From the IMG/VR virus record IMGVR_UViG_3300045988_025481, positions 1-37,707 of that record: DNA of 37,707 bases. One strand, 5' to 3'. The notes under the pieces were generated by a model, which saw only the letters and a program-made list of their open reading frames with translations, was not told the DNA's origin and did no database searches. A program made the position numbers and the translations under genes. Of this stretch, positions 1-37,707 are shown one piece after another (within the stretch, counting starts at the first letter, position 1; each line of letters begins with the position of its first letter). This stretch comes from a virus.

Positions 1-25
1 GTAAAGAACTTTTAAAGAAAACAGA

Positions 26-208
26 CTATTTTTTTTCAGTTTGCAAATCTTTTCTGATTAATTCTTTGATATACCCCATTTTAGAATCAACTTCATCTAA
101 TTTCTTTATAATGTCTGTGTCTGTATTGTAGTTCAAGCGAACACAAATTGTCTTTGTGTTCGCCTTGATGTACTTTTCATTAGCTTTTAATTTTGCTTCT
201 GAAGCCAT
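26..208 (-). CDS. small ribbon-helix-helix (Arc/CopG-like) DNA-binding protein, tentative
   Basis: Within ORF 26..229. The best start is ATG 208, preceded by TAGGAGGAA plus 5 nt (MASEAKLKANEKYIK...). A basic N-terminal strand followed by helices resembles RHH proteins. Last gene of the small post-lysis operon. Confidence 0.45.
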   Translation of the reverse strand: MASEAKLKANEKYIKANTKTICVRLNYNTDTDIIKKLDEVDSKMGYIKELIRKDLQTEKK

Positions 209-219
209 TAACATTCCTC

Positions 220-513
220 CTAATACCATTCATCATCATCGTCAAATTCATTTGTAAATTCAAATGTATGTCCATTATCTTCAAATGTTGCATATTCATA
301 CTGCCCAACATATAGCTTATCAAGCTTCAAATTTCGTACAAATCTAAGCTCACAACTATTTCGATACGTGTCAACTAATTCAGAAATATTGAATATTTCA
401 TATCCACAATCAATAGCTTTTTGTTCATCTTCCATGTCCTCAATTATATAAATTTTATGACATCCATCATATGCAAATTTATTTCCAACTACTTCTACAT
501 TATTAATTTTCAT
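220..513 (-). CDS. hypothetical protein with an acidic C-terminus (DDDDEWY)
   Basis: 97-aa ORF with RBS TAAGGAGGG 7 nt upstream of the ATG. No family recognised. Confidence 0.5.
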   Translation of the reverse strand: MKINNVEVVGNKFAYDGCHKIYIIEDMEDEQKAIDCGYEIFNISELVDTYRNSCELRFVRNLKLDKLYVGQYEYATFEDNGHTFEFTNEFDDDDEWY

Positions 514-534
514 TTCTTGCGCCCTCCTTATATA

Positions 535-624
535 TTACTTAACAAACCATACAATCAATATTGCAATTAATAATACAATAATAATTGCGTCTAAAATCAT
601 TTTAATTTTTTCTAGCTTTTCCAT
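535..624 (-). CDS. 29-aa hydrophobic single-TM peptide (MEKLEKIKMILDAIIIVLLIAILIVWFVK)
   Basis: Hand-translated; too short for the ORF track. AAAGGAGG lies 8 nt upstream of the ATG. Confidence 0.4.
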   Translation of the reverse strand: MEKLEKIKMILDAIIIVLLIAILIVWFVK

Positions 625-670
625 TTATTGTTCCTCCTTTTATGTGGTACAATCTAAGTGAGCTAGGGAA

Positions 671-790
671 TCAATTCCCTAAGCTCTTGATAAATGTTAT
701 TAATGCAACGATAAGCTCAATAACATCTTTAGCAATCTCTAGGTAGAATTTCACGTTGTCTACTTTGCGATTGCTTTTTTTGTGTGCCAT
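671..790 (-). CDS. 39-aa small protein (MAHKKSNRKVDNVKFYLEIAKDVIELIVALITFIKSLGN)
   Basis: Hand-translated. GAAAGGAG lies 8 nt upstream of the ATG. Followed by a TAGGGAA/TTCCCTA hairpin. Confidence 0.35.
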   Translation of the reverse strand: MAHKKSNRKVDNVKFYLEIAKDVIELIVALITFIKSLGN

Positions 791-838
791 ATTTAAACTC
801 CTTTCTTTTAATTCCTTGCCTTATCTGACCACATATAT

Positions 839-867
839 AGTATAACATACATGTATATACATGTAAA
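839..867 (-). promoter_or_regulatory. sigma70-like promoter (TTTACA-N17-TATACT) overlapped by an 18-bp perfect palindrome (848..865)
   Basis: On the minus strand, TTTACA is at 867..862 and TATACT at 844..839. TACATGTATATACATGTA fills the spacer and is a likely operator. Confidence 0.4.
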
Positions 868-880
868 GAACTTTTTTAGG

Positions 881-911
881 AAAATAAAAAAAAGCCCTGA
901 TAAACAGAGCT
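881..911 (-). terminator. rho-independent terminator downstream of the endolysin
   Basis: Minus strand reads AGCTCTG-TTTAT-CAGGGCT (one mismatch) followed by T8. Confidence 0.6.
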
Positions 912-987
912 TCCATAGATTAACATCAAAATGAATATTAACCTCAAACCTATTCAATTATAACATACATACACATAGGCTTTAATA

Positions 988-2730
988 TTATTTAAATAGT
1001 TTCGAAACCTTTTTTAATATTTTTAAAATCAAAGCGATAATACGATTGATTCCATTTACATTAATTTTATCATTTGAATCGCTTGTATCGTTTGAATCAT
1101 CTTTTTTAGGATTGCTCAACTCATCTAAATATTGTGATACTAATAATTTAAAATCATCCCAACCTTCATCAAGAATCTTGTGTGGGCAATATTTATAATT
1201 ACCACTTGTCATCTTGTAATCTTGGTGCTTTTTTAAGCAATCAATACTCAATCCATATTTATACAATAGCTCAGATGCAAGTCTTGCTCCATTCTCTCTA
1301 GCTTTTTTCCATTCATCTTGTGAATCGTTATCATTATCCTTGGCGATTTCGATTTGGATACCTGTTCTATTACCAAATCCATATGCTCCATCACCTGTTG
1401 CAAATGCATTACGATTCAATGGTAATGATTCGATGATGTCTTTATCATCCACCGAGAAATGCCAAGATTTATATTCCTTCGAATTGTGCAATGCATTATT
1501 TAAAGCTCTAGCAGTTCCATTTGGTGTTGCCGAGTTATGGATGATAATCGCTTGAGGTTTATTCATTAAATAAGGGCATTTGTAAGGATACAATCTCTTA
1601 TTAATTAAATCAACGATAATACCGTCATGTTCAAGAACTTCATCAGTTTTATCCTTTCCTTCGTAATCTCCTTCATTAACCGATGTAAATCCATTTGTAT
1701 TTACAATGGGTTTCGAAGGGGTTGTGGGTGTTTCGGTAGGTGTTGTCGTTGGCTTTGAGTCGTTCGGAGCAGTAAATGTTGCCCACATTTGCGTTCTATC
1801 CTCTGTTGCAGATACGGCAACGAATACTTTTTTATCTCCGTCTTTGCCTACTACATATCTGTGCCCATTTCCTACATACTTCCAATAATAGCGAATTGAA
1901 TCACCAGTGTTGTATGTTTTGCAAACATCACCTTTTGGCGAATCGTAACGTGCTCTCACACCGTCTACCGTGAATGTAGCGATACCATCTTCTTGTGTTA
2001 GGGTAATTGATTCGGTAGGTTTTTGTTCTTCAATAGAAGTAAATGTTGCCCACGGTTCTGTACCTTGCTCATTTCCATTCACTGCCACGAAATAACGATA
2101 GCTTGCACCATCTGCTTGATGTTCAACCCATGAAATATATCTGTGCCCATTTCCTACATATTTTTGCGTGTATTCTAGCTTTGCCCCTTTTTTCAATGTT
2201 TCTGCTACGATTCCATTTGGTGTATCTCTTCTTTTCTGAATGTCATACATTAATGTAGCATAAGCGTGTTCATCTATTAATTTAGATTCTATATAATCGC
2301 TATTTTGAGTTTGATTTACTAAACATTTAGGTCTAAAGCCTGTATCATATGTGGCACTGTATGGAAATTTACATAAATTAAATGCTCCTCCTGCACCACC
2401 TTGATTTTGTCCTAAGAACCAACCATATTTTCCATCAATATCAGAATCAAAAATTGCAATATGCGAATATGGTGTAACTCCTGGCACTACTTTGAACACG
2501 ACAATATCACCGGGTTGATATACAGATACTTCAACACTGTTTTCCAAGATTCCATTTGTCTTTCTGTATAGCCAAATGTCTTTAGCGTATTTACTGACTG
2601 TACAACTAATTCTTGGGTATCCTAGTTTCTCATACCAATACATTGCACCATCCCAACATTGAGGGCCGTAAGCTCCATCAATGTCAATTCTTTTGCCTAA
2701 TACATCGTTTTTAAAACTTTGATAATCTAT
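988..2730 (-). CDS. endolysin: CHAP peptidase, two SH3b-like repeats, Thr/Pro linker, Amidase_2 (N-acetylmuramoyl-L-alanine amidase), cationic amphipathic C-terminal helix
   Basis: ORF 988..2643 extended in frame to ATA 2730..2728 (GGAGG plus 9 nt). The CHAP catalytic motif GAYGPQCWD lies upstream of the first ATG, and the CHAP His is in YSHIAIF. Repeats carry KYVGNGHRY...WATFT twice. Amidase_2 motifs are IIIHNSAT...WHFSVDD...GIQIEIA...YCPHK. Confidence 0.85.
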   Translation of the reverse strand: MDYQSFKNDVLGKRIDIDGAYGPQCWDGAMYWYEKLGYPRISCTVSKYAKDIWLYRKTNGILENSVEVSVYQPGDIVVFKVVPGVTPYSHIAIFDSDIDGKYGWFLGQNQGGAGGAFNLCKFPYSATYDTGFRPKCLVNQTQNSDYIESKLIDEHAYATLMYDIQKRRDTPNGIVAETLKKGAKLEYTQKYVGNGHRYISWVEHQADGASYRYFVAVNGNEQGTEPWATFTSIEEQKPTESITLTQEDGIATFTVDGVRARYDSPKGDVCKTYNTGDSIRYYWKYVGNGHRYVVGKDGDKKVFVAVSATEDRTQMWATFTAPNDSKPTTTPTETPTTPSKPIVNTNGFTSVNEGDYEGKDKTDEVLEHDGIIVDLINKRLYPYKCPYLMNKPQAIIIHNSATPNGTARALNNALHNSKEYKSWHFSVDDKDIIESLPLNRNAFATGDGAYGFGNRTGIQIEIAKDNDNDSQDEWKKARENGARLASELLYKYGLSIDCLKKHQDYKMTSGNYKYCPHKILDEGWDDFKLLVSQYLDELSNPKKDDSNDTSDSNDKINVNGINRIIALILKILKKVSKLFK

Positions 2731-2777
2731 TAAAAAAAACCTCCTTTATATGCCAATTATAGCACATAAAAGAGGTT
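2730..2777 (-). terminator. 16-bp stem terminator hairpin plus T8; its 3' arm contains the endolysin SD and its loop contains TGCTATAAT
   Basis: Minus strand reads AACCTCTTTTATGTGC-TATAATTG-GCATATAAAGGAGGTT-TTTTTTTA. It starts 6 nt after the stop of gene 2783..3220. Confidence 0.6.
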
Positions 2778-2782
2778 TTTTA

Positions 2783-3220
2783 TCACTGATATACAGAGAA
2801 CATTTCTCTTAATTTATCTCTTACCATTTCTCTTTCTTCTTGAAAGTCGCTAGACGTTTTCATTTCTTCTAAGATTCCATACATAGCACTTAAAAAGGCT
2901 TCTAACTCACGAATTGAATTTTGTTTATCTAGTTCATTGTTGCCTTTTCGATATTCTTTTTTAGCTTCTATGTATTTCCTAAAATGAGAATTCATTAATG
3001 CGATATTATCATCAATTTCCGTTCCTTCAATATTTGTATCATTTGTTTTTAATGCGTTTATAGCAGTTCTTCCATCACTCATAGCTAGTATTGTATCAAT
3101 GTCTTTGATATTGTCTAAAGCTTGGCTCATGACTTTAAAATCTAAATCATTGTATCCTCTTTCTAATCCTCTCATCGCTTCCGTTAAGAGGTCTAGATTT
3201 CTTTTTCTAACCTCTTGCAT
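2783..3220 (-). CDS. hypothetical helical protein
   Basis: 145-aa ORF; TAGGTG lies 5 nt upstream of the ATG. Confidence 0.55.
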   Translation of the reverse strand: MQEVRKRNLDLLTEAMRGLERGYNDLDFKVMSQALDNIKDIDTILAMSDGRTAINALKTNDTNIEGTEIDDNIALMNSHFRKYIEAKKEYRKGNNELDKQNSIRELEAFLSAMYGILEEMKTSSDFQEEREMVRDKLREMFSVYQ

Positions 3221-3227
3221 GATACAC

Positions 3228-3647
3228 CTACGCTAACTTCTTAATGATGATATTTGCATTTTGAACAGATAAATCTAAGCCACTATTATTACCTAGCGTA
3301 ATTGTGTAAGACGCACCACAAGGTACTTGAATCAATGTAACTCCACTTACATTTCCATATGCGCTTGCAGTAGCTACATTATATAGAGATTCTGTTCCTC
3401 CTACTGCTTCTCCATTCTGTTCTAATTCTAAAGAAGCAACTCCTACCGTTGTGCTTGTGATGTCTGCCGTATATTCTACTTCATAGATTCCTTGTTTCGT
3501 TAATGTAAACAGCCCACTTCCTACATCATGAGCGAGCCAACCTTTACATGCACATTGGCATGATTTTGTTCTTACTCTGTCTGTTGGGAATAATACATTT
3601 TGTCCATTTGCTACTGTCTGAATTGCCGTTGCTATACTATTAATCAT
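3228..3647 (-). CDS. hypothetical beta-rich protein, possibly a BclA-C-terminal/C1q-like jelly roll (weak)
   Basis: 139-aa ORF with TAGGAGGAAAAGAAA upstream of the ATG. The alternating beta-strand pattern and CQCAC motif resemble that fold from memory only. Confidence 0.5.
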   Translation of the reverse strand: MINSIATAIQTVANGQNVLFPTDRVRTKSCQCACKGWLAHDVGSGLFTLTKQGIYEVEYTADITSTTVGVASLELEQNGEAVGGTESLYNVATASAYGNVSGVTLIQVPCGASYTITLGNNSGLDLSVQNANIIIKKLA

Positions 3648-3660
3648 TTTCTTTTCCTCC

Positions 3661-3694
3661 TATATAAAATAAATGGGTAGCCTTTCGACTACCC
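3661..3694 (-). terminator. terminator-like hairpin
   Basis: Minus strand reads GGGTAG-TCGAAAGG-CTACCC followed by ATTTATTTTAT. Confidence 0.4.
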
Positions 3695-3729
3695 TATAAT
3701 CCAAAGGCTATTGCCTAATCTCTTTCGAG

Positions 3730-4341
3730 CTAGATTTGGTTACATCCACAACCTGTCATATTATACGCATAATAAGGTGAGCAAGTAAGATATGCAGGTT
3801 TTGGCGTTGGTTGCAATGTATTGATAATATTTGCAGATTGTGCCTGTTGGCTCAATTGGAAGTTTGCAGTTAATAAATCTCTGTCTCTATCTGCTAATTT
3901 ATCACGCAATTCTTGCATTGTGTTAGCATTGATTAATGCTCTTGTTGCTTCGCCTTCTGAGTGAATTGCAGTGGTAATATCACACGTGTTTTTAAAACTT
4001 TGTGCGTTTACACCATCAATCGCTCTTTGTGTTGCACAACAACATTCTTGGTTTTGTTGACCTAGATTCTGCAAACCTAATTGTGTCGTGTATCGGCTTT
4101 CTAGAATGTCTCTTGAATTTTGGAAACCTTGGCTAGATACATTTTGATTTGTATTGAACAAATCACGCTTAATAAATTCTTGATTCATTAATTCGTCATT
4201 CTGTAGGTTGCCATTGTTACCCCAATTTCCACCAAATAGTAAAAATAACAGGATAATCCAAATCCAATATCCTCCACCAAATTCATTGTTGTTTCTGTCT
4301 GCTAAATCGTACATTGGTTGAATACCATTCATGCTTTCCAT
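3730..4341 (-). CDS. membrane-anchored Q/N- and Cys-rich protein, function unknown
   Basis: 203-aa ORF with a strong RBS (AAAGGAGGAAATATAA-ATG). One TM segment (YWIWIILLFLLFGG). Cys clusters ECCCA and CGCNQI. Confidence 0.6.
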   Translation of the reverse strand: MESMNGIQPMYDLADRNNNEFGGGYWIWIILLFLLFGGNWGNNGNLQNDELMNQEFIKRDLFNTNQNVSSQGFQNSRDILESRYTTQLGLQNLGQQNQECCCATQRAIDGVNAQSFKNTCDITTAIHSEGEATRALINANTMQELRDKLADRDRDLLTANFQLSQQAQSANIINTLQPTPKPAYLTCSPYYAYNMTGCGCNQI

Positions 4342-4365
4342 TTATATTTCCTCCTTTCAACGCAA

Positions 4366-4575
4366 TTAGCGTTTTAGCCCATATTGACTAGCCACATTTT
4401 CAAATTGTTGTTTTTGTTGTGGCGTTAAATTCCCCATCATATTATTCAATAATACTTTGGGATTCTGTCCACTTTGCATTAATTGTTGTACTTGATTAAA
4501 TGCTTGTGGATTTCTTTGTTGTAACATACCCAACAACATTTGTTGAGGGTTCATCATATTCATTAAAGGATTCAC
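4366..4575 (-). CDS. Q/M/N-rich small protein
   Basis: 69-aa ORF with a GTG start after AAGGAGC plus 7 nt. GTGA overlaps the upstream stop. Confidence 0.5.
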   Translation of the reverse strand: MNPLMNMMNPQQMLLGMLQQRNPQAFNQVQQLMQSGQNPKVLLNNMMGNLTPQQKQQFENVASQYGLKR

Positions 4576-5006
4576 GCTTTAAGCTCCTTCCTAGGCGTTT
4601 CTTTATCTACCTTTGTATTTATATTACTTCCGTTTGTTAGACCTAATATCATAGCTTCTAGCTTGTCTAAGCGTTGTTCTATGTTGTCTTTCTTCGGCTC
4701 TGTTTCTTCTTGGAATCTGTATTTCTTGAAACTGCCGTCTAAAGACTTCATGTAGAATACTGAATCATTTCTATCTAGCATAATACTAGGCAGACCGTTC
4801 ACCATCATATTCCTTGCTTCTTGTTCATTATTAACCCACTTACCATTAAAATCATTCAATGCCATGTTAGGTGTGATTTGGTTATTGATGTTAATAGGTG
4901 GAATATTCGCCATCTGTTGAATCGTCTGTAACTGTGATTCAATCATTTGCTTTTGATTCATTAAATTGTTAATTCTGTCATTAATTGGATTATACATTTC
5001 GCTCAC
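4572..5006 (-). CDS. hypothetical protein; first gene of the cassette
   Basis: 144-aa ORF. Start is GTG 5006 or ATG 4997, with AGAGGTG/GGAG upstream. Confidence 0.55.
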   Translation of the reverse strand: MSEMYNPINDRINNLMNQKQMIESQLQTIQQMANIPPININNQITPNMALNDFNGKWVNNEQEARNMMVNGLPSIMLDRNDSVFYMKSLDGSFKKYRFQEETEPKKDNIEQRLDKLEAMILGLTNGSNINTKVDKETPRKELKA

Positions 5007-5073
5007 CTCTTTACACTCCTAATTATATTCATAGGCAGTTTCAGTTTGTTTTCACATTAATGTCAAGTAAATG

Positions 5074-5101
5074 CCAAAAAAAAGAGGTTTTTCAACCTCT
5101 T
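5074..5101 (-). terminator. rho-independent terminator (bidirectional shape)
   Basis: Minus strand reads AAGAGGTT-GAAA-AACCTCTT followed by T8. It overlaps the stop of gene 5100..5384. Confidence 0.7.
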
Positions 5102-5384
5102 AATTCTTGTCTAGATACGTTTCTTTTTCACTGCTTTTTCTTGGTGGTAAAACTGCGCTATACTTTTCTACTTCATCATACTTGTTCTTTATTCTTTTGA
5201 TGATTCTATTCACACTAGAAACACTCATATTTAATCTGTCGGCTTGTTCTCTGACTGTCCATCCGTATATTCTTGTTCTTAGAATCATTTCTTCATCTTT
5301 AGTTAATAAAGCTAGATTAATAAATTCTTCAAGAATAATCTTATTCCAAGGTACTTGATTCGTCATTGTCTTGTTCTTCGTCAA
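5100..5384 (-). CDS. sigma-70 region-4-like HTH regulator
   Basis: 94-aa ORF. EEMILRTRIYGWTVREQADRLNMSVSSVNRIIKRIKNKY resembles a region-4 HTH. It overlaps the holin 3' end by 44 nt. Confidence 0.5.
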   Translation of the reverse strand: MTKNKTMTNQVPWNKIILEEFINLALLTKDEEMILRTRIYGWTVREQADRLNMSVSSVNRIIKRIKNKYDEVEKYSAVLPPRKSSEKETYLDKN

Positions 5385-5856
5385 TAAGTTTATCTGCTAC
5401 TTCTAATCCTTTAGTTAATACTTTTGGTACATTGTAACCACATTGTAATAAATTCTCCATAACGCTACGAGATTCATTAATACATAGCGAAGCTAACACA
5501 AACCAACCTAGCAATGTAGACACATGGAAATCAATCCCTAGAATTTCTCCTACTTCTACTAAAAATGCACTGAATGTGAACGCAACCACAATCATAATCC
5601 AATAGCCTAGCTTTTTTAAAACACCGGTCCAACCTTTGTTGCTATTGATTTTATGAGCAATAGCCGACTTCATGCACCCTGTAATATAATCCACTACATT
5701 CATAAATAAGAAGAACGCAAATAAATACCAATGCTCGCCTAATACGTATGTTAATACGGCTACGGCAACACCACACATTGCATTAATCTTATCTAGAAAA
5801 AACATACTTCTTGCTATTTGCTTAAATCCTCCATTTTTATTTTCTATTAAATTCAC
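5341..5856 (-). CDS. holin (TcdE/phage_holin_4-type, toxin secretion/phage lysis family)
   Basis: Multi-TM ORF with DYITG...KK...INESRSVMEN motifs typical of that family. GTG 5856 sits inside the SD; ATA 5847 lies 8 nt after GGAG and is the better-placed start. Confidence 0.75.
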   Translation of the reverse strand: MNLIENKNGGFKQIARSMFFLDKINAMCGVAVAVLTYVLGEHWYLFAFFLFMNVVDYITGCMKSAIAHKINSNKGWTGVLKKLGYWIMIVVAFTFSAFLVEVGEILGIDFHVSTLLGWFVLASLCINESRSVMENLLQCGYNVPKVLTKGLEVADKLIDEEQDNDESSTLE

Positions 5857-5859
5857 TCC

Positions 5860-6873
5860 TTACATGATTTTTAAATTATCAACCTCTAATTCTAAGGTTC
5901 TATATCCACTCTTAATAACTTCAAATATATTTCTAATTCTTGCAGTTATTACTAGTCCAATTTCTGCTACTATAACATCAACTTTATCACCTAAATCATA
6001 GTCCACCTTATACTCGTATGAATCCGTATTTAAATTAAAATTCACATTCTCTTTAATTTGATAATCTGCTAGTTTTTCAATTCCTTTTTGAATTAACACC
6101 TTCTTATATTCATCAAGTGTTGTACCTTCTCCCATACGCTCAGAACGTGCGTCTACATACAATTTCTTGATTCTTTCATTCTTATCTTTTCTAGCGTCAT
6201 ATTCAACGTAAATACGCTCTTCGCCTTGCCCCTCTCCACAAATGATTGCATAGTTCTTGTATTTACTAGAATCAATCATAACGTCCGGTTCTTCAACATT
6301 TCTGAATTCTGTTGAAAAGGTAACAAAATTGTTTCCGTCTGTATTGTTTTGAGTCAAATCACGTCCTCGATACAATACAAATGTGAACGTACTTGATACA
6401 TAGTCATATTCTATGCGAAAAGACAATTCTAACGGATATAACATCTCATAAAGCTTCTTATCAAGGCTTGCTCCTGTTTCTTGTAAGTCTACGGTATCTG
6501 TAATGGATTCATCATATCTATACCCCATTTCCCATGAACAATACCTATCTAATAATTTCTTTACGACATCAACAATATTTCCACTGCTTGAGAATGTAGG
6601 ATAAATACAATCATCTGCTAGAATCTTTTCAAAGAAAGAACCTCTAAGCAACATTTGTTTAGTGTTGTTTGAAACCGAATAATGCGGTATTTCTACAATC
6701 CCTAACTCTTTATCCTCAGTAGAATAGATATATTGGATGTCGCTTGAATACTGCCCTATATCAATATAAATCTCGAAATCTCCTGTTTCATAATATCTCC
6801 GATTCCACTGCACGTTATAAGGTGCTAGATGAGTTACGATATTGAAATCTTTATCTAATCCAAAGTAAGACAT
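5860..6873 (-). CDS. tail tip/baseplate protein (siphovirus Gp37-like family)
   Basis: 337-aa ORF directly after Dit. The N-terminus (W.RRYYETGDFEIYID) resembles ReqiPepy6 Gp37-like proteins. Confidence 0.55.
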   Translation of the reverse strand: MSYFGLDKDFNIVTHLAPYNVQWNRRYYETGDFEIYIDIGQYSSDIQYIYSTEDKELGIVEIPHYSVSNNTKQMLLRGSFFEKILADDCIYPTFSSSGNIVDVVKKLLDRYCSWEMGYRYDESITDTVDLQETGASLDKKLYEMLYPLELSFRIEYDYVSSTFTFVLYRGRDLTQNNTDGNNFVTFSTEFRNVEEPDVMIDSSKYKNYAIICGEGQGEERIYVEYDARKDKNERIKKLYVDARSERMGEGTTLDEYKKVLIQKGIEKLADYQIKENVNFNLNTDSYEYKVDYDLGDKVDVIVAEIGLVITARIRNIFEVIKSGYRTLELEVDNLKIM

Positions 6874-6874
6874 A

Positions 6875-7747
6875 CTATATACCTAAATACCTTTCGTTGT
6901 AGTAAACAGTGCAAGCTAGGTTCGTATCTCCATTATCTGCCGTATATCCTATGATATTCTCACCTAAATTAATAGTCATATCATTGAATGATGAAGTTCT
7001 ATCAACTTTGCCAATACAATTCACGCCATTCTTCTTTATTGAAATAGGTTCAGAAACTAAATCGATTTCTAATACATCACCATTGTGTAACGTATCTAAT
7101 ACACGAATATATTTATCTTTATTGAATAGTTTCGGATTTGTCACATCTCCAAATGCTTCAATGACGGCCCTGCAATATGTTTCTGTATCACCTTGATTAT
7201 CAATATAAATTTCTCTAGCGAATGTGAATGTTCCAAAGTTTACGCCTGTTTCCGGTATTTCGAAATTAAATGCTAAACCACCGCCGATTTCTGCAATATT
7301 CTTTGCAAAATCATCAAATGAAAGTAATAAAGGTTGCGTGCATAGAATCGTAAAATTAAGCTCTAAATCTTTGTAGATGTTAACAGTAGGCAAGCTATAC
7401 GCATATAAACGACCTCTGCAATACTTCTTTTCTCCCATGTACTCAACTATCACATCAAATACATGAGAATATTGGAAGAAGCGCCGTAGCTTCTCCCTTT
7501 CTTCTCTTTTTTCTTCTAGTGAACCTTTAAAGATAGCTTTCACGCTTCTTTCTTTCGTTGGAATACGTGAACCGATTAATCTAGCACCATTTCCAAATGC
7601 GTTGTCTTGCGTAGTGTATGAAGGTGCTACATAATCAAATCCATCTAAGCCATCATTTGAAGGAATCCTCCATCTTTTTTGGTTGTCAATTTCAAATTCT
7701 GTGCCATCATCCCTACGGACAATAACTCTTACTTTATTGATGTCTAT
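6875..7747 (-). CDS. distal tail protein (Dit)
   Basis: ORF 6875..7543 extends 68 codons upstream with no ATG/GTG/TTG, to ATA 7747..7745 (GGAGG plus 9 nt). The ATA overlaps the TMP stop as ATAG. Position directly after the TMP supports the call. Confidence 0.75.
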   Translation of the reverse strand: MDINKVRVIVRRDDGTEFEIDNQKRWRIPSNDGLDGFDYVAPSYTTQDNAFGNGARLIGSRIPTKERSVKAIFKGSLEEKREEREKLRRFFQYSHVFDVIVEYMGEKKYCRGRLYAYSLPTVNIYKDLELNFTILCTQPLLLSFDDFAKNIAEIGGGLAFNFEIPETGVNFGTFTFAREIYIDNQGDTETYCRAVIEAFGDVTNPKLFNKDKYIRVLDTLHNGDVLEIDLVSEPISIKKNGVNCIGKVDRTSSFNDMTINLGENIIGYTADNGDTNLACTVYYNERYLGI

Positions 7748-10323
7748 TGAATTACACCTCCATATCCATATCTTGCTTGCATACGTAACATTCTAGCGAT
7801 TTCATCCGGACTTTGAGCTTTATTGTAGAAGTTGATAGTCTGTCCATTGTTATTCGTTGTAACACTAGGCATAATTTGGACCATATCTTTTGCTACGGCA
7901 CGAATCCACGCTTTATTCTTTTCTAAAGGAACGACTGCTTCTGCTCCATTACCTTCTAACAATCCAATTTGACCGCGTTTCAATACACCACCACGCTCTA
8001 GTTTTGGAATCTTTCCAATGCTAACTCCGGGAATCTTATTGATGATACTGATTGCACCATTAATTCCACCGATAACACCATTTACCATTCCTTTTACACT
8101 TCCAACTAATGATTGCACTGCTCCTTCAATTCCATTGAATACACCATCTACAAAGCCTTTTAAACCGCTCCATGCATTCTGTATTCCATGTAGAACATTT
8201 GAAATCTTATTTCCTACTTTATCCATCACGATTTTTACTTTTGACCACACATCGTCAAATACATTTGAAATAGTATCTTTTACACCTGCGAAGCTAGAAT
8301 CAATTATATCAATCACATTTTGTACAATATTTCCAATATTATCGAATACACCTTTGATAACATTCCATATGCTTTCAAATATGCTTGAAATTGACTGGAA
8401 TAAACCACTTGCAAATTGAATGATTGCAGATACTACCTCACTTATCTTGCCCCAAATATTCGTTGCAACAGTTACGATTAAAGACCAAATATTAGATATG
8501 ATAGATGCAATGATTTGAACAATCGGCATGATGATAGACAATATTGTAGAAATTGCACTTCCAACATATGAAATCACCATACTAATGAACGAAATGATTC
8601 CACTTACAACACTTCCAACTATCGAAAGAATAGATGTGATTACAGGAATTAATCCAACTATGTTTGAAATCACCATCTTTATAATCGCTAGGATAGGTGG
8701 ACCAACCACGCTCAGAATCTTTTGTGCTTGGTTTACGATATTTTGAATAGCTTCAATAATCTTAGCTAATATATCTTTTGCAATAGGTTCAAGTGCAATC
8801 TTCATTTTGTCGATTGCGTCTTTTACCTTATCAAAAGCAGGAGCTAACACTTCAGAAACTTGGCTTGTGATTTTTGTGATTCCACTTGTATCAATCTTAC
8901 TTAATACATTTGAAATTACATCACCAACTTTAGCAAATCCTTGTTGAATACCTTGTATCGCTACTGTAATTAGTCCAATAATACCGGAAAGAATAGGAGT
9001 AATCGCTTCGCCTATTGGAGTAAATGAGTTTAAGAATGTACGCCCTAAGCCACTTAAAGCGTTCTTTAAACCACCATTTGCAATATCTTTAACCTTTTCC
9101 ATTGCTCCTTGTACATCTTTATATTTATTCCCTACTGTCGTTAAGGACTGAATGAATCCGGCGTTGAAATCTTCTCCCATTGTACCGAAAGCCGTTGCAG
9201 ATTTATTCAATTTTTCTTGTTCATTTGTAGTCTTTGAAATATCTTCTACAATCGCATTCACAACATCTTTTTGAGTTGCTCTTCCTTCTTGCCATGCCTT
9301 AAATACATCTTGTGTTTTGGTATCAAAACTATCTAAAGCTCCTTCAATAGTTCCATCAACTAACCTTGTGGTAACTTCGTTAATTGCGTCATTTACTTTG
9401 TCAAGGTTATAAGCTCCACCGTCTAAACCATTCTGCATTAATTGGAAGTATTCTTCTGCCGAATATCCTGCTTGCTTGAATTTACCGGAGTATTCTGAAA
9501 TGTTGTCGCCTAACTCATCTGATTTGTTTAAACCATTCTGAGCACCTGTAGCCATAAGGTCGAAAGCTTCTTGAGAAGTAATTCCGAACTGCTTCATTAA
9601 TTGTTGAGCACCTCTAAGAGTTTCGTTTTCGTCCATACCGAATGTGTCTCTTAATGTCAATAAATCCTCAGTTACATTCTTTAAATCAACATCACTTATG
9701 CCTTGCATTTGTTGCTTGACTCTGCCCATCATATCGGCAACATCTGAAACATCTTCACCGAAATTATTAGACCAAACATCACGAGCAATGCTTTTAAATT
9801 TGCTCATTTCATTGCTTGAAGCACCTGTTTGAGCTTGGAATTTAGCCATAGCGTCATCTAGCTCAACGGCTTGGTTAACACCTGTCTTAATTGCTAATGC
9901 CATCCCACCGATAGCTCCTGCTACGGCAGTAACGCCTACAACACCTCCAACGCCTAAACCTGTTAAGGTTTCAGTGATTGCAGAAGCTTCCGGACTAATA
10001 TTCTGAATCTTTCCTAATAGTCCATCAAATCCACCTTGAATTGATTCTAATGCACTGTTTCCTACTTGCTTAAATACATCAAATTTAGAACCTGTTTCTT
10101 GTGTTTCTGTTTGTGTATTTCTTTGCTCTTCGTTTAAATCTTTAAGTTTATCTTTAATCTTTGGCGGTGCTTTTGAACCATCAGAACCTAGCTTATCAAT
10201 CGCTTTTGAAGTATCTTTGATAGCATTTGTGGCTTCACTTGATACAACCTTTACAGATTTAATTCCATTCTCTAGACCACTTGTATCAATCTTTGTATCA
10301 AACTTTAATGTTCCGTCTGATAT
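7744..10323 (-). CDS. tape measure protein
   Basis: ORF 7744..9903 extends 140 codons upstream in frame with no canonical start. The first codon after an in-frame TGA is ATA 10323..10321, with AAAGGAGGTG upstream. Long helical/hydrophobic repeats are typical of TMPs. Confidence 0.85.
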   Translation of the reverse strand: MSDGTLKFDTKIDTSGLENGIKSVKVVSSEATNAIKDTSKAIDKLGSDGSKAPPKIKDKLKDLNEEQRNTQTETQETGSKFDVFKQVGNSALESIQGGFDGLLGKIQNISPEASAITETLTGLGVGGVVGVTAVAGAIGGMALAIKTGVNQAVELDDAMAKFQAQTGASSNEMSKFKSIARDVWSNNFGEDVSDVADMMGRVKQQMQGISDVDLKNVTEDLLTLRDTFGMDENETLRGAQQLMKQFGITSQEAFDLMATGAQNGLNKSDELGDNISEYSGKFKQAGYSAEEYFQLMQNGLDGGAYNLDKVNDAINEVTTRLVDGTIEGALDSFDTKTQDVFKAWQEGRATQKDVVNAIVEDISKTTNEQEKLNKSATAFGTMGEDFNAGFIQSLTTVGNKYKDVQGAMEKVKDIANGGLKNALSGLGRTFLNSFTPIGEAITPILSGIIGLITVAIQGIQQGFAKVGDVISNVLSKIDTSGITKITSQVSEVLAPAFDKVKDAIDKMKIALEPIAKDILAKIIEAIQNIVNQAQKILSVVGPPILAIIKMVISNIVGLIPVITSILSIVGSVVSGIISFISMVISYVGSAISTILSIIMPIVQIIASIISNIWSLIVTVATNIWGKISEVVSAIIQFASGLFQSISSIFESIWNVIKGVFDNIGNIVQNVIDIIDSSFAGVKDTISNVFDDVWSKVKIVMDKVGNKISNVLHGIQNAWSGLKGFVDGVFNGIEGAVQSLVGSVKGMVNGVIGGINGAISIINKIPGVSIGKIPKLERGGVLKRGQIGLLEGNGAEAVVPLEKNKAWIRAVAKDMVQIMPSVTTNNNGQTINFYNKAQSPDEIARMLRMQARYGYGGVIQ

Positions 10324-10343
10324 TCAATTTGCCACCTCCTTTT

Positions 10344-10907
10344 CTAAACATCAAAATATGAATCAAATTCATCTTTCATTTCTTGTTCCTCTATTGTTAA
10401 TTCAATTGGGAAAGACCACGCTTCTTTTGCTCTTTGATATGCTTTATCTTGTGTATCATTTTTTGAAGTTTTTTCATATCCTCTAACAATCTTTGCATAT
10501 CCCCACAATGTAGAATCACCAACGATATTATTCGCCAATGCTAAGAACTTATGCCAATGCATATCACATTCTGTTAAATCAATGCCGTAAAGTTGCATAA
10601 AAGCCGAATAAATATATTCCCCATCTTGCACATAGTCTAAAGTCTTAACGCCTGTAGAATCACTTCTAGGCGTACTAGAAGGGTTATATAAGAATCGTTC
10701 TAGCTCTTTTAAAATATGCCCATCTATGATAGGTGGTTCATATACAAATAAATAAGAACAATCTACTTCATCAATAACATGATTGTTGAATCGTTCTAAT
10801 TCTTCATAGAATCTTATCCACAAACGAAAATCTGTATTTAATAAAATAGGCTCGCCATCTAGCGATTGTATGCTATTTGGCAAGCCTTTTGTCCGTAAAT
10901 CAATCAT
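10344..10907 (-). CDS. tail assembly protein (Gp15-like), tentative
   Basis: 187-aa ORF between the chaperone-like gene and the TMP. ATGA overlaps the upstream stop. Confidence 0.5.
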   Translation of the reverse strand: MIDLRTKGLPNSIQSLDGEPILLNTDFRLWIRFYEELERFNNHVIDEVDCSYLFVYEPPIIDGHILKELERFLYNPSSTPRSDSTGVKTLDYVQDGEYIYSAFMQLYGIDLTECDMHWHKFLALANNIVGDSTLWGYAKIVRGYEKTSKNDTQDKAYQRAKEAWSFPIELTIEEQEMKDEFDSYFDV

Positions 10908-11266
10908 TTCTTTTCCGTAACCTTTGAAACTGCATTGCTTGCATCAATTAAGCTTTTGATTGCTTTATCGTTCATTAATGTTCTAGCTTTCTTCATTGCT
11001 TGTTCATTTGTTTTTCTTGAATATTCTTCATCAATTAAATTCACAATATATAACACTTCCATTAAATCTACTTGTTCAATATCTACGCTACCTAACATGC
11101 TTTCAATCTGTTCATCTGTTAATACTGTTTTCAGATAGTCGAATTTAGCTCGATATGCTTCTTCATGTGTAGCATGATATGCGTTACAAGCGTCCTCTGC
11201 TTTTAATACTTCAATTGTTTTAGGTGGGATTTCATACTGCTTCCCTTCATACGTGATTCTATTCAT
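10904..11266 (-). CDS. tail assembly chaperone-like protein
   Basis: 120-aa acidic ORF between the major tail gene and the TMP; assigned by position. Confidence 0.5.
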   Translation of the reverse strand: MNRITYEGKQYEIPPKTIEVLKAEDACNAYHATHEEAYRAKFDYLKTVLTDEQIESMLGSVDIEQVDLMEVLYIVNLIDEEYSRKTNEQAMKKARTLMNDKAIKSLIDASNAVSKVTEKK

Positions 11267-11284
11267 GATTTACCTCTTCTTTCT

Positions 11285-11791
11285 TTATACTTCTGATGTA
11301 CCTTCTGTAAATGTTACTGTTCCATCTGCTACCTTTGCAGTACCGACACGAATATCGCTTGCAAAGTTAATATTGAAGTTGATTTTTGAATCGACACCGC
11401 TTAATGTGTCAAAAATCAATTTAGCGTCAACTTCCCACGCTTTATAGCCTTTAGTTTTGTCTCCGTCAAACATAAATACAAGTAAAGCTTTTGTATTTAC
11501 TTCTTCATTGTTTGGTACGGATTTCATCATTTGTTCGTAAATGTATTCAAAGTCATCTTCACCTTTAATCATAGTCAAATCCTGTGAGATTTGAGGTGAA
11601 TAACTCTTTAATGATTCTGTTGGGTTCTTATCTGCGATAAAGTCATATGTTTCAGTTTCGCTATTAAATGCAATATCTAAAGTTGTAGACTTTTTAATTC
11701 GCTTGTATCCTGTTCCCATTTGTAAGAACAATCCAATCATATACTTTTTGACTGTCTGTCCTGTATTTACTTCAGTTCCTTGAGTTGCTAT
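11285..11791 (-). CDS. major tail protein
   Basis: ORF 11285..11740 extends 17 codons to ATA 11791..11789 (AAGGAGC plus 8 nt; TAATA overlap with the upstream stop). ATG 11740 has no SD. Position supports the call. Confidence 0.65.
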   Translation of the reverse strand: MATQGTEVNTGQTVKKYMIGLFLQMGTGYKRIKKSTTLDIAFNSETETYDFIADKNPTESLKSYSPQISQDLTMIKGEDDFEYIYEQMMKSVPNNEEVNTKALLVFMFDGDKTKGYKAWEVDAKLIFDTLSGVDSKINFNINFASDIRVGTAKVADGTVTFTEGTSEV

Positions 11792-12210
11792 TAATTAAGC
11801 TCCTTTCTGTATTTAATTTGAATAGTCAATGCATATACTGCTTGATTATCCTCATTTGTGTATAGATATAAACCACTTGAAACGGAAACATCCTCACAAT
11901 GTCTGTTTCCGTCTAGTTGTGGTAATTCTCCGCTTAAATTCTTTTCGTCAATCCAATTTTCTAATTCTTCTAGAAAAACATTGTTATCTTGTCTTTCTGG
12001 TTCAATTTGTGTATTCCTACGTGCTAGAAACGTGTAGTATTCAGTACGCATTTGAGAACCATCAATGTATGTATTTACAATTGCGTTAGGTTCTTTATAC
12101 AATGCATAAGAGATAGCTTGTTGCGCTAAAACATCCGTTTCAATACGTTCATCTATCTGTATATTTCCGTAGCCATAAAGCCACTGAATCAACGCTTTTG
12201 ATACTGTCAT
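11791..12210 (-). CDS. tail completion/terminator-type head-tail protein
   Basis: 139-aa ORF in the head-tail joining block. ATGA overlap with TAGGAGACGG upstream. Confidence 0.5.
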   Translation of the reverse strand: MTVSKALIQWLYGYGNIQIDERIETDVLAQQAISYALYKEPNAIVNTYIDGSQMRTEYYTFLARRNTQIEPERQDNNVFLEELENWIDEKNLSGELPQLDGNRHCEDVSVSSGLYLYTNEDNQAVYALTIQIKYRKELN

Positions 12211-12581
12211 TTTCCGTCTCCTATCATTTGTTGTGTCATTTGTTGTGCTTTCTTCAAGATTGCTTCTGCTCCGCCATTTCGCATAGCTTTGTCAAACCAA
12301 TGGTCTGTTTTACCACCAACGAAATGAGCACCCTCTTTGTTGTAATACCAACGTCTAGCATAAGGAGCACTTGGTCCACCTTGCTTTACTAATCCACTAC
12401 CGATTTGAGTATTTCTTGTAGCCGAGTTAATCAATGCTCCTGTGTCTCTCGGCGTATATGGGGCCATAAGCCTAATGACTTCAGAATCAATCATTTGTTG
12501 AACTTGTCCACGTTCTTCAAGTCCTCTTGATTGCTTAATTTGGGGAATTGATTCAACATCAAGTTTAACTTTGATACCTAT
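12207..12581 (-). CDS. HK97 gp10-like head-tail protein
   Basis: Frame of ORF 12207..12653. ATA 12581..12579 follows GGGAGG by 10 nt and overlaps the upstream stop as ATAG. ATG 12653 would overlap the upstream gene by 75 nt and has no SD. Confidence 0.55.
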   Translation of the reverse strand: MGIKVKLDVESIPQIKQSRGLEERGQVQQMIDSEVIRLMAPYTPRDTGALINSATRNTQIGSGLVKQGGPSAPYARRWYYNKEGAHFVGGKTDHWFDKAMRNGGAEAILKKAQQMTQQMIGDGK

Positions 12582-12997
12582 TGACCCACAACCTCCCAAT
12601 GTTTCAACATATCGACATTCGTACAATCTGTTACGCTTTGAACGGTTGTCCATTCGTATTTCTTTTTAGCTTCATTTATTGCTTTGATGTTAGATAAATC
12701 TTCTTTAACTTCTCCAAAGAATACGAAATCTGTCTTATCTGTATTTAATGTGAAGTGTTTTGATTTCTCATCATTTGAAAGTTTCGCATATGCGTAAGGT
12801 TCAACATATCCCTCACGATACAGAATGGTAATATTTGTGGATGTGGCTATGCTCAGAATATTACCGTTTGCAGTTCTAACAGTTGATTGTCTCCACATAC
12901 ATTTATCAAGAATAGAAGCTTGAAACCTATCTTCTCTTGTCAATGTGTCATAGTAGTGATTAACAAGTGTAATTGAATCCTCAAAGAATCCTATCAT
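12578..12997 (-). CDS. head-tail connector / minor capsid-type protein
   Basis: ORF 12578..13042. The likely start is ATG 12997, which overlaps the upstream stop as ATGA (MIGFFEDS...). Confidence 0.5.
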   Translation of the reverse strand: MIGFFEDSITLVNHYYDTLTREDRFQASILDKCMWRQSTVRTANGNILSIATSTNITILYREGYVEPYAYAKLSNDEKSKHFTLNTDKTDFVFFGEVKEDLSNIKAINEAKKKYEWTTVQSVTDCTNVDMLKHWEVVGQ

Positions 12998-13341
12998 AAT
13001 GCAATCCATCTTTCTTTCATTAAATCCGTATCTCCTAACCAAAAGGCTATAATATCCTCAAGCGTGTTTCTTTTATCCGTGTGTGAAGCGTTTATAAAGC
13101 TTTTGGAATATCCACCATTTGAAATACTTGATACACCATAAATTGAATCTTGAAAGATTACATTGTTTAAGACATCGCAAATACAATCTTTTAAAGTATC
13201 TTCGTTTTGTTCGTTAATTGAATCAACATTCACATACTTCAATACCATTGCTTCTGCTTTGTAAGAATACTGATTGAATTGATTTTCATCGAATTTAGGA
13301 AAATGGGAATTGTAATATTCCCAATCTAAAATATCGTTCAT
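12994..13341 (-). CDS. head-tail connector (gp6-like), tentative
   Basis: 115-aa ORF with AAAAGGGGGA plus 7 nt upstream of the ATG; assigned by position. Confidence 0.5.
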   Translation of the reverse strand: MNDILDWEYYNSHFPKFDENQFNQYSYKAEAMVLKYVNVDSINEQNEDTLKDCICDVLNNVIFQDSIYGVSSISNGGYSKSFINASHTDKRNTLEDIIAFWLGDTDLMKERWIAL

Positions 13342-13361
13342 TTTACAATCCCCCTTTTTAG

Positions 13362-13463
13362 CTATTTTTCATTTTGAGGTTTAGCTTCCTCTTTTGTTTT
13401 AGGTTTTCCTTTTTTAGGCTTTTCAACTTTAGAAGGATAACCCCAACCGATTTCCTTTGCCAT
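13362..13463 (-). CDS. 33-aa lysine-rich peptide (MAKEIGWGYPSKVEKPKKGKPKTKEEAKPQNEK)
   Basis: Hand-translated. TAATG overlaps the capsid gene stop. Confidence 0.35.
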   Translation of the reverse strand: MAKEIGWGYPSKVEKPKKGKPKTKEEAKPQNEK

Positions 13464-14332
13464 TACTTAGCACTAGCAGATAAATAAATACCTGCTACCT
13501 TATTTGCGTATACATCAACGATTCCATACTTACGATATTTCAAAACATCTGAATCTGATTCAATGTTATTGCTTGCGGGAATCACATTTGAAACAGTGTG
13601 CTTATCCCATTTCATAACGGCAGGTTTATGAACAATTAAGAAGTTGATTACGTGTCCATCTTCTGCCTTTTCGTATCCACCTTCTAACTCTGTGTCTTTT
13701 CCGCTCAACAATTTGATTTTTGTATAGAAACGACTAGCAGGTACAGGAACAACTTTTGCGAATCCTTGTAAAGCTTCACGAGATTTGTAAGTGTCCAACG
13801 CCTTAACGCCATTTAATAATGTAGGTGTAGCATACAAGATACGTTGTTCGCTAGGAACTTCATCTTCATCCATTTTAGTAGTTGCCGTTAATAATGCGCT
13901 CAAGAACTCTTCTGAAGTTGTATAATCTTCGGCAACTGTTGTGATTCCTGTTGTGCCTGCAATCTTAGCGAATGTGTAAGCGTCTGCTTCCGGCGCAACC
14001 TTTGTACGCATTAATTCTGCTCCTGCCATACCGAATGCAATGTTCATTGATTCTGCGTTATCTTGTGTATCAACTGAGATTTTAGTACCTCGGTCATAGT
14101 CGAATGTAGCAGTTTTCCATTCTAACTTAACTGAGTTACCTGTATAACCACTGTTTCTATCGTAGTTTCCTAAACCTTTAACAGAAATTTGTGGATAGAT
14201 GATTTCTTTTGCGTTTGCTCCTGCTCGTACCATTGTAGCGTCTGCATTTAAATCACCTGTAACTGAAGCTAACTTATATACCTCATCCAAATTTGAGACA
14301 TACGTTTTAGCTAATGCAATTTCATTTGGTAT
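13463..14332 (-). CDS. major capsid protein
   Basis: ORF 13463..14290 extends 14 codons to ATA 14332..14330 (AAGGAGG plus 9 nt). The extension restores a typical ...Y.S.LDEVYK N-terminus. The gene follows the scaffold gene. Confidence 0.8.
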   Translation of the reverse strand: MPNEIALAKTYVSNLDEVYKLASVTGDLNADATMVRAGANAKEIIYPQISVKGLGNYDRNSGYTGNSVKLEWKTATFDYDRGTKISVDTQDNAESMNIAFGMAGAELMRTKVAPEADAYTFAKIAGTTGITTVAEDYTTSEEFLSALLTATTKMDEDEVPSEQRILYATPTLLNGVKALDTYKSREALQGFAKVVPVPASRFYTKIKLLSGKDTELEGGYEKAEDGHVINFLIVHKPAVMKWDKHTVSNVIPASNNIESDSDVLKYRKYGIVDVYANKVAGIYLSASAK

Positions 14333-14346
14333 TAATTAAATCCTCC

Positions 14347-14931
14347 TTATTTCTTTTCTGTAGTTAAGCCCATTGCCTGTCGTAGCAATAAATCTTCTGC
14401 ATTTGGGTTTGCTCCTTGCCCACTGCTTCCAACGATATTTCCTGTTGCAGTAGGTCCTTTCTGTTCTTCTTCAAATAAGATTGGCTTATTCTCTTTTAAT
14501 GTTTTAAAAGCTTTGTCAATATCATTTGTTTGGTCTTTTGAATTTAGTAAATCATCATAATTGAATTGTGATTTTGCTAAATCGAAATCTTTACATCCGT
14601 ATTCTTTAGCTTTTGCACTTAATACAGAATCAAGATTCATTTTGCTAATCTGAGCTTCGTAGTTTGTCTTTTGAGTATCAATATCATTCGTCAATGTATT
14701 GATTTTTTTTCTTAACTCTTCTACATCAACTCCATCATAGTTTTCCTTGAATTTATCAAACTTTGTTTGAATATCCTTTGCGTTGTTCTCTGCTAAAGAT
14801 AGCTTTTCTTTTTGCTTGTCAAACTCTGCAATCGTCTTATAGTTGTCATTTACTAGCTTTGTAACTGAGTCCTCTTGTTCTTCGGTTAATTCAATGTTTG
14901 ATTCTTTTAAAATTTCAATAATGTTTTTCAT
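14347..14931 (-). CDS. capsid scaffolding protein (DUF4355-like)
   Basis: 194-aa helical, charged ORF upstream of the MCP, with TTAGGAGGGCAC-ATG. Confidence 0.7.
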   Translation of the reverse strand: MKNIIEILKESNIELTEEQEDSVTKLVNDNYKTIAEFDKQKEKLSLAENNAKDIQTKFDKFKENYDGVDVEELRKKINTLTNDIDTQKTNYEAQISKMNLDSVLSAKAKEYGCKDFDLAKSQFNYDDLLNSKDQTNDIDKAFKTLKENKPILFEEEQKGPTATGNIVGSSGQGANPNAEDLLLRQAMGLTTEKK

Positions 14932-15000
14932 GTGCCCTCCTAAAGTCTTTTGTAAACCGAATCTTCTCCGGTATGGTATTGGCTAACTATATTTTAGCTT

Positions 15001-15023
15001 GAATAATAGCTCACAATGTGAGC
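15001..15023 (-). terminator. weak terminator-like palindrome GCTCACATTGTGAGC plus a T-rich tail
   Basis: 15-bp palindrome at 15009..15023, 3 nt after the stop of gene 15027..16208. The same motif recurs at 26221..26235. Confidence 0.35.
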
Positions 15024-15026
15024 GTT

Positions 15027-16208
15027 TTATCCGATTCTAAGCCTATCGTTGTGAACTCTATCTCCCATTTCAGAACTGAAAGCTTTATATACTGCATTTG
15101 CGTGTTTTAGCTTGATTTTGGCTTCTGTACTTCCTAGTCCTTGATTATCCAATAAGATTACTTCCCTTTTTAACGCTCTGATGTTTCTTTCTAATTCTCT
15201 TTGATACTGCCTAGCTTCATATCCTTCATATTCTTTTCCTTGGAATGTGAAAGGCTTTGTATCAATATTCTTTAACTGCTCTTTTGTGTAGGCATAAGGC
15301 ATATCAACATCCCAAACAGGTTGAGCAAAATGTCTACATCCATAATCTTTTTCTTCTCCATGCGTTAATTCATACAAGCTAGGATATAGTTTCCCTTGCG
15401 TATCATATCGCTTCCCTTGCCACTTCTTATGACTTGGACGTGCGTTTGCGTGAGCATCAAACTCGAATACAGTAACTCCTATATCTTTTGCGCATTTATT
15501 GTTGATTTCTTGTGATGATTCCTTTTCTGCGTACTGCATTTGTTGTCTCACCCATACATCCACATTTCTTTTCACGCCTGTATCATATTCCACAATCTTT
15601 ACACCACTATCCGCCAATTTAGAGATAGCTTTTCTACAAGAATCATCAATTGTGCATTTACCACCTAATACATTTTTAACTTCTTCTTGAACTACCTTTG
15701 TAAAGAATACCGGTAATTTATCTTTACCGATTGCATACGTGTTAGCACTTGTCTTGATGTATTTCTTCCAATGCTTTGATGTGTCATTTTGTGGACTGAT
15801 ATATAAATCCATTTTGAGCTTCTTTTTGATAGGTTTCCCGCTTGCTACTTCGATTAAATCAAGCGTTCCTTGCTTACTTTCTTCAAAATCCTTTTTAGAT
15901 TCCTTGATTACATCTTTTTTAAGGCTTTTTGATTCTTTTTTCGTAAATTTACGCAAATCTACGAGTGATTTTGCCAATATCTCATTAAATTTTGCATTTT
16001 CTTCGGTGCTTTTCTCTAAAACTTCACGAATTTTATTAGATACGAATATTATCATTCCTAATTCAAATACACTAGCACGCTTTACACTTTTTCTTTCTCT
16101 TTCTTCAAGTTTTCTTCTTTTCTCAATCTGTCTTTGTAGACGTTCTTGCTTCCTTTGTTGTTGCCTTTTTTCACGCTCTTGTTCCCTTTGCTCTTCTTCA
16201 CCTAACAT
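15027..16208 (-). CDS. minor capsid / head morphogenesis protein (SPP1 gp7 / Minor_capsid_2-like)
   Basis: 393-aa ORF upstream of the scaffold gene. The conserved C-terminal half (ARPSHKKWQGKRY...) resembles minor capsid proteins. Confidence 0.6.
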   Translation of the reverse strand: MLGEEEQREQEREKRQQQRKQERLQRQIEKRRKLEERERKSVKRASVFELGMIIFVSNKIREVLEKSTEENAKFNEILAKSLVDLRKFTKKESKSLKKDVIKESKKDFEESKQGTLDLIEVASGKPIKKKLKMDLYISPQNDTSKHWKKYIKTSANTYAIGKDKLPVFFTKVVQEEVKNVLGGKCTIDDSCRKAISKLADSGVKIVEYDTGVKRNVDVWVRQQMQYAEKESSQEINNKCAKDIGVTVFEFDAHANARPSHKKWQGKRYDTQGKLYPSLYELTHGEEKDYGCRHFAQPVWDVDMPYAYTKEQLKNIDTKPFTFQGKEYEGYEARQYQRELERNIRALKREVILLDNQGLGSTEAKIKLKHANAVYKAFSSEMGDRVHNDRLRIG

Positions 16209-16221
16209 TTATATACCCCCT

Positions 16222-16247
16222 ATAGAAAAAGGGCTTAAATGCCCTTT
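16222..16247 (-). terminator. terminator-like hairpin inside the late region
   Basis: Minus strand reads AAAGGGC-ATTTAA-GCCCTTT followed by TTCT. It lies between the XkdX-like gene and the minor capsid gene. Confidence 0.5.
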
Positions 16248-16263
16248 AAAACGCTTTTAATGC

Positions 16264-16383
16264 CTATTTAATTAATTCTTTTCTCTGAGTTTCTGTAATC
16301 CACCCAATAGATACAAACATTTCTAAATCGCTCTTTGTAAATAATCCTAATTCATAATACGATTTGATTAATTCATAACTCAT
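16264..16383 (-). CDS. xkdX: XkdX-family small protein
   Basis: Hand-translated 39 aa: MSYELIKSYYELGLFTKSDLEMFVSIGWITETQRKELIK. It matches the XkdX motif (Y..G.yt..d...fV..g.IT). Confidence 0.6.
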   Translation of the reverse strand: MSYELIKSYYELGLFTKSDLEMFVSIGWITETQRKELIK

Positions 16384-16384
16384 A

Positions 16385-16723
16385 CTACTTCACCCCATTC
16401 AATTGAACTTTTAATTGTGCAATCTGTAACATCAATTGTGCGTTAATCTTCTGTTGCTCGGTTGGTACTGCTTTCTCTTCGATTGTAGGTTTGTCTCCTT
16501 CTGCAACCTCAACCGCTTTACCTTCTACATATTTGTAGTTGTATCTACCATGTTCGTCAATTAATCCTTTTTCTAGATATTGACTTTGAGCATGCACGTA
16601 TTTATCGCCTTGCCCTTGGTCAATTTCTGTCATAGCTTGAATTTCTTCTTCTGATAAAAAGATTTCTGAATTAATAGATGTGATACATTTATCATCGTTC
16701 AATTTAACATATACCTTATACAT
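16385..16723 (-). CDS. XkdW-like / fibre-associated small protein, tentative
   Basis: 112-aa ORF directly before the XkdX-like gene. Confidence 0.4.
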   Translation of the reverse strand: MYKVYVKLNDDKCITSINSEIFLSEEEIQAMTEIDQGQGDKYVHAQSQYLEKGLIDEHGRYNYKYVEGKAVEVAEGDKPTIEEKAVPTEQQKINAQLMLQIAQLKVQLNGVK

Positions 16724-16738
16724 TCTTTTTGCTCCCTT

Positions 16739-17635
16739 CTATGCTGCGTAAATTTCTGCGTCCAATTCAATGTAGCCGTCTGTATCAAATACCAATGTAC
16801 AGTTTTGTGTGGTACTATCCGGTGCTAGTAATATTGTGATTTCGTTATAATTTGTTAATGAAATTTCTCCCACACTACTGAAATTATATTTTTTATAAGA
16901 AGCCCAATAATACAACCAAAAACTGCCAGCGCCTTTTATTGTCGGTTTAGTTCTCATATTTGATAGTTCATCACTAGATATATACGTTTGAGTTGTGAAA
17001 TAGCCATTTAATGATGCTTGTAATTGCTTGTAGTACATCATGCACTTCTGCAATTCTTCCGCGTAGTTTGGCGCAACATAAGTTGTAGCTTTACTACCTT
17101 TCTCTAATTTAATCCATTCAATCGTGATTGACGCTCCTTGCTTCAATTCGATACTTGCTTCATTTAATAAAGATAAAGTTACGGTGTTTAAACCTTTTAC
17201 AATCTTCTTCCCATTTGCTTGATTGTATAAATACGCATTACCTGTCACTGCCGTAATATTGCACGATAATGTGCACGTATCATTGATTGCGTGTTCTAAG
17301 ATTTGTTTAAACCACGAACTTGTATCAGTAGTAGCTAATGATGTGATTGTGGCCGTGCCATCAATATTGTATACTACCTCAGTATTAATGCTAATCCATC
17401 TATCTAGTGTATACGTTGGTTTCGTAGTATTGTTCGTGTACGTTCCACGTCCTCTTTGGTCAACTTTGAAATTCGAGTTAAGCAATAAATTTGGATTACT
17501 GAATCTTTCTGCAATGTAATCCATTAGTTGCGACAATGTACCTTTTTTTAATCCTGCTCCGTTATGAACTGGTAATAAGCTTGTATCCGTAAATGTAGGC
17601 AATGCGTCTAATTCTGTTACTTGTTTCCCTGCCAT
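16739..17635 (-). CDS. receptor-binding / tail-fibre-like protein
   Basis: ORF 16739..17683. The best start is ATG 17635 after AAGGAGGA plus 5 nt (MAGKQVTELDALP...). The NLLLNSNF...DRW pattern is typical of fibre tips. Confidence 0.5.
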   Translation of the reverse strand: MAGKQVTELDALPTFTDTSLLPVHNGAGLKKGTLSQLMDYIAERFSNPNLLLNSNFKVDQRGRGTYTNNTTKPTYTLDRWISINTEVVYNIDGTATITSLATTDTSSWFKQILEHAINDTCTLSCNITAVTGNAYLYNQANGKKIVKGLNTVTLSLLNEASIELKQGASITIEWIKLEKGSKATTYVAPNYAEELQKCMMYYKQLQASLNGYFTTQTYISSDELSNMRTKPTIKGAGSFWLYYWASYKKYNFSSVGEISLTNYNEITILLAPDSTTQNCTLVFDTDGYIELDAEIYAA

Positions 17636-17636
17636 G

Positions 17637-17882
17637 TTATTCCTCCTTGACTTTATATTTCCAATCCGTGCCAACTTCTCCACTTGCTACTTCATAAGAC
17701 CAATCGGCTAGGATTGCATTTCCTTTTTCATCTACTAATTCTTGAGCGCTTGTTGCGTTCAAATTCGTGGTAAAGTGGTTGTTCATCACCATTTGATTCA
17801 ATGCATTATGTGATGTGGTTACAGACTTTATTTTCGAGACAAGCCACTGAATAGAAGCTTTGTCTTTGAATACGAAAGCCAT
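17637..17882 (-). CDS. 81-aa protein duplicating the C-terminal module of gene 19054..19863
   Basis: MNNHFTT...LVDE.G...LADW.YEV.SGEVG.DW.YKVK is shared with the C-terminus of the 269-aa upstream protein. Confidence 0.6.
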   Translation of the reverse strand: MAFVFKDKASIQWLVSKIKSVTTSHNALNQMVMNNHFTTNLNATSAQELVDEKGNAILADWSYEVASGEVGTDWKYKVKEE

Positions 17883-17885
17883 ATA

Positions 17886-18449
17886 CTAACCCCACATAGT
17901 ATTTAAATCATTTGTAGTAATCGCAGTTAATTCTGACTTCTTAACATACGCCGATAAATCAATGTCTGTATTACCAATCTTTTCGTATGTCTTTGTCTCT
18001 GAAAGCCAAATATACTCATCATAGATATCTTGTGTTCCATGTGAATGTGCTACCAAATAAATTACACCATTTGAACCTGTAGCAGGTAAGCTCGTTACCT
18101 TTTCATATCTAATAGATGCAATGTTTCCTACTGCCGAATTAATCAACGATTGTACTTGTGATTGCGTTTGGAATCCATTGTCATTTGTTAATTGTGATAC
18201 CTTTGTAGGCACTGTAACATCCACGGCTTTTGAGCTTGGCGTTAATTTCGTACCATTTACCTTTACAGATTCAATCACATTCACTTGAGCACCACTTGCG
18301 ATACCACTTAATTTTTGCTTTTCTTCGCTTGTGTAGTCATTTGTTGATAAGCCTTTACCACTTACGGCATCAACTTTCCCACCTAACGCCGTTTTAATCT
18401 TACTGATTAAGAGTGTCAATCCACTCTTATCTAAATATTCAATAGCTAT
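17886..18449 (-). CDS. tail-fibre-like protein
   Basis: ORF 17886..18419 extends 10 codons to ATA 18449..18447 (TAGGAGG plus 8 nt). GKGLSTNDYTSEEKQKL and SQLTNDNGFQT are typical fibre repeats. Confidence 0.6.
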   Translation of the reverse strand: MAIEYLDKSGLTLLISKIKTALGGKVDAVSGKGLSTNDYTSEEKQKLSGIASGAQVNVIESVKVNGTKLTPSSKAVDVTVPTKVSQLTNDNGFQTQSQVQSLINSAVGNIASIRYEKVTSLPATGSNGVIYLVAHSHGTQDIYDEYIWLSETKTYEKIGNTDIDLSAYVKKSELTAITTNDLNTMWG

Positions 18450-18461
18450 TCTTTTTTCCTC

Positions 18462-18761
18462 CTATAGACTATTCCATAATTCATCTAGTTCGGTTGTTGA
18501 TACACATGTTACAGAACCTTCTGCCATAGCTCCAACATCTTCCGGAGTATATACCGGTCTTGTTTCTGCTTTTGCCCACGTTGGAACTGTTGGGTCTATT
18601 TCTTCAACCTCTCCAATGATTTCATTACCATTTAATTTAGGTTTGTTCTTTAGCTTGTTGTAATCACTTGTACCTTCAACAAACTTCTCATCTGAGATTT
18701 CAATTTGAAGCTTGTCTGATTCATCTTGTATATTCATTTGAATATCTTGCATTAGAATCAT
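18462..18761 (-). CDS. fibre-associated protein (DYNKLKNKPKLNG motif)
   Basis: 99-aa ORF with AAGGAAGTG plus 5 nt upstream of the ATG. Confidence 0.5.
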   Translation of the reverse strand: MILMQDIQMNIQDESDKLQIEISDEKFVEGTSDYNKLKNKPKLNGNEIIGEVEEIDPTVPTWAKAETRPVYTPEDVGAMAEGSVTCVSTTELDELWNSL

Positions 18762-19057
18762 GTAATCACTTCCTTATTCAATACTCTATATACCTTTGTT
18801 GTCTTGACAGGAGAAGCAACAGCAACTCCTCCTTTTGTAATCATTCTTAATTGAATATTACAAGTACCCTCTTTGAAATTGAGCGTTTCTTCTTGACTTA
18901 ACAACACTGAAATAACATTTCCTTCAATGTCTAAATCACTTGATTCTTTTTTTAAGATATATCCGTTCTGTTCAAATACCACATAGATATTCTGCATTTC
19001 ATTTAAATCAATATCGTTTATTGTGATTTGAATTGTTGGCGTAGTTCCTTGTCTCAT
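18758..19057 (-). CDS. small structural-module protein
   Basis: ORF 18758..19078. The best start is ATG 19057 (AAGGTG plus 5 nt; ATGA overlap): MRQGTTPTIQITI... Confidence 0.5.
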   Translation of the reverse strand: MRQGTTPTIQITINDIDLNEMQNIYVVFEQNGYILKKESSDLDIEGNVISVLLSQEETLNFKEGTCNIQLRMITKGGVAVASPVKTTKVYRVLNKEVIT

Positions 19058-19863
19058 GATTTCACCTTGTAAGTCCAATCTTTGCCTACTTCACCCGACT
19101 CAACTTCATACGCCCAATCGGCTAGCATTTCATGACCGTTCTCATCTACCAGTGTTCCATCTTCTGTTAATAGAATCGTAGTGAAATGGTTATTCATAAG
19201 CATTTGTTCTACATTTGCAATTCGGTTCATTAACTTACCTGCGGTATTTGAATCCAACGTATCTTTTACGCTTGCGAACCATTCATTGAATTCATTTTCA
19301 TTTGCACTCATTTCAGATTGATTCTGCTCTTTTACTTCTTTGAATAATTCGGTCATTTGTGTAAATAAATCTAATGTTTCAACACTCTTTATGGCATTTG
19401 TAACTACTCCACAACGTGTTGAATCTAACCTTGTATCAGTGATGTTTGAGCCTTTGATTTCACTTGCGTTTCCTTCCACTGTTACCGTAGCTAATACCAT
19501 ATCATAAATAGAACCGCTTCTTGTGATTCCATCGTTGGTGTCGCTTGCTAATAAGGTAATGTTTCTATATGTGTCATTGTCATTCAATCTAAGAATAATA
19601 TTGTAGCTTTTAGTAGCGTTATTCTTTTCTAATGTGATGGTTTCGTCGTCTTTCTGCCAATAGAATGCTCCGTTAATATTTGCTCGTCCTGCCTTAACTG
19701 TAAGTGTTAAGCCTTGAGCCTTTTCAACTCTCAAATGGTCTGAACTAGAATCATCTATGAATACGCCATTTGTAAAGTAGCTTGAGAATAGCTTTCTGAA
19801 AGCGTCATATAAGACTAATCTATCACCATTTCGTGAGACAAATGGAAAATATGTAGTTGCTAT
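19054..19863 (-). CDS. fibre/baseplate-like structural protein
   Basis: ORF 19054..19734 extends 43 codons with no canonical start, to ATA 19863..19861 (GAGGGGGA plus 9 nt). The ATA overlaps the portal stop as ATAG. The FPFVSRNGDR...ITDTRLDSTRCGVV pattern resembles phage fibre proteins. Confidence 0.6.
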   Translation of the reverse strand: MATTYFPFVSRNGDRLVLYDAFRKLFSSYFTNGVFIDDSSSDHLRVEKAQGLTLTVKAGRANINGAFYWQKDDETITLEKNNATKSYNIILRLNDNDTYRNITLLASDTNDGITRSGSIYDMVLATVTVEGNASEIKGSNITDTRLDSTRCGVVTNAIKSVETLDLFTQMTELFKEVKEQNQSEMSANENEFNEWFASVKDTLDSNTAGKLMNRIANVEQMLMNNHFTTILLTEDGTLVDENGHEMLADWAYEVESGEVGKDWTYKVKS

Positions 19864-21263
19864 TCTTCGTCATCCCCCTCTCCATCATCTTGAATTTCTT
19901 CATTCAACAATTCCGTTGCTTCTTCTTCAGTGAAGCCGTATTGCTTCATGAAATACATAATCTTTAATCTTGGAATATCAAATGTTAATGCGTCATTTCT
20001 TAACGCTTGTGCCGTGCTTTGCTTATCCTCGATATATGTATCATCATAATCAATAGCAATATCTAATGAATTGATATTAAGCTTTCTGCCTTGTGTCAAT
20101 TCGTAGAAGTATGCAATAGCTTGAATAATGTCTTGAATATATGCAGTAGATTCTTTACGTTGTGAGTTTACTTCCTTCATAGCGTCTTGATTCTCACCAA
20201 TATATTCTGTAGCCGTCACAATTCTTCCACTTTCAAAGGTGTATTTCTTTGTACCAAATCCAAACATCATTGATAAGATACTTAATGCAGTTTCTAGTGA
20301 TTGCACAACTTCCGCCGTTCTTACTGTTGGATTGTATTCTTGCCATAAAGCTTTTTCTTCCGGAAGCTTGTCTCTACCTAACTGAACAAATATCTTTTTC
20401 ATTTGTGGATTCATCTTAATATTTCCATCCTTGTCTTTCTGCATTAATGCTTCATTCACAAGAACAATTTTATCAGACTTCAACAAATCACGATTCCACA
20501 TTGTCATTGTTAAATCAATTGTTTTCAAAGGAGCAATTGCACTCCAAATCTTCGGCAAGCCGTACCCTTGCATTTGTAAGTTGTTGACCTTTGCATTTCT
20601 CATAATTGCAAACGGCTTAACCACATCTAATTGAACTATCTGAGCACGCTCTTTTATTTCTTCGCCTGTATCTTTAAAGTAATGTGTTTCTGCAATATAT
20701 CTTTCGTCTTGTCCTTTTAAGAACATGACCATCACATATACTTTTTTCAACTTCTCATAATTTACTCCAACGAAAGCTACTTCCACAATTTCATCATTGA
20801 TAACAGTTAATGGAAGGATATTCATTGAATCACAATAGTTGATTCTTATTTCCCCTCCACTGAATGTACCATCTTCGTAAATCTCGGCATTTGATACCGT
20901 TACATAAGCTCCTACTGTACCGTTTGCAGACATTTGCTCAACTTGTTTCCTATACATTACATCAAACCTATTCTTCGTTAGAATGTCTGAAATAATATCA
21001 TTTGTTGTACTGTCCTCTGTTGCGTTTATATCTAGGATTTCAATAAGGTTTGCGTCATCCTCGCATAAACGCTTTGCAAAGTCTGTTTTATCTAGCGTGT
21101 ATTCCTCGTTGTTCAACGTGTATGCCGTATGAAATTCTGTTTCGGTATTCGTGTACCACTTATTACACAATTCAATAATCTCAATTGCGTTTGTGTCTAC
21201 ATAATACCCTCTGTCGTTTAGGTAATTCTGAAACCACGGTCTACGTGTGTTAGATGTTTCTAT
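19860..21263 (-). CDS. portal protein (SPP1 Gp6-like)
   Basis: ORF 19860..21170 extends 31 codons to ATA 21263..21261 (AAGGAGG plus 6 nt), two codons after an in-frame TAA. Its size and position after TerL support the call. Confidence 0.8.
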   Translation of the reverse strand: METSNTRRPWFQNYLNDRGYYVDTNAIEIIELCNKWYTNTETEFHTAYTLNNEEYTLDKTDFAKRLCEDDANLIEILDINATEDSTTNDIISDILTKNRFDVMYRKQVEQMSANGTVGAYVTVSNAEIYEDGTFSGGEIRINYCDSMNILPLTVINDEIVEVAFVGVNYEKLKKVYVMVMFLKGQDERYIAETHYFKDTGEEIKERAQIVQLDVVKPFAIMRNAKVNNLQMQGYGLPKIWSAIAPLKTIDLTMTMWNRDLLKSDKIVLVNEALMQKDKDGNIKMNPQMKKIFVQLGRDKLPEEKALWQEYNPTVRTAEVVQSLETALSILSMMFGFGTKKYTFESGRIVTATEYIGENQDAMKEVNSQRKESTAYIQDIIQAIAYFYELTQGRKLNINSLDIAIDYDDTYIEDKQSTAQALRNDALTFDIPRLKIMYFMKQYGFTEEEATELLNEEIQDDGEGDDEE

Positions 21264-21266
21264 TTC

Positions 21267-22604
21267 TTACCTCCTTAAATCTATATATCCACTATGGGTT
21301 ATAAATGTGTAGCAGAACGAATCCCAATCATCATTGATATTGTTTACGTTCTCATCTTTCGGAATGTCTTTCTTTTCATCCCATACCAATTCGCTCAATG
21401 CATTTATTAAGTTCTTACAATGTTCTTCTATCTTCAATCTACCTGTAACAAGTAAGCTATCAACTGTTATAGGACGGTCCGTTAGCTCATTCTTCTTAAC
21501 CGGTGCAATTATACTACCGTCCAATCCTTCGGCGTAGAAATAAGCTCTAAGCGTGTTTATGAGTGTGTTAGAAGCACTGTCCGGAAATATCCATTCTACA
21601 TATCCGTAACATTCAATACAACGCTTATAGAATCTTACAAATGCTTTGCAGAACTTTGTTGCGTATATGGAATTAGATTTAGCCATGTCTCCTTCATCAA
21701 GTGCCCACATATAATCCCAATCATTTGTAAACCCTGTTAAGTGCCATGAATATTTCGAGCCATTGTCTCCAAAATCAACGCCAATAATTAAATGACTGAA
21801 CCTTTTCCCTTCTTCCTTCATCTTTTCTTTTAGACTCTGATATTTGAATAGGTAAGGCTTGCAGTTATTGGCAAAATAAGGAAAGACTAGACCTTCGGCA
21901 ACCATTCTTTCCCCTAAAATATCTCGCTTGTACCATACTGAATTCTTGTCATATTTGTTTTGGATTTCTTCGATTCTTTCTTGGCTCATTGTAGCATTGT
22001 CAAAGATGTTGAAGTGCTCATATCTGTACCAATCTAACCCCATAAATTTATCTATGTAATTCTTATAGATGTCTGCGTTTGGGTTTGATGGGTTTAAATC
22101 CCATAATGTAAATGGATGTACACTTGCAATCTGTCTTGCCATCGCTACCTTGATAAAGCTTGTTCTAGAATCATCACAATCGTAATGCTCATTTATTTCG
22201 GTCGCTATCCATCCACCATATGAGTTACCTAATATGCTCTTATATGAATCGGACTTTCCACCGCCTGTAAATATAACTATCTTTTCGCCTGTCTTTGTTT
22301 GGACAAATAGTGCTTCGTTCGATTTGTATTTACCCCAACGACACCGCCCACGAAAGATATGTTCTAAGCCGAAACCATTGCAATCGCCTATGTTTAATTT
22401 CGCATTTGGTAAGCTTGACCCACTCGCTAAATGTATTTTATCTTCGCATGTTTCTAAATACATTGAAAAGATTATGCAGTGGTCAATCGTTTTGCCACTT
22501 CGTACCGCTCCTTCTGCTACACTTTGTTTGTAATTTAGGGCGGTCTTAATATAATTCTTATGTTTATCTGAAAATTTCCCCCAAGGAATCGTTCTAGTCA
22601 TCAT
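21267..22604 (-). CDS. terL: terminase large subunit
   Basis: 445-aa ORF with Walker A EGAVRSGKT, PBSX/Terminase_3-like. The ATG overlaps the TerS stop. Confidence 0.9.
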   Translation of the reverse strand: MMTRTIPWGKFSDKHKNYIKTALNYKQSVAEGAVRSGKTIDHCIIFSMYLETCEDKIHLASGSSLPNAKLNIGDCNGFGLEHIFRGRCRWGKYKSNEALFVQTKTGEKIVIFTGGGKSDSYKSILGNSYGGWIATEINEHYDCDDSRTSFIKVAMARQIASVHPFTLWDLNPSNPNADIYKNYIDKFMGLDWYRYEHFNIFDNATMSQERIEEIQNKYDKNSVWYKRDILGERMVAEGLVFPYFANNCKPYLFKYQSLKEKMKEEGKRFSHLIIGVDFGDNGSKYSWHLTGFTNDWDYMWALDEGDMAKSNSIYATKFCKAFVRFYKRCIECYGYVEWIFPDSASNTLINTLRAYFYAEGLDGSIIAPVKKNELTDRPITVDSLLVTGRLKIEEHCKNLINALSELVWDEKKDIPKDENVNNINDDWDSFCYTFITHSGYIDLRR

Positions 22605-22942
22605 TTTAATAAATCTGCCAAAGGTGTTAAGTCCTCAATCTCATGTGTCATTGTCTGCTCAACCTTTTCGCTCTGTCCAAGCATTTGTTTACCTAACCAA
22701 ATAAGCATGGTCGTATTCCCTTTTGACGCTTTGTCAAATTGCATACGTCTTAAACTTCTTTTTGAGTGGCTTATACCTTTTTTATATGTCTGACAAAACT
22801 TTCTATTTCTTAATAATGTTCTTACCGAACATCCTAGGAAATCTGCAATTTCTTCTTGAGTACATCCAATAGAAGCAAGCTTTTCAACTGCTTCATAATC
22901 AATCTTTATTCTTGGGCGTCCTCCTGCGTGTTTCTCTGCTAT
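22601..22942 (-). CDS. terS: terminase small subunit (HTH)
   Basis: Not in the ORF track. The frame is open from TAG 22957 to TGA 22601 and encodes (M)AEKHAGGRPRIKIDYEAVEKLASIGCTQEEIADFLGCSVRTL... The first ATG is 66 codons in. ATA 22942..22940 lies 6 nt after a G7 run. Confidence 0.7.
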   Translation of the reverse strand: MAEKHAGGRPRIKIDYEAVEKLASIGCTQEEIADFLGCSVRTLLRNRKFCQTYKKGISHSKRSLRRMQFDKASKGNTTMLIWLGKQMLGQSEKVEQTMTHEIEDLTPLADLLK

Positions 22943-23094
22943 TTTAATCCCCCCCTATAACAATCATATTGATTCAATTGCTTTTTAAGCCTTTGTAATC
23001 TTTTTCTTAAATCTCTTTTTCTATATTCTGATGTCGTGTTTTCTAATTCTTCTTCAACGCTTTTCATTTGGCGTAAATGTTCTTCTCTAGACAT
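22939..23094 (-). CDS. 51-aa coiled-coil ORF ending at the G7 tract
   Basis: Hand-translated: MSREEHLRQMKSVEEELENTTSEYRKRDLRKRLQRLKKQLNQYDCYRGGLK. It overlaps the radical SAM stop. It could fuse to TerS by a -1 shift on the G7 run. Confidence 0.35.
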   Translation of the reverse strand: MSREEHLRQMKSVEEELENTTSEYRKRDLRKRLQRLKKQLNQYDCYRGGLK

Positions 23095-24394
23095 GTCTTG
23101 CTTCTTCTGTTTCAAGTTCTGTAATCTCCTCTGTTCTTTTTAAGAATGTTACTGAATTATCATATTCGTAAATGATGTCATTGTTTTCATCAAATCCTAC
23201 AGGCTTTAGAACCTTTTCAAAAATCTTATAAGGTGATTGTCCTGCTTTTGGTGAATTCCATAAATAATGAAGATAATCTTTCATTGTCATTCCTTTGAAT
23301 TTTGCTCTATTCTCTGATGAATTAGTGTTGAACCCAATAGCTTTATTAAATTGAAAATCTAAGAAATACATATCCTTTTCAATATCTTTCCAATGTACTC
23401 TTCCATGTTTCTTTGCAATTTGTAAAGCGCCACTAAAATTTCCTCTTGAGTAATCCCAATTCTTGTCTAATGCGCAACAACAACAATTATTTGAGCATTC
23501 TTTAAAGTGTGCGTCGGATACATAGAATCGCATACCTAATTCATCACATAGCTCTTTCATCTTTTGAATGTATTTAGCCTTTACTTTTCTGTTAAGTCTT
23601 AAATATCCACTTCCATTTGAATGTTTTCTATAGAAATCTACAATATCAAATCCTGCACATTCACTAATCACATCATAATGCTCCTTAGCTTGTTTAATAG
23701 AACGCATTTCTAAGCAAAAGAACTCCGTAGTAACTGCCGTTGCTCCTGCCTTTTTGGCTTCTCTAATTAAATCTAGATAGGTTTTATCTGATACTCCTAC
23801 AATAAATGGACGCAATCTTAAAGTTGCACCACCTTTAGATAGTTCAGTATATTTTTTCATTGCTTCAAGTCTTTTTCTTGGACTTGGCACACCTACTTCG
23901 ATTTTTCTTGCGTCCTCTTCATCTAGCGTGATGATACTAAACTTAACATTCCAATTGTCTGCGCCTTTGAACAATTCTTGATATTTAGGGTCATTAAATA
24001 CCCATGCCGATTTCGTACTAAAACAAATAGGATAGTTAATAGATTTCAAATACTTAAGCATTTCATAGGTTTTGCCATATTTCTTTTCGTATCCGTCGAA
24101 TTGGTCTGATAATCCACCATATTGAATAGGACGTCTGTCTTTAATGTATTTATAGAATTGTGATTTTGTATCTTCTCCACTGAAAATCTTTTTGCATTTC
24201 TCAACATTGATACATTTCACATCTTTATTAAGATATGCTTCTTTACTTGCACCAATACCTCTTTGATATTGGCTAAAACAATAAACGCACCCAAATGAAC
24301 AATTGGAATATGTATCAAATGTCACCGGTAATGAGCAATCTGCGATTTCTCCTGTCCATCTCGGTGATTGATATGTCTCACTGATTTTATTCAC
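23087..24394 (-). CDS. radical SAM enzyme (SplB/COG1533-like), substrate unknown
   Basis: 435-aa ORF with the CX3CX2C motif CSFGCVYC near the N-terminus and a second Cys cluster CSNNCCCC. GTG start after GGAGGATATAAG. Confidence 0.75.
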   Translation of the reverse strand: MNKISETYQSPRWTGEIADCSLPVTFDTYSNCSFGCVYCFSQYQRGIGASKEAYLNKDVKCINVEKCKKIFSGEDTKSQFYKYIKDRRPIQYGGLSDQFDGYEKKYGKTYEMLKYLKSINYPICFSTKSAWVFNDPKYQELFKGADNWNVKFSIITLDEEDARKIEVGVPSPRKRLEAMKKYTELSKGGATLRLRPFIVGVSDKTYLDLIREAKKAGATAVTTEFFCLEMRSIKQAKEHYDVISECAGFDIVDFYRKHSNGSGYLRLNRKVKAKYIQKMKELCDELGMRFYVSDAHFKECSNNCCCCALDKNWDYSRGNFSGALQIAKKHGRVHWKDIEKDMYFLDFQFNKAIGFNTNSSENRAKFKGMTMKDYLHYLWNSPKAGQSPYKIFEKVLKPVGFDENNDIIYEYDNSVTFLKRTEEITELETEEARHV

Positions 24395-24395
24395 C

Positions 24396-25157
24396 TTATA
24401 TCCTCCATTTTCTTTTCAACAATACTGTTCTATCTTTTTTTGTTACCATATCCGGATATTTCTTTACTAGGCGTCTAAGCCATAGTTCTTGTTCTCCTCT
24501 TTGGTATCTGTCATACATTCCGCCTTTTTCCTTTCCCATTAAAGATTTATTTGGCACAATGTTATTTGCTCTAGCTATGATATACCCTTGCCTAATCATT
24601 CTTAGATTCAATTCATAATCCTCTAACATATCCCATTTCTCATCAAATTTGATTTCTTCACTTTTAATAACAAAACACAATCCACCTTGTACGAGTGTAT
24701 TGAATGAATATGTTTCACCTTTCTTAACATAGCTAGCTATATTCATATTATTGGTTGTGGGTAGACATCCCATGAAGTGAATATTGTTCTTTTGCATAAA
24801 TGAGAATACCTCATTAAATGTCTTATCCAATTCAGTGATTTTTTTCTGCGCTCCACATTTATTTCCTTGCTTTTCTTCCCATTTCCTAAAATCTCTGATG
24901 TCATCATCTAGTAAGATGATTTTTGCCCCATTTTCAAAATAATTTAGAATGTTATTTCTATTCGAAGCTACGTTATTTCCACGCCTAGTAATGATTTGAG
25001 CTTGACTTCCTAATGTTTCAACATAAGTTTTGAAATCATTTGAATCATTTAAGCTAATAACAATTCTTTCATCTTCAATTCCACATTCTTTTAGTGCGTA
25101 ATACGTTTTACATTTTGGTCTATGGTAACTAGCTATTGCATAATAGATGTTATTCAT
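24396..25157 (-). CDS. GT-A-type glycosyltransferase-like protein
   Basis: 253-aa ORF with a Rossmann-like N-terminus and the DXD motif ILLDDDIRD. Confidence 0.5.
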   Translation of the reverse strand: MNNIYYAIASYHRPKCKTYYALKECGIEDERIVISLNDSNDFKTYVETLGSQAQIITRRGNNVASNRNNILNYFENGAKIILLDDDIRDFRKWEEKQGNKCGAQKKITELDKTFNEVFSFMQKNNIHFMGCLPTTNNMNIASYVKKGETYSFNTLVQGGLCFVIKSEEIKFDEKWDMLEDYELNLRMIRQGYIIARANNIVPNKSLMGKEKGGMYDRYQRGEQELWLRRLVKKYPDMVTKKDRTVLLKRKWRI

Positions 25158-25731
25158 GCATTAATTCCTCGATGTCGTAGCACACTTTCAATTCAGTTAC
25201 CTGCAATAGTTTCTCTAAGAATAGTTGTTCTTCCTCTGTTTCATATGTAATGATTACACGTTGCTTTTTTAGCATATCTTCTGAATGTTCGCTAAATGCG
25301 TCCATAAGCTCGTTGTCATATCCTTCTGCATCCATGTCCTCAGTTAATGCACTAATTTCAAAATCGCCGAATCCGAATTCTCTCATATCGATTCCGTCAA
25401 TTTCTTCAAGCTCTTCCATTTCTGTTTTTAATGCGTCTAAATCCCAAGACGCTTTTTCTGCCGTTTTATTATCTGCAATTCTAAATGCTTTTACTTGCTC
25501 ATCTGTTAAATCATCTGCAACCACGCAAGGAACAGTTTCTAAGCCTAATTCTTGACTAGCTTTATATCGTGTATGACCTGCAACAATCACTCCATTTTTA
25601 TCAATAACAATAGGCACTTTGAAGCCGAATTCCTCAATAGAATTTTTAACAAATTTCACTGCTCCATCATTGATTCTAGGATTATTCTCATAAGGTTTTA
25701 GCTCATTTAATCTTTTTTCAACAATATTCAT
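25150..25731 (-). CDS. ParB N-terminal (ParB/Srx) domain protein
   Basis: 193-aa ORF. L.PYENNPR...IVIDKNGVIVAGHTRYKA...VPCVV is the ParBc motif. The C-terminus is acidic and there is no methyltransferase domain. Confidence 0.75.
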   Translation of the reverse strand: MNIVEKRLNELKPYENNPRINDGAVKFVKNSIEEFGFKVPIVIDKNGVIVAGHTRYKASQELGLETVPCVVADDLTDEQVKAFRIADNKTAEKASWDLDALKTEMEELEEIDGIDMREFGFGDFEISALTEDMDAEGYDNELMDAFSEHSEDMLKKQRVIITYETEEEQLFLEKLLQVTELKVCYDIEELMHE

Positions 25732-25749
25732 ATTCTCCTCCTTTTAAGC

Positions 25750-25995
25750 TCATAGAGCGTCATTTACATTTAGACAAGTATTTGTATTCTTTATGTATTC
25801 ATCAACGTATAACTCCTTTTTATCGCCGTTATACGTTACTTCGTAATAGTTATCTGTGCTTTGAGCACTAATCAATGCTTTATTGTTTTGAAGCACTTTA
25901 ACCATCCATACAACGAACATTTCACTGATTGCAATATTTGGATTCACTTGAAATACTGCATTCATTGCTAATTCTTGAAATTCTTTTGAACCCAT
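25750..25995 (-). CDS. hypothetical protein; first late ORF
   Basis: 81-aa ORF with AAGGAGGAGAAT-ATG. Confidence 0.55.
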   Translation of the reverse strand: MGSKEFQELAMNAVFQVNPNIAISEMFVVWMVKVLQNNKALISAQSTDNYYEVTYNGDKKELYVDEYIKNTNTCLNVNDAL

Positions 25996-26010
25996 ATTCT
26001 CCTCCTTATT

Positions 26011-26038
26011 ATTAAAAGAACCGAGACAAACGCTCGGT
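26011..26038 (-). terminator. terminator-like hairpin 20 nt upstream of the first late ORF
   Basis: Minus strand reads ACCGAG-CGTTTGT-CTCGGT followed by TCTTTT. Confidence 0.45.
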
Positions 26039-26120
26039 AATATATCAAAGCCTAATTGTATGCCATTGTTGGTATTTAATATCTAATTTTGGAAGGACTT
26101 ACTGATAGGCTTTGTAAACA

Positions 26121-26196
26121 TGGTTGCAGGAGAAGGAATTGCACCATTCGACCTCTAGCTAATAAGACTAGTGAGCTACTACTGCTCTATCCTGCT
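26121..26196 (-). tRNA. initiator-like tRNA with anticodon UAU (predicted to read AUA); CCA encoded
   Basis: Hand-folded cloverleaf. Acceptor stem G2-A7/U66-C71 with A1xA72 unpaired; U8; D stem GAGC/GCUC (A11:U24). Anticodon stem CUAGU/GCUAG with loop CUUAUUA. Variable loop AGGUC. T stem GAA(U)GG/CCUUC with loop UGCAAUU. The 3' end is A73-CCA. Confidence 0.6.
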
Positions 26197-26212
26197 AAAA
26201 CAATTATTACAT

Positions 26213-26236
26213 GAAAAAATGCTCACATTGTGAGCA
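26213..26236 (-). terminator. rho-independent terminator ending the early operon
   Basis: Minus strand reads TGCTCACA-A-TGTGAGCA followed by T6. It overlaps the stop codon of gene 26223..26549. Confidence 0.65.
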
Positions 26237-26549
26237 CTTTCTTCAAGTTCTTATTTATTTTTCTTGGAATCTCTTCTCGTGCATAACCTACAATATTAGA
26301 TGTTTTTTCTGCACTGAATCCCTTTATATATCTATACTCAATCATGGCTCTAGTCGTATCATCAAGTTGGCTTAATTTGTCTTTTACATAATTCATTCTT
26401 CTTGCATAATCTGCATGAGCCAAGAATAGCTCGGCTTTTAAAGGATAAATTGCTTCATCCCTTTGTAGCTCTGCTATCTTTTGCTCATAGTATGTATAAG
26501 ATTGACATTCGCATAGAAAATGTTTTTTAACTTCTTCATATGTACTCAT
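26223..26549 (-). CDS. late-gene transcriptional activator (RinA/ArpU/DUF1492-like, sigma region-4-type HTH)
   Basis: 108-aa ORF. IEYRYIKGFSAEKTSNIVGYAREEIPRKINKNLKK resembles a region-4 HTH. It is the last early gene before the packaging genes. Confidence 0.55.
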   Translation of the reverse strand: MSTYEEVKKHFLCECQSYTYYEQKIAELQRDEAIYPLKAELFLAHADYARRMNYVKDKLSQLDDTTRAMIEYRYIKGFSAEKTSNIVGYAREEIPRKINKNLKKVLTM

Positions 26550-26749
26550 GATGTATACATCCTCATTAATCTATTTTCTAATTCGCCAACTTTATTTTTT
26601 AATCTATTAATCTCGTGTGTTTGATTATGAATTGTTGCATTTCTTTCTTTTAAAGTCTGATTAAGCTCAATGTTCGCCCTTCCTAATATGTTATTCTTAG
26701 AAATTAACTCTTTAATCCTTTCTTCATAATTCATTTCTATTAGTGCCAC
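26546..26749 (-). CDS. small coiled-coil protein
   Basis: 67-aa ORF, translationally coupled to its neighbours. Confidence 0.5.
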   Translation of the reverse strand: MALIEMNYEERIKELISKNNILGRANIELNQTLKERNATIHNQTHEINRLKNKVGELENRLMRMYTS

Positions 26750-26752
26750 CTC

Positions 26753-27235
26753 CTAGAATGGTAAATCGTCTGAAGCAATATCTAAATCATTTTCACCGTT
26801 ATATTCTTGTTGTGCAATCTGTTGTGTTAAACTAGGTTGCGTATATGTGTTTTGAACGCCGTAAGCGTTGCTATTTGCTTGATTTGGATATTGATATGCA
26901 TTTACATTAGAACTATAATTCTGCCCATTAGAAGCGTTTTTAGGCGGTAATTGCACGTTATTAGCCACAACCTCAGTGATATACACTTTCTGCCCTTGTT
27001 GATTCTCATAATTTCTAACACTAATTCTTCCTTTGACTGTAACTAAATCACCTTTTTTGCAATACATATTTACAATATCTGCTAATTTATTCCATGCCAC
27101 ACAATTAATAAAATCTGTATTATCATTGATTCCATTTACTGCTACCGTAAACTTTGCTACGCTATTTCCATTTTGTGTTTTTGCTAACTCAACGTCTTTA
27201 GTTAAGTGCCCTGCTATTACTGCTACATTAATCAT
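26753..27235 (-). CDS. ssb: single-stranded DNA-binding protein
   Basis: OB-fold N-terminus, Q/N/Y-rich linker, and the C-terminal acidic tip DDLPF. Confidence 0.9.
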   Translation of the reverse strand: MINVAVIAGHLTKDVELAKTQNGNSVAKFTVAVNGINDNTDFINCVAWNKLADIVNMYCKKGDLVTVKGRISVRNYENQQGQKVYITEVVANNVQLPPKNASNGQNYSSNVNAYQYPNQANSNAYGVQNTYTQPSLTQQIAQQEYNGENDLDIASDDLPF

Positions 27236-27956
27236 TTTTTATTACCTCTTTTCTATCTTCAATTACTTCACATTTTGCTAGGATATCTCCAATTATTTCA
27301 TTATCATCAATGCCTTTAAAATATCCTTTTTCCTTCATCCCTCTTAAAGAATTAAATACTTTAAAACTGTATATACCCGGATAGCATTGTAATAATTCTT
27401 TTTCAAATTTAGTTAATTTGTATGCTGGCTTTTCGTGTGGTTGCTTTAGCCAATCTTTTGCCTTTTCACGACATCCTATTTGATTGATTTTAAAGTCACA
27501 GTCATTGCAATTAGTTTTATAACATAGCGTAGGTCTTCCTTTGACTACCGCTAAATTCTGCGCGTAATCTTCTAGAATTTCATCTTTGTAATGTTCAAAA
27601 TTCGTTTCCTGTTTTGTTTCTTGCTTTTCTTCTTCAAACATTTCTCTAGCAGTCATCTTTATCTTCCTCCATACTGTTAACTTCTGCCCACAGAATGGAC
27701 ATCGTGGATAATACCTGTTTCCATGATATGTTGGAATTGGAACAACTCCATGCTCGCAATTTGGACAACATAACATCAAATCACCGCATGGGCCAATTTC
27801 AACATCTATTGGTTTCTTTGGCGTTTCTTTATCCGTAAGATTTTCCAACAATCGAAAATATAACTTGGCACGGTCAGTCTCTTCTATCCCTGCTACATCA
27901 CACGTAACTTGATATTCCTTTTCAAGAACTTGCAACACTTCTTGATATTTATTCAT
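27228..27956 (-). CDS. zinc-ribbon protein, function unknown
   Basis: 242-aa ORF with CPNC...CPFC. Confidence 0.5.
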   Translation of the reverse strand: MNKYQEVLQVLEKEYQVTCDVAGIEETDRAKLYFRLLENLTDKETPKKPIDVEIGPCGDLMLCCPNCEHGVVPIPTYHGNRYYPRCPFCGQKLTVWRKIKMTAREMFEEEKQETKQETNFEHYKDEILEDYAQNLAVVKGRPTLCYKTNCNDCDFKINQIGCREKAKDWLKQPHEKPAYKLTKFEKELLQCYPGIYSFKVFNSLRGMKEKGYFKGIDDNEIIGDILAKCEVIEDRKEVIKND

Positions 27957-28209
27957 ATGCCTTTATCTCCATTTTTAAATCGTTAATAGCCTGTTTAACT
28001 TGTTTCAAGTCTAAATCTACATTAGAAACTAAATCCGCCATACGATTGTTAGAATAGCTCTGTAAAGCTGATTCTAGCGTTGTATGGTATGAGATAGGCT
28101 TTTGTACGTCTATCTCATTTCCTTCTTTATCCTTACCCTTCGCAAATGTTACAAGGGCGAATGAACCACCACTAGAAGTGATTGCATAATTGTTTTGTAA
28201 TCTAATCAT
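27949..28209 (-). CDS. hypothetical protein
   Basis: 86-aa ORF in the coupled early operon. Confidence 0.5.
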   Translation of the reverse strand: MIRLQNNYAITSSGGSFALVTFAKGKDKEGNEIDVQKPISYHTTLESALQSYSNNRMADLVSNVDLDLKQVKQAINDLKMEIKAYE

Positions 28210-28451
28210 TTGTTGTCCTCTTTCATCATTTTTAAATCGAGCAAAAATCTTTTCATCAAAAAGATTTCGTTTGCCATTCTGTCTACTATTCTATGTAAAC
28301 TCCATATTCTGCTATTATCAACTTCTGACAAACAGTCCGATTCTTTTAAAACATTCTCTAACTCATCTTTATATTTTTTTAGATTTTTTGTTTCATCTTT
28401 AATCCATAAAGTGTACATTTCAATTAAAGATTCAAGTTTTTCTTCAATCAT
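28206..28451 (-). CDS. hypothetical protein
   Basis: 81-aa ORF in the coupled early operon. Confidence 0.5.
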   Translation of the reverse strand: MIEEKLESLIEMYTLWIKDETKNLKKYKDELENVLKESDCLSEVDNSRIWSLHRIVDRMANEIFLMKRFLLDLKMMKEDNK

Positions 28452-28463
28452 TTTAATTCTCCT

Positions 28464-28739
28464 TTAAACTAGCCATAAAATCATGAGTACAATATAGTGC
28501 AAGATTTGGTCTGTCTTGTAATCAATCTTCTTATATCTTGCTTTTAACAAATCAATAATCACATGAGTTGCAAATACAAATAGCAACTTTAACGAAATAC
28601 CAAATAGAAAATAAAACGGAACACAATACAACGCACAATGTACAAACATGTGATAGAAATTATCTCCTTTTGACTTTGCAATAAAATCACATTGCAGTAC
28701 ATAATCACCAATTAAATGACACAAGATTAATTCAATCAT
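28464..28739 (-). CDS. DUF3307-like membrane protein
   Basis: 91-aa ORF with HLIGDYVLQ and 2-3 TM segments. Confidence 0.5.
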   Translation of the reverse strand: MIELILCHLIGDYVLQCDFIAKSKGDNFYHMFVHCALYCVPFYFLFGISLKLLFVFATHVIIDLLKARYKKIDYKTDQILHYIVLMILWLV

Positions 28740-29022
28740 TGTTCTCCTCCTTTAGCTTTTTAACAAATTCATCAGTTTCTTTTTTGATTTGCACTATTTT
28801 CTTTAGTTTCCTCAAGCTTGCGTTTTGCTTTTTTCTTAGCTCTTTTTCGAGTTCTTCTTGTTCTTTTTTTGAATCATTCTCAAATATTTGATTCCAAACC
28901 TTATTAATTTTTTCTTCATACTCTTCTCTTGAAACATACTTAATCGGCTTACCATTAAATGCACTTGGACGCAATGTGAATCCGTACTTTTGTTTTATTT
29001 CTTCTAAATCTTTTTCTTTCAT
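28732..29022 (-). CDS. hypothetical charged protein
   Basis: 96-aa ORF. ATGA overlaps the upstream interrupted gene. Confidence 0.5.
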   Translation of the reverse strand: MKEKDLEEIKQKYGFTLRPSAFNGKPIKYVSREEYEEKINKVWNQIFENDSKKEQEELEKELRKKQNASLRKLKKIVQIKKETDEFVKKLKEENND

Positions 29023-29288
29023 ACTTCCACCTCATCATCTTGTGGCATTTGATAAACTTGAGGACCTCTCTTTAATGCGTAAGTACCTAAACAAAAATTG
29101 TCGATATTGTAATAGTTCGTATTTTCAACGGCATTTTGAATTTCATCTAAAACCTTTAAAGCTTTTTCTTTGGTAGAATATTTTCCTAGCAATGTAGCAT
29201 TTCCAAATCCCTATATTTCACATTCTCCATCCATTTCTATATTCTGTACATTTACTAGTGCTTTCAAATCCTGACTTCTAATCCACAT
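29019..29288 (-). pseudogene. small early gene interrupted by one in-frame TAG (29211..29213)
   Basis: Hand-translated: MWIRSQDLKALVNVQNIEMDGECEI*GFGNATLLGKYSTKEKALKVLDEIQNAVENTNYYNIDNFCLGTYALKRGPQVYQMPQDDEVEV. Coupled overlaps are kept at both ends. Confidence 0.55.
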
Positions 29289-29664
29289 CTTTATTTCTCC
29301 TTTGCTTTTCTGTAACTAATCGCATATTGATTTTTGTTAATTCTTGGATTCTCTTTTTACTTTCCAAATCCATGTATGTTTCTAAATCAATTGAATCAAA
29401 ATAATCATCCATATTACTTAATCCATATTTCTCTTGTTCTTCCTTAGTATAGGTAAGATTGTTTTGATTATGTCCTTGCTCATCTAACACAAATTCATAA
29501 TCACCTTCAGTAGTTCCACAATTCTGTAAATTCATATATTGGATGTTTCCATTATCATCTAGATATAATCTATCGTGTTGGTCTGTTCCTACAATGTGAA
29601 TATATCCTGTTTGTTTATCTCTTACATAAATAAGAATTGCTTTTAAATAGTTAGGGTTGTACAT
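29278..29664 (-). CDS. hypothetical protein
   Basis: 128-aa ORF. Confidence 0.5.
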   Translation of the reverse strand: MYNPNYLKAILIYVRDKQTGYIHIVGTDQHDRLYLDDNGNIQYMNLQNCGTTEGDYEFVLDEQGHNQNNLTYTKEEQEKYGLSNMDDYFDSIDLETYMDLESKKRIQELTKINMRLVTEKQRRNKDVD

Positions 29665-29665
29665 T

Positions 29666-30181
29666 TTAATACCCTTCTTTCAATCTCTGATAGTTGATTT
29701 TGTTCTTTTCACAATAAGCTTCATAAACACGCTCAATCGTGAAGCCTAGGTATTCATTTATTGCGGTTAATCTTTCCAACTTGTTCCATTTCCATGAAAC
29801 TAAATCAGAAAAAGCTACCGTTAACCCAAACTCGTTATTTCTCATAAGGCTTAATATATTTTTTGAATTTCTTTTAAACGTACAAGTATATTCAATCCCC
29901 TTTTCTCCGTTAATGAAGTGATTCTGATAACTTAACACGAAATGCCAAACATCGACTAATTCTTCCATAACTTTTTCTTTGTCGACTGGTGGTTGCGTTT
30001 TTTTCCACCAACACCAGTTTCCTTTTAATTCATGAGTCAATTCACCGACTTCATCTAGAATAGCGAAACACAACTTCTCTTCATCAATCTCATCCAATCC
30101 ATATTCTTTCATAATTGCTTCATCCAATTTGGCTTGCATTTGAAGCATTTCTTTAATTAAATCGTATTCTTTACTTTTCAT
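29666..30181 (-). CDS. all-alpha dimeric dUTPase / MazG-like NTP pyrophosphohydrolase
   Basis: 171-aa ORF. ILDEVGELTHE...W...EELVDVWHFVLS matches the dUTPase_2/MazG metal-binding helices. Confidence 0.6.
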   Translation of the reverse strand: MKSKEYDLIKEMLQMQAKLDEAIMKEYGLDEIDEEKLCFAILDEVGELTHELKGNWCWWKKTQPPVDKEKVMEELVDVWHFVLSYQNHFINGEKGIEYTCTFKRNSKNILSLMRNNEFGLTVAFSDLVSWKWNKLERLTAINEYLGFTIERVYEAYCEKNKINYQRLKEGY

Positions 30182-30240
30182 TTGTTTCTCCTTTTTTCTT
30201 GTAATCCATTTATTTCATTTCCACAAATCCAATTAATCAT
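30178..30240 (-). CDS. 20-aa micro-ORF (MINWICGNEINGLQEKRRNK)
   Basis: Hand-translated. It exactly fills the gap: TAAATG at its start and an ATGA overlap at its end. Confidence 0.2.
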   Translation of the reverse strand: MINWICGNEINGLQEKRRNK

Positions 30241-30576
30241 TTAATCCCCTTCTAGCTCTAATTTATCGATTGAAAGTTTCAATTTTTCTGCGTATAGCGT
30301 AATGTATATCATTCTGTCTAAATCAGTTTCACTTAAATCATAAATATATGATTGTAATTCGCTTGATAGACAGTTTAGTAAAGTCTCTTTATTTATGAAA
30401 TCATCTGATATTCTTTCAATTCGCTCAGTAAGTTCTGATGTCATTTGTAATACATCTCTTATTCCTTCAAACATCATTTTTTCTTCTTGAGGTTCTTTAT
30501 ACAAAATAGATTTAATACGTTCATTTACTTTATTGTTGATTATGATTAAAGCTTTTATTTTGTTATCCATATTCAT
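30241..30576 (-). CDS. hypothetical protein
   Basis: 111-aa ORF. Confidence 0.5.
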   Translation of the reverse strand: MNMDNKIKALIIINNKVNERIKSILYKEPQEEKMMFEGIRDVLQMTSELTERIERISDDFINKETLLNCLSSELQSYIYDLSETDLDRMIYITLYAEKLKLSIDKLELEGD

Positions 30577-30583
30577 TCCCTTT

Positions 30584-31324
30584 CTACGCTCTTAATATTT
30601 CTTTCCTTACTCGTTCCATTTCTTTATGTACATCTGCATACGATTGATTGCTTTCTTGTGCATAGAATTTAGAATCAAGTTTTACAGGATTGTTCTTATT
30701 TCTTTTTGTCCATTCATCATGTACCCACTTCTGAATCACTAGTGAATGGTTCTTGTATTTTTTTCCACTTGTTTCAATGTACTCATCTAATATCTTTATA
30801 TGTTCATCTAATGAATCACCATATAAATCTAATAGGTGTGTGTGTTCTTTATCTGTAAGTAACACGTGTGAATATTCTCCGTATTTATGTTTGTGCGTAC
30901 ATACATTAATATTATTTTTATTTAATTCATTTTTAGTTGAATTATTATTTAATTTAATAGGGTTTAGATTTTCTAATTTTAGATTTTCTATTTTTAGAAT
31001 TTCTATTTTTAGATTTTCTAAATTCCGAGGATTGTCTATTAATGTATATTGCCAATCAACAATTAAATTACCTTCTCTAATAGGTTCACGAATTAAATAT
31101 CCTTTATTCATTAATTCTTTTAACCCGGAACGAACACTTGATATTCCATCTGTAGCTAATGCTTTAATACTGTTTTCCTTAAAGTCCCAATTATCCGGAA
31201 GGCTTAACATTTGGCAAAACAAGCCTTTTGCTTTATAGGATAGTTCTCTATCGTGAAATATTTCATTGTTAACGTGTGTATACCCACTTTGTAGGCTTTT
31301 CTTTAGTTCTGCTATTCTAATCAC
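30584..31324 (-). CDS. replication initiator / replisome organizer (wHTH N-terminus, DnaD-like C-terminus)
   Basis: 246-aa ORF. The N-terminal wHTH has the SVRSGLKELMNKGYLIR pattern. Iterons are embedded mid-gene. Confidence 0.65.
   Translation of the reverse strand: MIRIAELKKSLQSGYTHVNNEIFHDRELSYKAKGLFCQMLSLPDNWDFKENSIKALATDGISSVRSGLKELMNKGYLIREPIREGNLIVDWQYTLIDNPRNLENLKIEILKIENLKLENLNPIKLNNNSTKNELNKNNINVCTHKHKYGEYSHVLLTDKEHTHLLDLYGDSLDEHIKILDEYIETSGKKYKNHSLVIQKWVHDEWTKRNKNNPVKLDSKFYAQESNQSYADVHKEMERVRKEILRA
30963..31022. repeat. four tandem 15-bp iterons (TTTAGATTTTCTAAT-like); putative origin
   Basis: Units are at 30963, 30978, 30993 and 31008, next to a very AT-rich stretch (30905..30960). 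They are translated as ENLKIEILKIENLKLENL. Confidence 0.7.
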
Positions 31325-31661
31325 CCCCTAGAATTTCTACCTCTATTCTTGGATTTTGTTTATCTGTAAATACTGAATGATTCACTTGATTAATGTATTT
31401 CCTTGAATCATCCTCAAGTATTCCTGTTCTAACTAATGAATCTTGAATGAATTTAGTTGCGAATGTTACGTTATCAACATCACGCCTTGAATTCGGTTCA
31501 TACCAATTAATATTTAATTTAATTGGGTAGTTCTTAACTTCGTAAATTTCACCAAAGTTTACTGCCTGTAAGATATAAGCCATAACTAATCGCTCATTCT
31601 TTTTCTTCATTTCTGCTCCTTTGTAGCGGTTCGTTCTGCAAGCATTAATATATTCATTCAA
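31317..31661 (-). CDS. rusA: RusA-family Holliday junction resolvase
   Basis: 114-aa ORF. RRDVDNVTFATKFIQDSLVRTGILEDD matches the RusA catalytic Asp pattern. Confidence 0.7.
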   Translation of the reverse strand: MNEYINACRTNRYKGAEMKKKNERLVMAYILQAVNFGEIYEVKNYPIKLNINWYEPNSRRDVDNVTFATKFIQDSLVRTGILEDDSRKYINQVNHSVFTDKQNPRIEVEILGGD

Positions 31662-31677
31662 TCCATCTAGTTTTCCT

Positions 31678-32229
31678 TTAATTACAAACTTTATTTTCTT
31701 CCACCTTGATTCCTTTATCTAAATAATATTGGGTACTAATTCCTAATTGTTCTGCATAATCTAATATGCAATCAATTAAGACTCCCATTTGTTTTGTGTC
31801 CATTTGTGAGCTACCCAAAAACAATCTACAATTCACAAATTCATTTCCATTGTCTCTTATCTCAGTGCCCAATATTTGAACTGCTCTAACTCCATGAGCT
31901 TGAGCCAACGAATCAACACCATCTTTCAAAACTGAAACATATGTATATAACGCTTTTGCCATTCTCAAGAATTCGCAATACATATCCCATGTATCGTTGT
32001 AGCTTGCGTTTTCGTTTTCACTTATTTCCTTGATTAATGCCCACATAAGCCGATTCTGATTGTTAGTACGTAAATGCTTAACAGAATCTATAATCACGCT
32101 ATATGCCCCTTTTTCGAGTGTCTGAGCGTATGATTCGTATATTGGCTCAGTCAATTCAAATGTTATTTCTAGGTTTCCATCTTCATTTCTTGATTTTCTG
32201 ATGAAATTACCTATTAATTTTGTTTTCAA
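31678..32229 (-). CDS. hypothetical protein (possible NinB/HNHc_6-like, weak)
   Basis: 183-aa ORF. RTNNQNRLMWALIKEIS resembles the QN..lw motif of those families. Confidence 0.4.
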   Translation of the reverse strand: MKTKLIGNFIRKSRNEDGNLEITFELTEPIYESYAQTLEKGAYSVIIDSVKHLRTNNQNRLMWALIKEISENENASYNDTWDMYCEFLRMAKALYTYVSVLKDGVDSLAQAHGVRAVQILGTEIRDNGNEFVNCRLFLGSSQMDTKQMGVLIDCILDYAEQLGISTQYYLDKGIKVEENKVCN

Positions 32230-32456
32230 AATCTCATTTGCTCCATTTCTTCAAATTTTTGGATTCTGAAAAGTGCTTTTTGTTCTTCTGTAATTCCCAA
32301 TTCTTCCATTTTTTTAACATCCGTCCATGAATCTTGATACGGATTGAAGTTTTCATCCATGATGTAATTTTCTAAATCCTCAATCCTTTTAGCCTGTGAA
32401 TAATAAATATCACGAGGGTATGATTCTTGATTCTTTATAACATTGTATGAATGCAT
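32226..32456 (-). CDS. hypothetical protein
   Basis: 76-aa ORF. Confidence 0.5.
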   Translation of the reverse strand: MHSYNVIKNQESYPRDIYYSQAKRIEDLENYIMDENFNPYQDSWTDVKKMEELGITEEQKALFRIQKFEEMEQMRF

Positions 32457-32465
32457 ATTTACCTC

Positions 32466-32762
32466 CTATAGATAGTTTTTATGAAATATCTTCATAAATT
32501 CATTTCTTGTGTGTACTTCTTCAAATGCCTTTTGGCATTCCTTTTTAAGTTTCATGTCTAATTTGTGATTGAAATGTACTCCTTCACTGCTCATGTTGTG
32601 ATGTCTAGCACATAAACGTACATAGCAACCATGCTCAATTGATTTCTTTCGGTTAGCAGTACCGAAATAAATTTCATGCGTGTGTAAATCTAAAGTTGAA
32701 CCACATACATAACATTTAGACATGTCTTTTTGTAAAATTGACTTATCTCGTTTTATTTCCAA
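32466..32762 (-). CDS. zinc-finger/HNH-like small protein (NinG-like), tentative
   Basis: 98-aa ORF with CYVCG...HTHEIYFG..NR...LCARHHN...H. Confidence 0.4.
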   Translation of the reverse strand: MEIKRDKSILQKDMSKCYVCGSTLDLHTHEIYFGTANRKKSIEHGCYVRLCARHHNMSSEGVHFNHKLDMKLKKECQKAFEEVHTRNEFMKIFHKNYL

Positions 32763-33058
32763 GTTACCTTAACACTAGATTTAACTTGTGTTTCCTTTGA
32801 TAATTGGTGCATAAGACCTAATTCATTCACTAACTTTGTATCAATAGTTGTTCTTGTGTATGGTTCTACATACGAAATTTTCACAACATCATTTTCAAAT
32901 GATTTGATACCGTTATTTTCCATAGCTTCTAAGATATTTTTCTTAATATCTTTTTCTAATTTGTCCATTTCCTTTTTGTATTCTTGAAATGATTTTAATT
33001 TACTTAATGCTTCCTGTTGAATTTCAATTTGTCCATTTGTTACGTTTACTAATTCCAT
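32753..33058 (-). CDS. hypothetical protein
   Basis: ORF 32753..33106. The best start is ATG 33058 after AAGGAGGAAAGAAAA. Confidence 0.5.
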   Translation of the reverse strand: MELVNVTNGQIEIQQEALSKLKSFQEYKKEMDKLEKDIKKNILEAMENNGIKSFENDVVKISYVEPYTRTTIDTKLVNELGLMHQLSKETQVKSSVKVTWK

Positions 33059-33071
33059 TTTTCTTTCCTCC

Positions 33072-33734
33072 TTATGCTTTCGCATTTTCTTTGTAAATAG
33101 CTCCATATGCTTTAATTAATGCCACTAGACCGTTTCCATTTAGATTAGGAATATCTTGTGAGCTGATTTTATATTCGGCTTTTAAATGCTCACAAAACGC
33201 TTCTGAATGCGTATCAATTCCTAGCTTCTGTAATTCATTTTGTGCTTTAAAACAACGCATACGAATTTCATCTAACTTGTCATTTTTTTCGGCTTTCTGT
33301 TGTTTTGTTTGTGCATTTTGAATTGCTTCATGTTGCTCGTCTGTATCTGCGTCTTTTGTATCATCTAAATTGAATAAACCATTTAACGCATATTTTCTAG
33401 CATATGAACTGCATGAACCTGTAACTTGTGAAGCGTCCATACCTTTTTTATTTTCTTCTTCTCTAGCCATTGCGGTAACCTCTACCGTTATATGAGAATC
33501 CCAATCCATTAATATTGCATTTGCTACAACGTAATATCTAGCTTCTGCAACTTTAATATCATCTGTAAGAATTAATGTTGTTCTATGCTTGCAACAAATC
33601 TTTTTAGCTTCTGCAAGAATATCTTCGGCAGAACGATAGTTATATTTCCCAAATTTGTTGTAATTGTTTTTTCCGACTTTCATTTCATTCTGAATTAATG
33701 AAAGTTTCTCATAAATGCTTTTCTTTTCTTCCAT
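33072..33734 (-). CDS. erf: ERF-family single-strand annealing recombinase
   Basis: 220-aa ORF. IYEKLSLIQNEMKVGKNNYNKFGKYNYRSAEDIL matches the ERF N-terminal signature. Confidence 0.8.
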   Translation of the reverse strand: MEEKKSIYEKLSLIQNEMKVGKNNYNKFGKYNYRSAEDILAEAKKICCKHRTTLILTDDIKVAEARYYVVANAILMDWDSHITVEVTAMAREEENKKGMDASQVTGSCSSYARKYALNGLFNLDDTKDADTDEQHEAIQNAQTKQQKAEKNDKLDEIRMRCFKAQNELQKLGIDTHSEAFCEHLKAEYKISSQDIPNLNGNGLVALIKAYGAIYKENAKA

Positions 33735-33832
33735 CTTCCGTTTCTCCTTTTAATCTGCTATAATGTATGTGTTCTTATTTTAAGAACGTCATTTCTTGTG
33801 TGTGCGTGCTTTGTCGAGTGCGCACCTCTTTT

Positions 33833-34063
33833 TTATAGAAATAACATTGCATACGACTTACTTAAACAAGCTATTGAAATTAACAGAATCACAATCGTTG
33901 TAATTAGAATTACATTTACGCAATTTGTGATTCTTTTTTGATACCTTTTTTCTCTGCGTATCTCTTTTTCTTCTTTCGATAGATATTTTCTTTTTGGATT
34001 GAATGGATAAATGCTCAACTCCATATCATCCTCCTGTATTGCATTCATTCTTATATCTTCCAT
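33833..34063 (-). CDS. small C-terminally TM-anchored protein
   Basis: 76-aa ORF with the TM segment VNVILITTIVILLISIACL. Confidence 0.45.
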   Translation of the reverse strand: MEDIRMNAIQEDDMELSIYPFNPKRKYLSKEEKEIRREKRYQKRITNCVNVILITTIVILLISIACLSKSYAMLFL

Positions 34064-34065
34064 TT

Positions 34066-34359
34066 TTATCTCCTAAAGCTTTTTTTGAACTCAGGAGCAC
34101 ACTTCAAGAATGTTTCTGTAGGAATCACCTTCTGATGAATATTTCTTTGTGTAAATGAATCTTCCCATTCAGTTCCTGTTTCTTTTTTGTAAGCTTCTTT
34201 TACTGCCTTCATAATACTGTAGCAGTAGTTTTTTTTCGTTTGTGGCTTGTATCTATCTAAGTCATAAAGAGCGATTATATCGTCTTTATTTAGAAGTGCT
34301 TTATACTCAATAATCACTTGCATACACCTCCATTCTAGATTCGCAAGTATTGATTTCAT
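34066..34359 (-). CDS. hypothetical protein
   Basis: 97-aa ORF. An alternative start is ATG 34323. Confidence 0.45.
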   Translation of the reverse strand: MKSILANLEWRCMQVIIEYKALLNKDDIIALYDLDRYKPQTKKNYCYSIMKAVKEAYKKETGTEWEDSFTQRNIHQKVIPTETFLKCAPEFKKSFRR

Positions 34360-34495
34360 TTACTTCTTGTAAATCTCTTACGTTTAATTGATTTGCGATT
34401 TCTTGCGCTTCAACTTCATCATGTGCTTCAACCTTGAACGTAACATTTGCAGTTACGTCGAAGGTTACGAAATACGTTCTAGTCATGCTCATCAC
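34307..34495 (-). CDS. hypothetical protein
   Basis: 62-aa ORF with a GTG/ATG start cluster. Confidence 0.45.
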   Translation of the reverse strand: MMSMTRTYFVTFDVTANVTFKVEAHDEVEAQEIANQLNVRDLQEVNEINTCESRMEVYASDY

Positions 34496-34644
34496 CTCTT
34501 TTCTTCTTTTTTGGATTCGTTAAGGATACAAGCGATATACCCTTTATCGAATTCAGATAGCTCATAGCCTTTCTTTTCAAGTAAGCCTAGAGCTTCAAAA
34601 ATTCTCTTGTCTAGTATTGTTTCACCTCCATGACCTGTCATCAT
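34492..34644 (-). CDS. 50-aa ORF (MMTGHGGETILDKRIFEALGLLEKKGYELSEFDKGYIACILNESKKEEKR)
   Basis: Hand-translated. It fills the 200-nt gap and its stop overlaps the next start. The only good SD (GGAGGTG) precedes an internal ATA at 34617. Confidence 0.35.
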   Translation of the reverse strand: MMTGHGGETILDKRIFEALGLLEKKGYELSEFDKGYIACILNESKKEEKR

Positions 34645-34693
34645 CAGTGCTAGTAGGTCAACTCTAGCAGACTAGCCTATTGGCTAGTTTCGA

Positions 34694-34912
34694 CTAATTG
34701 AATATTTCTAGTTTTTCTATATCTTCTTTTCTTACTGCGTGTGATGTTCTTCTGTCATCTTCTAAAAAGTTGTATTCATTTTGAACACCCCATGCGTATC
34801 CGTTACGCAATCTACTGATTTCTACAATATTTTTAAATCTTTCTACTCGCCCATCTTTTAAATAGACATATACAGTGTGCTTTTCACCTTTTGGTGTCTG
34901 ATAAATTAACAT
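34694..34912 (-). CDS. hypothetical protein
   Basis: 72-aa ORF with TAGGAGGAACAAGTA-ATG. Confidence 0.5.
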   Translation of the reverse strand: MLIYQTPKGEKHTVYVYLKDGRVERFKNIVEISRLRNGYAWGVQNEYNFLEDDRRTSHAVRKEDIEKLEIFN

Positions 34913-34927
34913 TACTTGTTCCTCCTA

Positions 34928-35209
34928 TTAATTCATTAATGGTTCTGCATTTTGATTGATTCGCTCAACTTGATTTAATTTAAATAAGTAAGCTTTTGCT
35001 AAGAAGAAATTGTTCTCAACTTTTTCTTCTCCGTTTTCATCTGTGAATTTCTTTGCTTTAGGTTTCCATAACTTTGTACAAGTTACTGCATGCTCACCTT
35101 TCTTAACTTTGAACCCCATTTCTTTCCATTTTTGGAATGTGTGGAGAGGTTCAAACTCTCCCATGCCTAGTACCTTTTTTTCATTTTGGATAATTTCTTC
35201 GTTTGTCAT
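34928..35209 (-). CDS. first early gene; ArdC-N-like ssDNA-binding domain, tentative
   Basis: 93-aa ORF. HTFQKWKEMGFKVKKGEHA resembles the ArdC_N motif. RBS is ACGGAGGACAAGAA-ATG. Confidence 0.4.
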   Translation of the reverse strand: MTNEEIIQNEKKVLGMGEFEPLHTFQKWKEMGFKVKKGEHAVTCTKLWKPKAKKFTDENGEEKVENNFFLAKAYLFKLNQVERINQNAEPLMN

Positions 35210-35225
35210 TTCTTGTCCTCCGTTT

Positions 35226-35262
35226 AGTACTCATTTGTACTTTACGAGTACATTATAGTACT
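35226..35262. promoter_or_regulatory. two 16-bp operators AGTAC-N6-GTACT (35226..35241 and 35247..35262)
   Basis: AGTACTCATTTGTACT and AGTACATTATAGTACT. The second overlaps the -10 of the early promoter. Confidence 0.6.
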
Positions 35263-35280
35263 TTTGAATGACATTGTAAA
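35252..35280 (-). promoter_or_regulatory. early lytic promoter TTTACA-N17-TATAAT
   Basis: On the minus strand, the -35 is at 35280..35275 and the -10 at 35257..35252. Confidence 0.65.
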
Positions 35281-35299
35281 GTATTTTTTGTCCTTTTAA

Positions 35300-35327
35300 T
35301 TTACAAGTTTATTCTTTGTGATATTAT
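35300..35327 (+). promoter_or_regulatory. repressor promoter TTTACA-N16-TATTAT with TG extension
   Basis: The -35 is at 35300..35305 and TGATATTAT at 35319..35327. The predicted transcription start lies just before the SD. Confidence 0.45.
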
Positions 35328-35349
35328 GAATATAGAGGAGGTAAAACAT

Positions 35350-35727
35350 TTGACTATAGGTGAAAGAATAAATGCTATTAGGTCTAACTTGAACCTAAGC
35401 ATGGAAAAGTTCGGAAAGAAAATTGGTATAACTCGAAGTAGTGTCAATTCACTCGAAAAAGGTGTAAACAATCCTAGTGACCAAACAATCAAATTAATTT
35501 GTAAAGAATATAATGTTGATTACTTTTGGTTAACTGAGGGTAAAGGCAATATGTTTCTAGAATTGCCGGATAACACTATTGATGAATTAATTGATGAATA
35601 CCAAATCAACCCAAATCAAAAGCCACTTATCAAGGCTTACTTAAAATCAAGTGAAGAAACAAAGGAAAGGTTATTGGATTTCATTTATGGAATCATTAAG
35701 GAATTAGACAATGCGGAACAAAACTAA
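35350..35727 (+). CDS. XRE/cI-type HTH repressor
   Basis: ORF 35326..35727. TTG 35350 lies 8 nt after GAGGAGG and gives MTIGERINAIRSNLNLSMEKFGKKIGITRSSVNSLEKG. There is no S24 peptidase domain. Confidence 0.8.
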   Translation: MTIGERINAIRSNLNLSMEKFGKKIGITRSSVNSLEKGVNNPSDQTIKLICKEYNVDYFWLTEGKGNMFLELPDNTIDELIDEYQINPNQKPLIKAYLKSSEETKERLLDFIYGIIKELDNAEQN

Positions 35728-36355
35728 AACACCACCTATTAAGAAAGGTGGAAGTAAGAAGAAAAAGATATTTTTATGGTGTGCAATTATTATTGTCGTT
35801 TTTTATGCAATTATTGCTATTGCTCCTAGTGAACCACAAAAGAAGTTAACATATACTGAAGAAATAGCAGAAAATTGGGAAGTACCGGAAAAAGAAGTAA
35901 AATCTATTGTATCTGTTGCTAAAGAACTAGGAATTAAAAAATCAAAACTTCATATCACTCATTTAGATGAGGATTCTTGCACAATTAAATATATAGACAC
36001 TGATATTACTTTTAATATTAAAGATGATACTGTAAGCACTGTTAAAAAGGATGAAACAGTATTCTATGAAAATGGTTCAGTTACTAGAATGCCTAGAACT
36101 GTTATTATGACACCAGCAGAAAAAGAAGCTTTATATGATTGGGTGAACATGGCAATAGCAGTTCATTCAGATTTCAATATATCTGAATTAGATAAAACAT
36201 CAAATTTTGATTGGATTAAACAAGATAATTCATATGCAGTAAAAGGATACGCATATGTAGATGATAAGAAACTTGGCTTTGTCATTACTTGTGATTGGAC
36301 AGGAAACACTGATGAAGCGCCAACATTTAAAGAAATTCAATGGTTTCCAAACTAA
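35711..36355 (+). CDS. membrane-anchored protein co-transcribed with the repressor (possible superinfection exclusion)
   Basis: 214-aa ORF with a basic N-terminus and one TM segment (IFLWCAIIIVVFYAIIAIA). Confidence 0.5.
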   Translation: MRNKTKTPPIKKGGSKKKKIFLWCAIIIVVFYAIIAIAPSEPQKKLTYTEEIAENWEVPEKEVKSIVSVAKELGIKKSKLHITHLDEDSCTIKYIDTDITFNIKDDTVSTVKKDETVFYENGSVTRMPRTVIMTPAEKEALYDWVNMAIAVHSDFNISELDKTSNFDWIKQDNSYAVKGYAYVDDKKLGFVITCDWTGNTDEAPTFKEIQWFPN

Positions 36356-36358
36356 AAA

Positions 36359-36381
36359 AGAGCGAAATTAATCGCTCTTTT
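36359..36381 (+). terminator. rho-independent terminator (bidirectional shape)
   Basis: AGAGCGA-AATTAA-TCGCTCT followed by TTT, with an A run upstream. Confidence 0.6.
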
Positions 36382-36496
36382 CATCTGTGGAATCTATCCA
36401 AATCCGTTGAGTATACTCATAAACTCTTGCCACTTCTTTTTCTTCTAACTCTTCTAGCATTCTATTAATTAATACATACATTTCATACTTCGTCAC
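36368..36496 (-). CDS. 42-aa acidic ORF downstream of int
   Basis: Hand-translated with a GTG start after AAAGGGGGAAG: (M)TKYEMYVLINRMLEELEEKEVARVYEYTQRIWIDSTDEKSD. Confidence 0.25.
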   Translation of the reverse strand: MTKYEMYVLINRMLEELEEKEVARVYEYTQRIWIDSTDEKSD

Positions 36497-36579
36497 GTGG
36501 CTTCCCCCTTTCTTTATAGTTTTTTAATACCTCTAAGGTTATAACGAATATAACTATATTTCAAGGGTAATTTTTAGTG

Positions 36580-37677
36580 CTAAAATTTGTCTTTCTCCAT
36601 AAATTGTACAATACCTTTATCGGCTTGAGGTAGCCAATGAGCGTATACTGAAAGCACTGTATCAAGGTTATCACCTAATCTTTTTGCAATGTCATATACT
36701 GAGAAATTCACTGTTCCATTTGTAACCATATTATTAATCATATAAGAAGCGCATGAGTGCCTTAAATCATGTATTCTAATATAAGGTATTTGCTCATTCC
36801 GTTGTAGCTTGATATTCGTTCTCTTAATCGTTTCGTTCATTTCTTTTCTAACTGAGCTTCGATAAAAAGGAACTGTCATACCGAATATATAGTCATTATC
36901 ATTTGCGTGCATATTATCTTTAAAAGCTTTATATTCATCAGATAGAAACTGTGGCATAGTAATTAATCTATAACTGTTGCTTGTCTTTGGTGTAGTCGCT
37001 TTTCTTAACGTGTCTGCCCATGTTTTTTGTATGTTGATGGTATTGTTTATTAAATCAATATCTTTCCATTGTAGAGCCAATGTTTCGCCTATTCTCATGC
37101 CCATGTAGAATTGATTCATAAATAATAAATGATATACAGGTTTATTTTCATTTGCTATAAACTTATTAAATTGCTCTACTGTCCAATACATCATGTCTTT
37201 CTTTTTTTTGTTTGGGTCTTTCTTCAAATCAATTTTATTGCATGGATTCACTTGAATATATCCTTGTCTTACTGCATAGTTAAGAACTGCTCTGAATTTC
37301 GTATAATAGTTAAGTACTGAATCAAATAACATTGATTTCATTAATCTATTAATAACCTTTTCTATATTGTTTGCAGTAAGCTTTTTAATTTCGCATTCTC
37401 CTAGCTCATCTTCCCATACTTTCAATATTGCTCTTTGTGTCAAGTAAGTACTTTCCTTAATTCTCTTTTCACTGTATACTTGATATTGATAAGATAGTTG
37501 ATTAAATGTGATGGTTGCGTTTGGTTCTTTTAGATTCTCTTTGAATAGAATCTCGGCTTTTATAGCGTCCTTCTTTTTTTCGAAGCCACGCTTCTTATAT
37601 TGCTTGGTTTTACCATTCAATTTATATGAACCATAATACATCCATTTTCCTGTTGCTTCATCTTTTTTGACTGCCAT
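36580..37677 (-). CDS. int: tyrosine recombinase / phage integrase
   Basis: ORF 36580..37707. The best start is ATG 37677 after AAAGAGGTG. MAVKKDEATGKWMYYGSYK is an arm-binding N-terminus. Catalytic motifs are GMRIGETLAL, HDLRHS and VLSVYAHW. Confidence 0.9.
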   Translation of the reverse strand: MAVKKDEATGKWMYYGSYKLNGKTKQYKKRGFEKKKDAIKAEILFKENLKEPNATITFNQLSYQYQVYSEKRIKESTYLTQRAILKVWEDELGECEIKKLTANNIEKVINRLMKSMLFDSVLNYYTKFRAVLNYAVRQGYIQVNPCNKIDLKKDPNKKKKDMMYWTVEQFNKFIANENKPVYHLLFMNQFYMGMRIGETLALQWKDIDLINNTINIQKTWADTLRKATTPKTSNSYRLITMPQFLSDEYKAFKDNMHANDNDYIFGMTVPFYRSSVRKEMNETIKRTNIKLQRNEQIPYIRIHDLRHSCASYMINNMVTNGTVNFSVYDIAKRLGDNLDTVLSVYAHWLPQADKGIVQFMEKDKF

Positions 37678-37707
37678 TTCTTGCACCTCTTTTTTATCAT
37701 CATACAC

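Follow-up and report, generated by a model that had tools for sequence, protein, structure and literature searches.

The phage DNA analysed here (the window; 37,707 nucleotides, positions 1 to 37,707 of IMG/VR record IMGVR_UViG_3300045988_025481) probably encodes an initiator tRNA that decodes AUA start codons. The tRNA gene (26121..26196, minus strand) is closest to host tRNAfMet and carries a UAU anticodon, and at least 11, probably ~14, of roughly 58 phage genes appear from their sequences to begin at ATA.

The tRNA gene

The 76-mer AGCAGGAUAGAGCAGUAGUAGCUCACUAGUCUUAUUAGCUAGAGGUCGAAUGGUGCAAUUCCUUCUCCUGCAACCA is read directly on the minus strand from 26196 to 26121 and includes an encoded CCA (26123–26121). 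A first-pass annotation, made from the sequence alone, had folded it as a cloverleaf and named the lack of a covariance-model hit as counting against it. The fold is borne out by a full-length match to the Rfam tRNA model RF00005 at 26196–26124 on the minus strand (cmscan, Infernal; model positions 1–71; 48.0 bits, E=2.1e-7; gathering score 29), in which 1:72 is the sole non-standard pair flagged. Another tRNA finder that had been proposed as a check, ARAGORN, does not call the window copy when run on the window, although it calls sister variants tRNA-Ile(tat). The gene is retained despite this miss on the strength of the Infernal match, the covariation within its family and the ARAGORN calls on sister copies.

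The initiator-type features listed in the first-pass annotation are all present by direct reading. The acceptor stem has A1×A72 followed by G2:C71, C3:G70 and A4:U69, with A7:U66 and the discriminator A73; A11:U24 lies in the D stem, and the variable loop is AGGUC. The anticodon loop is CUUAUUA, with UAU at 26164–26162 and U37 at 26161. The anticodon stem reads C:G/U:A/A:U/G:C/U:G, and of the three initiator G:C pairs only G30:C40 is kept. In the T arm the 5′ side of the stem carries an additional U and the loop is UGCAAUU (G55), as had been noted before; with the bulged T stem, G55 and A18, the elbow of the window version is irregular. Alignment with the E. coli metZ gene bears out that the D arm, variable loop and GCAACCA end are common to both, and the differences at 4:69 and 7:66 are indeed compensatory.

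A tRNA family of gut phages

Approximately 75 copies of the tRNA, in four versions, are found in human-gut phage contigs. Among 73 copies the 1:72 position is A×A in 70, C×A in two and G×A in one, and is never paired; position 1 can be A, C or G but is never U, and the version in contig L076 is also A×A. The anticodon is UAU in every copy and the loop CUUAUUA is invariant over the four divergent versions. The 10 distinct family sequences share G2:C71, C3:G70, A11:U24, G30:C40 and A73 without exception; in the cloverleaf 99.5% of their cells pair, and both sides change in six pairs, with the compensatory double changes falling in three stems. None of 500 shuffles reaches the observed level, and slid controls are 38–56% paired with at most one doubly changed pair, such that the cloverleaf exceeds chance. 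Some sister variants have G:C/G:C/U:G at 29:41, 30:40 and 31:39 (A:U/G:C/U:G in the window copy). The elbow changes at positions 18 and 55 look correlated, with A18 and G55 in the window type and G18 and U55 in the L076, L045 and L053 versions. The index of the collection lists the protein neighbouring the tRNA in 242 blocks, pointing to an abundant phage group.

A scan for initiator-like tRNAs with an AAU or GAU anticodon gave no hits, and a looser viral scan added nothing other than L041, which was rejected as a chance hit. A species-wide genome scan (D arm, TAT anticodon and AGGTC) turned up no copy in a prophage. The scan returned five tRNAfMet-like TAT-anticodon sequences with A37 or C37 from unrelated metagenome-assembled genomes and isolates, one clearly truncated and another with a broken acceptor stem, and these look sporadic.

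Ancestry and class of the tRNA

Starting from the integrase as read from its shorter ATG start, the host is placed to the Erysipelotrichaceae only, through TldD homologues, and the prophage is located between sseB and cca. In the host tRNA alignment that the first-pass annotation had recommended, the phage tRNAs are identical to host tRNAfMet (L086 196–272, minus strand) at 58–64 of 77 positions, to elongator tRNAMet at 49–54 and to an Ile2-like CAU tRNA at 42–49; the six other host tRNAs span 42–55/77. The Ile2-like gene (L086 392–468), so labelled by resemblance alone, is among the lowest scoring of the seven clustered host tRNAs. Sister variants match E. coli metZ at 55–59/77 and five E. 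coli elongators at 42–50, although for the window variant alone the E. coli comparison does not discriminate the initiator from elongators. The alignments indicate that the tRNA is derived from a tRNAfMet of the host lineage, with the anticodon changed from CAU to UAU. The proposal of an initiator-type tRNA is supported by this proximity and by retention of the 1:72 mismatch with three different bases; the finding that had been named as counting against that proposal, an orthologous elongator tRNAIle whose 1:72 is paired, is not seen.

The phage and host tRNAs have in common the unpaired 1:72, G2:C71, C3:G70, A7:U66, U8-A9, the D stem GAGC/GCUC with A11:U24, AGGUC, the T-stem 3′ strand CCUUC, the GCAACCA end and G30:C40. 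They differ in UAU for CAU, U37 for A37, A1 for C1 and U31:G39 for G31:C39 (with A29:U41 also in the window version), in the short 7-nt D loop of the phage tRNA, and in the bulged T stem and A18/G55 of the window version. The phage tRNA is also virus-encoded, and the starts that it apparently serves are AUA, not AUG.

With respect to class, the unpaired 1:72, G2:C71, C3:G70, A73, A11:U24 and the tRNAfMet-nearest sequence are initiator features, while the three consecutive G:C pairs at 29:41, 30:40 and 31:39 are absent. G2:C71, C3:G70 and A73 are acceptor determinants of the E. coli formyltransferase, and A11:U24 marks the initiator where elongator tRNAs have Y11:R24. MetRS should reject U34, and several E. 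coli IleRS identity elements (t6A37, C4:G69, U12:A23, C29:G41) are missing here. The middle pair G30:C40 is both essential to and sufficient for initiator function in E. coli (PMC5389676). Since the anticodon is UAU and not CAU in all copies, the tRNA is best described as initiator-derived or initiator-like and not as a tRNAfMet in the strict sense. Recoding by a suppressor tRNA does not fit, as UAU is not complementary to a stop codon and the reading frames are open under table 11.

Genomic surroundings

The first-pass annotation placed the gene at the early/late boundary, and this holds: a sigma-like regulator and SSB lie upstream and the packaging and structural genes downstream. The possible extended −10 element it had pointed out reads TGTAATAAT (TG-n-AATAAT; 26203..26211, minus strand), 6 nt before A1, and TG-N-(A/G)ATAAT is retained in most of 73 copies while adjacent bases vary. 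A simple sigma-70 scan gave no −35 match for this promoter and one unconvincing promoter-like site within the trailer (26066–26039). The primary transcript could start at or beside tRNA position 1.

Two terminator-like sites are observed where 0.1 are expected. The first (26214..26236, minus strand) is a hairpin TGCTCAC-AAT-GTGAGCA followed by TTTTTT, overlapping the sigma-like gene upstream at its stop codon; the scan reported its stem on the plus strand, the run of T being on the minus strand. It may separate the tRNA from early transcription. The second, ACCGAGCGTTTGTCTCGGT followed by TCTTTT (26014..26038, minus strand), follows the tRNA at a distance of ~85 nt, directly ahead of a DUF6275 gene. 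Direct reading of the 3′ trailer shows a long-range inverted repeat AAAGCCTA...TAGGCTTT (26047..26113, minus strand), and an AAAGCC...GGCTTT hairpin is likewise located 3′ of the divergent tRNA of L019/L045. An origin of the tRNA as an attP remnant was rejected, the integrase and attachment end being ~10 kb away and the prophage not being integrated in a tRNA gene.

Putative ATA start codons

Sites for ATA initiation available to the tRNA are a point absent from the first-pass annotation. Strong Shine-Dalgarno (SD) sequences are as frequent before ATA (11/138) as before ATG (21/226), and precede no other codon in more than 4% of cases (SD of at least 6 nt, open reading frame of at least 60 codons); a stricter count that adds a nearby upstream stop gives 23 ATG, 12 ATA and three GTG. 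In two phages that lack the tRNA the SD-ATA counts are 2/275 (phiCD111, with the same GC content as the window phage) and 3/278 (MT835524), together 5/553 (Fisher p=2.5e-5). At least 11 genes have an SD-ATA directly after an in-frame stop, and protein homology reaches upstream of the first ATG, GTG or TTG. The ATA is invariant at each site in 10–50 relatives while spacers and second codons vary, although these are close relatives and part of this per-site conservation is inherited; one site alternates between ATA and ATG. The base at −1 is A in 10/10 ATA starts and in 24/41 ATG starts. On this evidence the phage treats ATA as a start codon. ATA is very inefficient as a start with E. coli tRNAfMet; as a weak near-cognate start, it could nonetheless support some initiation without the phage tRNA.

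The genes concerned are all on the minus strand, and in seven of them (portal, major head protein, tape measure, Dit, endolysin, the head protein at 19054..19863 and the phrog_3099 gene) homology begins before the first canonical start. Among the packaging and head genes, the small terminase (22601..22942; phrog_309 match) has its putative start at 22942–22940 in the context AGGGGGGG-ATTAAA-ATA GCA, conserved in 30/30 relatives; it replaces a candidate at 22909 that was rejected because relatives have ATA or GTA there (15:15). The portal gene (19860..21263; ATA 21263–21261) has the SD AAGGAGGT at a spacing of 5, A at −1 and an in-frame TAA two codons upstream; its phrog_533 match begins at residue 22, the first canonical start (TTG) is residue 32, and ATA is present in 46/46 relatives. 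The ATA of the following head protein gene (19054..19863; ATA 19863–19861) overlaps the portal stop as ATAG and is present in 50/50 relatives, with a phrog_1220 match from open-frame residue 4 and the first TTG at residue 46. A structural-region gene for a 187-aa protein (17886..18449; ATA 18449–18447) has ATA in 23 relatives and ATG in three, representing a start-codon swap. The major head protein (13463..14332; ATA 14332–14330) aligns over residues 3–288 with 3–294 of the 297 positions of phrog_422, its first canonical TTG is residue 15, and ATA is present in 16/16 relatives with a variable second codon.

In the tail and lysis region, a 168-aa gene matching phrog_3099 (11285..11791; ATA 11791–11789; SD AAGGAG, spacing 8) has an in-frame stop two codons upstream, a profile match from residue 10, its first ATG at residue 18 and ATA in 11/11 relatives. 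The tape measure gene (7744..10323; ATA 10323–10321) has TGA directly upstream and the SD AAGGAGGT; profile matches begin at residues 7–36, the first in-frame ATG is 140 codons downstream, and gene callers leave a 440-nt gap there. The distal tail protein gene (Dit; 6875..7747; ATA 7747–7745; SD GGAGGTG, spacing 7) has a phrog_33 match from residue 35 and its first canonical start, GTG, at residue 69. In the holin gene (5341..5847; ATA 5847–5845) the sole upstream GTG falls within the SD. The endolysin gene (988..2730; ATA 2730–2728) has the SD AAGGAGGT at a spacing of 8, with N-terminal domain matches from residue 3 and the first ATG at residue 30. For the tape measure, Dit, holin and endolysin genes alike, ATA is present in 10/10 relatives. 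A further candidate start at ATA 12581 is possible, with an overlapping ATG at 12653 as the alternative.

Four candidate ATA starts belong to early genes, which lie upstream of the tRNA gene. A 64-aa coiled-coil gene (26546..26740; ATA 26740–26738; SD AGGAGGTG, spacing 6), which adjoins the sigma-like gene on its upstream side, has an invariant A-ATA-G in 50/50 relatives with a variable spacer. An early-region gene (30584..31315) has a probable ATA start at 31315–31313 (AGGGGGTG-ATTAGA-ATA GCA; 12/12 conserved), and weaker candidates are at 31694 (29/29 conserved) and 34617 (21/21 conserved). Because early genes also have ATA starts, the boundary location of the tRNA gene does not by itself imply gating of late genes, and such a gate as the sole purpose of the tRNA is weakened.

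Parallel pairs in other phages

The phages carrying the C×A and G×A versions of the tRNA also have ATA-start genes: portal and major head protein in the former (L045) and portal in the latter (L053), with homology from residue 2 in the major head protein and from residues 11–15 in both portals. A separate group of phages encodes an initiator-like tRNA with the anticodon CAG, U37 and U31:G39, and has SD-CTG starts with A at −1 in the genes for TerS, TerL, portal, major head protein and major tail protein. Further phages probably carry an initiator with a CAC anticodon. Anticodon and start codon thus co-occur in independent phage lineages, and the start codons are complementary to the altered anticodon, as expected of an orthogonal initiator pair.

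Alternative explanations

The tRNA could instead be an elongator tRNAIle(UAU) that supplements the decoding of internal AUA codons, the SD-ATA sites being read by host tRNAfMet or not being real starts, but we consider this improbable. The ARAGORN label tRNA-Ile(tat) on sister copies is consistent with it, as is codon usage, ATA occurring internally 151 times (18.9% of Ile codons in the phage, vs 8.7% in five host genes), and tRNAIle(CAU/UAU) genes are frequent in lactobacilli prophages, where they have been interpreted as an AUA supply (PMC10688831). However, the 1:72 mismatch is kept even though a single A72U or N1U change would make the pair that an elongator needs, 11:24 is A:U where the host and E. 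coli elongators compared have C11:G24, and U occupies position 37. Elongators that read ANN codons have a modified A37, and tRNAIle(UAU) of Mycoplasma mobile reads AUA. Known AUA-reading tRNAs such as tRNAIle2 (CAU to lysidine) and the Lactobacillaceae tRNAIle(UAU) share UAU or AUA and the same tool label with the phage tRNA, yet are elongators with a paired 1:72, Y11:R24 and modified A37, each of which it lacks. Moreover, by sequence it is closest to host tRNAfMet, with the Ile2-like host tRNA the most distant, the host already encodes that Ile2-like CAU tRNA, and an elongator leaves the SD-ATA enrichment, the −1 A and the CAG/CTG parallel unexplained. Judged by codon usage alone, an added elongator benefit alongside initiation is conceivable.

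Somewhat less probable again is an anti-defence or decoy tRNA, whose altered loop would escape or soak up a nuclease or toxin directed against tRNAfMet with no decoding of AUA starts. Enteric VapC cuts tRNAfMet near the anticodon loop and the 31:39 region, and the changes in the phage tRNA cluster in the anticodon loop and at 31:39; evasion of host anticodon nucleases by phage tRNAs with an altered anticodon loop has been proposed (PMC10264068). But UAU cannot stand in for CAU at AUG starts, so that escape alone would bring no translational rescue; the exact CUUAUUA loop is invariant over four divergent versions and matches the start codon and −1 base used by phage genes, and in the second family a CAG anticodon goes with CTG starts. 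Both ideas can hold together, as an orthogonal initiator would be proof against the defence as well. Least likely of all is a decaying host-derived tRNAfMet pseudogene with ATA as weak near-cognate starts for host tRNAfMet (e.g. through translational coupling), which would suit the irregular T arm, G55, single anticodon-stem G:C pair of three and ARAGORN miss of the window copy and the five sporadic-looking TAT sequences in unrelated bacteria, but not the ~75 copies, three of whose stems show compensatory double changes, kept by an abundant group of phages, the apparently correlated elbow (A18/G55 vs G18/U55) or the invariant anticodon loop, and which would leave the portal, major head protein and tape measure reliant on a start that is very inefficient with tRNAfMet.

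Proposed mechanism and relation to known systems

An initiator decoding AUA starts would operate as follows. The tRNA may be transcribed as its own short unit between the two terminator-like hairpins, and its retained 1:72 mismatch, G2:C71, C3:G70, A11:U24, A73 and G30:C40 would route it to initiation and not elongation. It is presumably expressed and charged, either with isoleucine by IleRS or with residual methionine by MetRS. In the P site it would pair with AUA behind strong SD sequences, on a gene set that includes the small terminase, portal, head proteins, tape measure, Dit, holin and endolysin among others. U37 probably adds a fourth pair with the invariant −1 A (A-AUA read by UAU-U), which would reinforce an all-A:U codon-anticodon helix. 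Position 37 of tRNAfMet pairs with mRNA position −1 in E. coli, as seen with A37U and A37G mutants (PMC10018350), and IF3 is reported to tolerate only Watson-Crick pairs at codon positions 1–2 (PMC10158994). Candidate pay-offs are that phage translation may be shielded from the host's pool of initiators, or from defences directed at that pool, and that expression of lysis and structural genes may be limited when the tRNA is absent.

We further think it likely, if with somewhat less confidence, that temperate gut phages run a private initiation channel in which a non-CAU initiator with U37 reads A-NNN on many viral genes, every key gene for morphogenesis and lysis among them, the first residue perhaps not being methionine; this would be the first natural orthogonal initiator/start-codon system. 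The literature searched, which leaves out most subscription journals, yielded no natural precedent.

Engineered initiators with mutant anticodons are reported to start at cognate non-AUG codons (10.1101/524249, 10.1101/2021.05.25.445580, 10.1101/2024.07.29.605542, PMC11744186). Amber initiators, i-tRNA(AAC) and amber-dependent biocontainment phages, as described there, follow the same principle, an anticodon-only change orthogonal to AUG. These are laboratory constructs, whereas the phage tRNA is natural, virus-carried and apparently coupled to about one quarter of the viral genes, and it would use a near-cognate sense codon, AUA, with a complementary 37/−1 pair. In gut phages with stop-codon recoding a virus-encoded tRNA likewise alters codon reading and gene callers mis-annotate (PMC10879173, PMC11210395), but those are elongator-type suppressors acting in elongation, and here a sense codon would be used as a start by an initiator-type tRNA. 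AUA is also a genuine start in animal mitochondria. There, a single CAU tRNAMet with f5C34 reads both AUA and AUG and serves initiation and elongation, whereas the phage has a separate, dedicated initiator gene with a fully complementary UAU.

Implications

Called genes in related contigs are short (436 vs 467 aa for the portal, 719 vs 859 for the tape measure, 222 vs 290 for Dit), suggesting that, for about one gene in four in these abundant phages of the human gut, standard gene callers either truncate the 5′ end or miss it. The UAU/AUA and CAG/CUG pairs, each with U37 and −1 A, are candidate natural orthogonal pairs for synthetic biology and phage biocontainment, and offer a natural test case for the extent of the three-G:C rule, the importance of the 37/−1 pair and the range of amino acids able to start bacterial proteins. 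If the reading proposed here is true, a phage could keep translating under attack on, or shutdown of, the host initiator pool, and its structural and lysis genes could be poorly expressible without the tRNA. It would constitute a new form of genetic-code deviation, located at the start codon; if confirmed, start-codon identity, like that of stop codons, would be rewritable by a virus with one small RNA gene.

Genome organization and host

The tRNA gene (26196..26121, minus strand) lies in a temperate siphovirus-type prophage with an integrase gene at 36580–37677 (minus strand) and early genes including those for ERF, NinB-like, RusA-like, dUTPase and SSB proteins. The gene for a small protein that weakly resembles sigma-70 region 4 (26223–26549, minus strand) lies after the early genes and directly before the tRNA, and the order beyond the tRNA is DUF6275, ParB_N, a TET-associated glycosyltransferase, a distant radical-SAM protein, small and large terminase subunits (TerS, TerL), portal, head, tail, holin and endolysin. 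Gene order thus puts the tRNA at the early/late boundary, where the first-pass annotation had it, with early genes on one side and packaging and structural genes on the other. The four genes between the tRNA and terS form a cargo block (23087–25995, minus strand) containing the glycosyltransferase (PF20691, phrog_842) and the radical-SAM protein (435 aa, PA0069/Rv2578c-like), and may form a module for DNA modification or repair; its make-up differs among relatives, one of which (L075) has a QueT-family protein in its place.

The phage is common in human-gut metagenomes, with a neighbouring 108-aa protein indexed in 242 collection blocks. In lysogen contigs the prophage has an sseB-like gene on one side and the gene for the CCA-adding enzyme (cca) on the other, both belonging to an Erysipelotrichaceae bacterium, the integration site being the short gap between the two (L081 5085–5245; L086 5102–5144). 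TldD from the host flank belongs to a 12,964-member cluster and is 68–73% identical to Erysipelotrichaceae, Floccifex and Faecalicoccus proteins.

Structure of the tRNA and its relatives

The tRNA gene reads AGCAGGAUAGAGCAGUAGUAGCUCACUAGUCUUAUUAGCUAGAGGUCGAAUGGUGCAAUUCCUUCUCCUGCAACCA. Using Infernal, the covariance-model check suggested at the outset, the sole Rfam match in the whole window is a full-length tRNA (RF00005, 26196–26124, minus strand; 48.0 bits against a threshold of 29, E=2.1e-7), in which 1:72 is the only non-pair flagged. ARAGORN calls no tRNA in the window, and calls sister copies tRNA-Ile(tat). The initiator-type features described in the first-pass annotation (A1xA72, G2:C71, C3:G70, A11:U24, A73 and the GCAACCA end) are all in the sequence, as are the variable loop AGGUC, the anticodon loop CUUAUUA, the bulged T-stem U and G55; G30:C40 alone is left of the three anticodon-stem G:C pairs. 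In E. coli this middle pair of the motif is both essential and sufficient, and natural au/GC/gu variants occur in mycoplasmas and alpha-proteobacteria (PMC5389676). A possible extended -10 (TGTAATAAT) ends 6 nt before A1. On one side of the gene a hairpin followed by T6 overlaps the upstream gene's stop codon (26236–26214, minus strand), and on the other is a terminator-like hairpin found in a hairpin scan (26038–26014, minus strand). The 3′ trailer (26047–26113, minus strand) contains a conserved inverted repeat (ACAAAGCC...GGCTTT), common to the window type and the divergent L019/L045 type, that may act in RNA processing or termination, or may itself be a further small RNA.

A family of about 75 copies in four versions emerges from pattern searches of IMG/VR and metagenomes, together with contigs fetched via neighbouring proteins. 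The window type, present at many loci, has AxA at 1:72, a T-stem bulge, a T loop of UGCAAUU or UGCAAAU and the D loop AGUAGUA. The L076 version, from the same phage group, also has AxA but a canonical elbow (G18G19, UUCAAUU, no bulge), and the L019/L045 and L053 versions have CxA and GxA respectively, with normal T arms. All four share the loop CUUAUUA, A11:U24, G30:C40, GCAACCA and Y31:G39, which is U:G except in two copies with C:G. Opposite an invariant A72, position 1 varies among A, C and G and is never U, and the mismatch is therefore maintained, not accidental. The window-type anticodon stem takes two forms, CUAGU/GCUAG or UCGGU/GCCGA, that differ by three double compensatory changes, and the latter is nearly the same as the tRNAfMet stem. 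Across ten distinct sequences 99.5% of cloverleaf cells are paired and six pairs are changed on both sides; none of 500 shuffles is as good, and slid controls have at most one double-changed pair.

At the elbow, the window tRNA (26196–26121) has A18, G55 and a bulged T stem where the L076 copy (10354–10428) has G18G19, U55 and a regular T stem. G18 occurs with U55 in all three non-window versions and A18 with G55 in the window type, which looks like a correlated change of the D-loop/T-loop tertiary contact.

ATA start codons

The coding strand was scanned for Shine-Dalgarno (SD) matches of at least 6 nt at a spacing of 4–11, followed by at least 60 open codons. An SD is present at 21 of 226 ATG sites (9.3%) and 11 of 138 ATA sites (8.0%), compared with at most about 4% for every other codon. 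When an in-frame stop is required within 12 codons upstream, there are 23 ATG, 12 ATA and 3 GTG sites, the remaining counts being codons adjoining those starts. Two phages without such a tRNA have SD-ATA at 2/275 (phiCD111, with the same 33% GC) and 3/278 sites (MT835524; Fisher p=2.5e-5 for enrichment in the window phage).

The ATA sites are the 5′-most plausible starts of their genes, and together they cover every key gene for morphogenesis and lysis (about 10 of ~33 late genes) plus about four early genes. They are those of TerS (22942), portal (21263, with TAA two codons upstream), a head protein (19863), a 187-aa protein (18449), the major head protein (14332), a phrog_3099 tail-region protein (11791), the tape measure protein (TMP; 10323, with TGA immediately upstream and the first ATG 140 codons later), the distal tail protein (Dit; 7747), holin (5847), endolysin (2730) and a 64-aa protein (26740), with probable early-gene sites at 31315, 31694 and 34617. 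The head protein start overlaps the portal stop as ATAG (19860–19863, minus strand), the ATA analogue of the familiar ATGA coupling overlap. A candidate at 22909 was discarded, being ATA/GTA polymorphic among relatives.

Profile homology reaches upstream of the first canonical start in six proteins. Residues 3–288 of the major head protein (phrog_422) align with positions 3–294 of a 297-position profile, with the first canonical start at residue 15. Matches begin at residues 7–36 of the tape measure protein (first canonical start at 141), 3 of the endolysin N-terminal domain (30), 35 of Dit (69), 22 of the portal (32) and 4 of the head protein open frame (46). Automatic gene calls in related contigs leave matching gaps, such as one of 440 nt ahead of the TMP gene. 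On public contigs (L071–L101) such calls consistently shorten the ATA-start genes (portal 436, TMP 719, Dit 222 and endolysin 551 aa) and leave unexplained intergenic gaps.

Among relatives (10/10 to 50/50 per site) ATA is kept throughout while spacers and second codons vary (at least eight spacer forms in 50 loci at 26740). The exception is 18449, where three relatives have ATG; the swap is the behaviour expected of a start codon, unlike an internal Ile codon.

Start context

A occupies -1 at every accepted ATA start (ten of ten in a curated set) and at 24 of 41 ATG starts. The ATA starts in both L045 and L053 share it, as do the CTG starts of phages with a CAG tRNA. The window tRNA has U at position 37, a highly unusual base at that site in tRNAs. 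In E. coli, position 37 of tRNAfMet pairs with mRNA -1, as shown via A37U and A37G mutants (PMC10018350). The simplest reading of U37 and the -1 A would be a four-base interaction of A-AUA with UAU-U, stabilising an all-A:U helix.

Among ATA starts such as 21263, 19863, 14332, 11791, 7747, 5847 and 2730, G is at +4 in 7 of 10, compared with 9 of 41 ATG starts, and the second codon after ATA is mostly GAA, GAC, GAT or GCA; start context and N-terminal processing are possible reasons.

Anticodons and start codons in other phages

The L045 phage (CxA tRNA) has SD-ATA directly after stops in its portal and major head protein genes, and the L053 phage (GxA tRNA) in its portal gene; homology begins at residue 2 in the L045 major head protein and at residues 11 and 15 in the two portals. 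A further scan for initiator-type bodies with other anticodons identified a separate gut-phage group, on gut-metagenome contigs, whose tRNA has CxA, A11:U24, U31:G39, anticodon CAG and U37. In this group the TerS, TerL, portal, major head and major tail protein genes start at a CTG that has an SD, an A at -1 and an in-frame stop shortly upstream, and homology likewise reaches upstream of the first canonical start. Initiator anticodon and odd start codon (UAU with ATA, CAG with CTG) therefore change together, a pattern difficult to account for if the tRNA does not read those starts.

CAG or CAC initiator-like tRNAs (unpaired 1:72, A11:U24, U37) occur on other viral contigs, at L105, L106, L110, L111 (5863+), L114, L118 and L119, and also at L113, L108 and L115, those of L108 and L115 having CAC with U37. 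A scan for AAU or GAU versions found none. TAT-anticodon tRNAfMet-like sequences with A37 or C37 occur in five unrelated bacterial genomes or MAGs (L036–L040; Thermoleophilia, Terracidiphilus, Collinsella, Dehalococcoidia and Roseobacter). ARAGORN calls three tRNA-Ile and does not call the Dehalococcoidia copy; truncation is evident in the Thermoleophilia copy, and the Collinsella copy, whose acceptor stem is broken, is ~1.8 kb from a second CAT-anticodon tRNA gene.

Origin and role of the tRNA

The host flank contains a tRNA cluster (L086 117–750, minus strand), ~5 kb from the integration site, with a tRNAfMet (CxA, A11:U24, GGG/CCC, CAU), an Ile2-like CAU tRNA and an elongator Met tRNA. The phage tRNAs are identical to the host tRNAfMet at 58–64 of 77 positions, compared with 42–49 for Ile2-like and 49–54 for elongator Met, and share with it A7:U66, U8-A9, the CCUUC T-stem strand and the acceptor end. 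Among E. coli tRNAs, sister variants are nearest metZ (55–59/77 versus 42–50 for five elongators); for the window variant alone global identity to E. coli tRNAs gives no discrimination, because its anticodon stem has drifted. With host tRNAfMet nearest, no orthology was found to an elongator tRNAIle that pairs 1:72, the contrary outcome named beforehand.

An elongator supplying AUA decoding, the main alternative raised initially, has some support from the ARAGORN label of sister copies, from internal ATA use (18.9% of phage Ile codons versus 8.7% in five host genes) and from precedent in Lactobacillaceae prophages (PMC10688831). However, it is at odds with every initiator feature, U37 and the ancestry, the host already has its own Ile2-like tRNA, and the ATA starts, their conservation, the -1 A and the anticodon/start co-change are left unexplained. 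A decoy or anti-nuclease tRNA (compare PMC10264068) fails to account for the match of the loop to the start codon and -1 base, and a pseudogene is excluded by compensatory evolution and upkeep in an abundant phage group. The initiator-like tRNA first noted is thus real, its interpretation is supported and extended, and the best explanation, which we consider probable from these sequence patterns, is a phage-encoded initiator tRNA(UAU) serving AUA start codons.

MetRS is strongly dependent on C34 and anticodon swaps can turn tRNAfMet to other identities; (f)Ile is therefore a reasonable guess for the amino acid on the phage tRNA, though U37 and several missing IleRS elements weigh on it. A single step separates each of UAU, CAG and CAC from CAU, which fits gradual co-evolution via near-cognate starts, and residual MetRS recognition of these tRNAs is possible. 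IF3 is reported to accept nothing but Watson-Crick pairing at codon positions one and two (PMC10158994), and engineered anticodon-mutant initiators are reported to start translation at complementary codons (10.1101/524249, 10.1101/2021.05.25.445580, 10.1101/2024.07.29.605542, PMC11744186). A literature search, mostly outside subscription journals and so without guarantee of priority, turned up initiators engineered for orthogonality, gut phages that recode stop codons with suppressor tRNAs, and elongator tRNAs that read AUA, but no initiator tRNA in nature, from phage or bacterium, that is devoted to a start codon other than AUG.

Early genes also have ATA starts, and a pure late timer is therefore unlikely as their purpose; candidates are shielding of phage translation from the host's pool of initiators, or from defences aimed at that pool, or making toxic genes depend on the tRNA. 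The tRNA(UAU) is part of a wider class of phage alternative initiators that is apparently undescribed.
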